This document shows, piece after piece, positions 1-64,000 of a stretch of 64,000 nt of DNA. Position 1 is the stretch's first letter, and every line of letters begins with the position of its first letter. The notes beneath the pieces are model-generated. The model did no database searches and was not told the origin of the DNA. It saw only the letters and a list, made by a program, of their open reading frames with translations. The stretch comes from Podarcis bocagei (taxonomy: Eukaryota), in assembly GCA_964188305.1 (NCBI GenBank), contig OZ076885.1; one strand, given 5' to 3'. The translations under genes were made by a program, and so were the position numbers.

Positions 1-3000
1 CCCCACCCAAATCCTCTTGCTCTGCATATGCCATCCCAGCTCAGGGAATTAGGAACACCCCAACCAAAATATTACAGTCTGCCATCCAGCACTACAAAGA
101 AAATGGAAATGCAGGCACAAAAAGGGCACACACAAAAAGAAATCTTCAGAGGAGATCAGATTCCCTTAAGCAAGCAAATAAAAGACATGAAGTGACCAAG
201 AAAGTAATAGAGAAAGTCAGAGACTGCAAAAAATAATAATCTGGAGATAAGGGTGAATTACAAAAGAAAGTTTATTTTAGGCTTTCTTGGACATTTACCA
301 CAAAAGTGTGTGTGTGCGCGCGTGCATGCTTTAAAGGAAAACTTACACTCCTCTCTTTTTCCACAGATAGTTTTTTTTTTTAAAAAAAATATTTTTTGAA
401 AACCAAAAAATTTAAATCTACTCCTGAGAGCATGTACAACTTTTTACAATTGTTGCGCAAGGATACCCTTCACTCAGACTTGGGACAGCACATTTTAATT
501 TTGTGACAGTCATGTAGAAGTTACAAAAATTTCTTTTTGACCAAAGAAAATCATATATCCCACAAACCGACAGTGCAATCCTGTCCTCCTCATCTTATGT
601 TTGCCAGACAAGGACGATATCTTGACTATATTGCACTGATCTTGTTGTTTAGTCGCTTAGTCGTGCCCGACTCTTCGTGATTTAGCAGCCATTAATAGTG
701 GGGATGTAGACGTGCTCTGCCCAATAGTAAGGGTCTTGTGGCACCTTAAAGACTAACTAATTTTATTATGGCATACGTCATTTTCAAATGGCTAATACTT
801 TAAGGTGCCACAAGACGCTTTTGGTTGTCTTTGCTGTGACCTACTAACAATACAGCTGCCCCTCTGGAAACTGCCTAACAATGAAGCTGACACACAGACG
901 GAGCTGTGCATCCCTGGCCATAATGCAACCTCCATAAACCTGAGCAGTTCTGCTCTCCCCACTCAATCCTCTGTATGCGGAGCATTAATGATGTTGAGCC
1001 CTGCGGGGATCCCCTTATCGCACCTCCCACAGGTCCTGGGCCGGGTCACAGACTTTCCCCTGAGGAAGCAGCAGATGGCTGAGAGATACCGTGACATCAC
1101 CCCCTGTCCCTCTAGGTTGCAGAAGGAGAAAGGAAACAAGTGGCCTCTTTACAAATTTAGCTTCTTCTTCCCTTAGGGTGAGACCTCTTGTCACCTCTGC
1201 TCCCCCTCTCTGCTAATCACCATTTCTTCCATCAATTTCCCCCTCGTCAGCTTGACAACATGATCCAGATATATAACCTGTCCTCTTCATTCTTGGATTG
1301 TTTGAGTTTCCCCCCTTTCCTTCCATACAAACCTCAGTGGGTGGGTGGGTGCTACACCCTTCAAGGTCCAACTATCTATCTATCTATATCATCTCCCTGT
1401 GTTTCTCTCCCTCTCTCTTTTGACCATCAGGGCCCTCTTCCTTTGATATGCCATCTTGTACACCAGTTTTTCTCCAGGGATGCTCCCATTTAAAGCACCC
1501 ACCAGTTCTGCAATCACTTCAAAAGCAGCAGCTGCGAACAATAAATGAATCCACCACAGCTTTGAGATATTGCAGGCAATAACCATTTCCTGGTAGCTTC
1601 ACAGGCTCCCCTTGAATGAACAGGACCAAGGGGAGGATTTATTCGTCACTTTTTAAATGGTTCCGATGATGACTGATGCTCAGAAACATCCTTTGCTCCA
1701 AGGAGACTAAATGAGCTTTCTGTCAGGAATTCAACACAGGGACAATCTGATCAAAACAATGTTGGGCGCCTCTTCTTTGGCCAAAACCATCAAAGATACA
1801 TTGTGGAGGATATCATGCGTGCAGCCAAAAGCCATCTGCATTAAGGGATCGACTTAGGTCGTATTCCTTCGTCAATGGCTGTGCATATGGCTCTGGAGGC
1901 AGTTTTTAAATCAGCCAGGCACACAGTTGTGCAGTTAACATTAGTGAAGGGGCAGAAGCATTGCTTGGCACCCTCTGCTTAATAGGAATTTATACTAGAG
2001 CTGGGAGAATTGGTGCTATAATCTCAACAATTGTGCTTAAAAGAGGAAATGATGGAGGAAATGCTCGCTCTTCAGCACAGCTGAAAAGTGCTGCTACTCA
2101 CTACAGTGGTATGTGGTCATCTATAAGCCTTGATACCAGATTCTAAACCAACGCAAGACTAGTGGCACATTCTGACTACAACAAATTGCCTGTGGAAAAA
2201 TGACTGTAGAACATCAAAGTCAGAGAACAGTAACAAGTCTCAGAGCAGGCGCAAATAAATCAGCATAAGGACCCATATTGGGAGAAAAGCTTCTTCAGAA
2301 GGCTGAAGTGAGGACTGGGGAATCGGGTGGAGCATTTGAGGGGAGAGGTTCAGACAGAACAGGTAGAATTCTGCTCTCTCTTTCTCTACACAATATACAA
2401 TTTCATCAGCTTCAGCTTCCCAAGGGAAGAAGTATCAGCTCTAAGGCTGGAATCATTTGCAAGTAGCCTACCCATCTTGCAGGCTTGGAGGGTGGGGGGA
2501 GATGAACTGTGGGGAATAATCATGTCTTGCTGAAAAAAAGGGGTGGGGGTTACCAAAAGCTAATTGAATTACAGCAGCAACTGAAGAGTCATTTGCATTT
2601 CCAGATAAGTCCTGGGGAAATCTGCTTCTTCCCTCACCCCCCCCTTTCAGCAGCAGGTAGAGGAAAGACGCATAAAAGATGCGATAGCAACGGCAAAGCA
2701 CATGGGGGGGGGTCCTATAGGCCAGGGTGCAGAGTGGGGGTCCAGAGCTGGCTCGGTTCCGAAGCTACCTTGGGGGAAACTTCTGTTTTGAAAGCCGGCA
2801 TGTAAATCGATAAACAAATAAACGAAAACGCGGGGGGGAGGGGGTCGAAAGGATGCTCCACTTCAACCTGATTGTCAGTACGGGGAGATGGAGTGGGGTG
2901 GGGGCATTGCTGGCCTGGGAAACAACTGGAGGGGCACCTCCTTGGGGATCTGGGAGCAGCGCTCAAGGGTCCGGAGAGGGGCAGCAGGGGGAGAAGAGCC

Positions 3001-3149
3001 CATTGGCTCCCCACGCACACAAACCCCGCAGACGCGCAGAGGTGTTCAGCTGTTTCCATGGAGATCCGAAGTGAAGGCAGTATAGTTTTTCAAAACCCGC
3101 TTTTAAAAGAGGGTCCCTACCAACCAGGGGGAAGGGACGGCATCGGTTT

Positions 3150-3434
3150 CTGACGGGGGAGGGCGGTCCATCGCTTTAGGAACATGCGAGACCCCCACAT
3201 CCAAGTCGCGATCGCACCCCCATTTCCCAGCCAGGGGCAAAAAAACGCAGCTAGATCGGCGAGGGGGCTCCAGCCCCAGCCAGGACTCACCTCCGGGGGC
3301 GCGCAGGTGGAGCAGCGCGATGGCCAGCAGGAGCCAGCGGGCAGCTGCACGAGGGGACTCCATTCTCCAGGAGCCGATCCGTTCCCAACTCCGGCTCAGA
3401 TCCCCACTCCCGGCGCTGGGGAGCGCATGTTCGC

Positions 3435-3478
<44 letters not shown>

Positions 3479-3625
3479 GGCAGCCCGGCTCCGCTGCGGC
3501 GCCAAACTCCAGGTGCGAGCGGGCAGTCAGCGCCGCCAGCCGTGCGCGCTCGCCGGTGCGCTGCGCAAGCCGCGCATCCCTGCCCGGGCCGCCGCCGCCG
3601 CCGGGCTGCTCAGCCTCAGACAATA

Positions 3626-3662
<37 letters not shown>

Positions 3663-4050
3663 GGAGGGGACCGGAGCACATGGGATCAGCGCCTTCCCGC
3701 TGCGCCGCTGGGTCCTAAAGCGCCTCTGAGAACCCCCTCGATGACGGGCGACCCAGTGCCCCACTAGCCGCGCCGCGCCGCCCCGGGCCGGCGGGAGAGG
3801 CGCGAAGCTAGCTCCGAACAAGGCGGGGAAAAGGGGCGCGGCGGCGGGAGAGGGCGAGCCGCTGAGCGGATCTGGGAGGCCGAGGGCAGCGAGTGGCATG
3901 GTCAAAACGCGAAGGGGAGGAGGAAATCCAAGAAAGTGGATTCCCGCGAAAGAGCAGGGAGAAGGAAAGGGCGATCGCGGAGGGGACTCTTCCAGGCGGC
4001 TGTTTTATTCGAGCGCGTTGCATTATACAATACAGAACTCTTCGCACACT
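3150..4050. promoter_or_regulatory. CpG island / promoter and 5' UTR of TMEM132A
   Basis: Very GC- and CpG-rich stretch around the signal-peptide exon; contains (TC)n(AC)n at ~3435-3478 and (GGCA)n at ~3628-3660. Confidence 0.7.
3291..3363 (-). CDS. TMEM132A: First coding exon (signal peptide) of TMEM132A; the rest of the gene lies left of the window
   Basis: ATG at 3363 gives MESPRAAARWLLLAIALLHLRAPG+G (73 nt, phase 1), then a GTGAGT donor at 3290-3285. It is a hydrophobic signal peptide inside a CpG island. The gene name comes from synteny (ZP1-PRPF19-TMEM109-TMEM132A, same relative orientations as in mammals), not from strong sequence identity. Confidence 0.7.
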
Positions 4051-5079
4051 TCACTTCTGTTGCTGTTTCCAGTGGTTTCCAACTTTCACCCTTTCGGACA
4101 AGAAAGCGGCCACGCGGATGATGTCTTGAGATGATGAGAAATTCACCGTAGTTTTCCTGAAGGTATCCTGGGAAAATAAAATAAATAATAAATAATTTTT
4201 ATTATTTATACCCCGCCCATCTGCCCCTCCAATGTGGTTAATTTTGAGGCCTGAAGTAAATTTAACAGTTGATATAGGGTGGATTTCCAAGCTTTGTTCT
4301 TTTGAACAAAGCCTTATAGAGGCATGCAAATGGTGTGTCCCCCCACCTTTTAAATTTTAATTTTGCAGGTGACATTATTTCCTATTCACATTAGTTTACA
4401 ACATTTGGATTAGCTGTACAGGGAAATGGCCTGGAGAAGTAGGATTCAGGCAGCACACAAGGGACCTTTTAAATTCAAGACTTCATGCAATCCTAAGAAA
4501 CAGAAAGAACTCTTGTCAGGTTTGATCAAGCCCTCATTTACAGATTTTGACAGCCTGTCATACAACAGAGGAGAATCTACCTAAAACAATTCCCCAGTTC
4601 ACATTAGTCTGACTATATGGAGCCACCACTGTTGAACACATGAGTAAAAAACCAACAGTCTGAACCCACTGAAGTTAGGTGTCAATCGAATGCCAATTCA
4701 AAAGGACTGTTGTTGTTTAGTCATTTAGTCGTGTAGGACTCTTCATGACCCCATGGACCAGAGCATGCCAGACACTCATGTCTTCTGCTGCCTCTCAAAA
4801 GGACTAGCTTGCTTCAACTAAAAGATCAACAGATCCCTCCTCCTTCCACAGGATCTCACTTCTGCCCATGGACAGATCGAGTTCTTGCATTCAAGGAAGC
4901 CTAGTTAACACTTGATCCACTTCCCCAGTATGTTGAAATCCACACACACACCACATGAAATCAGTGGAACTTAACATTTGAGCAAATGTGCATAGGATTG
5001 CTCTGCACAATTTCCTTTTTGCAGAAGGGAAAGTGAGGCTGACACTCAGCTGCAGTGTATGATTTGAGGTAGAATAAGG

Positions 5080-6653
5080 CAGTTTCCCAACCGGTGTTCT
5101 GCGGCACACTAGTGTGCCGCGAGACGTTGCCTGGTGTGCCGTGGGAGGGAGGCGGGGCGGCGGCGGCGAGGAGAGGCCGCCCAGCGCGGGGCTCTCGCCG
5201 TCTGCCTGCCTGGCTGCCTGCGTGGCGCTGACGTCACGGGGCTGTAACGTGCCCCACATAGGCACACGCGGGGCGGCGAGCGAGCTCCCTCCCACATCCC
5301 ATCGCCGGCTCTGCACCAGGCGGTAGAGCTTGGCGAAGTCGCCACGCTGGAAGGCCAGCAGCGCGCGCGCCTTGGCCAGGCTCTCGCCCGCCTGCGCCTC
5401 CAGGCACGGCGCCTCGGCGTCAGCGAGCCCAGGAAGCGGCCCAGCCGGCCGGGGTCGCCCGCCTGCAGCAGCGCCTCGCACACGCACGAGACCTGCTCCG
5501 CCGAGAAGCGCGGCGAGCGCGGAGGATCGGGCGCAGCGGAGGCCAGCCCTGCGCTTGGAGAGGACGCAGCAGCCATCGCCAAACCCGATCCTCCTCCTCC
5601 TGCTCCGCCGCCGTCCTCTGGCTCTCGGCCGGGAGGAGCCTGCAGCGACGGGGCGGGCGCCGAAGTTGGCAGAAGTTGGCGCGCCTCCTCGGCAGCGCCT
5701 TCGTCCTCCTCCTCCTGCCTCTGCTCTCCTCCGGCGGCGGGGGCGCGCCGGCCGGGGGGCTCGGCGGGGCCCGCGGGGAAGGAGGCCATGTTCGCGCCGC
5801 GTGGGATCGCGGCCCCCCTCGCCCGCCTCCGGCCCGCTCCCCTCCCCCTGCGCGCTGCCCTAGCCGTGCGGGTCTCCTCCCCCTGCGCCGCCGTCCCCTT
5901 TCCACATCCTAGGAGCCGCGGTCCGCCTACCGCCCCCGGGCCGCGGCGCGGCTCCCAGCCCGGGCTGGCCTCCGCCTCCTGGGACGCGCGGCCACCCCCG
6001 CGGCCCCCCAAACTTCGGAGCAACTCTCCAGACGCTTCTCCCCCACCTCGGTCTCCCTCCTTTCCACTTCTCTTCCCCCCTTCCTTTCCTCTTTCTTTCT
6101 CTTTCTCTCCCACCCGCCTTTCCTTCTATTAACTTTCCTTTCCCCTCCCTTCGTCCTTCCTACTTTTACTCCTGGGCTCCTCCCCCCTTTGCGCAGCCAC
6201 AAATCAATCTCTCTCTCTTTTTTCCCCTCTCTCTCTTCTTTGCTCAGACGCAAAAAAGCGCCGCTTTTTGGAAATCCGGACTGCTGTCCCCGCTGAAACG
6301 ATACTTTAAAAAAGGAAGAACCCACTGGCTCTTATTTCTGTTTAAAGCAGTAGATCCCGAACTCTTTTGGCCCACTGCCCCCTTGGTTCCACATCCCCCA
6401 GTGTCCCCTATGCTTACTCTATAGAAAGCATTACAGGGGTTAACGCGGCTCGCTAAGGAAGATATTAATAGAATTCTGCATTTGGGGGGAGACCCTAACA
6501 GTCATCTACCATTACCTTCTATGCTGTTACTATTTTTTAATTTTTTTTTACATAAGTAAAAAGTGACCTTTCCCCATCTGGCATGGTGGTGTGCCTCGAG
6601 ATTTTTTTCATGAAACAAGTGTGCCTTTGCCCAAAAAAGGTTGGGAAACACTG
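5080..6653. mobile_element. Non-autonomous hAT (Charlie-like) DNA transposon carrying a captured SIX5 fragment (Pack-TIR)
   Basis: Left end CAGTTTCCCAACC at 5080. Right end GGTTGGGAAACACTG ends at 6653 (reverse complement CAGTGTTTCCCAACC). Perfect 8-bp TSD GAATAAGG at 5072-5079 and 6654-6661. Subterminal GTGTGCC/GGCACAC motifs at both ends. No transposase ORF. Confidence 0.9.
5305..5789 (-). pseudogene. SIX5: Truncated, frameshifted copy of SIX5 exon 1 (N-terminus plus first half of the SIX domain; no homeodomain)
   Basis: ATG at 5789: MASFPAGPAEPP...EEEDEGAAEEARQLL...RFSAEQVSCVCEALLQAGDPGRLGRFLGSL. After a frameshift near 5420 it continues ...GESLAKARALLAFQRGDFAKLYRLVQSR. This matches SIX5-type motifs (EEARQLL; FSPEQVACVCEALLQAG; ARALVAFQRGEYAELYRLLESR). 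Similarity stops abruptly at ~5305. Confidence 0.88.
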
Positions 6654-7438
6654 GAATAAGGGCTCAGGATTTTGTTTTCAAAACCACTGCTGAGTCCTGG
6701 AACAGGCAAAGCAACAATGGAGAAAATACCTCTGAGCGTTTGCAGAATGCATCTCTCTCACCACTAAGTAACCTCTGCCATTTAGGATTAAGGAGTTTAG
6801 AATTAAGGAACAGGATTTCCAGAGTTGCTGAGACGGCTCCCGGGCAGACTTTATCACCATTCCATTTAGTCTGAAAATCAGAAAGCCTTGGAGATAATAT
6901 TTTCTCCAAGGCCATCAAGTGAGTTCTGTGGCGTGTAAGTTGAGACCTGAATGTCTTTCAGAAGTCAGGCATGCACCAAAATGTGAGAGTCCTTCTGTTC
7001 ATATTACCAGCCAGCCAGGCTCTTTGCCAGGAAACACTATTGCATTCCATCTCAATAGGTTTCTGTAAAGTGGCTTTTGTTTTTTGTACTTATGCAAACC
7101 TCAGAGTCTCCCTGAACTTGCTAATGCCTTCCTTTTATGAGTGGGTTGTGCCATTTTGGCTAACTAAAGATAGGCAGTCCGAGAAGGCATTTAGGATGCC
7201 TTCATTTGCTCTGGCAATGCTGGCTCACATACCTCTACTAGTCCTTATAAACAAAAATGGAATCTCCTTACTCAGAGGCAGTAGACCTCACATCCCCACC
7301 TGCAGGGAAGAAACAAAGAGGTATGGCTGCCCCCAAAATGGCCTACTTCTGAGTTTCCTTGGGGCAAGAGATTGGCCACTGCTGGAACCAGAGTACTACT
7401 AGCCACAACTGCTGTGCTTCACATCCACTGCCAGAGAC

Positions 7439-7785
7439 CATAGGCGCCGACTCCATGGGGCTTGAGGGGGCCCGAGCCCCCTCAAAAATTCGTTTGGGGG
7501 GGCTCCGCCCCCCCAATAATCTCCGGCGCCCCTCCAGCAGAGCGCCATCGCCGCCCCTCCCCCAGCCCAAAATGCACAGGGTCGGGCTGCATGCCTCCTG
7601 CCCTCCCTCCCGAGCAAAAGCTCCACCCAATTTCCTTCGGAGCTGATTAATAGGCGCAGCACGCTCTCCCCTATTCGCTCATGAGGAGGTGGCGCCACTT
7701 TATTTGCATATTCATGAGCTTATTTATTATTCATGAGCTTTCCCGGCCCCCCCCCCCCAATATTTTTTATAAGTCCGCGTCCCTG
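7439..7785. mobile_element. Non-autonomous hAT element (MITE)
   Basis: 8-bp TSD CCAGAGAC (7431-7438 and 7786-7793); imperfect TIRs CATAGGCGCCGACT / AGTCCGCGTCCCTG. Confidence 0.75.
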
Positions 7786-10184
7786 CCAGAGACGGTGTGC
7801 TTCTGAATACCCATTGCTGGAAACTGCAGGAGGGAAGAGTGCTATTGCACTCAGGATGCTGCTTGTGGGTTTTGGCCACAGTGAGAACAGAATGCTGGAC
7901 TAGGCAGGCCATGTTTTTATATAGTATGCAGCCCCAAATGTAGTTCGCTTTGTAGAATTGTGTTGGTTACCTCAGGGGATGCTCTAGCACAAATGCACAT
8001 CAAATCACAGTGCAGAAGCACTTGGCTAGCCAATTTAAACCCAGTGGTTAAGAAGGCAACCTGTTCTGTTGTTTAATATATATATATATATAATTGCAAA
8101 GAAATGCAGTAAGAATAAGACAGACTTATTCATAGTAAGCAAATAGAATGTAAAATAGAGACGTCTGTACAGCAAGGCAGATAGGGAAACAAATCAGTCT
8201 CTTAATATTAGATGCGAATCAAGCAAATGTTTATTCACTTGGGTAACTGCCAGACTAAAAAGATGAAAAGCCAGGAGTGGGGTAGGAGATTTGCATTAAA
8301 AGGAGAATTTCCACCAGTTGCAGCTTCACCTAGTGTTCACACTGCCACAGTTACAAAAGCAGTGCCGTGTTATCCTGTTAGTGTTGCACGAAAACATTTA
8401 AGAGAACAGAATATTGGTACTGTCAGATTTCTGTTGGGGAGAACACCGAATTGAGTCTTTTATATTTTCCAACTTCCTATAACCTCTTTTATAGGATGGG
8501 GTTGAGCAGAAGTGGGTTTCTTCTCAAAAGAAAGGCATCCTGATTCAATACATTCAATACATGCTCAGGGACCCTGTGCCCTCAAATCCTGTTTTTGGAA
8601 AATATAAACCTTTGTTGTCAAGACAACGACACTCAAAAGCTGATTCTCTGTGACACACACACTATGCAAGATGCCAGGTTTAAAAAATCACATCAAAAGT
8701 TAGAAACCTGGAGTGAGATGGAAGACTGTATGAACCAAAAGCCACAGAGGAGCTTTTAATGGATTTCAGCATTTAGAGAGTTGAAGAGGGTATTTCCTTT
8801 GTTGAAGAGCAGCGGAGGGGTCGTGTTGTGGCTTGTCATGAACACTGAGGTTCCCTAACACCTCCCTGTGGTATTATCATCACCTCTGGGCTTTCATACC
8901 CAAGTGACAAGTTCCAGCTCGCCTGCCCCCAAGAAAATGAGTGAATGTATTTCTGGGCCCAGCAAGAAGAATTGCCGGCACAATTACATTGCTCTTAGAA
9001 AAGTGCCCCATCCTTTCAGCCTAGAGAAAGGCACTGACTGATATATTTGGGTGGTGGTGGGGCCCTCCCCACCCTCTTTCACTTCCTTCATTCAAAACGG
9101 AAATCCAGATTGCAGAAATGACATCATGGCTGCCATTTTGTGGCTGCTGCTGCTGCTCTGGTGTACACCACTACCAGCACTGGGTGTTGAGGACTGAGGG
9201 AAGTGAGACGTTCACAATGCAAGATAACTTTAAATCCCAGTTCACAAAATGCAGGCCGAGTGCGAATGGCACCTGCATTCCGGCGACATGCGTCAAACAC
9301 GCTATGTTAAATGTGGGGTTCCATTTAACGTGCCTGTATTTTGAAAGGAAGGAAGAAGAAAGTTGCTGAAGGGGGGGGAATCAGGATCCGATTGCAGGAG
9401 CTTCATTCCTGAAGCAAATACGCCAAATCCTTGAAAATGTGCAATTATTTTTGAGCCCACAATTTCTAGGCAGGCTTCTGTTCAAATTTCTAGACTGGTA
9501 AATGAATTCCAACCTCTTATGTGGCAAATAAATGTTTTCTATTTTGCAATAAGCTGTCATTTGCATATCAATTCGCACAGAGAGGTGGCAGTGTGCAGCT
9601 GTTGCTTGTTGGAACTCGCCTGTCTGATCACCGGCTACCGCACTGCAAGTTATTCACTCATTTAATGAACACGGTTGCTGTATCGCGGCCTCACAAATCC
9701 AGGCAGCCTCATTTACATAGGATGTGATTTATTCATGATGAATAGCAACCTTATGGATGTGCACAGTGCACATGCTAAATTAGCATACTTTACTCATGCT
9801 ATTTCCAGCAGATGGTTTCTCTCTGTACCAGCTGCAAACAAGGAGGAGTGAAGGCACATTCAGTGGAAGGACTTATCTGACCATTTCTCAATGTCAGGGG
9901 AGATAAAAAGCCCCGAGAGGAAGCACAGAAATGCCTGTCCACAGGATTACCTCTTTTACCTGCTCTGTCATTACGTCTCCGTCTGTTAAAACACTGGCAA
10001 CCTTATTCTCACTGTTAAAATGCAGAAGATCCCCATTATAGATAGAGGCTCAGTGCTGATTTAGCATGCTTCAGCTCATTGACTTTACAAGGTTGAATTG
10101 ACACCATTACATATTGTACAAACTGGAATATACAAGTAGAGCCTGCAATAAAATGTTACAGCACGGATGCTTCTGTTCCAGATA

Positions 10185-11117
10185 CAGTGGTACCTTGGAA
10201 TACAGACGCTTCAGGTTACAGACTCCACTAACCCAGAAATAGTACCTTGGGTTAAGAACTTTGCTTCAGGATGAGAACAGAAATCATGCAGCAGCGGTGC
10301 GGGACACCCCATTAGCTAAAGTGGTGCTTCAGGTTAAGAACAGTTTCAGGTTAAGAATGGACCTCCAGAATGAATTAAGTTCTTACCTTGGTTTATGAAC
10401 TTAATCTGTTCTGGAAGTCCGTTCTTAAACCAAAACCGTTCTTAAACCGGCAGATGAAGGTGATGGACTATATGGAACTGGCGGAAATGACTGGCAGAAT
10501 CCGAGACCAGGGAGAAGAGTCGGTGGAAGAAGATTGAAAGAAATTTAAAGACTATTTACAGAAATACTGCAAAATTAATGAATGTTAGAATGCTGTCAGA
10601 ATGAAGTTAAGTGGTTTTAGCAGTAATGTTATAAAGGTGTATGTAAAAATGGATTGTTAACAGGTGAAAATCCAAAGTTATAATATATTAAGTTAAAGGA
10701 TTAAGACAAAAACAAAGAGGGAAAGGAATTGCTGAATTAACTAACAGAACTGGAATACAAAAAAGGGAGGTGTGAGGAGGTCAGGGAAGTAAGGAAATGA
10801 AATGTAAGGCATGGAAAGATTGATGTGTTTTTAAGTGTTTTTTATCTTTTTTCTGTATTTTGTATTTTTTCCCTTTTTATTTCTTTTTCTTTTTTTCTCT
10901 TTATGTAATCTTTTCTTTGAAACTTTAATAAATATCATTAAAAACAACAACAAACGTTCTTAAACCGAGGTGCGCTTTCCCTAATGTCTCCCGCCGCTGG
11001 TGCCCTTCCACCATTCAGCTTCCATTCTTAGACAGAGGTAAAGTTCTCAAACCAAGACACTATTTCCAGTTTTGTGGAGTTTGTAAACCAAATCGTTCTT
11101 AAACCGAGGTACCACTG
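10185..11117. mobile_element. Composite Tc1/mariner (Tigger-like) MITE interrupted by a LINE 3' fragment
   Basis: Ends TA|CAGTGGTACCTTGG and CCGAGGTACCACTG|TA. The first ~200 bp match the MITE at 24103-24328. Confidence 0.8.
10450..10954 (+). mobile_element. 5'-truncated L1/Tx1-clade LINE 3' end nested in the MITE
   Basis: Encodes QMKVMDYMELAEMTGRIRDQG...KINEC*, closely matching the ORF2 end of the 15570-17154 element. 13-bp TSD CGTTCTTAAACCG (10437-10449 and 10955-10967); A-rich tail. Confidence 0.85.
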
Positions 11118-12412
11118 TATTTTATTCCATCGCCCATCTGTTTTCTGCCCCACCATCCAACAGTTAGCATTCTCTTTCCGCTGAGTCGCCTACGTTGCCT
11201 TCAGTATTTTGTGTGTGTACATCTATAAATTTCATTTCCTATTTGTGGTTTTTGAAAACCCGTACAAATCAGCAACAGATTAGCACACTTATTCAAAGAC
11301 AGGAGGCAAGATATCTGTACACAGTATATGCAGCTGCTCTTGCTTTGTTTCTTGGTGAGCTTCTCCATCAGTGCAATTTGCCTTGGTTTGATGTATCAAC
11401 AGTCCAAATCTGTCCCTTTCAAGTCTTTCTAGTAATGTGCCATTGTCACTCTTGCTGCTAATAGCTTATGACTGATTAAAGTTTTAAAATGTAACATTCT
11501 CATGTTCTTGAGCAAGGAGGGTTTTTTTTTGTTTTTTTTACAATATGGGTACCAATTATTTTGTCCATTTCCAGAAAAAAATATCCCAAAATTTTGCTAC
11601 CTCACACAGGTTCTCCAGCACCATGCTGAAAGTGTGGGATTGAAGTATTGCATTTTCACAAGGGTTTCCCTGAGTCAGCGACATACAGACCAGCCGTGGA
11701 ATATCTGCGATTGCTTTTAGCTTATAAGATGATACTGTGTGGCCCTCCATATATCACTGGCCTACACCTCCCATCTTCCCCAACTATTGGTCATGCTGGC
11801 TGCAGCTGATGGGCTGCAGGTTCCCCATCTCTTCTGTACTGTATGTGTCAAAAGTGGAAATAAAGAAAGGGAAACAGAGAGGGGGGAATGCAAGCAAATG
11901 GAGACTGAGAGCACAACCTGTTTTCTGTTCTGTGGCCTCAAATGCAGGGAATTGTGGGGAAGTTACTGTAAATTCTTGGACACTGTGCATAGCTCAAACA
12001 GTTGCAGCATCATAGCCAGAGAAACATTTCCCCTTAACGGCTCAGAAGGATCGTCAGTTTGCAGTCCAGAGGTCATTTTCCTCATCTTTAGCTGACCCTG
12101 CACTGCTAAAGAGACATCTTTGCTTGCTCAAGTACTTTCAAGTTGTCCAAAGCAGGTTCAGAGGCAGCCCAAGACATTTTGCTGCCTGAGGCAGTGCAGC
12201 AATTTCCTCCTCCGGAGGTCGTAGTGCATCAGTAGCAAAGACAGGTCAAGTTATTTTGACGCCTGAGGCAAAGAAGGCAAAACAAAAGCTCATAAGCATC
12301 TCTCCCACCTCTTCTTGTAGGTGAAAAGACAACGAGAATTGTATTTTGCAGCCCTTTCCATAGGCATCTGTTTGGGCACTGTGAGGAAGCTAGCTCACTA
12401 GTTAATGCTAAA

Positions 12413-12465
12413 TCAACTTAATTTAATTAATTAATTAATTAATTAATTAATTAATTAAGTTAATT
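12413..12465. repeat. (TTAA)n microsatellite
   Basis: Directly visible tandem TTAA run. Confidence 0.9.
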
Positions 12466-14077
12466 GCTAAATAGGGTATGTTGTCTTTGGGACACAGAAA
12501 GTGACCTGCAATTTTTGACATTTTTTTTATTGTCTGGTTTTGCAACTTTTTATTGGGCATCAAAACTCTGCCAAATCCGTTTGACCTGAGACTGGTCTTA
12601 CTCTGTGCCAAAAGCAGAGCACTGACCCCATGGGCTCTGAGATACTCATAAGAACATAAGAGATATGCAGGATCAGGCCAAGTCCAGCACCCTGTTCTCA
12701 AAGTGACCAACCAGATGCCTATTGAAAGTAAGCAAATGGGACCTGAGTGCAACAGTAGTCTCTATAGGTCTGGTTCCCCAGCAACTGGAATATTCAGAGG
12801 CACATTGGTAGAACATAGCGAGAGAACATAGCTGTCATGGTTAGTAGCCCTTCTTCCCTGATACGTCACCTGTTTCACAGCTGAGCCCTGACATTTGAAA
12901 CAGGTCGGCTTGCTAGATGCTTTGAGGGGTGACTGTAAAGTGAGCTGTACTGTACAGTCTTCCTGTCTAATAAGGCACCAGACACAGCTATGTGTTTTTG
13001 AAATGGTACAATCAGCTTTGCACTTGATATGTAACAGTCTCAGTGCAGCAAGATGAGATAAGGAGGCGCGGGGGGGGGGGGGGGAGGCAAGGAGACCTCT
13101 AGAACTTGCAAGCAAACCGAACACAAGAGGACAGTGGCTGCGCAGGGAAGCAATTAGAGACGGATCCGGAAAAGAGAGCAAGACTGAACACAGAGAGGAT
13201 TAGAACATAAGCATCTTTTAAGATCAGAACATCCCAACCGCTGTCTTCCCAGAGCCTGTCCCTAGGGGATGGGCCATATGAGTGGCAGCAGGATATAGAG
13301 GATAGAAAGCTTTTTATCTGTGGGATGCTAGTTTAAACCCAACAAAGGCTAAATCAATATTTGAAGCCATTTGTATATTCAGCACATTTTGCTTGTTTGT
13401 TCCTGCCTCCGTTGCATTTAGAATCCATTTGAAAATGAAATTCACAAGGAGACTGTGACATTTGGCCTCAGCCAGATGTTTCCCAATAGTTATTATTTTG
13501 AGTCTTATTAATTTGCTATTTTCGTATTATGGGATTGTCTCCTCGCCATCACAATTCACAAGGCAACCTTTTATTTGATGGATGAGTGAATAAATAAGAA
13601 GTGTGGGGTGACACGAGGCTCTAATGAGCTGAGCTTAAATATTTGACTAATCAAAGGATTGCTTTTGATTTATTCATTTATACATTAATTAATTCATTTA
13701 TTAAAAACAGACAAACATCAGATTTATTAAAGGTCTGCAGAGCATGCAAGATCAGTTAACATATTGTTAGCTGATTAACAACTGAATGAGAAGACACTGT
13801 AAACCCAAGGTTGCTAAGTGAACAAAATCAGTTTCTATATCTCACAAACGACCTCCCGCGGTCTCATTATTAAAAGCTGAATTGTTGATACAGCAGCGCC
13901 TTCATAGGATTAGGTCAGGGAGTTCCAGCACGGGCATGAGGGCAAAACTGGTGCTGGGAGCTAAGATCTGAGCTCAGTTCCACCCCTCCACTACAAGCAA
14001 GAGCAATATGTTCTTTGTCAGGAAACAGTAACCAACATGACTGTGGTGCATCATAGGTACAATTCATACAGTATGGC

Positions 14078-14215
14078 AGGGGTCCCATGTAATGACCTCC
14101 AAAGGTTGTTGGACACCAACTCCCATCATCCCTGCCCATTGGTCATGCTAGCTGGGGCTGATGGGAGTTGGAGCCCAACAACATCTGGGGGGCCTCACAT
14201 TGACTGCTCCTGCAG
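14078..14215. mobile_element. Short palindromic hAT-type MITE; related degraded copies near 11737-11830, 22763-22830 and 30157-30275
   Basis: Internal inverted repeat (tgttggacaccaactcccatca ... tgatgggagttggagcccaaca) similar to the intact copy at 53866-54000. Boundaries are approximate. Confidence 0.55.
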
Positions 14216-15569
14216 CAGGCGATCTGGTGTGCCGGTTGGGGATGGGAAGTCTGGGTCTTCTGGCACCTCATTTAAAAATAAAAAAGACTGTGTTGTTATT
14301 ATTTTAAAAATAACCGCAAACTTGCCAAACTTTAATTTGAAACACCCACTCTCCAGCCTGGTAACCTGAAATGTCCTCCTGATGCAGGATTTTTTAAAAA
14401 ATGGCTACTGGATGTGGAGGAAGATTCAGTCCTATTAGGGTTAACAGAAGAGGGCAAAGCTAAGATCAGGAAATGGGTGGAGGCTGAAGAGCTTCCTAAA
14501 CTTCTAATTTAGGATTAAGAGTTGCAGATAAATTAAGAGTTGCAGATAATTAAGAGTTGCAGATAAAAGTGGTTCATGGGCCCAAGGTCTCACTCGGTAG
14601 AAGGCCATTCCCTATGCTCCTAGTGTCTGCTTTCTCTTGCTGAGGTTATTCAGGTTCGAACTTGTGGAACTGATTAGGCTTCAAAGCTGCAGCTCACCCC
14701 AAGAGCTATTTGCTGGTGCAGATGTGTAAGCAGTTGGTGGGTGGTGAAAAGCTATGGACTGCTTTTTAAAAAGCCCAGGGATGCTGCCCAGAGGTGCCAC
14801 TGTGCAAATTGCTGTTTGTGGCGTGACAGTTAAAGAGAGGCTTCTGCAGCAGGCTTTGAGCCAAATTTGTATTTATAAAAGGCAAAAAGGCAGGGATGAG
14901 AAAATCATTACATAACAATGAGAGGACCAGGCACGAGAAACGAAACCGTTGAAAACTCTTTGCGTCTTCAGCTTACCCAGGAAGAGCAGAGAATTGCCAG
15001 AACTAATCTCTCATTAGGCCCTTAGCATCACCCAGAGGAAAGAGCTCGGTTTCTGGGCCAGGAGATTTACCGGCTGGCTGGTGTTACTGACTATATTCAT
15101 TTTTGCAATTTGTGGATGTGAAGCAGGTTGGCTCTGCTGAATATTACCTCTTAACTCCCTGAGAATGGCAAAAATGCTTCCCTTCTGAGAAACTCCATCC
15201 CCTGCCCACCTGCACGCACACACCCCTCTAATCCAGGCAAGCACACAAAAGGCTCCTGTGCAGGATGATAAAAGACACAGCATCTCTGCCTTTGACTCTG
15301 TTTGGATCCCACATGCAGGGACTCTATAGATTTGGATGGCAAGAAATTGGGCATCCATATACTTACAGTACATTTCTACCTCACAGAGGAGGCATCTGGA
15401 GAAGGCTTAAGTTGGCAGAGTGGGATATGCATTTCAATGGTCTAATGCGTGCCCTGCACAGCTCCACATTCAGATCCTGGGAATACCGGGCACACAATCC
15501 ACCCAAGTGTTATCTGCTTTTTAAGTCCCATTTAGCCAACTGCATGCTGTCTGTCCAGATTCATATTCT

Positions 15570-17154
15570 TTTTTTTTTTTATAAGATTTTTATTGGTTTT
15601 GCAAATTTTTTAAAAAACAAACAAACACTTAAGAAAACAAACAAACACGTATAATTTCGTAACATATTTTCATAAACCTCTTTTCTGGGACTTCCCCATA
15701 CCCCCCCTTTCTGCATCCCAATGTCCATAATTTTATAGCAACTCCCAGTTGTTACTTTCCAACCTCAGTCATCTTAGTCCTCTCTATATTCTAACCTTAT
15801 GTCACTGTATCCCTTTGTTCCTAAGAACCAAAACACTCTAGCATTCATTGAGTTTATAATAGTCCTTAAGGTAACTTTTGAATTTTCTCCATTCTTCTTC
15901 CGCTGTCTCTTTTCCTTGGTCACGGATTCTGCCTGTCATCTCGGCCAGTGTCATATAGTCCATCACTTTCATCTGCCATTCTTCCAGAGTGGGTAGATCT
16001 TGTGTCTTCCAATGCTTTGCGATGAGTATTCTTGCTGCTGTTGTAGCGTACATGAAAAAAACTCTATCCTTCTTTGACACCAATTGGCCGACAATGCCCA
16101 GGAGAAAGGCCTCTGGTTTTTTAGGAAAGGTACATTTAAGTACCTTTTTTATTTCATTATAGATCATTTCCCAGAAAGCCTTTATCTTCGGGCATGTCCA
16201 CCAAAGGTGGTAGAAGGTACCTTCAGTCTCTTTGCATTTCCAACATTTGTTATCGGGCAGATGATAAATTTTTGCCAGCTTGACTGGGGTCATGTACCAC
16301 CTGTATACCATTTTCATAATGTTTTCCTTTAAGGCATTACATGCCGTAAATTTGATACCGGTGTTCCATAACCATTCCCAGTCATCTGACATGATGTTAT
16401 GACCAACATCCTGTGCCCACTTAATCATGGCTGATTTGACTGTTTCCTCCTGTGTATTCCATTTCAGCAACAAGTTATACATTCTAGATAAATTCTTAGT
16501 ACTAGGTTCTAACAATTCAGTTTCTAGTTTAGATTTTTCCATCTGGAAGCCAATTTTCCTGTCCTGTTTGAAAAATTCCACTATTTGATGGTATTGAAAC
16601 CAATTTTGTACCTTATGCTTCAGTTTCTCATAACTTTGCAATTTCAACTTATCTCCATCCTGTTCCAAAATTTCCCAATACTTCGGCCATCCGACCTCCA
16701 TATTGAGTTTCTTCACTGCCTTGGCCTCCACTGGTGAGACCCATCTAGGGGTTTTGTTTTCCAACAGATCTTTATATCTTCTCCAAACATTAAACAATGC
16801 TTTTCTAACAATGTGATTCTTAAAGACACTATTAACTTTGTCATACCATAGATATGCATGCCAACCAAAAGCATTGTTAAAACCTTCCAGATCTAAGATG
16901 TCTGTATTTTCGAGGAGCATCCATTCTTTCAGCCAGCAAAATGCTGCTGCCTCATAGTACAATTTCAAGTCCGGCAGGGCAAAACCCCCTCTTTCTTTAG
17001 CATCTGTCAATATTTTAAATTTAATTCTGGGCTTTTTGCCCTGCCAGACAAATTTCGAGATATCTTTCTGCCACCTCTTAAAACATTCCATCTTATCCAG
17101 GATCTGCAAGGTCTGGAACAAAAATAACATTCTAGGCAATACATTCATTTTGAA
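15570..17154 (-). mobile_element. 5'-truncated L1/Tx1-clade LINE with an intact ORF2 C-terminal part
   Basis: ORF 15838-17166 has the C-terminal CCHC knuckle CWKC-x8-H-x4-C. Poly(A) tail appears as a T run at 15570-15580. 17-bp TSD GTCCAGATTCATATTCT (15553-15569 and 17155-17171). The called ORF start lies in the TSD and is spurious. Confidence 0.92.
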
Positions 17155-19553
17155 GTCCAGATTCATATTCTGGCTTCACACCTGTATGCAGTAGTTTCAG
17201 GTATTTGAGGGTTCTTGAGCAAAGGAATGCAGTCCCTCCCCACCACTGTCCATTCAAGGGTCCTCTTCCCCTGTGTCTAAGCTGTACAGCTACCTGGGGA
17301 AAACCCATAAAGTGAGCAGCAGCAGGCAGTGACGGCAGAGCAGCAACAGGAGGGGGACCTGAAGGTTGGCAGAAGGCTCCAACAAATGCCCACTCCTGGT
17401 ACTAGGCCTGTCTCTATGGTCCATGTACCACACCCTTTTTACTGCAGTGTAGTGGGAATATACAAAGCACAGCTTTTCTGCTGCAGAGGCAATGTAGGGT
17501 TCCCATAGGAATTTATCTACGACCAGCCACTGCTGCTCTAAGTGCAGATTTTCAATAATCAGATACCCTGATCCTAAGCCAATTACTCATAAATAAAAGA
17601 GCAGGGTTCAGATCCCCACTCAGTCATAAAGCACTGAGCAGACCATGTTTCCTTGAATAGTTAACTTCACTTGTGCCATGTGATTTATTGCTGACCCGCT
17701 CCTGATACCCACTCCCAACAAAGTCTCAAGGTATCAGCGTCCACCAACATTTTAGTGCATCAAAGCCTGGAGAGGAGTCATCCGGGAGAATCCTGGTAAA
17801 AATGGACTCAGGGACATGCTGAAATAGTTATTAGACACATTCACCAAAGCAGCCCCAATATTTTCAGCTACATTGCAGTTTGGTATGAACTGTGAAAATG
17901 CACACCTCTGTGTTAGAATAAGGTTGCAATACTATGCAAACTTAGAAGCAAGGGCCATTGAACACGCATCAGAACATGGGGTTTGATCACTGAACATGAT
18001 CAGATCACAAGATAGCCCTGCAAACATACACATAGGTGCACCTATTTTTAAAATATTGCCTAGTGACTGGGTCAAACCAAGAACAGTTCCAGCTCATACT
18101 TTAGACATTGCTGCTGAGAGGGGCTTATAGGGGTCTAGCTCAGGGATTGACAGTTTGGCAACTTTGAGGTCTTCCGCAGCAAACATGAAGTCTCTGAGCC
18201 CTGCTTCCCTAGTCACTGCCCCTTAGTCATGCAGCAGTAGGGGTGGTTAACGTTTAATTTCTTGAAGAGTAAGCCAAATGAAGGAGGCAGCTGACATCCC
18301 ATGTCCTCTTTCAGCTTTATATGCATTTAAAGGCAAAGTTTAATTCTATTGGATCCAACTTTTACTCAGACCCCTTGGCAAAGTGGTGGGGTGTGCTTCT
18401 CTTACAATTTCTCTGGGAGCGGGGCAATCTGGGGGAGAGAAGCAGCCAGAAGGTGCTATTCAGAGAACATGCTAAACAAAAATTTCCCAATGTGCCAATG
18501 GCCCTAAAAGGTTGCCAACCCCTGGCCTAACAAGTCACAAACACCTCGTAGCAGATTCTGCATCACCTCTGCTTAAAAAATGAAAGGATGACTGGAAACA
18601 CGCACAATAAAAGCAAAGAGAAGATGATTAAATACGCTTTTATTTAGAAGAGTGTAAAAATACCCCATTTGTTTAAAAACTGGCAGTTTAAAAATATATG
18701 TTGGTAACAGATATGTGGCTTATACCATTGAGTGAGTTATGCCTCCAAGCCAAAACAAGCAGAAAAAGTACTTGAGTCTGGGCTTGTGATTCCATTTGGT
18801 AGAGGTACAAATTCTGTCTGGAGGGAAGAGCTACAAACATTCACTTTTGTCTATGGCTTATTTCTGCCCAGAACAAAGCAGCTGAACACTACTTGCCATT
18901 GGTTCTACATGAGTATCTTTGGCTTATAAGGAGCTGGAAATGAAACACGCTTTTCCAGCATATGCATGCACACACACACACAAAAACACAACATTGTGGT
19001 TTGTTCTGTTGTCATCACAATCATGACAATCAGCTTTAGCTTTCAAGAAGGCACTTGCCTTTACTGTCCGATATACATACTGGCATGCTGGTGAAACATA
19101 CGAGACCGAGATTCTCAGAGCAATCTCTTCAACACCCCATTCTTCTATCCCGATATGCAGCACTATAGAGAAACTGGTATTAAAAGTAATAATTGAGTGA
19201 ACAGCACCCTCACTTCACCAGCAAGCTCATCATCCAAGAGGAAGATGAAAGGTAGAAGTCTAGAAGGAGGAGGTATGAAAGAACCCAAAACAAAACACAC
19301 GACAGGAAAGTCAAGAGATGGAGAGAGCTTTTAACAGGTCACTGGAGTGACAATTGGTAAGATAGTATCCCAGAATCTTTCTTCTCCTGTACAGAAGTTC
19401 CATTAAGTATTTGCATGTTCTTGCTTAGCTATGAGTGAAAGACTCACAAGAGAGCATCAACAGTCTAGGAGGGAATCAGGGAGTAAGTGAAGACAGGCAG
19501 AAAACAGTTGCCTCTTATTGAAGATACATGGAGATAATAAGCTTCCCAGAACT

Positions 19554-22359
19554 TCATTCTTCATCCAGGTGCTTGGCAGAGCGCCTCTGCCTGCGCTGCA
19601 GCTCTGCCACTTGACACTTCAAGCTGCGCACTTCGGCTTCTAGTCGGGCCCCGGAGTGGTTTGACCCACTCAGCCAACCAAGCAGGACATACAGTGTAAG
19701 TAAACCTGACAGAAGCATAGTTTGCACAGAGCGATCAGGCACTGAGGTGACAATAAACATAAAGCAGGCCCCAAAGAGGACAAACTTGAGGCCCCACATG
19801 ATGCGGCTCAAGATGGCGACCAACACACTCAACAGGAGCGACAACACCCAATAACCAAGCAGAGCAGCCAGGCCCCAGAGCAGCGCTGTCTGCACCTGTT
19901 CAGGGTTTAGCTTCAGGAACTGAGTTGCACGCTCCCCTGGAACACAAAGGAGAAAGGGAAAAGTTTTATAAAATCATTCAACCCAGTGTGGCACTACACC
20001 ATTTCATGACTATGGCACCACTACATTCCAGAAGGAAGCATCCCTCCCACAATGCATGGGTAAAGGCTCCGCTACTAGTCCTAAGATGCTGCTGCTGCTG
20101 CTGCTAATAGTAATAATAATAATAATAAGTTTGCATAATAAGTTTGATAATAAGTATCAGCAGCAAGAATACTACTGGCCCAAAAATGGAAGCAGGAAGA
20201 ATTACCATCGATAGAAGAATGGAGAATGAAATTAATGGACTACGCAGAATTAGATAAACTAACAGGAAGGATCCGAAACCGATGAGATCACAAGTTTACC
20301 AAGGACTGGAGCCAATTTATGGACTGACTATATGAAAAGCATTTGTGATACGCAAATAACGTTTGTGGGTTTACAGGAAGCTTTGTGAAGAAATAATATT
20401 AGAAACACTGTAAAAAAGGGAATAAGGGAATAGGTTTATTTAAAATAAAAGGCAATGTTAAATTTAGAATTGCGGATAGAAAATTAGAAAACGGAAGATT
20501 CGCGGATGAGCCGAAGGAAGTCAAAATTATGTATTTGTGATAATATTGAAAATGTATGTTTAAATCTTGTATTGGAAACTGAATAAAAATAATTTAAAAG
20601 AAACTATTTAAAAGAAACTATTTACCTGAAATACGTTAAAATTAGATAATAAACGGCTTTTGAACAATATTTTCTGAACACTTTTTACAAAATCCATTTC
20701 ACTTTTGGTGGTGTTGTCACCTTTGTCATTTTAAAAAGATCAGATTCAATTTGAAAGCTTTAACCCACTGACCCTGAAAATCAATTTTATACACACAGAC
20801 GAAACACGGGGTTGGAATCTAATTAACCACTTCTGGATGCTTAAAGACTTGGATATGCCTAGAGGGATTTAAATCTGTACAACATTATCTGCCACAATCA
20901 AAAACACCATTTGGAAAGTCACATCCAGTTCACAAGCAGGAAGTGTATGTCTGAGAAATGCAAACACCTCTTGGGCAAACATGACTCATGCTGCATCTCT
21001 GAGCCAAAATAACAATAAGAACAATAATAAATTAGGAACCAGTATGGGTTCAATCGTATTCCTATATGCCAATCCCAACCCTGCTCCATCCCACCACCAC
21101 CACTGACATAAGTTTAACATCACAAACCTATGCTTTATTTGCTTGGAAGACAGTCCTACTGAGTTGAGTAGGGCTGCAGCCTAGGTTGCTCATGCTTTAA
21201 AGACAAATAAGTAAGAAAGGGGGACTGAATATGCGACATCTTTTGGACTCCTGGGGTGGTATTCAGCTAAGTTTGTCACAGAGTAAACCCACTGAAATTA
21301 ACAAACATGGCTAAATTATGTTAATCAATTTCAATGGGTCTGCTCTAAGTAAAATTTAGTTGAACACCACTACCCTGTCTTTCCATCCAACCTATCTCCT
21401 GGTCACTTACCAGCTATTCCAAAGGAAGTAAGGAGCTGCCCTGTAATTTGAGCCACAACAAATAGTGCTGAAGAGATCCCAGAGGACACCATCCAGACCA
21501 GGGAAGAAATATTCTGCAAGAAGAGAAGATGCACACTTGGGTGTTTTCTATTCACTCCATTACCAGCTGTCAGAATTCAAAAGGGCTGTCCCTTTTGTCA
21601 GAACCCATCTGCTTGGGTAACGAAATGTAGCGATGGATAGCTCCCTCAGCTGATGAAATGAGTGGGAAAAGAGCAACAAGATGACATAAAACTGGTCAAA
21701 ATCAGTTTTGTCATAGATTTAATTTAATCATCTAGAAAAAGCAGATGGTACAACTCTCCTTGGACTCATACCAACTCTGAACAAAGCTAAAGGAATGTAT
21801 GCTGGAAATGTTCCCTCTTGTTCAAAATCCCAACACAAAGTAAACTAGCATGTCAAGGCAAAACTCTGACTGGTTTCCCCATCACCACCACATAGCAAAG
21901 TGTTCAATTCTGTAATCCCCAACTGAATTCTAAAGTGGTTCAATCCAGAAAGACCTGTTCTCTGTGCTTTCCCCCCTAAACATTTAGCTTATTTGTCCAC
22001 CAGTTAGCGACTTGCCACAGATACATGAAAACCACTAAATATCATCATCATCATTTTATTGAATTTATATACCGCCCTATACTCCCAGGTATAGGGGCAG
22101 TTCACATGAACTTCTTTCTTACCTCATTCAATATTCTAAAGTTCTCTCGTCCAATCAAATCCTCAATTGTCTCGCTCATGGCACGACCCACTTGGGACAG
22201 AAAGTCCGGTTCGGCATACTTTGCTCGCTTTGGCTCATTCCGGTACTGCTGGGCATCGGTTATTCCTATGTGAGTGAGCACAAGCAGTGCTACTACGGCC
22301 AAAATTGGTTTTGGCAGGGGCTGGAAGCAGCTCCGTAAGGAGAGGCCCCATCGAGTCAT
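19554..22359 (-). CDS. TMEM109: TMEM109 (mitsugumin-23 / BRI3BP family), 240 aa, 3 coding exons
   Basis: Exons 22359-22123 (237 nt), 21513-21411 (103 nt) and 19936-19554 (383 nt), all GT-AG and in frame (723 nt). Motifs FLKLNPEQVQTALLWG...YW and LEAEVRSLKCQVAELQRRQRR. Non-coding first exon with donor at 23363; AATAAA at 18644-18639. Confidence 0.93.
20150..20600 (+). mobile_element. Degraded L1/Tx1-clade LINE 3' fragment in a TMEM109 intron
   Basis: Encodes AARILLAQKWKQEELPSIEEWRMKLMDYAELDKLTGRIRN, homologous to AARILIAKHWKTQDLPTLEEWQMKVMDY in the 15.6-17.2 kb copy. Confidence 0.75.
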
Positions 22360-23363
22360 GACTCCTGCTGTTGTCTTTGCAACGAACTTCTCTGCAAAAT
22401 AGGAGAGATCCCTAAAGTCATGTTTATCTGGTACTGCAAGCAATCTAAGGAGTGACAAGGATGACATTTTAGCCATGCAAATATATGCCACCTCTTCTCA
22501 CTACAACACCCACTACATAAAGAGAAATTAAGTAGGAAGGTGAGCAGAGCAGACTACTAAACTAGATGAAACCATTAGTTCCATTGCCCCATGCCAGAGT
22601 CAAATGCAAGCAAAATGGATTCTGCATACAGTACAAACAAAAAGTCGAACTTCATGCAAGAGGATGACCTGTACTAAGTACATTTTGCATGCAACAAGAC
22701 AAACTGTGTTGAACAATAGATGTAACTGGATGAAGCACACACCCTCTGTACAAACACTAAGCCAGGGGTTGGGAACCTATGGCTCTCTGGATTAAGTTGA
22801 GCTCCAGCTCCCATTAGCCCCAGGCTAATAGGCAGATCAAGCAGCTCTCTAATGAACGCTGAAGACCATCGTACTCCTGTCTGCTCTGCAGTATTTTTCT
22901 AGCAACCTATACACAGAAGGACGCAGGGGGTCTACAAAGAGGAAGGTGAGACTCTCTCTTGCGGGTGCAGGACTGACTTGGTCTCAAATCACTGGGTGAA
23001 AAGTCTAAATAAAGGGCCACGACCCCACATCCCCCTCCCGTTTCTCTTACAGAGATACAACCTCACTCCGCCTCCCAAACACAATTCCTCCTCCCCTGTT
23101 TTTCTTCCCATTTTCTGAAGCCCCTCCTTAGCCTGACTTAGTCTCTCCCCCTGCACCTGTTTACAGAAGCGCAGGAGATGGCCTGCTCCCGCCTTGAAGT
23201 CGTTAATGGCAAGAGGGAGCTCTTGCTCCTGGCTGCTCCCGAGAGATTCGCGCTAAGATTCCCACCAGCAGCGCCGACCTGAGCAGGAGGGCGCACGCGC
23301 CGAACGGGGGCTGCTGATTGGCCGCCGCCGCCGAGGAGAAAAAGCAGAGACGGGGCTGCTTAC

Positions 23364-24969
23364 CTGGGTACTTGGCCTAGAGGGGAAGTCCGGAGCGAGC
23401 AGCTTTATCGCCCCCCCACTGTCTTTCCATTCAGATATAGCTCCAATCCCCGTTGCACTCTGGGAAATGCAGTCCAAAAGGAACGAGCAAGGGGCGCCAC
23501 GCTCTATCCAGGAGCATGCCGGGAATTGCAGTTCTTCTTTACAGCGACTTTCACACCAGTTAAAGCAACCACACGCTTCCAATTATAGCGACAGATAAAC
23601 TTTGCTGTCTGCTTCCCGCGAGAGTCCTTCCCGCCGCAAATAGTGCGTCGGATCCAATCACAATTAGGCTCGAGGGTCGTTACTGGGATTTTACATTGTC
23701 ATTCGGTGGGTGGTGCCGCCTTCAGGCTCCTAATTATGGAAGATATCTAGGTTCTTATCTCGATATGAAACTTCAAGGCTCCTTAAGGCATTTCTGCTGC
23801 CGCTTCTCTTCCCTGGGATAGAAGGGGAGATCTTTTTACGAAGTCAGGAGGGAACCTATATTGCAGCGCATGTAGCTTTAATTAACAAGAAGAAATAGCA
23901 AAGAGAGCGGCTCCCCTCTAACTTGGGGAGTTTATATCACGCGAAACCTATGATCTGACTTTTGAGCGTTTTCTGCACGCTTAAGAAAAGGATATACGAC
24001 GCTCCTGCGGTGTATTAACATCACAGGGCAGAGATGGAGTTGAGACTGGGCTGGATTTTCAGCAAAACATTCTCCTTACCAAACGCGTATCGGATAGCAC
24101 TACAGTGGTACCTCAGGTTACATACGCTTCAGGTTACAGACTCCGCTAACCCAAAAATATTACCTCGGGTTAAGTACTTTGCTTCAGGATGAGAACAGAA
24201 ATCGTGCTCCAGCGGCGCGGCAGCAGCAGGAAGCCCCATTAGCTAAAGTGGTGCTTCAGGTTAAGAACAGTTTCAGGTTAAGAACGGACCTCCGGAACGA
24301 ATTAAGTTCTTAACCCGAGGTACCACTGTAATAACCTCGTTAAACTGCAGAGGACAGCAAGAACCACTTCTGCTCTCCTGGACAGCGTTCAGGTTTGTGC
24401 CCCGCTGCCCTGGCGTGCGAACACCCTGCACTTCCCAATGTACAGTACTTTAAAAACAAATACCTACGAAATAAGAGCTAGAAGGAGCAGCAGCTGCTGC
24501 TCCATCTGCTACTGCAACCCGATGGATGCATTCCAATTCTTTAGCTCTCCATTGTTCTCTTGAATTTTGCCGCGAGAAAGAGGGGCGCGGAGCAAGAGCG
24601 GAAAGGCTTCCAAATACGGATTGGCACGCGCACAGCCGAACGCGGCTTCTCCTCGGTCCCAATGCATGCCGGGAGTTGTAGTTGTTGATCGGCACCGCTG
24701 GAGCCCTCCGGATCCGGAAGGTGGTTGCCTTTCCTGGTCCGTTTGGCCTCGCAGCGATTCCTTTGCTTTCCTTCCTTCCGGAAGTGCGGGGGCGGGAGGA
24801 AGAAGAAGAAGATTCCGCTTCCGGCCGACTGCTGGAGTCTCCCGCGCGCTGGCGTCTGGCGCGCGGTACAGTTTAAAGAAGCTGGCCCCGGCCACCGGAA
24901 GTAGAATCCTCCTCCTCGATCTCGTGGCCCGGAAGTGGCCGTGAGGTAGAGACCGAAGAGGCGCTCGCC
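23364..24969. promoter_or_regulatory. Head-to-head TMEM109/PRPF19 promoter region with ZNF143 (SBS) and ETS motifs
   Basis: SBS-like motifs at 23455-23473 (rc ACTGCATTTCCCAGAGTGC), 23514-23532 and 24664-24682 (rc ACTACAACTCCCGGCATGC). Several CCGGAAG(T) ETS sites at 24714-24936. CpG-rich at both ends. Confidence 0.75.
24103..24328. mobile_element. Tc1/mariner (Tigger-like) MITE
   Basis: TIRs CAGTGGTACCTC...GAGGTACCACTG, flanked by a TA duplication. Confidence 0.88.
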
Positions 24970-27900
24970 ATGTCCCTCATCTGCTCCAGTGAGTGACTCG
25001 CCTTCGCCTTTTCTCGTGCCCCTTTCGGCCTTCCGGCTCCTCACAGCATGAGGGGGCAGGGGGGAAGGGGAGGGAGCAGCCAGTGGTCTACAGTTGGTGG
25101 GGAAAGGGAAAGGGGGGGGGGATTTGAGGGTTCCAACCACAGTAATGCTGGTCATGAGGATGTGTTAAATACATTGCTGTGGGCGGTTGCATGGCTCTCT
25201 CCTGTGTCCACAGAGCTCCCCATGCCCAATCTACTTGCCCCAGACCTTTAAAATAACCCAGTAGTACAATTCAGCAACAGTGCTTTTCTGGTCCCCGGTG
25301 GAGATGCTGAGGCTGAGAGTGTGTGGTTTCCCCAAGACTGCCTGACGAGTTTATAGAAGAGATGAGGTTCCAACGGGGGGGGGGGCTTCCTGCTTTGCAG
25401 CTCTGTCTCTTAGGGATGGTGTTTGTGACATTTTCCAGCTTGGTTTTATGCATGTTCATTCAGGAGTAAGTCTCAGCATACCTGAAGTAGCTAAATCTTT
25501 AGTAAGTATGTTTAGTTTTGCAGCCTCAACATTTGAGCTTCAATCTTGAAGCACAAAACTCTGGGTTGGATCTTTTAAGATTAATCTTAATTGTCTTTCT
25601 GAGGGTCCAAAGATGTTGGAATGGCAGGTAAATAACATTCTTATGACCTTGCCTTTCATTTCTGGTAACAAAAACAATGGGTTACCCTGATCTGTCAGCT
25701 CAGAGATGAGAATGGACCCATTGGGTCATATAGACTGATCTCTGCCAGAAGACAAGATAGCATATGCTTTTATGTCGTATACTGCTTTGCAACATTTTAT
25801 ACGAAAATGCAGTCTGTAATCATGTAAATAAATAAAAAGATAGCAAAATTTGGGCCACTGTTGTTATCATGGACAGGTACTTAAAAGATTCGCTTGGCAA
25901 TGGGCACTGTTGTTACATTGTATTTATTAACCATTTAGTTTTCTTATATTTGTAATTTTTTGTAATTAATTAAAGTTATTAATTAATGTCATATTAAGGT
26001 GATGGAGTGCTTTACAGAATTTGGTAATGATATCAGAGCAGCTCTGCAGCTGTTCCTATTTTTCAGATAAGCAACTGGGAATAAGTGGGGTGCCCAAAGC
26101 TGCTGAGTTATAATGTGAAACTTGGTTATTATACATTCAATAAGCAAAATAGTATTTGATCGTATAGGTATTTCTTTGAACAGGCACCAGCCTCTGATTA
26201 ACCTTCTTAATCAAACCAGAATGTAAATTTAGTTTACCATTACTTCATAGTCTGTAATGAGAGAACCTTATTTGAGTTATTTTTAGTGCAGGAAATACAT
26301 TATAATAAAGAGGTGTTTGCACACTTCTGGTTAGCACTTTAAAAATACTCTTGGTGGTGTGCTATTTCCTCCTCCCCGTGTTATTCTACAGATGGAATAT
26401 ATCTTTAACAAACTTGTATAGTTCTGCAGAATTAGCAGGTACAACAGAGTAGCACAGACATCTTGTATACATGTAGATCACCTCCTGCTCAATGTATCTA
26501 GAAAACAGACTTGCCGAGTGAAGTGGATTTAAGATTTTGCTTTTAATTACTCTTTAGGCTGTTTTAATGCACCTGTAATTGTGCATTCAGGTATGTGGGT
26601 GTAATTGGAATTCTGCATCTCGAGGCATTGAAAAAAACCTGTGGGTGTGATTTGAATGCATGACTTCTCTCTCTATAGGACTTCAGGCTTTCTCAATCAT
26701 ATTCTATCAGATTCAGAAGCTCTTACTAATTCTCTTTAGAGACTATGGCAATCCTAACTGAATGTTAACTAATTTTAACTTTGTGCTTCACAGGTACCAC
26801 ATGCCAAATATTAAAGAGCATTATTTTTATGATCGTTAAGATTATCGAATGGCCTCTACCCTCAGCTCTTTAGGTTTAGTTATTTCTATATATCTGGATT
26901 CTTTATACTTTAGGCCAAAATTATTTAGGCTTGACTTGGCTAAGATGGACAGGTTTTCTGACTGTCAATGGGAAAATCTAAATTATAACCTAAACAGTAC
27001 TAGATGAGAAGCAGCAGACAGTAATTTTTTTGGCAAAGGAGTAATACTCTCTCAAGGTCTGCATTAATGGGTGGCACACACTTACAGTTCTTACACACTT
27101 GCAGTTTATTGCACATGTAGATGATTTCTGCCTTTTTTATCGATACAGCTATCACCTGCTGATTCCTTCCCCAGTCACTAATCCAGTTTAGAATTTACAC
27201 ATTGCTCATCAGGGTGTGTGGGGAGGAGAGCCCCATTAGGCTAGTTCATTTGCTTCTGCTACAACGCCAGTTAGTTGAATTCAGGCCTTTAGTTTTTAAT
27301 CTTTTATTTGTACGCCACTTTTCCAAAGTTAAAACCATGCTCAAGGCAGCTTACAACAACAAAAAATACATAACTAGAAACATAACAAAAGTAGTCATAA
27401 ACACAGTGTTAAAAATTAAGATATATAAGGTAGGTGCCAAATAGCTCCTTAACCCAAGGTTGCAGTCGCCAAAATGAAATGTCTAGTTGCCATTTTTGGG
27501 CAAGACAGTTCTAAAGTCTTATTTTCCAAATGATGGACTGATTGATTCTCAGTTAAACATCTGTCATTGAGCTTGAGCTAGGTTAAGAGCTTTGAGAACT
27601 TAAAGAAGAAAAGTCACTTGATCCAGGGACAGCGTCTATATATTGCCCTATTCCGACCTCTCTTTTTTTAATGATGTCTGCTCCTGCTCAGGCTGCACAG
27701 AAAAAACGATTTGGTTCCAGAAATTCATTGCGATTGTGCAGATAAAATATAACTGATAGAATTCTACAGGATGAGGTATTCGGTTGCGGAAACAGTCCAG
27801 ATCCAGTGATCCCCGGATGATGGAGATGTCAGGTGCCATCCTAGCCCCCAAGCATCTTCACTTGGTCACAAGTGGTCGAAAGCCAACTGCAAGATGCGCC

Positions 27901-30900
27901 TGGCTAATTTTGAACACCACATAAACAATAAACACAACATACGACAAAATCGAACAATTTCCACATAAGATACAAAATAAAGGTACAAAAAATTAACAGC
28001 AACAACCCCCTCTAAACAATACTGCAGCCTCAGCTTTTGTAACTGGAGTCATTCAGGGCCCCGCCCTCCCAGGTCAGGTAGAAAAATGCTTCCAAGGCAG
28101 GGAGCAGGTCTCTGAGGATGGGTTCACATTATGGTCAATTTATGAAAAACATTCCTATGTTGAGTTCTCACCGGTAATGTCCAGGAATTGCTATCCATGT
28201 TGTAACATTTTCCTGCTCCTGCTCCACATAATTGGCTGCTGCTTGTGGGGTGGGGAAATGGTTAGTGCAGTGATGTCATGAGGCAGGAACAAATAGATCT
28301 GTGACATCCAATGTAACCCTTCAGCATTAGGCTGCTAGTTGGCAGGATTTTCTAATATATGTGCTTCCATGACTGAAATTTAACAAGTGGAAGGGCTAAA
28401 ATTCAGCTTTGACAATTGTGCATTGATGTCTAGCAATTGTGTGTTAGACATCGGGTTGGTTCCATACCAAGTTAGCTCAGCTTGGGTCTTGCTGAAATCA
28501 GTGGGACTTGGGTTCAGCTAACTTGATCCTGACGCAACCCATAGTATGTGACATACTGTGCATCTTTGGTTGGTAGGCTTTGTGAAGTCTTAGAATCATT
28601 TAATTGTAGAATTGAAAAGGGACTCTGAGGTCTTTTGATTCTGTGGTTTTGCTTTTGGTGTCAATTTACAAATATGACATGAAGGAATACAAATATTAAA
28701 ACAGTTGCATTTGATTTTTTTAAATCACTATTGGGACAGAAGAAGAATCAGAAGAAGAAACTTAAATGTCTTCCTTTTTAAACTTAAATAATTAGTAGGA
28801 ACACACTCTTCTTCAAAGCTTATACATGCTGCAATTTAAAGAGCACATGAATGTGTTTTTTTCTGTGGCAGGATTTGGGCACAGCCCAAATTGATTGAAA
28901 GATTGTGTAGTTTAGTGCATTGTGTTATGGCTCAGGTCAGCTTAGGCAAGGAAGAATAAGTTACACATGAGTACATACTGGAAGTTGTACCTGTCAGGAG
29001 TTCAGTGGTGGCTGATGCCCATTGAGTTTGGTAGGGCAGAGCAAGAAGTCAGAAACCAAGGGTAGGTGGGGCCAGAGGCAATGACTAGCAGACTCAAATG
29101 ATTAGAGTTTTGTCCCCATTCTCCCTGCCGAGTTCTACAAAGGTAACACAAGAGTCTAAAGTGGAGGAGGCAACAAGGGCCACCTCCTTGGACTGGATGT
29201 AAGAAAGAAGGCATATGTGGTGGGGGAAGCACTGGCTGAGGGCTGAGGGCAAACACAGGCTGCCAGTGCAGTGCTCCATTCTCCCTGCAAACCAGCCTCC
29301 ATTGTCAGGGCCAGTTCTTCACACAATGCCTAAACTAGTAATTCTGGAGCTTGATTAATTTTGTAGTTCATGCTCTTGTTATGCTCTTGTTTTACAAAAG
29401 TATAGATAATCAAAAAGAAACAGGATGTGCTACAACATTTTTACTGTAGATTCCATTGGGCTGGGATACTTCATTTCCCCTATTAATTCTGTATCTCTAC
29501 TTCGTAAAGTGCTGTGAAACATGGATGGTTGAATGACTTTTGCCAATTCTTTCTATTGTCCCTTTTCTTGCAGTTTCAAATGAGGTGCCTGAGCATCCCT
29601 GTGTGTCTCCTGTCTCAAACCATGTCTATGAGAGAAGGCTGATTGAAAAGTATATTGCAGAGAATGGGACTGATCCAGTGAACAACCAGCCACTGTCTGA
29701 AGAGCAACTCATAGATATCAAAGGTGAGGAAGGACAGAAGAGTCAGAGGCTCTGGAGTCTCCCTTGTGTTTGATAAACAGTTGAGTGTGGAGTTGCCAAT
29801 CTTAGTCTTCTCCTTTTAAGACCTTGGGTGGCAGGGAATTCTTGAAACCTGATTGCTGACTGATAAAGGGTGTTGTGCTTGAACAAATGGTCAGAGGGTA
29901 TAGAGTCTGACAATACTTGAAGAGCACAACATTAGTTACCCTTGTTCCAGGGTATGCTGAAACCAGGATGTTATGAGGTACTAGTCTAGCATATTGCACA
30001 ACAGGAAAAGCTAAATCAAATATTGATAAGGATAATCTCTCTGCCTTGCTATTTTGTTGTCTAATATGACTGTTCCAAACGCATCAGGGCCCGGTGAGCT
30101 TATAAATGGGTCTAGATAAAGGAAGGGTTGCTAACAAAAGTATTTGGTGATTTAAACCAGGGGTAGGGAGCTTGTGACCCTCCAAATGCTGTTGGACTAC
30201 TTCTCTTACCATCACTGGCCATGCTGGTTGAGAAAGATGGAGTGTAGGACCATCTAGAGGGCCACAGCTTACCCACTTTTGCTTTTTACCCAAGAGCAGT
30301 CTGCATACTCGCCTCAGTAACATCAACATCTATGTCCTCCCACTTACCTTCCCACTTCAGCAAAACTCCCTCTACCCCAGCTCTTCTCCTTAGCTTGCTT
30401 GTGGTTCCTTCCATCTGACCCACAATCCCTGTGGCCTTCTGCTCCCCCCCCCCCACAGTTCACTTTTTTGACTTCTCAATGCATGGATGTCATGAGCAAT
30501 GGATAAAGGCAAATAGGTGGTTGTTGAATTGCAGCAGTTAAAAAAGCTTGCAAAAGGCATGTGCCTTTTGAAATATTCTTCCAAGCAGCCTTGATTTTAA
30601 AGGCGTGTAATGCAGGTTTGTAAGGATAATAATGGATGGCTCTTTCTGGAAGCAATTCTTTCTTGTTCCTTTGTAATCCCCAGTTGCCCACCCAATTCGG
30701 CCAAAGCCACCATCTGCTACTAGCATTCCAGCCATTCTAAAGGCACTTCAAGATGAATGGGTAAGTATCTTTAATATATATATATTGGGGGGGCTCCTCC
30801 TCTGCTTGCTGAGATGATGGAACTGGAAACCATGAACGCCTAAAAACTTTTACCGCTTAGCCCACAGGATAGCAGCTATTACTTTGTTTCAACCATAGAC

Positions 30901-33900
30901 TTATTATACTTCTACGGACTTTCAAAGATTGACAGACCTGTGTTCATTTGTTTTCAAATGTATCAGAGAGTTTACAAGTATACACATTTTGTTTTTGTTG
31001 TACTAAATCATGTATATTATGCAATAAGAATTACAGTGCTATCTGGTATACTGGTCTTTGTGTTGTTTGTTGTGTTAAGTTTGCAACACAGGGGTTTGTT
31101 GTTCTGTAAAGATCAGTTACTATGCTGATGTGCTTCCTTAGGATGCTGTCATGCTGCACAGTTTCACGCTACGCCAGCAGCTGCAAACTACACGTCAGGA
31201 ATTGTCCCATGCACTATACCAGCATGATGCTGCCTGCCGTGTCATTGCCCGTCTCACCAAAGAGGTCACTGCTGCGAGAGAAGGTAAAGACTCAGAAGAT
31301 GATATGTTCTTTGGGTGGTGTCCAGGGAAGCTGCCCACAGTGCCAGCTTTAACCTGTCAAACCTTTTCTCTCTCTCTTTCCAGCTTTGGCAACTCTGAAA
31401 CCCCAGGCTGGCCTCATCGTTCCCCAGGCTGTACCTTCTTCACAACCCAACGCTGTGGTAAGTCACACACATATGTATCGGTCAGTAATTCTCTTTGTGC
31501 TCTGTCTTTCTTCTCTGGGCTAATCATGCTCTTCGTTGTCTTCCTGCAGGGTGCTGGTGAACCAATGGACTTAGGAGAGCTGGCTGGAATGACCCCAGAG
31601 ATTATCCAGAAGGTAAGAAATATCCCTGGCTTGCTCTTTGCCATCCAGATCATGCTATAGCTATACAGTTACAATCTCCCAATCTGAGCTCTATAGCTGG
31701 CTTTGTCGGTAGGAACATGCCACTTCCACACTGTTGTGCCTTCCCTTTCTACATTACGGCTGCAGTGTCTAACAGGACAATCAGTTGCAGCTTTTTCCAC
31801 TCTCCTGCTTTTTGGGAATCACTGATAGCACCCTGGCTGGCAGAGCAAGCAGAAAAGGGTGGGCAGACAGATGCAATAGCCTCTTCTCTGTCCTGGGGCC
31901 ATTCCCCAGCAGCAACAGGCAAAAAGCAGAGTGGGTCAGCAGCATTGTCCCCTGCTTATTGATGTGCTAGCATACCATGCTTGAAGCTGGCTTCTCCTAA
32001 TGCTGTTCTGTTTTGCAGCTTCAAGACAAAGCCACGGTGCTGACCACGGAGCGTAAAAAGGTGAGTGCCCCTATCTCAATATTTGCTCTACAGGTGGGGA
32101 AGCACTGAGTTATCCAGGGGTGCTTGCAGTATGTTTGTTCTCATGATTGCTGCAAAGGTGCAACTCCCTGTGCTAGGATGCTCCTGTTACAAGGAGTTTA
32201 GTTCTATGTTGTCTTTTTGGCAGAGAGGGAAGACCGTGCCGGAGGAGCTGGTGAAGCCGGAAGAACTCAGCAGGTACCGGCAGGTGGCTTCACATGTGGT
32301 GAGTATGGTGATCATAATTTATTGGGAAGGCTACCATGAAGGAATCATCTCATTTAAGCCGAACACTTCCTAGGTTTTACCAAAAATACTGTTGAGCATC
32401 CTCTCTCCATCTGAACTACTCTGCACTAGCTATCCATTGATCTAAGCCAGGGGTAGAGAACCATGACAGGCTACTTTGACAGATGGGCAGGATTCCACTC
32501 ACCTGTCAATCACCTGATGTCAGGTGACAAGCAAGACTTGAAATCACCACTGTCCGGTGCTGACTTGAAATCTGCTTTCTGTATGGGTCACCCAATGCTG
32601 GAGGGCATGCTGTCACCACCTACCATCTGATACATGATGACAGCAACCCTTCTTTGCCAATGAACAATTAGGAGTACACTTTAAGGCTCTCTATTGTGAA
32701 TTGGAAGCTGCATCTCTGCCTGCCTCACACCTGATCTCTTATATGCCAGGCTTGGACTGGAGGTTTTCCTTGTCCTCTGGAAGTTTAACCATACAGTGGT
32801 GCCCCTCAAGACGAATGCCTCGCAAGACGGAAAACCCGCTAGACAAAAGGGTTTTCCGTTTTTGAGCTGCTTCGCAAGACGATTTTCCCTATGGGCTTGC
32901 TTTGCAAGATGAAAATGTCTTGCGAGTGTTCCGATTTTTTTCCGCTTCCCCCCCTCTTTTTCTAAGCCACTAAGACGCTAATAGCCTTTTAGCCGCTAAT
33001 CCGCTAAGCCTTTAATAGCCGCTAAACCGCTAATAGCGCTATTCCGCTAAGCCGCTAATAGGGTTGCTTCGCAAGACGAAAAAACCGCTAGACGAAGAGA
33101 CTCGCGGAACGGATTAATTTCGTCTTGCGAGGCACCACTGTATTTTGCAACATGCTGGCCTGGAGTGTGAAGGCTCTGAGCTCTTGGACCTCTGTTGCCT
33201 CCTCCAGCCTTTCCAAATTAACAATACTTGCTGCTTTTGCGGCCGAGACCAAACTGGTGTTGCTCTTTGCTACCAGCTTCTCGCTTGATTCTGGAACAGC
33301 TTCAAGCTCATTTACCATTTGATTGCACAAGGAAGTAATTATTAATACCAGGATCACCACCGTTCTTTCATTACCGTTGCTGTGGGCTTGGAGCCAAGTC
33401 TGCAGATTCCTGTCAAATCATGAGGAAAGACTGTTCTATCAGGGATACAAATTGGGAAAAGTTTGGGATCAAGCCAAGTGTTTGCAGACACTCCTCTTGT
33501 ATAAGATGAGTCGTTTTGCTTGACTCTTGTTGAGATGAAGCAGTAGGCCCTCTCTCATCCTTTGCACTGAAACGTTAATGTCAACGTTAATGTTGCTTTT
33601 GCACAGGGACTACACAGTGCCAGTATTCCTGGCATCCTTGCTCTCGACTTGTGTCCTTCTGACACCAACAAGATCCTCACAGGTATGTTAAGACTTCTGT
33701 TTCAGTTCCTTTCCTGAGTAAAGTGTTAGGACAGTTTGAGCCAATGGGGTCCTTTGCTCTCTTCAAAAGCCACTTCTTCTCCTTTGGTTCCGTGCTTGGG
33801 TTTGCATGTAGGTATGGGCAGATCAACCTATTTTCATTCCGGGTTACTTTTGCTTGTGGTTGATCTTGGGTCTATCCTGTCTGGGGTTTTGTAGATTAAA

Positions 33901-36900
33901 ATGAAACTACAAAAACATTTCAGATATTATATACATTTGTCCTGTAAAGTACTCATTTCTGTATGCTTTCCAATGCATTTCTCCCTAAAATACTCATTTT
34001 TCTATGAATTTTGTTTTTGCAATGCATGAGTCCCAATACAAGATGTGCTGAAGGAGTGTAGGGCGCTCTCCTTCACTGGGCCTTTGTGGTCTTTTTGTTT
34101 TCTAGGTGGAGCTGATAAGAATGTTGTTGTCTTTGACAAGACCTCAGAGCAGATCCTGGCGACACTGAAAGGTCACACCAAGAAGGTCACCAGTGTAGTC
34201 TTCCATCCTTCCCAGGTAAAGACTGTCTTTTGTTGCCTGCCCCATTCCCTCCACCCCATGCCCATTATTTATATTTATTAAAATATTTAATATAACTTTA
34301 GCGTGTTGTTGAATTTCCTCTGCAGTTGCCTGAAACAACTGTATTATCTCCCTTGAGGTCCCCTTATAGATAGAGAATGCACTCCATAGGTCATCTCTTG
34401 AGCTGATGATTAAGGACACAACGGTTCTGAATTCAATAAACAAAGCTCTTGTTTCAGCCTAACTCTTCGGGCTTTATTTGCTCTCCCCTGCAGGAACTGG
34501 TGTTCTCGGCTTCGCCAGATGCTACTATCCGGATCTGGTCAGTCCCCAGTGTTTCATGTGTGCAGGTTGTGCGTGCCCATGAGAGTGCCGTGACAGGGTT
34601 GAGTCTCCATGCCACAGGCGATTACCTACTGAGCTCCTCTGATGACCAGGTGAGATCAAAACCAGAGGTGGTCAGGCCCAGACTGTGTTAACTGTAAAGC
34701 TCTTCATGCTAAAATGACATCTGCAAAATGTGAAGCTGCACTTGCTTATTTGCTTATTAGCTTTATTTTAAACATTTCTATCTCATTTTTTAACATAACA
34801 ATTCTTCCAAAGTGGTTCACACTTTAGAGATAACAATTAATAAAACAATCTAGTTCACAATGAAAAGGTACAAACATTGACATTTTTTAAAAAAATCCAA
34901 AACATAAAACAGCAAGGATTAGTCAAAGCAAGCTTTCCAGAAGAGACATTTTGCCATATACAAACCCTCCACCTTTCCTCTCTTTCAGTATTGGGCTTTC
35001 TCCGACATCCAGACCGGCCGTGTTCTCACCAAGGTCACAGATGAAACTTCTGGCTGTGGTAGGGGCTCTGCATTTGGTATTTTGGTGAAACTTGCTTGGG
35101 CGAGGGGAGAGTCTGCATGTTTAGTATGGTTTTGTTTCGCCATAATGTTAAACCATAGTTTAGTGTTCTGAGAACAAGCATAGCTTTCCTCCAGCCTTGT
35201 TCACTCCCCTTCCAGTACAGCCTCAAGGAGGAATCCAAAAACCGCTGCTTCTGGTTTTTGTGTAACCACAGCTTGCAGTGTTGGCTGAACCTGGACAAAC
35301 CGAGTTGTCATGACTGTGGTTAATGGAAACAAGTTAATATCAAGTAATAGTTTATTTGCTTATTTCAACTGAGCTTATTTAAGGTTAATCACAGTTTAGC
35401 ATGTTGCACAAACTCTAAACTGTGGTTAATCTAAACCAGAAGTGGCAGCTTCTAGTCTACTTATGATTGCACTGGGGAAGAAGGGAGACTTGCGATGAGC
35501 CTTGTGCAGAGGGCTAGGCTCATTCTCATAAAGCTGAACTATAGATTAGCGTCATTCCCAAGCACAGCTCATTCCACCCACATGGGTGGAAGAAGGCTGG
35601 GTAGGGACTTCATTTCCCTATAGGAATGGCTTACTCTCAGCTTTGTGATGATTCACTATCTCCTTTCTCTGCAGCGCTGACCTGTGCCCAGTTTCATCCT
35701 GATGGGCTTATTTTTGGGACAGGAACAATGGACTCTCAGATTAAGATCTGGGACTTGAAGGTGAGAAAAGGCTTGGAATATTGAGCTTCTTCATGATATC
35801 TACCTTAAGGATAGCTGATGATGTTATGTGACACATATAGAATATTCCAAAGTGCTTTATAAATGCTGATTCCTTCTCCATATTGTTGAATGAGAAATTG
35901 CATAAAAGCTAGGCTTGCACAGTCATATGAGATCTCAAAAGCCTGCTCTGCAATAACTCAGAACAGGGCTTTTGACATGACTGTCCCAGTTCTGTGGAAG
36001 AGCATTCCTGTTGAGATATGACAGCCACACGCTATCTGCACTTTTTGGGAAAAATGGAAGACATTTGTGTTCCAACAGGCTTTCCCAGGTGGATAAATGG
36101 GTATTTGCCAGGAATGTCTACTTGTTAGGGTTTTAGTCTTGTTTTAAATGTATATGTTGTTTTTGTTGTTTTAACTGCTTTTGATTATATTATGTATACC
36201 GTATTTTTCGCCCTATAAGACGCACTTTTTCCGCTCCAAAAATGAAGGGGAAATGTGGGTGCGTCTTATGGGGCGAATGCAGGCTTTCGCTGAAGCCTGG
36301 GGAGCGAGGGGGGTCCCTCGCACCGACCCCTCTCGCTCTCCAGGCTTCAGGAAGCTATCCGCTAGCTGTGGGAGACCCAGCTCTCCCAGGGCTAGCGGAG
36401 AGCTTGCCGGCACCCAGAAGCTTGGGGCGCGCTGAACCTCAGCACGCCCCAAGCTTCGGGATTAGCGCAGCGGTCCGCTAGCCCTGGGAGAGCCGCGCGG
36501 CTCTCCCAGGGCTAGCGGACTGCTTGCGCGCACCCAGAAGCTTGGGGCGCGCTGAGCTCCGCACGCCCCAAGCTTCGGGATTAGCGCAGCTGTCCGCTAG
36601 CCCTGGGAGAGCCGCGCGGCTCTCCCAGGGCTAGCGGACTGCTTGCCGTCACCCAGAAGCTTGGGGCGTGCTGAGCTCCGCACGCCCCAAGCTTCGGGAT
36701 TAGCGCAGCGCACCTGGGGGGGAAATAAATTCCCCCCCCCTTTATTTCCCCCCCAAAAAACTAGGTGCGTCTTATGGGCCGGTGCGTCTTATGGGGCGAA
36801 AAATACGGTAAATTGCCTTGAGACAGTGGTTTAGAAAGTAATTGATAGACATTGATTATAATGGTACTAATATGAGCAAGGAATACTCAAGAGGTGCTAC

Positions 36901-38845
36901 TACTGCCCATTCTAGAGTTGGAACTAGATTTAGAATAGCCAAAAATTCTACTACTATCTTCTAGATATCTCCTGTAGTTTTTGTTAAGTGAATGGTGCCA
37001 CAGACCGCCTGAGTGGGTTATGCAAACCCTCTGGGGTCCACAGACCACCAGTTGAGAACCACTGAGTTAGAGACATCTCACATGGATGTCATGAGAAAGT
37101 GGTGCTTATTAACATGCTTAAATTTTCTATACAATTTCAGCAGGAGTCTTCTAGGGCCCCTACTGCAAGTTCTCCAACATCAAAAGATTCATTTGCCACT
37201 GAAAACTCTTTGGAAGCACTTCATCTTTTCTTTCAGTGACTCTTAACCTGTTTTGGGGCCCACGCTGTGGGTTAAACCACAGAGCCTAGGACTTGCCGAT
37301 CAGAAGGTCGGCGGTTCGAATCCCTGTGACAGGCTGAGCTCCCATTGCTCGGTCCCTGCTCCTGCCAACCTAGCATTTCGAAAGCACACAGTGCAAGTAG
37401 ATAAATAGGTACTGCTCCGGCGGGGAGGTAAACGGCCTTTCCGTGCGCTATAATTCTATAATTCTATGAAAATGTGAATAATTAAAAGTTTAATTAATGC
37501 CAGGGTATTGTTAGGGACGCGGGTGCCGCTGTGGGTTAAACCACAGAGCCTAGTGAGCTCCCGTTGCTCGGTCCCTGCTCCTGCCAACCTAGCAGTTCGA
37601 AAGCACATCAAAGTGCAAGTAGATAAATAGGTACCGCTCCGGCAGGGAGGTAAACGGCGTTTCCATGCGCTGCTCTGGTTCGCCAGAAGCGGCTTAGTCA
37701 TGCTGGCCACATGACCCAGAAGCTGTATGCCGGCTCCCTTGGCCAATAAAGCGAGATGAGCACCACAACCCCAGAGTCGGTCATGACTGGACCTAATGGT
37801 CAGGGGTCCCTTTACCTTTACCGAAAGACCAGTTTTAATTACCTGTCTACCTGAAAGTTGCTATCACTTCCAAAGAGGAGCCAGACTCAAAATGCCATGC
37901 AGAAAGTATGTCACAGGGAGGATAAACTCACTCTCTTATTCACTGTGCAGGCAGGGGAGGTGTAGAAGCTTTGCATCCTTTGGGAAGATAGGATCAGGCC
38001 TAACCTGTCTCTAACACATACTGACTTGTTTTTCTCAGGAACGGACCAACGTTGCAAACTTCCCAGGACACTCTGGCCCTATTACTAGCATTGCCTTCTC
38101 TGAGAATGGGTACTACCTGGCCACTGCTGCTGACGACTCCTCTGTCAAACTCTGGGATCTGCGCAAACTGAAGAACTTTAAGACCCTGCAACTGGACAAC
38201 AACTTTGAGGTTTGTGTGACCCTCTCTTGCTCTAGTAGGCCTGTATTCCTTCCCTTTCTTTTCTTGACAGCACTTGGAATTTTCTCAGGTTCCTCCCCAT
38301 CATTTTAAAGCCCAGTGCAACCATTTTCTCTACACTTTTGGCAGCTCTCTGAACCTTGCACAGCTGCTTCCTCTAGTTTGGCGCTCCTCCTTTAAATGGA
38401 AAGAGGTTGCTACTGCCCCAGCTTGGGAGGACTGGGCCCAGCTACTTCTGAAGTGGGTGTGTTCATCTCAAATACCATTTTCCTCTTTAGGTGAAGTCCC
38501 TCATATTTGACCAGAGTGGCACCTATCTGGCCCTAGGAGGCACTGATGTCCAAGTCTACATCTGTAAGCAATGGACGGAGGTTCTCCACTTCACAGGTAA
38601 GGGAGGTTCTGGGTCCTTTGTGCCATTCTTGAGAGGCTTTATATTCAGACATTTGTACTATTGGCCGGTATCACTGTTTGTGGTGTGTGAGGTGACAAAA
38701 CAATGAAACAATTTCTCAGTCAACTGTCTTTATTTCCTTTCCTACAGAGCATAGCGGCCTGACCACAGGAGTGGCCTTTGGGCATCATGCTAAGTTCCTT
38801 GCTTCAACAGGCATGGACAGAAGCCTGAAATTCTACAGTGTGTAG
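24970..38845 (+). CDS. PRPF19: Pre-mRNA-processing factor 19 (U-box, coiled-coil, WD40), 504 aa, 16 exons
   Basis: Exons 24970-24988, 29574-29723, 30684-30760, 31142-31283, 31384-31457, 31550-31612, 32019-32060, 32224-32298, 33607-33682, 34106-34215, 34494-34649, 34989-35058, 35675-35760, 38039-38209, 38491-38596, 38748-38845. All GT-AG; total 1515 nt. Protein [41 protein letters not shown]...[10 protein letters not shown]. Candidate poly(A) signals at 39197, 39210 and 39387. Confidence 0.98.
32794..33140. mobile_element. Tc1/mariner-type MITE
   Basis: Ends TA|CAGTGGTGCC and GGCACCACTG|TA; internal GCAAGACG and CCGCTAA repeats; sister copy at 63656-63892. Confidence 0.85.
36199..36808. mobile_element. 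Mariner/pogo-type MITE with internal 119-bp palindromic tandem repeats
   Basis: TIRs CCGTATTTTTCGCCCTATAAGACGCAC / GTGCGTCTTATGGGGCGAAAAATACGG with a TA duplication. Confidence 0.88.
37254..37449 (+). mobile_element. Sauria/Squam1-type SINE, 3'-truncated copy
   Basis: tRNA-like head (GGTTCGAATCCC B box); body is near-identical to the adjacent copy. Confidence 0.8.
37514..37821 (+). mobile_element. Sauria/Squam1-type SINE
   Basis: GGGACGCGGGTG head, conserved body, (CCTTTA)n tail. Confidence 0.85.
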
Positions 38846-40319
38846 TTTCTCCTACCAGGATGCGATGAGAGCAGAGCCTATTCTTCACTGTAGTGTTGAG
38901 ATAATCGGGGCAACCATGGGGCACATGGGTGGGGGGTGGGAGGGATATGGGGGGAAATAGGGTGCATCATAGCTTTTTATCTTGGTTCAGGCTACTTGTA
39001 GAATGGAAAGTTGAGCCCAGTACTAAATGGATTTGTTTTCCTCTGTTCCTTCAGCTTTGTCTGTGCTGTGATTGTAACAATATTGAGCCAAACCCATCCA
39101 GTGTTGACCATCAAATTAGGGTTGGTGGCAGGAATTAAGGCTGAGGAAAGGGATGGGGAGATGTTCAGGTTTTTTTGTATGCAACTCTCTAGTTTCATTA
39201 AAAAAGAATATTAAACTATAACCATTTAAGTGTCTCAATAAGCAAATGCACAGGGAAGCTGTACCTCTCTCTCACACACACTCAAGCATAAAAACATTTG
39301 AGCCTCACTAGGTACTTTCATATCACTAGAAACTTATGAGACACAGTGGAATGAAATATCAGGCTCTCACTTTCCCCTTTATGCACAATAAATTAAACTT
39401 TAAAGGGATGAGAATGTATACTGACAGACCAAAATCTGAAAGTGGGACAGACATTCCCCTTGCCATGCTAATGAGCTCCCAGTTTGGATGGGAACTTCTA
39501 GCTTGTTGTAGCGCCTGATGTTTAACTAACTGGAGGGTAATGGCAAGAATTGTAGGACACTGGAGGTTGGACCCGCTTTTATTGCAAGCAGTTCTGTGGA
39601 CCAGTTATGTTATATCTTTGGTTGTCACCAATAAGCTTTTCTCTATGTAAGTAATCCACGCAGTGGGGAATAATTTAGGGCTGCAATACAATTCAACTTC
39701 TTGGGAGTAAGCCCTTTGAAACAAGTGAGACTTCTATGTATCTTCAGTATACACTGATCAACATGCATGGAATGCACCATTACCCTCAATTGTTGATATT
39801 AGTCTACATAAGAGGTGGCCTGCTAGATTAGACCAATGTCCCATCTAGTCCAGCATCCTGTTCTAAAAGTGGCCATCCAGGTACATGCATGAAACCCTCA
39901 AGCAGGATCTGTGTGGAAATGGTTTTCTTATTTCATGTTCTGGATTTGTTCTAGATTTTATTCATGCTTTTATTCAAATCCATTCTGTGGAGAGGCATTT
40001 TTGTTTCCTCTTGCAGCAGAATGGAGGAACTGGGAATAACAGTTCCACAGATCCAAGTATCTACCATGATAGGCACCATTAAGAACACAAAATATTGTAT
40101 TTCCAGGCTTATAAGCACAAGAAGGGGTCACATGAAGCACTGTCACCAGGGATGGTTCCACTAAAATTATGTAGGTGATGGGGAGGAAAGTGGAGATGCC
40201 TTTAACTTGTCAGCAAAGAGACGGCATACCTGGTCATTGAAGCAACTGGTATGTCAGAAGAATTACTGGAAGCAATGAAAGTTTACAACTCTTTAATTCT
40301 ATGCATTTTCCCATCAGTA

Positions 40320-43300
40320 CTAGAGTTTTGTCACTCTGCTTCTCTTTTTCCAGAGTACGATCACAACAACAAACAAGATTACACCCACTAACGGCAGTGC
40401 CACCAAGCATATCAGGGCCAGATCTCCACTGGAGCTCATGTCTGTGGAAAAGAAAAGAGGCTTGCACTTATTTTGCAAGATTTATGTACAACTTAATAAA
40501 AAAAAGAAATCTTAAGTGGTTTCTATAAAGTGGTATAGATAATTTAGAAATAGCAATTAAAACTCTAAAAACAGTAAACATAATAAAACCAGTAGATTTT
40601 TAAAACGTACATGATAAAATTACAAGTTCTGAGTAGGCTTGCTCAAACAAAAACATTTTTAGCAGACATCATAAGCAGTACAGTGAAGGGTCTGCCCAAT
40701 ATCAATAGGCAATAAGTACTTGAGAACAGAACCTAGGAAGCTGCCATACACAAAGACCAAGCATTGGTCCATCCAACTCCATATTGTCTACATTGACTGG
40801 CTGCAGCTCTCCAGGGTTTTAGGCAGGGATGCTCTTCCAACCCTACCTGGAGATGCTAGGGTTTGAACCCAGAACCTTCTGCATGCAAATAAGGTCTGCT
40901 ACTGAGCTAGATCCTTCCCCAGCAAATACTGCTACATGATAAAATGTCATGCCAAGTGCAGAATGAACACTATATGGCACTTGTAAGGGTGATAGTTAGA
41001 GATCAAAGCTGGCACATTTGGGGTATGGCAGTCCTTTGCACCTCCTGAAACACATTTGTGCCATCCATGACTTCCCTAGCCAAGGACCCATGGTATGTTC
41101 TATTGGGACAAAGCTAGTAGAGTGTACTCTGGATAAAATCGCATTTGTGAGACATGGTTTATTATGTGCATGTTCAAGAACTGCAGTGGTTAGGGTAGGT
41201 GCTCACCTGAGCCCATGTTGCTGCAGCTTGTCAGCAGAAAGCAGCATGGTGAGAGCAAATGGTGTGAGTGCACTTTGCTATTGCCCCATGCCCCACTGAT
41301 AAGCCATGGTGCCACTAGCGATGGGAGGGCAGATAAATGCCACGTGCCCTGCCGAGTAGTACTCCTCACGAGCTAAAAAGTTGTGACATTGTTAGGAGGA
41401 CATTGGTAGTCAAGTTTATAATTTGTGACCCCCCACCCCAAGTTTTAGTTGGCTGCTTCAGGCATAAATCCATACAGAGTTTGTATCTTACAAAGGACTA
41501 TATATAAGATGACTGAAATTTAGTGTTGATGGCGAAACTATGTTAATACCTGTTCAAAAATATACAGCATTTTCATCATTTCAACTCACTTACTGGTCCC
41601 ATGAATTATTGCAGTGCCAACCACCAATTACCTTTCTTCCATTTGACTTGTTTATCTTGAGTCTGGCTGCTTTCTTGAAAGATCACACCTCCATAAGTGC
41701 TTACTAGGTCCAAGGTTTCTGTCCCATTGCCCGTCTTCAGAAACCGACGACTTCCTAAAAAGGGAGTTGGAGAAGGAAAGGTATAAACTCTACTAGGCCA
41801 CCTTGTGCCATATACAATTTTGAAGGTAAGAAGGAAAAGGAGCACCGCATTGATCATATTGTTAGAGCTGGAAGCCTGCAGGAGGGCTATGCCCTAGAAG
41901 CCCATTTATACACTCAATGACTAGAGACAGATACAACCCTTTACAAAAAAAGTATTTGCATTCTGAATGCTTTACCCCAGTAAAGAACCAGAGCCAGAGC
42001 CCTACACATCAGGACTGAAGCTTTATTGGGGGGGGGGAGGAGTGTTGCTGAGCCCCAGCATCACATCAGCAGGCCAGCACTGCTAAGTGGAAAGATTCTG
42101 CTGAGATGGAACTTCATTTGAGGTTAGGAGTCAGAGCACCTGGTTGTTGGAGTGTCCTTGTAGATGGGCTATTAGAATTGGTGGTATGTGCCAGCAGCCT
42201 ATTTTCAAGGTTTGTGAAGAGAGGAAATATGCTGTTAAAAATAGCACATAAGAGCCACTTGAACAGGGAGTGTGTTTATCAGGTACCTATTCATTCTTTG
42301 TCTCTAGTTGCAGCCCATCAGCTCTTAGTGCTCTGCATTTATGCCCCCAGTTCCAAGTTCAGTACCAAGATCTATTTTTGTTTACTAGTCATGGGCAGTA
42401 AGTACCAGTTGTGCATGCTGGAAATACTGGTGGCAACCTATCTGGATTCAAATAAGCCTTTTACGGTACGACAGCAAAGCCGTTTGGACTTACTTGCAGC
42501 CACTGGCATTTGACACGTGTTCCTGCAGGGCTGCAGGTGAGAGGGGTGGCAGACAGACACACTGCAGAAGAGGTACACCTAGGAAAGACATTGCATTAGA
42601 TAAGCTTGCTAGCAGAGGAGTCAACCCAAGTCTTCCAAGATATTTTAATAAAATCCTCATGGTCATTGACGTAAACATTTACAAAGTACATTATCTCCTT
42701 ACAGTTAAGGCATAATTCTAAATGCGCATTAATGGGAGTGGGAGGGGAACCTCTGGCCCACGGACCTAATCTTTAAGCTTGCCAAGCCTCCTAGTTTTGC
42801 CCTACTGCCGCTCACCTGACAAGTGAGGGACATGTAAAACATGCAGCAAAGGAACATTAAGAGTGTTCTCCTGACGGTTCCTTTGCCAGCATGGCTTGCA
42901 TTCAAGTAGAATTAAATTAAACACCATTTCAATTTGGCACCGAATGCAAGCTATGGTGCCTAGGGTCAGAACCACTCAGGGACTCTTGACTGCAGCTTAC
43001 AGGGGGATCAGATATCTGCCCAGAGCAAGATAGCTTGCATTTTGAGATAAATTTAAACAGCTGAATTCAGCATTCATCCTACTTCTGCTCATGTGCCACA
43101 GAGCACCTGACTGAAGCTCATGGACCACTTAAGGTCTGCAGACCACAATTTCGGAGCCCTTACTCGAGCTCAGCTGCAGTAGGAATCCTGTCTCTTACCA
43201 ATCCATCCAGCACCATATAATGGGCAGAATCCACAAATGTAAATGTAGCAATGGTGAAACGCTGGTAATGGTCTGGAAACTGCAGCTGAGACGTGGCAGG

Positions 43301-46300
43301 CCCCATAGGAACCATCTGGGTTCTGTAGTTATCGCCTTCAAATGGGCACCTAGGGAAGAGAGGCATTGCCATTTGAGCAGAGAACAGTAGGTGGCCATCC
43401 ATAGAGAGAAACCAGCAGAATTCCTCCTTCCTACTTAACTCACCCATCTATCAGAATTGGCCACTGCAGCTTCTCAAGGGGGTTAGGGGTCGGAGTGGCC
43501 CAGCATTCATGCAGAACCAGAACCAAGGACGGGTCCATTCTCTGCAGGACGCGAACCTCCACATACACAGGGTCTCTCAGTATCTTCACCACAGGATAGT
43601 CTGCATCCGCATAGTAGGAGCTGTAACTGTAGTCTGGGTGCAAGAGGCAAAGCGAAAGTTAGCACCTACATGGGACTTCAGAGGGAGCACTGTTGGAACC
43701 AGAAGCTTTGGAAGCACACCTACCTGTAGCAATACGCAGTTCAAACCGGAGAGGCCCCATCTCGATAACCGGAGCAGGTGTGGGAGGAAAGAAGACTTCA
43801 ACCTGAACTGGCAAGAAGTCAGTGGCGTTGTAGATGCAGCGAGTATTGAGGCTGCATATGGAAGACAGGACAGCGGAATGATGCATAGTCTTGCCATGTT
43901 CAGTAGCCTTGTCACATATCTGAAGTTCTCAAAAGATTCTTACGTTTTCCTGGCCACTTAGGCAGCACATCTTTTTTGATGCGTATATCCCTGTTAACAC
44001 CTCTTTCAAACAATACTGGATGTGACTTAAATTACTGTCTTACAAAAGCACTGTTGATTGAAACCACACTTTTAAAAAAACCACACTTTTCCTCCACGTC
44101 TCATTTTTGAAGCAAGATTCCTCACTTGAGCACCTGAATGATTGTGCTTATGCACCTGAAAAGTAGTTTGCAACCAACAGCTGTTACCCTACTGGAAAAT
44201 CCAAATTACAGTTGTATCTTGGAACTCGAGCGTCTGCTGCAGCTTCTGATTGGCTGCAGGAACTTTCTGCAGCCAATTGGAAGCCACACCTTGGTTTCTG
44301 AACATTTTGGAAGTCAAATGGACTTCAAGAACAGATTCCGTTCGACTTCAACAGATACCTACGTATAGAAGACTGCTATTCAAGCTTAGCGGTGATAGGA
44401 ACAGTAGGCCTGCCCTGATTAGGACCAGCATGACGCCTCTTAGACATAGTCTAGAGAGCAACCACCACCTCAGTAATGCGTGGGAGAGATCAACTTACAT
44501 GAAGGTGCTGTCCCGGGTAATAAAACCATCTGGCCCCCTTAAGATTTCAACACCCGAAACCAACTGGTTTTCATATATCAGTCTGCCACCAGTCATCTAG
44601 GAAGGAACAGCAGCACATGTATAATTCTTTTTATCAAGCTTCAAGGTCCAGATGAAGGGACACTCGCCTAAGATGCGTCCTCACCTGAATCGTCGTACCA
44701 CAGTGTGTGAGAGGGAAGTGGAAGACCAAGAAAGACTCCGTTTTTCTGACAGGGTCACATCCTCCTTGGGCATAGGACAGTTTGACACTGTCAAGGAAGA
44801 TGGGGTAGTCCAACATATCCCTGGAGACAACCAGAATGAAGTGGCCATCTCGAAGGCATTGGACAGTGACTGCAAAGCACAAACACAAGAGTCACAAGCT
44901 GGAATTTGCCATCTTTTGCAGAACCTGAAACTTAAGTTTCAAAAGAAATATGAGCTTTCTGTCTTCTTGCACAAATCTGGGGCAGGCTCTATTCGGATTA
45001 AGGGGAGAACTTCATTTTTCAGCTGCCCTAAAATGTCAGGAGACAAGTTCTCTATTTGCTGCTAAGTCACACAATTCCTATTAGGAAATGCTCACAGGAC
45101 TTGGTTTCTCCATATGAATCAATATACAATTGACACTGCCAGTAGAGGAAGAATTGGTTTCCAGGGACAGAGAGAGCCCTAACCGTGACAGCTCTAGATA
45201 CTGTGAACCTGCAGCATGAGCCCAGGTTCACAGGTTGCACCATAGCCATATTAAGCTGTCCACTGAATTGCAACATCACATTTCTCCAGACGATGGACAT
45301 GCAATGGTACACAATTTGTTTTCAGAATTTTATACCTTCAGACATCGCTTTGTACACCAGCTTGTTAAAGTTATACACACAGCAGTGTTACAATTGCACC
45401 ATTGCCCACCGAAAAATAAAAATAAAATTAGTCCTTCAAGGGGGGAAAAACAGCAGATACAGGAGACAAGAAAGGGGAAAGAACAATAAAAAATATTCTT
45501 CAAATCCCTTCCCTCAGGATATGGTCTCCATATCCTGCCATGCCTATGTGTGGAAGGTACTGTTTTATGTTTTTCTGAGATGGACCATGGCTTTCTGTGT
45601 TTGGGAGGCAAGAGGAGGGGTAGAATCTGGAATTTGGAGGCAACTCTCCCCCTCTGTCTATCTGGCTGTTTTTGGCCCTGGTGAGATGCTCCTCAGAGGG
45701 GTGGTGGTTCTCTGGTGGGGTAACCACACACAATTTTTGAAAATGTGTCTTTGGCAAAATGGGTAAAAAACCCCACATGCTGTTCAATTAATTAACAACA
45801 ACCCCACACATTTGGGCTACTGTGAAACATGCTTGTTTGGTAGAGGTCTGTTGTTGCACAATTTCACAGACAAAATATTTGTTTATAAAATATCTGCATG
45901 CATGCCCCAAATGACCTGAGATTTCTAGAGCTTCCAGAGAATGAATGAATCTTTATTTGCATCAGCCACCAGCCATAGCAATAAAACATACAATACGATA
46001 TACAAAGGGAGCAGGAAGTAGAAACAGAGGGAACCCCATTCCACAGCACAAATGAATCCCTTCAAGCAGAGTTTAGAACCCTGAAGAGCCTGGAATGGGA
46101 AGGTAACTCAAAGTAACCCCAGCTAGCATGGTACCCCACTTAATAAGGACCAATTTAGATGTTCTTATTGTGCAGTCATGATGATTTACACTCATGATGC
46201 TACTGGAGCAGTCACATGCAGCCCAGCTTTCAATACTATTTGTGCCAAACAAAAATGTTTGGGGGGGGGGGTAGACAGTCATACTGCTTCATTTGCAATC

Positions 46301-49300
46301 ATTGCATGTCCTATAAATTCCTGTTGAAATCCCGGGTCTCTCTTCATACCATAAATGTTATGAGTTTTGTTGCTGCTTTATAGGCCCCTCCAGACAGCAA
46401 TAATGTGGTAGCATCAGGGAAGCACCACAAAGCAACATGAAACCATCACTAGTGCACTATTATTGTGTCAATAACATGTTACAAAATACACCCGCAATAA
46501 AAGACTAGCCTGGAGGAGCCTTTAAGCAGTACTATACAGTGGTACCTCTGGATGCGAACGGGATCTGTTCTGGAGCCCCATTCGCATCCAGAAGCGAACA
46601 CAATCCGCGTCCGCGGGTGCACGGGTCGCAATTTGCCGCTTCCACGCATGTGTGATGTCATTTTGACTGCATGTGCAAGCGGCGAAACCCGGAAGTAACG
46701 CGCTCCATTACTTCCCCGAAAACACTTATCCCGAAGCTACTTCAACCCGAGGTATGACTGTATAGTATCCTGGTTCGTGATGCTTTGAACTGTGCTGGAT
46801 ACATATTCATCCTGCTAGCCTCTGGATTCTCAGCAGTAGCCAGCACAAGATAGAATCCCAGTGTGGCTTTTAGTGTCAGGTGTATTGAACTCAGCATGGC
46901 TGGGAGTTCATCTGTAGGAGTTTTTAAACCATGATACTGGAGAGGAGTAGTTAGAGTGCTTTGCTCCTCCCCCCAGCCAACCTGCTGTGCTACCTGGAGC
47001 TACGCCATGATTTTGCTTAGCATGACATCTAAATGCAGGCTCATGGTTTCTATTGATCTAGAGAAGACACAAGCGGTAGCCAAGGTTTGTTCCTGGCTTG
47101 CTGCCTGTGGGTTGGGGCAAACCATGAGCCCTGGTTCAGATGCAATGCTAAGCCAAAAGCCATGATTCAGTAGCAGCAGAACAACTAGGGAAGGAGTGAA
47201 TTGGCTGCATTTTTTTACTGTGAACAACCGCTTATACATCCATGCTTAGCCATTGTTTGGTTTAGCATTATATGCAAACCGGGCTATTATTTCCTTAGTA
47301 CAAGAGATAAGTCCCCTTGGTAAATGAATCATTACCATGGTTGCCAGCCTAATTCACCACCAGCACGCCAGACAATTAGCAGGAAACTAAAAGAAACAAA
47401 GTATTTTGCCCTTTACCTGTGTTGCCATAGTAACATGGAGTAGTTTGGTCCCTCTCATCATAACAGCATCCAGTCTGGTAACATTCAGCTTGTCCTAGTG
47501 AACCTGCACAGGGAATCTTTCCAGATGAAACCTGGCACTGCTCCTGCGTTAGAGGAGAACCTGGGAGGGCAAGAAAAGAGCTACAGCGTTACCTGGAGCA
47601 TGATAAAGTATGCCCTATTAGGACTGGCTAGCATGCCACGTTAAGCCAGATTTTAAAATAAGCAATAGCTTGATGTGAATGCGTAGTGGGTCAGTCCCGG
47701 CAATGAACAAGTGGGAAAGCAAGAACAAATATTTTTTTGTGTCCAATGAATCATTAAAGGAAGTAGAATGCTCTTTTTAAAGGAACTAAAGGTCTCTCCT
47801 AGAAGCTTATCAGATATTCAGAGGCAGAAATAGATCACATTCTTCATATACTTGAATCCATGCTTCATCCTTGCCCATGTGGTATAAATATAACACAGTT
47901 TCCCTGACACTCCATATGCGGAATTAGTATGCAATACTAAATCAAGAAAGTCGATGATCAATCAATAGTCTGAATTTTATGAAGAACAACTATTACACAA
48001 TACCCATTACTATTACACAATACCCATCAGTATTATTTACTTAGTTCAGAATGCTTCTGTTTTACTTAACAGCACAGATCACAGAGTTGTGCTTAATGAT
48101 AACATAGCAAAATGATCACATACCTATACTGTAGAGGCCAGAAGGGTGCATGAGGCCAGGATAGAGAGGAGGCACTGGTTGCACAAGGCCGGGCTGAGGC
48201 AGCGGGCGCACTTGGCCAGGCTGAGGCTGAGGAAGCGGGCGCACTTGGCCGGGCTGAGGCTGAGGCATTGCGTGCCCTTGGCCAGGCTGAGGCTGAGGCA
48301 GCGGGCGCACTTGGCCGGGCTGAGGCAGTGGGCGCACTTGACCAGGCTGAGGCTGCACTTCACCAGGCTGAGGCTGAGGCCATGGGTGCACTTGGCCAGG
48401 CTGCGGCGGAGGCCGTGGGCGCACCAGGCCGGGCTGAGGTTGAGGCTGAGGCAGCGGGCGCACTAGGCCGGGCTGAGGTTGAGGCAGCGGGTGCACTTGG
48501 CCGGGCTGAGGTTGAGGCAGTGGGCGCAGTTGGCCGGGCTGAGGCAGTGGGTGCACTTGACCAGGCTGAGGCTGCACTTCACCAGGCTGAGGTTGAGGCC
48601 ATGGGTGCGCTTGGCCGGGCTGCGGCGGAGGCTGTGGGCGCACCAGGCCAGGCTGCGGCTGAGGTTGAGGCAGCGGGTGCACTTGGCCGGGCTGAGGTTG
48701 AGGCTGAGGCAGCGGGCGCACTTGGCCGGGCTGAGGTTGAGGCAGCGGGTGCACTTGGCTGGGCTGAGGTTGAGGCTGAGGCAGCGGGCGCACTAGGCCG
48801 GGCTGAGGTTGAGGCAGCGGGTGCACTTGGCTGGGCTGAGGTTGAGGCTGAGGCAGCGGGCGCACTAGGCCGGGCTGAGGTTGAGGCAGCGGGTGCACTT
48901 GGCCGGGCTGAGGTTGAGGCTGAGGCAGCGGGCGCACTAGGCCAGGCTGAGGTTGAGGCAGCGGGTGCACTTGGCCGGGCTGAGGTTGAGGCAGCGGGTG
49001 CACTTGGCCGGGCTGAGGTAATGGGCGCACTTGGCCAGGCTGAGGCTGAGGCTGAGGCAGCGGGTGCACTTGGCCAGGCTGAGGCTGTGGCAGCGGGCGC
49101 ACTTGACCAGGCTGAGGCTGCCCTTGACCAGGCTGAGGTTGAGGCCATGGGTGCGCTTGGCCAGGCTGCGGCTGAGGCCGTGGGCGCACCAGGCCGGGCT
49201 GCGGCTGCACTTCGCCTGGCTGAGGCTGAGGCCATGGGTGTCCTTGGCTGGGCAGCGGCTGAGGCAGTGGGTGCACCTGGCCGGGCTGAGGCTGAGGTTG

Positions 49301-52300
49301 AGGCAGCGGGCGCACTAGGCCGGGCTGAGGTTGAGGCAGCGGGCGCACTTGGCCGGGCTGAGGCTGAGGTTGAGGCAGCGGGCGCACTTGGCCGGGCTGA
49401 GGCTGAGGTTGAGGCAGCGGGTGCACTTGCCCGGGCTGAGGCTGAGGCAGCGGGTGCACTTGCCCGGGCTGAGGTTGAGGTTGAGGCAGCGGGCGAACTA
49501 GGCCGGGCTGAGGCTGAGGTTGAGGCAGCGGGCGCACTAGGCCGGGCTGAGGCTGAGGTTGAGGCAGCGGGCGCACTTGGCCGGGCTGAGGCTGAGGTTG
49601 AGGCAGCGGGCGCACTAGGCCGGGCTGAGGCTGAGGTTGAGGCAGTGGGCGCACTTGGCCGGGCTGAGGCTGAGGTTGAGGCAGCGGGTGCACTTGGCCG
49701 GGCTGAGGCTGAGGCAGCGGGTGCACTTGCCCGGGCTGAGGCTGAGGTTGAGGCAGCGGGCGAACTAGGCCGGGCTGAGGCTGAGGTTGAGGCAGCGGGT
49801 GCACCTGGCCGGGCTGAGGCTGAGGCAGCGGGTGCACTTGGCCGGGCCGAGGCTGAGGCAGCGGGTGCACTTGGCCGGGCTGAGGCTGAGGTTGAGGCAG
49901 CGGGCGCACTAGGCCGGGCTGAGGCTGAGGTTGAGGCAGCGGGCGCACTTGGCCGGGCTGAGGCTGAGGTTGAGGCAGCGGGCGCACTAGGCCGGGCTGA
50001 GGCTGAGGTTGAGGCAGCGGGCGCACTTGGCCGGGCTGAGGCTGAGGTTGAGGCAGCGGGCGCACTAGGCCGGGCTGAGGCTGAGGTTGAGGCAGCGGGC
50101 GCACTTGGCCGGGCTGAGGCTGAGGTTGAGGCAGCAGGTGCACTAGGCCGGGCTGAGGCTGAGGCAGCGGGTGCACTTGCCCGGGCTGAGGAAGAGGTTG
50201 AGGCAGCGGGCGCACTAGGCCGGGCTGAGGCTGAGGTTGAGGCAGCGGGTGCACTTGGCCGGGCTGAGGCAGCGGGTGCACTTGGCCGGGCTGAGGCTGA
50301 GGCTGAGGCAGTGGGCGCACTTGACCAGGCTGAGGCTGAGGCAGTGGGCGCACTTGGCCGGGCTGAGGCTGAGGTTGAGGCAGCGGGTGCACATGGCCGG
50401 GCTGAGGATGAGGCAGTGGGTGCACTTGGCCAGGCTGAGGCTGCGGCTGTACTTCACCGGGTTGAGGCTGAGGCTGAGGCAGTGGGTGCACTTGCCCAGG
50501 CTGAGGCTGAGGCAGCGGGCGCACTTGGCCGGGCTGAGGCTGCGGCTGTATTTCGCCGGGTTGAGGCTGAGGCTGAGGCAGTGGGCGCACTAGGCCGGGC
50601 TGAGGGTGAGGCAGCGGGTGCACATGGCCAGGCTGAGGCAGCGGGCGCACTTGGCCAGGCTGAGGCTGCGGCCATGGGTGCACTTGGCCAGGCTGTGGCT
50701 GAGGCAGTGGGCGCACTAGGCCGGGCTGAGGTTGAGGCAGTGGGCGCACAAGGCCGGGCTGAGGCTGAGGTTGAGGCAGCGGGCGCACTTGGCCGGGCTG
50801 AGGCTGAGGCAGTGGGTGTATTTGGCCAGGCTGAGGCAGCGGGCGCACTAGGCCCGGCTGAGGCTGAGGCAGTGGGTGCACTTGGCCAGGCTGAGGCAGC
50901 AGGTGCACTTGGCCGGGCTGAGGCAGCGGGTGCACTTGGCCGGGCTGAGGCAGCGGGCGCACTTGGCCGGGCTGAGGCTGAGGCAGTGGGTGCACTTGGC
51001 CAGGCTGAGGCAGTGGGCGCACTAGGCCGGGCTGAGGCTGTGGCAGCGGGTGTACTTGGCCGGGCTGAGGCTGAGGCTGTACTTTGCCAGGCTGAGGCTG
51101 AGGCAGTGGGCGCACTTGGCCTGGCTGAGGCCACGGGTGCACTATGCCAGGCTGGGGCTCTGGGCGTATCAGGCTAGGTACTGGATGCTCTAAGCCAGGC
51201 TGGGGCTTAGGCTGGGGCTGCGGGCGCAACTGGCCAGGCTGAGGTTGAGGCTGTGGGCGCACTATGCCAGGTTGGGTTTCTGGGCGTATTAGTCCAGGCT
51301 GCGGTCGCACTATGCCAGGTTGGGTTTCTGGGCGTATTAGGCCAGGCACTGGACGCTCTCGGTCAGGCTGGGGCTGAGGTTGTGGGCGCACCTGGCTGGG
51401 CCAAGGCTGAGGCAGTGGGAACTCTAGGCCAGGCTGGGAATGAGGCAGAGGGCGCGCCGCGCCAGGCTGGGGCTGAGGCACATGACGCATGTTGTCCTCT
51501 GGTGCTGGGACATATTCTTGTGGCTTGGGGCATATTATGTTGACATCATGGGAGACAACAACTCTTCTGTTGCTTGTTAGTTCCTCTATCCGGACTTTCA
51601 AGTTATTGCTGTTATCCTGCAAGATGCATTGAACCAGAATGTTATAGAGTAGTTGCAAGTTTCTGACACATTGATGAGTCAGGACGGATATAGAATACTG
51701 AGGTTTTAGAGTCAAATACCAATGTACCTGTTACAAGGCATTATCATAGTCTTGCTATGACATATGAATCTTGTTTTGATAATAAATTTAAATTTATTTG
51801 GCCGAATACCGACTAAGCTAGTGTACTGGATTGCTAGGTACCAGGTGAAAAGCATCCTCCTAAAACATCTAAAAGCTCATCTTAAATGTCTATACAACAG
51901 AGCTAATTTTCCTGACAGAGGATTTCTGCTGCAGTAGTTGGCCAAGATGATGGGCAGGATACAACTAAGCGGTGTGCATGGCATGAGGTCCAATTACTCA
52001 ACAGGACTTTGCCTGCGCTCCTTCCCCTCGTGGATCTTGTTCCCCTTGGGCTTCACTGAGTTCTACACCCTGGTTTTAGGCTGTTCAGTTCTCTACTGCA
52101 CATGTTGCTATACTTTGGAAGACAATTCTACCCTTTCTTATACTTGGACTTTCTGCATAGCCAGCTATTTGCAAAATCACTAAAGCAAAAATCAGAAGTG
52201 ACCAGGGAACCTGGTGAACCTGTGCCTCTCAAATGTTGCTAGGTTCCAGAGGTAGCTATAAATGTAAAAACTAAACCCAGCCAGCATGTCTGATGGAAAC

Positions 52301-55300
52301 TGGCAGTCGGGTAACAGGCGCCCTACCCCCAAGTTAGGCCTATTACCTGCCTTACAGCAAGGTTTCCTGAAGAGTGGGCGACTCAAATCCTTGCACAGTC
52401 AAGAAGTTCATGGGCTGACCCTGGGCCAATCACTCCCTCTCAACCTCAAGTACCTTACAGGACTGTTGGAAGAACAGAAGGAGCTGAGAAGATCAGCAGC
52501 CCCTTTCACATGTGCATCACACGTGAAGGGGACTCATACAGAACAGGGCTACTTCTCTGCCTTTGGAGTCCATCTGCCCAAGCTGAACATCTGCAAGCAA
52601 AAGCTTACATTGCTCTTTTCCCGAGTCCTAGAACCCTAAAGAGCCTTTTAATGAGGGTGAAAGAGGAGAGCACAAAATATGGTCTGAAGCTCAACATCAA
52701 AAAAACGAAGATCATGGCCACTGGGCCCATCACCTCCTGGCGAACAGAAGGGGAAGAAATGGAGGCAGTGAGAGATTTTACTTTCTTGGGCTCCATGATC
52801 ACGGCAGATGGTGACAGAAGTCACGAAATTAAAAGACGCCTGCTCCTTGGGAGAAAGGCGATGGCAAACCTAGACAGCATCTTAAAAAGCAGAGACATCA
52901 CCTTGCCAACAAAGGTCCGTATAGTTAAAGCCATGGTTTTCCCAGTAGTGATGTATGGAAGTGAGAGCTGGACCATAAAGAAGGCTGATCGCCGAAGAAT
53001 TGATGCTTTTGAACTAAGGTGCTGGAGGAGACTCTTGAGAGTCCCATGGACTGCAAGAAGATCAAACCTATCCATTCTTAAGGAAATCAGCCCTGAGTGC
53101 TCACTGGAAGGACAGATCGTGAAGCTGAGACTCCAATACTTTGGCCACCTCATGAGAAGAGAAGACTCCCTGGAAAAGACCCTGATGTTGGGAAAGATGG
53201 AGGGCACAAGGAGAAGGGGACGACAGAGGATGAGATGGTTGGACAGTGTTCTCGAAGCTACAAACATGAGTCTGACCAAACTGCGGGAGGCACAGGAGTG
53301 CCTGGCGTGCTCTGGTCCATGGGGTCACGAAGAGTCGGACATGACTAAACGACTAAACAACAGAACCCTAAACATGCTCTCAGAAGGGCTGCTTATACAA
53401 TTCCCCTGAGGTCTTAAGGGCACAATCCAGATGTCCATATAAAATTATATTGCGTTATTCAGAATGACAATGTTGGCCATGCAGTATAGGGTTTCCAGGG
53501 AAGCCTGCAACACAAAATCCAGAAGAGCCTCACCTTATTTAGTACGTGACAGCCACCGTAGCCAGCAGAGAAAGCAATAGCCCCATTAGATGTGATCCAG
53601 TGGCGGCAGATTGAGCAATTCGAAACTTCAAAGGCTATCCCAAACTCATCTGTTGATGAGAGGTTAATTCATTAGCCACCAAGAGATGCAACAGCTCAAG
53701 AAAACTTATTTGCATTGGTTAAGACTTCTAAAGTTCTTCAGATGTGTGTCCCTTATTATCAGTTAGTGCCTGAAACACACACAAAGAATGTGAACTTTTC
53801 ACTTGCTTTGATATCCAATAATAAGGCCAATTCAAGAGCTACGCCTCCAACAACAGGTGCTAGACCAGGCACCCCCAAACTCAGCCCTCCAGATGTTTTG
53901 GGACTACAACTCCCACCATCCCTAGCTAACAGGACCAGTGGTCAGGGATGATGGGAATTGTAGTCCCAAAACATCTGGAGGGCAGGTTTTGGGGTGCTTG
54001 TGCTAGACCAACATGTTCATTACTGCTGCAATTCTTTCAGTGAGTATTCCCCATAGGACCAAGGAAAAACATTTTACAATAGTTAATATGCCTGTTAACT
54101 TGAGAGGGGACTCTGCTGGAATTCATATGTGCCAACAATTGCAGGCTTAATCAGATGCCAGACTAAGGCCACATTCACACCATACATTTAAAGCAGAATC
54201 ATACTGCTTCCCATCCTCCAAAGAATACTAGGAACTGTAATTAAGCGTGCTGAGAGTTGCTTGGAGACCCTTCCAGAGCTACAGTTCACAGAGTAGTTGA
54301 TCAATCCTTCTTCACAGAGAACTCTGGAAATTTTAACTCTGATGGGACTAGGGGGTACCTTAACTCTACATGCCCTTAAACTACAGCTCCCAGGATTCTT
54401 TGGGGGAAGAAGCCATGGCTGTTTAAAGTGGCATACTGCTGCTTTAAATGGGAAGTGCAGATAGAGCCTAAATTATCCTGTTAAGTCTCCTAATTTTTTT
54501 AACAAGTAGAACAATTGTCTTAAAACAAGCTTTTTAATAAAGCCTAGTTTGGGGAGAATGTTTGCCGTTCTTTGAGTTTCTATTCTCACCACCACGCCCT
54601 CCAAGCCTTAGCTCTAGCCACACGTACAGGAACTGCAACTCTCCCCGTGGCCTCTCCAGTTTCACAGCTTTGAGCATTTTCTTCAACTAAACTAAACCTT
54701 CTCATTCTAGATATGGATATCCAAAACCATGCAAGAGAAAAGCTGCCATTGCCACAAAGCTGTCGCAGCCTAACACAAAGGAGGTGCCTGGCAAGGAGCA
54801 TCACTCCCATTACAAGGAGTGTGGGGGATTCTGAAGTGCTCCACTGAAGCAACACAGCTTTAAATACAGCTGAGCAAGGCAGCTGCTGCAGCATTTTAAA
54901 AAAAATAGTACTGTGGGATTTAATGGGAGCTAAAAGCCTGCAGCTTCTATAGCTTGCCAGAAATCTTTTTTCTTGGTCATTTAGACGACCAGAATAAGAG
55001 GGCAACTACATACCTCTGCTTCCCTGTGACCTCTTCCTTTGAGAGGTTACTGAATCCCCTCTCCCTGGTCAGTACTAACAAAGAACATACAGAGACCTGC
55101 AGTTTGGCATCCACCTTCCAAAGAACCATTCTGCCATAGGTAAGCATAAAGCAGGGGTCCTACCACTCCAACCTTTTAAGACCCAGAGACACATTTGAGA
55201 AGCCAAGGAACTGTTGTGGGCACCACAAAAAAATGCCCATTTCAGAGGAAAGACTGGCAACGCTGGAGAAACTCTCCCCAAAGTGGAAGACACCTACACA

Positions 55301-55766
55301 CACCTCAAAACAAATCAAACAAAAATGCAGGCAGCCATTCCACCAAATAACCTTTCCAAACCCTCACAATGAAGACATAATAAAAATAAATTGAGAGTGG
55401 CGGGAGACTTGGCAGACACCAAGGGAGGCACAGTGGGACCCCACTGAGGAGCCCAGATAACGTTTCAAGAAGTTCCCCTATATTTCATGCCCCAACAAAC
55501 ACACACACCTGACCCACCCCCCTTCTTTCTAACAGACCAGACTTATTCTTTCTTCAAGAGGAAAGAGAGCCTTCCTTACCCACAACTTTAAAGCGGACAT
55601 CTCGGCCTGGGCTAGGAAACACAAGCAGCTGCATGCTGTACTCCCCACAGTTGTAATGATATGGGGAGGGTAAGGAGCCCACCCTCCAAACGTCACCTTG
55701 CCCTTGGCACAGCCCCAGAATCAACAAGATTGCTAACCCCCCCAAATCTCTGAAGCCCCAGTCCAT
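40320..55766 (-). CDS. ZP1: Zona pellucida sperm-binding protein 1, ~1673 aa, 12 exons (signal, ZP-N1, giant P/Q repeat, trefoil, ZP module, furin site, TM)
   Basis: Exons 55766-55580, 53649-53534, 51616-48124, 47560-47417, 44869-44685, 44596-44499, 43851-43724, 43633-43444, 43349-43199, 42578-42494, 41754-41632, 40441-40320. All GT-AG and phase-compatible; total 5022 nt. Motifs: [27 protein letters not shown], trefoil with GCCY...[32 protein letters not shown], furin site [39 protein letters not shown] at 40297-40292. Confidence 0.95.
40725..40925 (-). mobile_element. tRNA-derived SINE (Squam3-like), degraded
   Basis: Reverse complement shows a tRNA-like head with a GGTTCAAACCC B box. The family name is from recollection only. 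Confidence 0.45.
46537..46760. mobile_element. Tigger-like MITE
   Basis: Ends TA|CAGTGGTACCTC and GAGGTATGACTG|TA. Confidence 0.75.
48170..51480 (-). repeat. Coding minisatellite in ZP1 exon 3: (QP)1-3-G-(Q/L)-V-(R/H)-P-L-P units of 27/33/39 bp
   Basis: Visible in the DNA and in ORF 48116-51715; the frame is open across ~3.3 kb. Confidence 0.97.
52641..53361 (+). mobile_element. 5'-truncated BovB (RTE clade) LINE in ZP1 intron 2
   Basis: Encodes the BovB RT C-terminus ([46 protein letters not shown]). CAAC-type tail. 11-bp TSD AGAACCCTAAA (52630-52640 and 53362-53372). Short BovB tails also at ~642-680 and ~4708-4795 (-). Confidence 0.92.
53866..54000. mobile_element. Palindromic hAT MITE
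   Basis: 8-bp TSD TGCTAGAC (53858-53865 and 54001-54008); long internal inverted repeat. Confidence 0.85.
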
Positions 55767-55847
55767 GGCTGCAGCAACCAAAGAAAAACAGAAGCAGAGC
55801 CTTGGCAGCCCCTCCCCATAGGAGGAAAGCTGGTGAGGACGCTGGCA

Positions 55848-55960
55848 TTATATAGGGTCAGTGGAGGTGGGCTGGCTGAAGCAAGAACTCATCAGGGAGC
55901 AGAGCCTGCACCTGGGGAGCTACCCGCAGGGAATTAATAGGGGACCGGGTCAAAAGTGCA
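55848..55960 (-). promoter_or_regulatory. ZP1 proximal promoter (TATA box, E-box, nuclear-receptor half sites)
   Basis: TATATAA at 55854-55848, about 80 bp upstream of the ATG. CAGGTG E-box at 55914-55909. GGGTCA half sites at 55855-55860 and 55947-55952. Confidence 0.6.
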
Positions 55961-57261
55961 AAACCCGGCCAAAAGAGAAAACGCCTCTGCTCTCCCAACA
56001 GTAATCTCTCTTCCACTTGCTCTGAATGGACACGAGGCAGCAGAAATCGAGAAAGACTTGTTCTTCCCCCCCTTTTTTTGTCACATTTGTACCCCCCTCT
56101 TCATCCAAAAAAGCTCCCAGACCAGCCTTCAGACAGTCAAAACAAGACAGTCCCTATACACCAGCTTGCAAGCCCCACCCCCTCCAAAAAAACTCCCCAA
56201 AAGAAAACACGACATGCAAAGAGAAGGAGACGAGGATGGTTCAAGTCCTGTGAACACTTATGTACTTGGGACTCAATCGATCTCACTGAATATAATGGGT
56301 CCTATATCAAGAGTTCCCAGGTGATAGCTGCCCTTTCCTAATTTTCCATCCACCTGATTGCCCTTCTGTTTTTATCTTTTGCCCCTTGTTCTTCCTTCAC
56401 CTCTTTCCTTCTGCTTCACTCTTCTTTTTGAGATTTCATCCTTGCCCTTCCTGGCAGGACTCTTGTGTCTTTAAGGGATGTGGGAATGGGGAAGCAGGAG
56501 CTTTACCTATACCCCTCCCCCCAAACCCCCCCCCACACACATTGGTTAAAGCTTCTTCTGTTGCACCCCTTACTGTTACACAGCAGATAAAGACAATGGA
56601 ACCCTGATGGGAAAATAGGTTTGCCAAACCAATTTTATTCTGAGATTCCCCACCATTTTACACTTTTCCACAGAATGTGGCTTATAATAGGTTTTCGAGT
56701 GAAGCTTGGTTCTTTCCCTTGAACCCGCACTGCTTAAATCCAAAAGCAAGTACTGTCAGAAAACACAGCAGACTCCGCTCATTTGATGATTGTTTGGGAT
56801 GTCCTCCTTTCATTCATTCATGTTGTAGTGTGAGGTTCTATTAACCGAATAGTCCTTGTTTTGCCTTTGAGGACATTCCTGGAGCCAGTGATGTGCCTCT
56901 GCTATGGAAGTGGCAGGACCGAAGGCAGGGATGTTGTCTGGTTCTTAAAACACTTAGGGCAGTGAAATATACTCAGAGTCGCAAAGTGATTTCGTGCTCT
57001 TTATTCAGCTCATAGTGGTGAGGAGGAATGAATGAAAGCCCCCTCAAAGTATCTGCTTATATACATTATTTACACAATGGGCTGCACATGATTGGTTAAT
57101 TCTGGAATTCTACTGTAAGCCAATCAGGTTGTGGATTCACTTATATCTGGAGCATGATTGGGTGGTTCCTGCCAACCAATCATACTGCTGCATTGTTCTA
57201 GGACCAATCAGACTGCTGCAGTTTGGATCCTAGTCAACTCAGAACATAACACCCCTCCCCT

Positions 57262-58870
57262 CTAAGTTCCAGTCCTGCCCGGGAGGTCGCATTCATAGTC
57301 CTCGAGGTACGCCGGCGGCCTACGTGTGCGTTGCGGCCTGTGGTGTTCCCTGGTCCGGGGTTCAGGTTCTGGCTCGTGTTCCAAGGATGCTGGCTGTGAT
57401 GGGCCTGTTTGGTTTGGCGCAACCGGCTCGCTCAGTCGTGGTTCTGGTTCCGGTGTCCTTTCGGCCTCGCGGGTCCTCTCTGTATTTACTGGTTCTGCCT
57501 CTCCTGCTGGCCCCTCCTGTTCTATGGGCCTCACCGCCCCTCTGTTCCCTTGGGACTCCTCTAACCTTTCCTCCTCCTGGTTTTCTCCTGGGAATCGTCG
57601 CCATATCTGGTCGCAGTGGCGGCGCCAGCATTGCCCCCCATCCGTTAGCACCTCGTACGACACAGGGCCAGTGACCCTGGTGACTGTGGCGGGTACCCAT
57701 GCTGGGCCTGCCCCAAAATTCTTTGCGTACACTGGGTCCTGGGCCTCGAAGGTCCGGGGGTTCCTGCCTTCCCCCACCACTACCTCATCCTGAGCTCTAT
57801 CGGGGTGAAGGCGGTCCAATCTGATTGCAAGGCGCCGACCCATTAGTAGTTCAGCGGGGCTCTGGCCAGTCGTTGAGCTGGGGGTGCTGTGCTGTGCTAA
57901 GAGGAATGTGGCAAGGCGGTACTCCCAATCCCCTTGCATCATGCGGCGAAGGGTGTCCTTGGTGGTCCGCACCATGCGTTCTGCTTGGCCATTGGTGGCA
58001 GGGTGGAATGGCGCCGAACGGATGTGGCGGATGGCGTTCTGCGCTGTGAAGGTTTGGAATTCTCCTGACGTAAATGCAGTCCCATTGTCTGAGACGAGAG
58101 TGTCAGGGAGCCCGTGGGTTGCAAACAGCCTGCGTAGTACCCGGATGGCTGCGGATGTAGAAGTGGACGGTACCAGTGCGACTTCCAGCCATTTGGTGTA
58201 GGAGTCCACCACTATGAAGAATGTTTTCCCCTGAAAGGGGCCAGCGAAGTCCACATGCAGGCATGACCATGGTGCTCGGGCGGACTCCCAGGACTGGACT
58301 GGGGCCCTTGGGGGATCTGGGCGGGATTCTTGGCAGGCCTGGCAGTGTTTGACCCAGGCCTCTATCTCTCCGTCGATCCCTGGCCACCACACATAACTTC
58401 TGGCAAGGGCCTTCATTCTTACTACCCCTGGGTGTGTCTCGTGTAGGGCTGTGAGGACCCTTTTGCGGAGGGGCTGGGGAACAACGACCCTGCTTCCCCA
58501 TAACAGGCACCCCTTGTGGGCCGACAGTTCATGTTTGTGGGTTGTGTAGCCAGTGAATTCTGGCCCAGGGCTGCTGCTGGGCCATCCCCTCCACACCCAG
58601 TCCAGGACCCGGGAGATGACCCTATCTTTCTTGGAATGGTATGCAACTTCTTGTGCCTGAATGGGGCGGTCGGGAAGCAGCTCCAGGCTCATAACCTCTT
58701 GTGCAGGTGCTGGGTCGGGGCCTGTTTCCGGTAGTGGTAGCCTGCTGAGGGCGTCCGCATGGCCCATTGCCTTCCCCGGGCGGTGAATCAGTGCATACTG
58801 GTAGCTGGCAAGGAAAATTGACCACCTGAGGACGCGAGGAGACAGCACTTGGGGGGTCTGCTTTTCGGGG
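57262..58870 (-). pseudogene. Gypsy integrase segment
   Basis: HHCC zinc finger (LHETHPG...CQAC), DDE core (HVDFAGP, SDNGTAF, NGQAER) and a GPY/F-like GPVSY module. Confidence 0.9.
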
Positions 58871-60045
58871 GGCAAATAAGCCAAGCAACGGCTTGTGGTC
58901 AGTCACCACGGTGAAGGGCCGCCCGTACAAGAAATCATGGAATTTTTTTACTCCCTTCACGATTGCCAGACCCTCCTTGTCTATTTGCGAGTAGTTCCGC
59001 TCGGTTGCGTTGAGTGTCTGGGAAAAGTATGCCACCGGTACCTCTCTTCCATCCGGGAGTTGGTGTCCCAGGACAGCGCCAATGCCATAGGGCGAGGCGT
59101 CGCATGCTAGCACCACTGGCAGCCTCTCGTCGAAGTGTGCCAAGACCGAGTTTGAGACAAGCAAGTCCTTGACTGCCTGGAATGCAGCCTCCTGGCGCTG
59201 GCCCCACACCCAAGTGGCCCGCTTGTCCAGGAGTCTGTGTAGGGGCTCTGCTACCGCTGCCTTGTGGGGAAGGAAGGAATGGTAAAAGTTCAATAGTCCC
59301 AAGAAGGCCTGAAGTTCAGTCTTGCTCTTGGGCGCTGGGGCATCACAAATGGCCCGTACCTTGTCCCCAGTCGGGTGGACCCCTTCTGCGTCCACCATAA
59401 ATCCCAGAAAGTCCACCTGAGGCACTCCTAGTAGACATTTTTCCCGCTTCACCTTGAGACCCGCCGTCTGGAAACGGTGCAGAACGGTGCGGAGGCGGTC
59501 CTCAAACTCCTCTGGTGTGGGCCCGGCAATCAGCACATCATCGAAGAAGGGGGTGACGCCAGGAATCCCTTTAAGGAGCGAGTCCATTAGATTCTGGAAT
59601 GTGCCTGGTGCCACACTGACACCGAATTGCAGCCGCTTTACCCTGAATGCTCCTCTGTGCGTCACAATCGTCTGTGCCTCTGCTGTGGCCTCATCTACTG
59701 GCAGCTGTTGATATGCTTGGGCCAAGTCCAGCTTGCCAAAAATTTTCGACCCAGCCAGGGTGGCAAGGACATGGCTGACCACTGGCACTGGGTATGCATG
59801 GGCCGTGAGGGCCTTGTTTATGGTACATTTGTAGTCTGCGCAGATGCGGACCGAACCATTAGGCTTGACGGGTGAGACGATTGGGGTTTCCCAGGGGGCA
59901 TTAGGCACTGGCTCCAGCACTCCTTGCTCCACGAGCCGGTCCAATTCCTCGTCTATACGGGGTTTCAGGGCGAACGGGACCCGGCGGGCCTTAAGCCTGA
60001 CCGGTCGTACTGCGGGGTCAAGCTGTAGAGCAATGGGGGGGCCGT
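58870..60045 (-). pseudogene. Gypsy reverse transcriptase / RNase H segment bounded by frameshifts
   Basis: RICADYK, LDLAQAYQQ, LQFGV, FFDD, CDASPYGIGAVL, RNYSQIDKEGLA and TDHKPL motifs. Confidence 0.9.
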
Positions 60046-60228
60046 ATACTGTCCCAATTTCCCATCAAAAACCCCTGGAAATTCCTTGCAGATGGCGTCC
60101 ACGTCCACTTGTAAGGTAGTGTGGTTCACCCCGGTGATGGCTAGCCCCAGTGGTCCAAACCATGCCAATCCCAGTAAGCTAATGTAGGGGCCCTTGACCA
60201 CGAGCAAGTCCAGTTGCCGCGTCCGCCC

Positions 60229-61338
60229 TCAGTATTGCACCCTGAAGGTCCCCACCCCCATTGTGGGGACCTTACGTTTCTGGAAGTCCCGGAGGGTGAA
60301 TGGGGCCGGCCTGAGTTTGGGACCCCCAGTAGGACACAGTTTCCTTAAGGTCCTTGCCGAGATTATGGATAGAGTTGAACCCGTGTGAAGCTCCATGCGG
60401 CATGGGGCCCCCTCTATCTGTACCTCTACATAAATTTTCTCTACATTGGGGTGGGGCAACTGGTATACCTGGAAGTCCGTGAGCTCCGTAGAGTTGCCTT
60501 GGTGCGTTGGGCCCCGGGACCTGGGGCTCTTGGATTGGTCATCTGATGCCTGGCATTGGGTGGGCCGAGCTCGACACACCCGGGTGATGTGTCCCAATTT
60601 TCTGCACTGCCTGCACTCTGCGTTGCGGAAACGGCAGGTCCTCCTCTCGTGACTTTCCCCGCAGCTTGCACAGTTCCCTCCTTCTCGTCGAGGCAGCTGT
60701 GGTATGTGGGCTGCTTGAGTGCGCTGCTGTACTCGGTGCACCTCCTCCCTGTCAGATCCTGAGTCGTCGGTGAGGTCTTCATGGTGGACCCTCGGTTGGG
60801 GTGGCAGGCTCGGCCGTGCCTCTTGCGTCGACCTCTCGGCAGCTTCCGTTGCCAGGGCCTCCTCCAGAGCGACCTGGAACGTTAGGTCCTTCTTGGCGTA
60901 GAGGCGTCGTTGCAGCTTCTCATCCTTCAGGCCACCGACGAGGCGGTCACGAAGCATGTTCTCCAGCTCTGAGAAGTTGCAGAACCGGGCAGCTTGGCGG
61001 AGAGAGGTCACAAACCCAGTTATGGTTTCCCCAGGGGCTTGCCGCTTTGTGTAGAAGGCATTTCGACGAGCCACAACTGAGGGCTGTGGCGAAAAGTGCC
61101 CCTTCAGCTGTTCCATTATTGTTTTGTATGGAACAGTAGCGACGTCTTCAGGTGCAAGGAGAGCCCGGGCGATTTCAAATGTCTCCTCTCCGCAGATGCT
61201 GAAGAATATTGCCCTCTTCTTGGCGTCTTCTTCATCGGTGACCCCTTTGGCTTCTAGAAGGAAGGTGAAACGGGAGGCGTACGCTTCCCAGTCTCCAGAT
61301 GCTGGGTTGAACGGCGAGAAGCTGCTGTTGGTTGCCAT
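60229..61338 (-). pseudogene. Gypsy gag plus protease (premature stop; catalytic D replaced by H)
   Basis: Zinc knuckles CASCGESHERRTC and CRQCRKLGHITRVC. Protease motif reads ELHTGS rather than D(T/S)G. In-frame TGA at 60231-60229, with the frame continuing into ORF 59965-60207. Confidence 0.88.
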
Positions 61339-62011
61339 TCTGAGTTCCTTGTGTCCCGGAGCTGAAGCCTGGATACACGGTGCGAGGCAGCGGTGCGTCA
61401 GGTGGCGGTGCTGCGTGTGGCAGTCAGCTCAGCGGGATCCCATCCTCGTCGCCAGTGAAATATACTCAGAGTCGCAAAGTGATTTCGTGCTCTTTATTCA
61501 GCTCATAGTGGTGAGGAGGAATGAATGAAAGTCCCCTCAAAGTATCTGCTTATATACATTATTTACACAATGGGCTGCACATGATTGGTTAATTCTGGAA
61601 TTCTACTGTAAGCCGATCAGGTTGTGGATTCACTTATATCTGGAGCATGATTGGGTGGTTCTTGGACCAATCAGACTGCTGCATTCTGAATCCTATTGTT
61701 CTAGGACCAATCAGACTGCTGCAATTTGGATCCTATTGTTCTAGGACCAATCAGACTGCTGCAGTTTGGATCCTAGTCAACTCAGTACATAACACCCAGA
61801 GTCTCACAACACAAATCTGAACAATATTTGCATATACTAATTTATATGTACAGAGGCAGATTTAGACTGGTTTTCAGAGCCTCTCTATAACCAACATAAT
61901 TTTTTCAAGTTTTAATAAAAATGTATGTGTTTGTGTGAGAAATGTGAAGCCCCCTGAACCGCTCCCTAACAATACCCTGGCATTAATTAAACTCTTTTAA
62001 TTATTCACATT

Positions 62012-62135
62012 TTCATAGAATTGTAGAGTTGGAAGGGACCCTGAGGGTCATCTAGCCCAACCCCCTGCAGTGCAGGAATCTCGGCTAAAGCATCCATGAC
62101 AGATGGCCAGCCAACTTCTGCTTTAAAACCTCTCT
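62012..62135 (-). mobile_element. CR1 LINE 3' end fragment
   Basis: Reverse complement ends GGGTCCCTTCCAACTCTACAATTCTATG, a typical CR1 3' terminus. Confidence 0.7.
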
Positions 62136-62873
62136 ACCAGTCTTGTCCTTTAAAGGCAATGCCAGTGCATACTGAGACAGAATACTGATCACCATTAAAA
62201 TGTGTTTGTGTTTATCATCATCATCAATCAATAAAACATTGTGCTTGGAAAAAGGTTGCATATCTGCTTACAACGCCAAGATCAAACATACTGGGGTCAG
62301 GCTGTGAGACTTTGAGGTGAGTAGTAACAGTTAGAAATTCTCTTGGAAGAAGGTGCTGCAGAAATAAAATCCTTTCTAATATGTACCATCTTATTAGGAG
62401 CATGTTTTCAGTTCATCTTTTTTCTCCCTTTTCATTTCAGTAACAAGAGTAGCAGCGGACATTCTATGACGGTATGCAATCGCTCGTCACACAATTTCAC
62501 ATTAAAAAGAGCAACCTCTCCATATTTCTGCAAAGCTATCAAAGGATCTGGGTTGGAAATATACTGTTCTGGTCCTCCAGGGTTATGCTAGTTTTGCACA
62601 AAGACACTTCCCAAAGTCAATTAAAGGGTCAACACATGAAAGTGTGTGCTTAACAGGGAATTCAGGGCAGTTTGGTGGCACATTTATGGAAGCTCGCGTT
62701 GTCCAGAGTCAAGGGTACTTCCCAACTGTGGCTTTTAGGGCTCCCTCACCCATTATTACTCTTCCTCTGTAAGCGACATGAGAATATACAATTGACACTT
62801 TGTGGGGGAGATTATAGTGCTTTCTGTGTGCATGTACATCAGGCTGTGCTCTAGCTGTGATATAGGATGCAAT

Positions 62874-63009
62874 CAGGGCTTTTTTTCAGCTGGAACTCAC
62901 CAGAACTCAGTTCCAGCACCTCTCAGACATGCCCCACTGCCATTCTAAGAGAACAAGGGAGGTGTGCATGTTAAGTTCCAGCACCTCTTTTTCTAGAAAG
63001 ATAGCACTG
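62874..63009. mobile_element. hAT MITE
   Basis: 8-bp TSD GATGCAAT (62866-62873 and 63010-63017); ends CAGGGCT...AGCACTG. Confidence 0.8.
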
Positions 63010-63111
63010 GATGCAATCATTATTTTAGTGATTATTTCTTTGATAAAGACCACAGTTCCACAAAACAAAACTGTCATAATGATTGTCTTTTATTTGAAAA
63101 ACAAATTTGGA

Positions 63112-63463
63112 AGGGAGCAGGTGGCGCTGTACTCTAAACCACTGAGCCTCTTGGGTTCGCTGATAGGAAGGTTGGTGGTTTGAATTCCCGCAATGCGGTG
63201 CGCTCCCGTTGCTCTGCCCCAGCTCCTGCCAACCTAGCAGTTTGAAAGCACACCAGTGCAAGTAGATAAATAGATACCGCTGTGGCAGGAAGGTAAATGG
63301 CGTTTCCGTGCGCTCTGTTGCACCAGAAGTGGTTTAGTCATGCTGGCCACATGACGGGCAGTAAATGCCAGCTCCCTTGGCCTGAAAGTGAGATGAGCAC
63401 CACACCCCATAGTCACCTTTTAATGGACTTAACCATCCAGGGGTCCTTTACCTTTTAACCTTT
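63112..63463 (+). mobile_element. Sauria/Squam1-type SINE
   Basis: Homologous to 37514-37821, with an (ACCTTT)n-like tail. Confidence 0.82.
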
Positions 63464-63655
63464 TAGCTGAATGTTTCAAATACGTCAGCACCAAGTCCTT
63501 TTGTCCTTTTGATCATAAGAAAAGCTAGCAAACAGCATTGCTGCTGCAAAAATCAGCTCCCTGGGGGCATCTAGTGGACAAAAAAGGGAAATGCTAACCC
63601 TCAGTTAAATGCCTGATACTTCAGATATGACTGGGGATGAAAACTCTTTAAAGTA

Positions 63656-63892
63656 CAGTGGTGCCCCGCAAGACGAATGCCTCGCAAGACGAAAAACTCA
63701 CTAGACGAAAGGGTTTTTCAGTTTTGCATTGCTTCGCTAGACGAATTTCCCTATGGGCTTGCTTCGCAAGACGAAAACGTCTTGCGCTTTTTTTTTAAAG
63801 CCGCTTGAAGAGGCGCAGTTGCAATGGACCGTGCCTTCGCAAGACGAAAAGACTCGCGGAACGAATTATTTTTGTCTTGCGAGGCACAACTG
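63656..63892. mobile_element. Tc1/mariner-type MITE, same family as 32794-33140
   Basis: Shared termini and TA flanks. Confidence 0.82.
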
Positions 63893-64000
63893 TACAAATT
63901 AAAGCAGTAGTTGCTAGTCAACAACTATTAATAGTACAATCCTATGGGTGTAAGTCCCACTAAATTCAATGGGACTGAGGTTCTGGTAAACAGGATTACG

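What the first reader, a model, noticed from the sequence alone, without database searches (positions are those of the whole stretch)
5072..6661. Pack-hAT: a DNA transposon that has captured and moved the 5' end of the homeobox gene SIX5
Seen: hAT-type TIRs (CAG[TG]TTTCCCAACC), subterminal GTGTGCC motifs and a perfect 8-bp TSD (GAATAAGG) enclose ~1 kb of GC-rich cargo. The cargo encodes the SIX5 N-terminus and half of the SIX domain, plus ~550 bp of putative upstream/5' UTR sequence. Known: in mammals SIX5 lies next to DMPK, not in the ZP1-PRPF19-TMEM109-TMEM132A block. Gene-fragment capture by TIR transposons is common in plants (Pack-MULEs) and much less documented in vertebrates. Inference: a TSD around the whole unit fits transposition with the cargo already on board, so a multicopy SIX5-carrying family may exist in this lizard genome. 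Gap-filling into an element already resident here is the alternative.
Basis: partly seen in the sequence, partly recalled or inferred. Interest (0 to 1): 0.92.

Follow-up and report, generated by a model that had tools for sequence, protein, structure and literature searches.

The report
hAT transposon carrying SIX5 gene start
A small non-autonomous hAT DNA transposon in a wall-lizard (Podarcis) genome carries 1.2 kb copied from the promoter and first exon of the homeobox gene SIX5. A second copy at another site shows it moved with this cargo on board, which is a known but rare event in vertebrates.

Summary
A perfect 8-bp target-site duplication (GAATAAGG, 5072-5079 and 6654-6661) abuts hAT-type inverted ends (5080-5092 and 6639-6653). 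GTGTGCC motifs cluster near both ends. The interior, 5304-6508 on the minus strand, is one colinear 1,205-bp copy of the lacertid SIX5 locus: 719 bp upstream of the ATG plus 486 bp of coding sequence, with identical limits against four lacertid SIX5 loci. It covers SIX-domain profile positions 1-70 of 113. A 7-bp deletion shifts the frame, and no homeodomain lies anywhere in the window. The window holds a PRPF19 exon, so this is not the SIX5 locus.

A Podarcis muralis database protein (P0001) turned out to be a read-through ORF of a second copy. It has the same cargo, the same SIX5 breakpoint, the same left arm and a full terminal repeat, then an unrelated flank. So the family has at least two copies and moved with its cargo. 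Capture happened after Podarcis split from Zootoca.

This is a new member of a known kind (Pack-TIR, Tan et al. 2021), in which multicopy vertebrate cases are rare. Unchecked scan notes report another SIX5 copy and many other cargos in hAT elements of this genome. Not shown: an empty site, the autonomous partner, transcription, or whether this copy is the founder.

The parts
5072..5079 (.). Left target-site duplication, GAATAAGG
   Evidence: Identical 8-mer at 6654-6661, directly abutting both terminal repeats
5080..5092 (+). Left terminal inverted repeat, 13 nt. It lacks 2 nt (TG) compared with the right end and with the other copy
   Evidence: 11-nt perfect inverted core with 6639-6649 (I19). 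P0001 encodes the full end as ..VGKHW
5080..5303 (+). Left arm of the transposon (224 bp): terminal repeat, subterminal GGCACAC/GTGTGCC motifs at 5103, 5112, 5134 and 5261, and a GC-rich stretch (5141-5303) of unassigned origin that holds a TGACGTCA site
   Evidence: No match in any of the four SIX5 loci. Shared with the P0001 copy, with 72/73, 7/7 and 14/16 residues identical in the stretches that could be mapped. Motif counts
5304..5789 (-). Captured SIX5 coding fragment: ATG at 5789-5787, N-terminus and SIX-domain positions 1-70 of 113. A 7-bp deletion between 5422 and 5421 shifts the frame. Homology stops after ..LVQSR
   Evidence: Pfam SIX1_SD. 96% identical to the P. muralis SIX5 N-terminus. 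DNA alignment to L001 10001-10517
5790..6508 (-). Captured SIX5 5' UTR and upstream (promoter / CpG-island) sequence, 719 bp
   Evidence: Colinear with L001 9276-10000 and with the same stretch in L002, L003 and L004. CpG observed/expected over the whole cargo is 0.91, against 0.94 in the parent
6509..6653 (+). Right arm of the transposon (145 bp, AT-rich), with GTGTGCC at 6589 and 6619
   Evidence: No match in the SIX5 loci. Motifs
6639..6653 (-). Right terminal inverted repeat, CAGTGTTTCCCAACC when read inward
   Evidence: 15 of 16 positions match the terminal repeats of Anolis hAT-N3_AC and SPIN_NA1_AC
6654..6661 (.). Right target-site duplication, GAATAAGG

Best explanation
Window 5080-6653 is a non-autonomous hAT-superfamily transposon of the Pack-TIR (Pack-hAT) type. 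Its two short arms (224 and 145 bp) carry the terminal inverted repeats and repeated GTGTGCC motifs, which a hAT transposase supplied in trans would bind. Between the arms, where a transposase gene would sit, lies one contiguous 1,205-bp genomic copy of the SIX5 locus, running from about 720 bp upstream of the ATG to codon ~165, inside the SIX domain. The fragment was copied once, in a Podarcis ancestor after the split from Zootoca. Inferred: this happened by template switching during repair or replication of a hAT element. The chimeric element was then mobilised by cut-and-paste transposition, which makes 8-bp target duplications, giving at least two copies at different sites. The copy here landed in the PRPF19 region. 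It has since decayed: a 7-bp frameshift, a 2-nt loss in the left terminal repeat, and CpG-to-TpG changes. It cannot make a SIX-domain protein. Shown: the ends and TSD, the origin and limits of the cargo, a second copy with the same junctions, and the decay. Inferred: the capture mechanism, mobilisation in trans, and any promoter activity of the cargo.
For: TSD, terminal repeats and motifs. The end sequence CAGTG fits the hAT YARNG rule (my own knowledge) and matches Anolis hAT-N3_AC and SPIN_NA1_AC repeats at 15 of 16 positions (PMC3014272). Cargo: 5304-6508 aligns colinearly with P. raffonei L001 9276-10517 at 95.7% identity excluding gaps, with 51 mismatches and 10 indels. The limits are the same against the P. 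muralis, P. lilfordi and Zootoca loci. No terminal-repeat or arm sequence occurs in the parental loci. The window has no further SIX sequence and does have a Prp19 exon. Second copy: P0001 maps to window 6125-5098 in stretches of 98/101, 12/14, 97/102, 72/73, 7/7 and 14/16 identical residues. It has the same break (..QSR then RWDVGG..), reads through a complete terminal repeat, and continues into an unrelated flank. It shares 2 derived post-capture residues with this copy and lacks 4 changes private to this copy. Timing: 55 sites are derived in the cargo and all three Podarcis parents relative to Zootoca, and none is derived in the parents only. In the tree the cargo sits inside Podarcis. Decay: 10 CpG deamination changes in the cargo against 1 in the parent.
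Against: Only one other copy was seen, and only as a protein, so its DNA, TSD and right half are unknown. If that gene model is spliced, its 'flank' could be another exon, although it reads without interruption through the last base of the terminal repeat. No cargo-free member of the family and no autonomous hAT were available, so the arm-cargo borders rest on where SIX5 homology ends. The 163-bp GC-rich part of the left arm is unexplained. The TSD fits the NYYTARRN preference of the similar Anolis families at only 4 of 6 specified positions. No empty orthologous site was examined. The species of the window is not established.
Confidence: 0.85

Rival explanations
1. This copy is the founder. 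A cargo-free hAT element already sat at this site with this TSD, and the SIX5 fragment was copied into it by transposition-independent gap filling after a double-strand break. The other copy or copies derive from this one.
For: Tan et al. find that most animal Pack-TIRs arise this way. With only two copies documented, either could be the founder. This copy holds the longest cargo seen here: P0001 covers only up to window 6125.
Against: The family is demonstrably multicopy. Scan note s1-352228 (unchecked) reports another copy in this genome, so most copies must be transposed ones. This copy carries 4 private substitutions, a frameshift and a damaged terminal repeat that P0001 lacks. These show later decay but do not exclude founder status.
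Confidence: 0.2
2. An ordinary segmental or retro-duplication of SIX5, a SIX5 pseudogene, or an assembly chimera that happens to be flanked by a chance inverted repeat and direct repeat.
For: Chance pairs of an 8-bp direct repeat and an 11-nt inverted core occur at about 0.1 per 64-kb window in shuffles, which is not negligible across a scan of many windows.
Against: The ends match a described lizard hAT terminal repeat at 15 of 16 positions. The subterminal motifs are about 30-fold enriched. The same terminal repeat and arm adjoin the same SIX5 breakpoint in an independent copy. The cargo includes upstream non-coding DNA, ends inside exon 1 and has no poly(A), so it is not a retrocopy.
Confidence: 0.02

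Closest known systems
Multicopy Pack-TIRs of vertebrates, e.g. Pack-hAT-N8_XT carrying the CAPSL 5' UTR in Xenopus tropicalis (Tan et al. 2021, PMC8277862)
   Same: A non-autonomous hAT with terminal repeats and 8-bp TSDs. The cargo is a GC-rich 5' gene fragment copied from an unlinked parent. There is more than one copy at different sites.
   Different: Different host (a lacertid lizard; the text search of that paper found no 'lizard', 'Anolis' or 'reptile'). The cargo is larger (1,205 bp against 291 bp) and includes upstream/promoter sequence, the start codon and about 165 codons of a homeobox gene. The number of copies and their TSDs are not yet counted.
Pack-MULEs of rice (as summarised in PMC8277862)
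   Same: A terminal-repeat transposon carrying host gene fragments, with a bias towards GC-rich 5' ends and multicopy members with distinct TSDs.
   Different: Mutator superfamily (long terminal repeats, 9-11 bp TSDs) against hAT. Plants against a vertebrate.
Anolis carolinensis hAT-N3_AC and SPIN_NA1_AC (Novick et al. 2010, PMC3014272)
   Same: The 16-nt terminal repeats differ from this element's (CAGTGTTTCCCAACCT) at one position each. 8-bp TSDs with a central TA preference. Non-autonomous.
   Different: Only the terminal repeats were compared, because the internal sequences of those families were not available. Those families are not reported to carry host gene fragments (one search found no such wording).
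The genuine SIX5 gene of lacertids (P0176, P0277, P0183, P0275, P0276)
   Same: The first ~165 codons and ~720 bp upstream are 95-97% identical.
   Different: The real gene encodes 921-929 aa (1,013 in the P. lilfordi model) with a full SIX domain and a homeodomain, and in P. raffonei lies next to another SIX gene. Here the copy is cut inside the SIX domain, frameshifted, bounded by transposon ends, and sits in the PRPF19 region.

Membership tests
hAT superfamily, non-autonomous element | 8-bp target-site duplication | tested here: met
   Perfect GAATAAGG on both sides
hAT superfamily, non-autonomous element | Short terminal inverted repeats beginning YARNG | tested here: met
   CAGTG..., 13 and 15 nt with an 11-nt perfect core. 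15 of 16 positions match the Anolis hAT-N3_AC and SPIN_NA1_AC repeats. The YARNG rule is from my own knowledge.
hAT superfamily, non-autonomous element | Repeated subterminal motifs (transposase binding sites) | tested here: met
   6 of the 12 GTGTGCC/GGCACAC sites in the window lie in the element. Binding itself was not tested.
hAT superfamily, non-autonomous element | A cognate autonomous element encoding a hAT transposase with the same ends | not testable with these tools
   None in the window or in 102 kb of lacertid loci. Scan note s1-345158 claims autonomous copies elsewhere in this genome (unchecked).
Pack-TIR / Pack-hAT (criteria of Tan et al. 2021) | The internal sequence is a copy of host DNA whose parent lies elsewhere and is not linked to the transposon | tested here: met
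   1,205 bp colinear with the SIX5 loci of four lacertids, which hold no terminal-repeat or arm sequence. The window is the PRPF19 region.
Pack-TIR / Pack-hAT (criteria of Tan et al. 2021) | Terminal repeats and TSD flank the whole unit, and there is no transposase gene | tested here: met
   Arms of 224 and 145 bp plus the 1,205-bp cargo account for all 1,574 bp.
Multicopy (transposed) Pack-TIR | Two or more copies with the same cargo junctions but different flanks and TSDs | tested here: inconclusive
   P0001 shows a second copy with the same junction and a different flank, but only at protein level. Its TSD was not seen. Note s1-352228 is unchecked.
Functional SIX5 gene or paralogue | Complete SIX domain plus homeodomain in one open frame | tested here: not met
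   Only profile positions 1-70 of 113, a frameshift, and no homeodomain anywhere in the window.
Processed retrocopy | Starts at the transcript start, lacks upstream DNA, and has a poly(A) tail | tested here: not met
   719 bp upstream of the ATG is included. The copy ends inside exon 1 with no poly(A).

The most novel reading that the evidence does not exclude
This element may be one member of a prolific hAT family specific to Podarcis or the lacertids, with a single cargo slot that has repeatedly picked up CpG-island promoter and first-exon fragments from many genes. Unchecked scan notes name SIX5, PACS1, SPR, GNAL-XL, CDK5R2 and others. That would be a vertebrate counterpart of rice Pack-MULEs, scattering portable CpG-island promoters next to other genes.
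Probability: 0.4. Interest if true: 0.8.

Novelty: new member of a known kind. Interest (0 to 1): 0.55.

Why it matters
Gene-fragment capture by DNA transposons is a recognised route to new exons, promoters and chimeric genes. In animals almost all known cases are single-copy, made without transposition. Tan et al. found only four multicopy cases in 100 genomes (three in frog, one in alligator). A lizard hAT that mobilised 1.2 kb of a developmental gene's promoter, start codon and 5' coding sequence adds a clear multicopy vertebrate case with an identified parent and a datable capture. If the other scan notes hold, it points to a genome where the capture mechanism could be studied across many events. 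The cargo still looks like a CpG island (observed/expected 0.91), so it could act as a transplanted promoter near its new neighbours. That is testable with existing Podarcis RNA-seq and methylation data.

Tried and rejected
- **Other family members.** I searched the window and four lacertid loci (166 kb in all) with the terminal-repeat pattern and by BLAST of the arms. Nothing was found, so the arm-cargo borders could not be checked against a cargo-free element.
- **Exact-protein look-ups.** Look-ups were blank for P0001, two ORFs of the element, P0176, P0182 and two retroelement ORFs of the window. So I have no DNA of the second copy, no independent assembly of the junctions and no direct identification of the species.
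- **Protein searches for more copies.** Two searches returned only P0001.
- **Scan look-up by sequence.** Blank.
- **Horizontal transfer.** I considered it because the cargo groups with P. lilfordi SIX5 (7 shared derived sites; bootstrap 69; AU p = 0.037, group named after seeing the tree) while the other copy is in P. muralis. I set it aside. Across the rest of the SIX5 locus the three Podarcis alleles support all three pairings about equally (36, 40 and 33 sites). Reticulation among these lineages is also documented (PMC8114931).
- **Apparent SIX5 homology beyond 5304.** The tblastn extensions to 5236-5245 are not supported by the DNA alignment.
Full report
**1. What is in the sequence**

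The 8-mer GAATAAGG occurs at 5072-5079 and again at 6654-6661. Directly inside these lie inverted ends: CAGTTTCCCAACC at 5080-5092 and, read inward, CAGTGTTTCCCAACC at 6639-6653. They share an 11-nt perfect core, and the left end is 2 nt shorter.

The heptamer GTGTGCC and its complement occur 12 times in the 64 kb. Six of these lie in the element (5103, 5112, 5134, 5261, 6589, 6619), against 0.096 per kb elsewhere.

A scan of the whole window for an 8-bp direct repeat abutting an 11-nt inverted core finds only this element, apart from a palindromic tandem repeat at 36.4-36.7 kb. Randomised sequence gives about 0.1 hits per window. That is not negligible on its own, but the further evidence below removes chance as an explanation.

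GC content jumps from about 0.43 in the flanks to 0.74-0.81 inside.

**2. The cargo**

On the minus strand an ATG at 5789 opens a reading frame for the SIX5 N-terminus and Pfam SIX1_SD profile positions 1-29. A second frame carries positions 37-70 of 113.

Protein searches led to the genuine lacertid SIX5 proteins of 921-929 aa and to their loci:

| Locus | Species |
|---|---|
| L001 | P. raffonei |
| L002 | P. muralis |
| L003 | Zootoca vivipara |
| L004 | P. lilfordi |

Window 5304-6508 aligns colinearly with L001 9276-10517. That runs from 725 bp upstream of the ATG to +517. Identity is 95.7% excluding gaps, with 51 mismatches and 10 indels. The same two limits recur against all four species.

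So the cargo is one contiguous genomic piece of 1,205 bp: 719 bp of upstream and 5' UTR sequence plus 486 bp of coding sequence. It is cut inside exon 1 just after ..LVQSR. A 7-bp deletion between 5422 and 5421 explains the frame change.

There is no poly(A), and upstream DNA is present, so this is not a retrocopy. tblastn with nine SIX5 proteins finds no other SIX sequence and no homeodomain in the window. The window contains a Prp19-domain exon at 31151. In P. raffonei, by contrast, SIX5 lies next to another SIX gene. This is therefore not the SIX5 locus.

**3. The arms**

What remains is a left arm of 224 bp (5080-5303) and a right arm of 145 bp (6509-6653). Neither matches any of the SIX5 loci.

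The right arm is AT-rich. The left arm has 60 bp of terminal repeat and motifs, then 163 GC-rich bp (5141-5303) that hold a TGACGTCA site and one more GGCACAC at 5261. I could not decide whether this stretch is transposon backbone or a second captured fragment. The extra motif argues mildly for backbone.

**4. A second copy**

The best database hit, P0001, is a 380-aa protein fragment from the UniProt/Ensembl proteome of Podarcis muralis. It is not SIX5. Mapped onto the window, it follows the element from 6125 down to 5098 in six stretches: 98/101, 12/14, 97/102, 72/73, 7/7 and 14/16 residues identical.

It translates the same 5' UTR and the same SIX5 part, here without the frameshift. It has the same breakpoint (..QSR, then RWDVGG..) and the same left arm. 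It then reads ..TPVGKHW, which encodes the complete terminal repeat including the two bases missing here. After that it continues into 17 residues unrelated to this window's flank.

It shares two derived residues with this copy that no parental SIX5 has (at window 6124 and 5929). It lacks four changes private to this copy.

The simplest reading is one capture followed by transposition of the chimeric element, with later independent decay. An unchecked scan note (s1-352228) reports another SIX5-carrying hAT on another piece of this genome. It may or may not be the P0001 locus.

**5. Age and origin**

In a five-way alignment, 55 sites are derived in the cargo and all three Podarcis parents relative to Zootoca. 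None is derived in the three parents alone. So the capture followed the Podarcis-Zootoca split and did not precede the Podarcis radiation.

Gap-free distances from the cargo are:

| Parent | Distance |
|---|---|
| P. lilfordi | 2.74% |
| P. muralis | 4.50% |
| P. raffonei | 4.59% |

The ML tree places the cargo beside P. lilfordi with weak support (69/74). The AU test gives p = 0.037 against a clade of the three parents, but that group was named after the tree was seen.

I do not read this as evidence of horizontal transfer. Over the rest of the locus the three Podarcis alleles support all three pairings about equally (36, 40 and 33 sites). Pervasive introgression among exactly these lineages is documented (PMC8114931; crown Podarcis calibrated there at 18.6 Mya).

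The species of the window was not determined. Podarcis is certain in practice, and P. muralis or a species of the lilfordi group are both possible.

The cargo lineage has accumulated 1.8% change against 0.94% in the lilfordi parent. It shows 10 CpG-deamination changes against 1 in the parent, yet it keeps a CpG observed/expected ratio of 0.91.

**6. Mechanism**

Shown:
- hAT-type ends and an 8-bp TSD.
- Motif-rich arms and no transposase gene.
- A host-derived interior with an unlinked parent.
- A second copy elsewhere with the same junctions.

Inferred from established hAT biology and from Tan et al. 2021:
- A hAT element acquired the SIX5 piece by template switching during repair or replication.
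- The chimera was then cut and pasted by a transposase supplied in trans.

This copy now has a damaged left terminal repeat and a frameshift. It is probably immobile and cannot encode a SIX-domain protein.

Its possible activity as a transplanted CpG-island promoter is untested. I saw a CpG island at 3200-3900, but I did not verify that gene.

**7. Comparison with what is known**

The 16-nt end differs at one position each from the terminal repeats of Anolis hAT-N3_AC (CAGTGGTTCCCAACCT) and SPIN_NA1_AC (CAGTGKTTCTCAACCT). Those families have TSD preferences NYYYRRRN and NYYTARRN (PMC3014272). The TSD here fits NYYTARRN at 4 of 6 specified positions.

The kind of element is known. Tan et al. 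2021 (PMC8277862) report 370 Pack-TIRs in 100 animal genomes, 208 of them on hAT elements. Only four were multicopy (three in Xenopus tropicalis, one in alligator). They note that multicopy ones favour GC-rich cargo. A text search of that paper found no mention of lizards.

This is therefore a new member of a known kind. It stands out for the size and nature of its cargo and for evidence of mobility.

**8. Wider lead, not tested**

The scan holds many unchecked first-reader notes of hAT elements in this same genome with other gene-start cargos. They name PACS1, SPR, GNAL-XL, CDK5R2 and an ARHGEF33-like exon. One note describes 'one cargo slot', one a mosaic cargo, and one autonomous copies. 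My check of the SIX5 case shows that at least one such note is right. If many are, the family would be a vertebrate analogue of Pack-MULEs.

**9. Limits**

- No DNA of the second copy.
- No empty site examined.
- No cargo-free or autonomous relative found.
- No transcription or methylation data.
- No read-level check of the assembly.

Several exact-protein look-ups were blank.

Noticed in passing
window 36380-36710: A tandem repeat of 2.8 copies of a 119-bp GC-rich unit that is itself a near-perfect palindrome. It lies in the stretch of the window that carries the Prp19 exon.
   Followed up: partly
window 48116-51715 (-): A stop-free ORF of 1,199 aa made almost wholly of PQPQPGQV(R/H)PL-type repeats, with long ORFs on the opposite strand as well. 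Not examined.
   Followed up: no
window 57262-61338 (-): An LTR-retrotransposon gag-pol region. The 540-aa ORF at 57262-58884 has integrase domains (Integrase_H2C2, rve). By eye it is followed by a 440-aa reverse-transcriptase/RNase H-like ORF and a 369-aa gag-like ORF with a zinc knuckle.
   Followed up: partly
window 4703-4797: A roughly 90-bp repeat just left of the element has four copies (84-87% identity) in the P. raffonei SIX5 locus L001. It is probably a SINE or other interspersed repeat.
   Followed up: no
L001 29671-30412: In P. raffonei a second gene with a SIX domain and a homeodomain starts about 9 kb downstream of SIX5 on the same strand. Its SIX domain is 74% identical in DNA to window 5418-5499.
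   Followed up: no
P0275 (P. lilfordi SIX5 model, locus L004): The 1,013-aa gene model starts inside the translated 5' UTR and contains an out-of-frame stretch (..GGGELEEEDRVC..) where other lacertids read GGGGSGL... This looks like an annotation or indel artefact.
   Followed up: no
L001, about 4 kb upstream of the cargo-homologous point: P. raffonei differs far more from P. muralis and P. lilfordi there than in the gene itself: 148 sites unite muralis and lilfordi in the first 4 kb of the alignment, against about 3 to 8 per 2 kb elsewhere. This is probably non-homologous sequence or an insertion in one lineage.
   Followed up: no
window 3200-3900: A CpG island (GC 0.67-0.75) with (GA)n/(CA)n and GCAGGCAG-type microsatellites. 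The minus strand has a signal-peptide-like ORF start (MESPRAAARWLLLAIALLHL..). It had no Pfam hit.
   Followed up: partly

Follow-up and report, generated by a model that had tools for sequence, protein, structure and literature searches.

The sequence between positions 48124 and 51616 is exon 3 of the squamate ZP1 orthologue and encodes the "repeat domain" of sauropsid ZP1. The feature is of a known kind, and the copy in the 64-kb window (the whole stretch of Podarcis DNA analysed here) is a large one without being unique. We consider it likely, with a probability of about 0.7, that this exon supplies a flexible tether and a self-association repeat domain whose length changes as units are gained and lost; the tether and self-association roles are drawn from work on the chicken and human proteins.

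The first-pass annotation had described exon 3 as 3,493 nt long and fully open, and we reproduced these limits on the minus strand with canonical AG/GT splice sites (acceptor ...TTGCAG/GAT at 51616, donor TATAG/GTATGT after 48124). The enclosing open reading frame, 48116..51715(-), spans 1,199 aa; the plus-strand frame translated over the same region contains stops, and the open frame is that of the minus strand (Table 1). Pro (34.8%) and Gln (23.3%) dominate the product, followed by Leu (9.6%), Gly (8.5%), Val (8.1%), Arg (5.2%) and His (4.0%). Its description as cationic is borne out by a computed pI of 12 and a charge of +46 at pH 7.4. The near-absence of acidic residues and Lys also stands (19 Asp and Glu, mostly within residues 1-155, and four Lys, two of them inside the array at residues 137 and 178), but the claimed lack of Cys does not: there is one, at residue 29 in ...IICPKP, which is part of the ZP-N1 tail and lies outside the repeat. 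No Cys follows it, and there is no N-x-S/T sequon anywhere in the translated exon.

Table 1. Coordinates in the window of the ZP1 exons, the subdivisions of exon 3 and the neighbouring genes.
Feature	Position	Strand	Basis or remarks
Exon 1: start, signal peptide, beginning of ZP-N1	55580..55766	-	ATG at 55766, GT donor, phase 1 out; PF22821 (ZP1_ZP4_Ig-like) E 5e-5, below cut-off alone; ZP1 of Varanus and Liasis matched by tblastn
Exon 2: ZP-N1 core with cross-link motif	53534..53649	-	PF22821 E 2.3e-12, above cut-off; AG/GT and phases checked
Exon 3, whole	48124..51616	-	3,493 nt, 1,164 codons + 1 base, zero stops
Exon 3, residues 1-46: ZP-N1 end, carrying its last canonical Cys (...IICPKP), then a short acidic spacer	51479..51616	-	Direct reading
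Exon 3, repeat array: ~93 units (QP)1-3-G-(Q/L)-V-(R/H)-P-L-P, ~1,100 aa	48170..51478	-	Unit map, TRF
Youngest higher-order block: alternating 13-aa GLVRPLP/GQVRPLP units, 78-nt period	49870..50135	-	Repeat offsets 50135 and 50057; lower bound approximate
Exon 3, tail, ending with first base of a Gly codon before the trefoil exon	48124..48169	-	Direct reading
Exon 4: trefoil (P-type) domain	47417..47560	-	PF00088 E 9e-6, above curated cut-off; acceptor and phase
Exon 5: ZP-N of ZP module	44685..44869	-	PF23344 E 1.4e-9
Exon 6	44499..44596	-	tblastn; splice sites and phase
Exon 7: interdomain linker and start of ZP-C	43724..43851	-	tblastn; exon model
Exon 8: ZP-C	43444..43633	-	PF00100 E 7e-19
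Exon 9: ZP-C	43199..43349	-	PF00100 E 4e-4, below curated cut-off alone; tblastn
Exon 10	42494..42578	-	tblastn; exon model
Exon 11: with end of exon 10 forms furin-type site R-S-R-R	41632..41754	-	Split codon AGA then SRRF...; tblastn
Exon 12: transmembrane segment, short basic tail, stop codon	40320..40441	-	Direct reading
PRPF19, Prp19-domain exon	31151..31660	+	
BRI3BP/TMEM109-family open reading frame	19554..19895	-	

The ZP1 gene is complete. Its 12 minus-strand exons close at 5,022 nt and 1,673 aa, so that the proposed total of ~1,673 aa was recovered exon by exon, with the furin-type site and the transmembrane segment assigned by direct reading of the sequence. The exon model and the Pfam domains on the flanking exons place the array after ZP-N1, which cross-links by disulfides, and before the trefoil domain and the polymerising ZP module; a position between ZP-N1 and the ZP module had been suggested. 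ZP-N1 matches the chicken ZP1-N1 structure 6GF6 (E 5e-13). The NCSIC element said to be retained proves to be part of a whole N-C-S-I-C-x-H-W motif, with N-C-S-I-C-R-H-W in Podarcis aligned to N-C-S-I-C-M-H-W in chicken, where the motif residues are defined as N65, C66, S67, I68, H71 and W72 and the non-canonical cross-linking Cys sits in the conserved N65-C66-S67 sequon (PMC6626044). PRPF19 is convergent with ZP1, the two are also paired in Varanus, Pituophis and Heteronotia, and the BRI3BP/TMEM109-family frame lies beyond it. Human ZP1 has these PRPF19/TMEM109 surroundings too, and on this ground we assigned the gene to ZP1 over ZP4. Among the 120 protein matches to exon 3 that were listed (131 found), 119 are reptile or bird ZP1-type proteins; the exception is an unnamed protein, P0118, without ZP domains. 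Over the ZP-module exons, no species in the databases comes nearer than ~80%. A scan of the 64-kb window for canonical oestrogen response elements found none, which is not decisive on expression in liver.

The unit formula given in the first-pass annotation, with an estimated 90-100 copies, is correct: our count gave 93 cores that fit [G/S]-x-[V/I/G/A]-x-[P/L]-x-P, spaced by 11 aa (34 cases), 13 aa (33), 9 aa (16) or 7 aa (4). The commonest are GQVHPLP (24), GQVRPLP (21) and GLVRPLP (18), the exact string PG[LQ]VRP occurs 42 times, and the units divide roughly half-and-half between Arg and His. The periods found by TRF are 33, 39 and 72 nt, and young higher-order blocks within the array point to turnover of its length. 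The array is predicted to be non-globular: no Pfam family matched it, and AF2 returned a model lacking secondary structure with a pTM of 0.13, which, coming from one low-complexity sequence, carries little weight.

Exon 3 is unbroken, and selection keeps its reading frame open. The coding frame holds no stops over the exon, and the other two frames of the same strand hold 31 and 9. Inside the array, frame 0 offers 304 one-step routes to a stop codon, 284 of them transitions, and contains none, while frames 1 and 2, with 715 routes, show 20 independent stop contexts. The expectation for frame 0 derived from these two frames is ~8.5 stops, against none observed (Poisson P ~2e-4); the frame is protected.

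With its P/Q-rich units built on a PG(L/Q)VRP core between ZP-N1 and trefoil, the array has what defines the repeat domain of sauropsid ZP1, and this core recurs in all the sauropsids inspected, among them turtles, crocodilians, birds, lizards and snakes. The repeat domain of chicken and quail ZP1 was reportedly treated by Bausek and co-workers in 2000. As the first-pass annotation had stated, avian ZP1 carries a repeat at the corresponding place: in chicken and quail the same gene has, between ZP-N1 and trefoil, a variable number of units with a PG(L/V)(L/V)RP-type core and neither Cys nor N-glycan sites, and the cross-link motif of chicken ZP-N1 is identical to that of Podarcis (Okumura et al. 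2015, PMC4475693; Nishimura et al. 2019, PMC6626044). The two differ in scale and composition. The chicken domain comprises ~375 aa in 24-aa units with a P+Q content of ~26-30%, whereas that of Podarcis comprises ~1,100 aa in units of 7-13 aa, each with one Arg or His, and a P+Q content of 58%. According to PMC6626044, reptilian homologues also conserve a P/Q-rich repeat.

We compared exon length with nine other squamates, reading the open exon in genomic DNA. The orthologous exon stays open over 1,809 aa in Pituophis catenifer, 1,069 in Crotalus adamanteus, 977 in Liasis olivaceus, 738 in Varanus komodoensis, 624 and 724 in Hemicordylus capensis, and 127-350 in geckos. ZP1 of Hemicordylus is present as two tandem copies. 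The head of the exon, ...NLKVR..EEL...ICPKP..., is common to Varanus, Hemicordylus, Liasis, Crotalus and the geckos, and the donor context ...(I/L)G/gta recurs in other squamates; annotated models often clip or split the exon. Units in Varanus and Hemicordylus end in (L/V)(P/Q), as in Podarcis, while snakes have an 18-aa double unit of the type GESQPGLVRP(I/G)QPGQVRP and a P+Q content of just 34-38%. Podarcis is set apart from these squamates by its many units with Gln for Leu and His for Arg (GQVHPLP). Array length varies more than 10-fold, on a continuum in which Podarcis is the longest of the sampled non-snake squamates. The "extreme expansion" of the first-pass annotation is only partly borne out, with snake arrays as long or longer, and similar lengths, which that annotation had named as evidence against its own view, are largely routine in reptile ZP1, only the geckos being short.

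Mammalian ZP1 is short (whole proteins of 625-685 aa), in keeping with the short linker that had been stated, and its interdomain linker, of roughly 100 residues by our estimate, likewise joins a cross-linking ZP-N1 to the filament core flexibly, but it is not a PG(L/Q)VRP array. In the shark Heptranchias perlo, a ZP1/4 homologue ("mucin-17-like") has a tandem array of ~440-680 aa per copy at the junction of ZP-N1 and trefoil; its VDVKPVNATPG-type unit is unrelated, bears N-glycosylation sequons and is neither cationic nor Gln-rich. The shark model is a fusion of two tandem copies.

We suggest that the array would act as a long flexible tether, setting the possible distance between two ZP filaments joined by the ZP1-N1 dimer. 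For Podarcis, two arms of ~1,130 residues at ~0.3 nm per residue would by our own estimate span a maximum of several hundred nm. The array may also provide a surface-exposed, multivalent domain for non-covalent ZP1-ZP1 association that bundles fibrils, as in chicken, where far-Western and immunostaining experiments showed the repeat domain, variable in copy number, to be surface-exposed and the sole domain of ZP1 that binds ZP1 strongly (PMC4475693). The chicken and human linkers behind this analogy have other unit sequences and are 3-10 times shorter than the Podarcis array. Gain and loss of units, through slippage or unequal exchange, probably lets the array grow and shrink and so generates the more than 10-fold range of lengths.

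Nothing in the analysis shows an adaptive value of array length in Podarcis, and a serious possibility, though improbable on balance, is that length is neutral: the linker would need only to be open, proline-rich and soluble, its size would drift by slippage, and its kilo-residue extent would be without meaning for the egg coat. The breadth of the length range fits such drift, as does the absence of any obvious relation between length and parity mode in the nine squamates, a sample too small for testing correlates; Pituophis and the geckos are oviparous, Crotalus and Hemicordylus viviparous. Copy-number polymorphism in chicken points the same way (PMC4475693). Against neutrality, the core motif has been conserved over the whole sauropsid tree, the avoidance of stops shows selection on the sequence, and large arrays persist in several lineages.

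It is quite unlikely that the array serves mainly as a Gln donor for transglutaminase, with epsilon-(gamma-glutamyl)lysine cross-links hardening the envelope as in fish. Such a role would be compatible with a tether and could draw on the 271 Gln of exon 3, and teleost choriogenin H/ZPB, a ZP1/4-type subunit, similarly has P/Q-rich low-complexity sequence upstream of the trefoil and ZP module. The teleost Pro-Gln-Xaa repeat, however, has a 3-aa period, self-cross-links through transglutaminase, is digested by hatching enzyme and has been called a teleost-specific evolution (JBC 2023). Podarcis has no such three-residue period, its units measuring 7, 9, 11 or 13 aa, and its array has a ZP-N1 domain upstream. 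Links in fish are mostly repeat-to-repeat and need Lys, and the array pairs its abundant Gln with just two; near-absence of Lys and long units together weaken the fish analogy. The ZP1/egg-coat literature that we read, with other questions in view, holds no report of a sauropsid envelope transglutaminase. A further element, that a protease of hatching or of sperm might act on the array, is disfavoured for trypsin-like enzymes by the 55 of 60 Arg that precede Pro.

We also find it highly doubtful that splicing at cryptic GT...AG pairs within the units takes long in-frame stretches out of the mature mRNA, leaving a protein much shorter than 1,673 aa or a set of length isoforms. Opportunities abound, as GT begins 94 codons of exon 3 and AG ends 176, giving pairs in almost every unit, and the NCBI models of Liasis and of Hemicordylus copy 2 omit in-frame segments of 108-1,710 nt from an exon that is otherwise open. 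Gapped gene models in repeats are, however, a common alignment artefact; the models of Varanus and Hemicordylus copy 1 treat the entire open exon as coding, the donor GTRAG is absent from Podarcis exon 3, and a spliced-out part would have no need of the stop-free condition kept over the entire 3.3-kb array. Finally, although tandem arrays are error-prone in assembly, it is very improbable that the array was inflated or mis-ordered there, since it is diverged (97.5% of positions in unique 151-mers; longest exact internal repeat 191 nt, within the youngest block; no N characters in the 64-kb window), its frame is perfectly kept across 93 units of four lengths, and independent squamate assemblies give arrays of the same order.

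The ZP1 array is hyper-variable in squamates (~130 to 1,800 residues), a feature largely hidden by current annotations. We regard as speculative, and rather unlikely, the idea that its length and, in Podarcis, its Arg/His units constitute an evolving "ruler" of the egg envelope. If that were so, the thickness of the envelope, its mesh size or the ease with which sperm penetrate it would be tuned by this ruler, the half-and-half mixture of Arg and His units would give the Podarcis array a pH- or metal-sensitive charge, and squamates would offer a natural series for testing the influence of the ZP1 linker on egg-coat architecture.

The gene that carries the repeat is ZP1, not ZP4. Its model, built from tblastn matches to Varanus and Liasis ZP1 together with reading of the junctions, and checked by phases and lengths with the exons searched one by one, has 12 coding exons with AG/GT sites throughout, compatible phases and no internal stops. 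The coding total of 5,022 nt corresponds to 1,673 aa plus a stop, exactly the size proposed in the first-pass annotation. The NCSIC motif is indeed retained: exon 2 reads N-C-S-I-C-R-H-W and aligns with N65-C66-S67-I68-C69-x-H71-W72 of chicken ZP1-N1 (PDB 6GF6), an alignment that takes in the sequon together with the cross-linking Cys and its supporting residues.

The window shows one ZP1 copy; its upstream end is 8 kb from exon 1. PRPF19 and the BRI3BP/TMEM109-family ORF are a conserved ZP1 neighbourhood, and the ZP1/PRPF19 pairing is also present at the loci that we read in Varanus, Pituophis and Heteronotia. A search of the window for the oestrogen response element GGTCANNNTGACC with up to one mismatch gave no matches, where 1.9 would be expected, too small a shortfall to be informative. 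Between PRPF19 and the ZP1 3' end lies a 119-nt tandem repeat (2.8 copies, 94% identity) whose unit has an internally palindromic look. An LTR retroelement sits ~1.2 kb upstream of the ZP1 start codon. The 99% identity of its direct repeats marks the insertion as young, and its ORFs for RT and integrase overlap, each in its own frame. The element might affect the ZP1 promoter. Elsewhere, a GC-rich block (74% GC at 5001-6000) has weak matches in two frames to SIX1_SD, the SIX homeobox N-terminal domain, both under the Pfam cut-off; the block may hold the first exon of some SIX-like gene, or a copy that is frameshifted or pseudogenised. A 442-aa ORF without a Pfam match resembles, by eye, the C-terminal part of a LINE ORF2.

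Features of the ZP1 locus and the surrounding window
Feature	Position	Strand	Basis or remark
ZP1_ZP4_Ig-like	exons 1 and 2	-	Pfam, exon by exon
Trefoil	exon 4	-	Pfam, exon by exon
ZP-N	exon 5	-	Pfam, exon by exon
ZP-C	exons 8 and 9	-	Pfam, exon by exon
Furin-type site R-S-R-R	across exons 10/11	-	sequence reading
Transmembrane segment	exon 12	-	sequence reading
PRPF19 exon (Prp19 domain, E 3e-20)	31151-31660	+	Pfam; downstream of and convergent with ZP1
BRI3BP/TMEM109-family ORF (E 2e-32)	19554-19895	-	Pfam; beyond PRPF19
119-nt tandem repeat	36380-36710		
LTR retroelement	56960-61664	-	
LTR direct repeats	56960-57171 and 61453-61664		
LTR retroelement ORF	60232-61428	-	no Pfam match; gag-like position
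LTR retroelement ORF, RT plus RNase H	58625-60064	-	Pfam
LTR retroelement ORF, integrase	57265-58902	-	Pfam
GC-rich block	4891-6113	-	
442-aa ORF	15838-17166	-	

The limits first assigned to exon 3 are exact. The exon runs for 3,493 nt, or 1,164 codons plus one base, from a pyrimidine-rich acceptor ending in TTGCAG just before 51616 (-) to a donor beginning GTATGT just after 48124 (-). Read on the plus strand, the same coordinates give a translation containing stops, which rules that strand out; the open frame lies on the minus strand, within an ORF at 48116..51715 (1,199 aa in the ORF translation of the window) that spans the exon. The product contains 34.8% Pro and 23.3% Gln, with 60 Arg, 47 His and only 4 Lys, and most of its 19 Asp and Glu residues fall within the first 155. 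It has no N-x-S/T sequon and matches no Pfam family. The earlier statement that it lacks Cys holds for the repeat itself but not for the exon, which carries one Cys at residue 29, the last canonical Cys of ZP-N1. The unit map contains 93 G-x-V-x-P-x-P cores, GLVRPLP being among the commonest, in agreement with the motif and the 90-100 units originally described. Core spacing is 11 aa (34 times), 13 aa (33), 9 aa (16) or 7 aa (4), and TRF reports periods of 33, 39 and 72 nt. No secondary structure is predicted in the repeat domain (AF2 pLDDT 63, pTM 0.13).

We considered whether the length of the array might have been inflated by assembly, which is unlikely. The 64-kb window contains no N, exact internal repeats in exon 3 reach 191 nt at most, and 97.5% of its positions fall within unique 151-mers. 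The unit map is that of a diverged array with one young higher-order block, of 78-nt period, near 50135-49870 (-); the array holds three copies of a motif composed of ...HPWP, GEVQPQP and a short unit.

The open frame is more than a by-product of the repeat. Since all frames of the consensus unit are free of stops, openness by itself is weak proof; the variant units, unlike the consensus, do tell the frames apart. Across the array the coding frame could reach a stop by 304 single-base routes; transitions account for 284, chiefly C>T changes in the 271 Gln codons, and no stop is present. For the other two frames of the same strand the figures are 26 stops (14 distinct contexts, 258 routes) and 6 stops (6 distinct contexts, 457 routes). 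From the stop contexts per route in these frames, ~8.5 stops are predicted in the coding frame, and the Poisson probability of observing none is ~2e-4. First-position changes in the core Gln codon lead to Glu (6) or Lys (4), and never to a stop.

The exon 3 element belongs to a domain type already known and is not new in kind. When exon 3 was used in a word search of proteins of 640-2,037 aa, 131 matched, and 119 of the 120 matches listed are reptile or bird ZP1-type proteins; the sole exception among them is an unnamed protein without ZP domains (P0118). In the ZP-module exons, no database ZP1 exceeds ~80% identity. The PG(L/Q)VRP core recurs in turtles, Varanus, Hemicordylus, geckos, snakes and chicken, with a unit context that differs by group: the gecko unit is AQPQPGLGRPVP, and in chicken the units are 24 aa long with PGVLRPG or GLVRPG. 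The array is the same domain as the "repeat domain" of chicken ZP1, which is ~375 aa long (PMC4475693).

The first-pass annotation had regarded exon 3 as an extreme expansion. Judged by annotated proteins, in which the distance from ZP-N1 to ZP-N has a median of 467 aa and a maximum of 771 aa (Varanus), the window, at ~1,230 aa, would be a 1.6-fold length outlier; we rejected this view after reading the genomic exons. Because annotations are unreliable at the repeat exon, the open frame was measured in the DNA of the retrieved loci, Phrynosoma being left out for an N gap inside its gene. These lengths, which take in a few intron-derived residues per end (40 in the window), are 127 and 138 aa for the two copies of Eublepharis, 303 aa in Heteronotia, 350 aa in Paroedura, 624 and 724 aa for the two copies of Hemicordylus, 738 aa in Varanus, 977 aa in Liasis, 1,069 aa in Crotalus adamanteus, 1,204 aa in the window (exon, 1,164) and 1,809 aa, the longest measured, in Pituophis catenifer (locus L005, 4667-10093). 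In the Pituophis exon, 88% of positions fall within unique 151-mers, and exact repeats reach 467 nt at most. The genomic open frames do not support an extreme expansion as first stated; comparable lengths are largely routine in reptile ZP1. Of the squamates sampled other than snakes, the window has the longest array, but its length falls within a continuum and a snake surpasses it.

Gene prediction routinely clips, splits or drops the squamate ZP1 repeat exon. In the Crotalus annotation (locus L006, 3605-9824 and 10001-15998) ZP1 is split in two, a 982-aa product lacking any domain and a ZP module of 421 aa, and the Pituophis model has only 413 aa beside its long open exon. In the models of Liasis and Hemicordylus copy 2, in-frame blocks are skipped at GT...AG pairs that the units themselves provide; for the second of these models, whose greedy mapping to the repeats is ambiguous, clean blocks alone were used. 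The Varanus and Hemicordylus copy 1 models include the whole repeat exon. Tandem duplicates of ZP1 occur in Hemicordylus capensis (L002, 9161-11032 and 33077-35248) and Eublepharis (L008, 7051-7464 and 19830-20210), as well as in turtle, alligator and shark models, and public models fuse such copies as one "ZP1". The top database match, a Hemicordylus "ZP1" of 1,628 aa that could pass for an equal giant, in fact joins two tandem copies; the same holds for P0022 (1,450 aa), P0057 from Trachemys (1,195 aa), P0121 from Alligator and P0134 from a shark (2,145 aa). With models clipped, split and fused in these ways, database protein lengths badly under-describe the repeat domain, and comparisons that rest on them mislead.

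By analogy with better-known egg coats, the array probably tethers the filament core to the disulfide-bonded dimer of ZP1-N1, as human ZP1 has been modelled, and, as in chicken, it is probably also exposed, binding non-covalently to other ZP1 molecules and bundling fibrils. At ~0.3 nm per residue, two arms would by our own estimate span several hundred nm, about ten times the human cross-link. A fish-like transglutaminase reaction, in which Gln of the array would be donated to Lys elsewhere, is possible, but the fish analogy fails both on the periodicity of the units and on the Lys content within the array. The product is strongly basic (pI 12), as its description as cationic had implied, and Arg is followed by Pro in 55 of 60 cases (in the seven other squamate arrays measured, 81-98%). 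At core position 4 (e.g. 50947-48200), His replaces Arg in about half of the units, so that the charge goes from +46 at pH 7.4 to +68 at pH 6. This dimorphism is CGC versus CAC, a CpG transition (47 G versus 45 A in the unit map); His is likewise raised in the Crotalus array, at 5.1%.

The window exon is a clean, gap-free, fully open example of a known element. The scale of the array across squamates and the systematic failure of annotation are mildly new points; we found no description of exon size in squamates in the literature searched, which is not proof of absence. Between related species the linker of an egg-coat cross-linker differs more than 10-fold in length but retains one short core motif, and the squamate range of ZP1 linker lengths is a natural experiment on tether length and multivalency in the ZP matrix.
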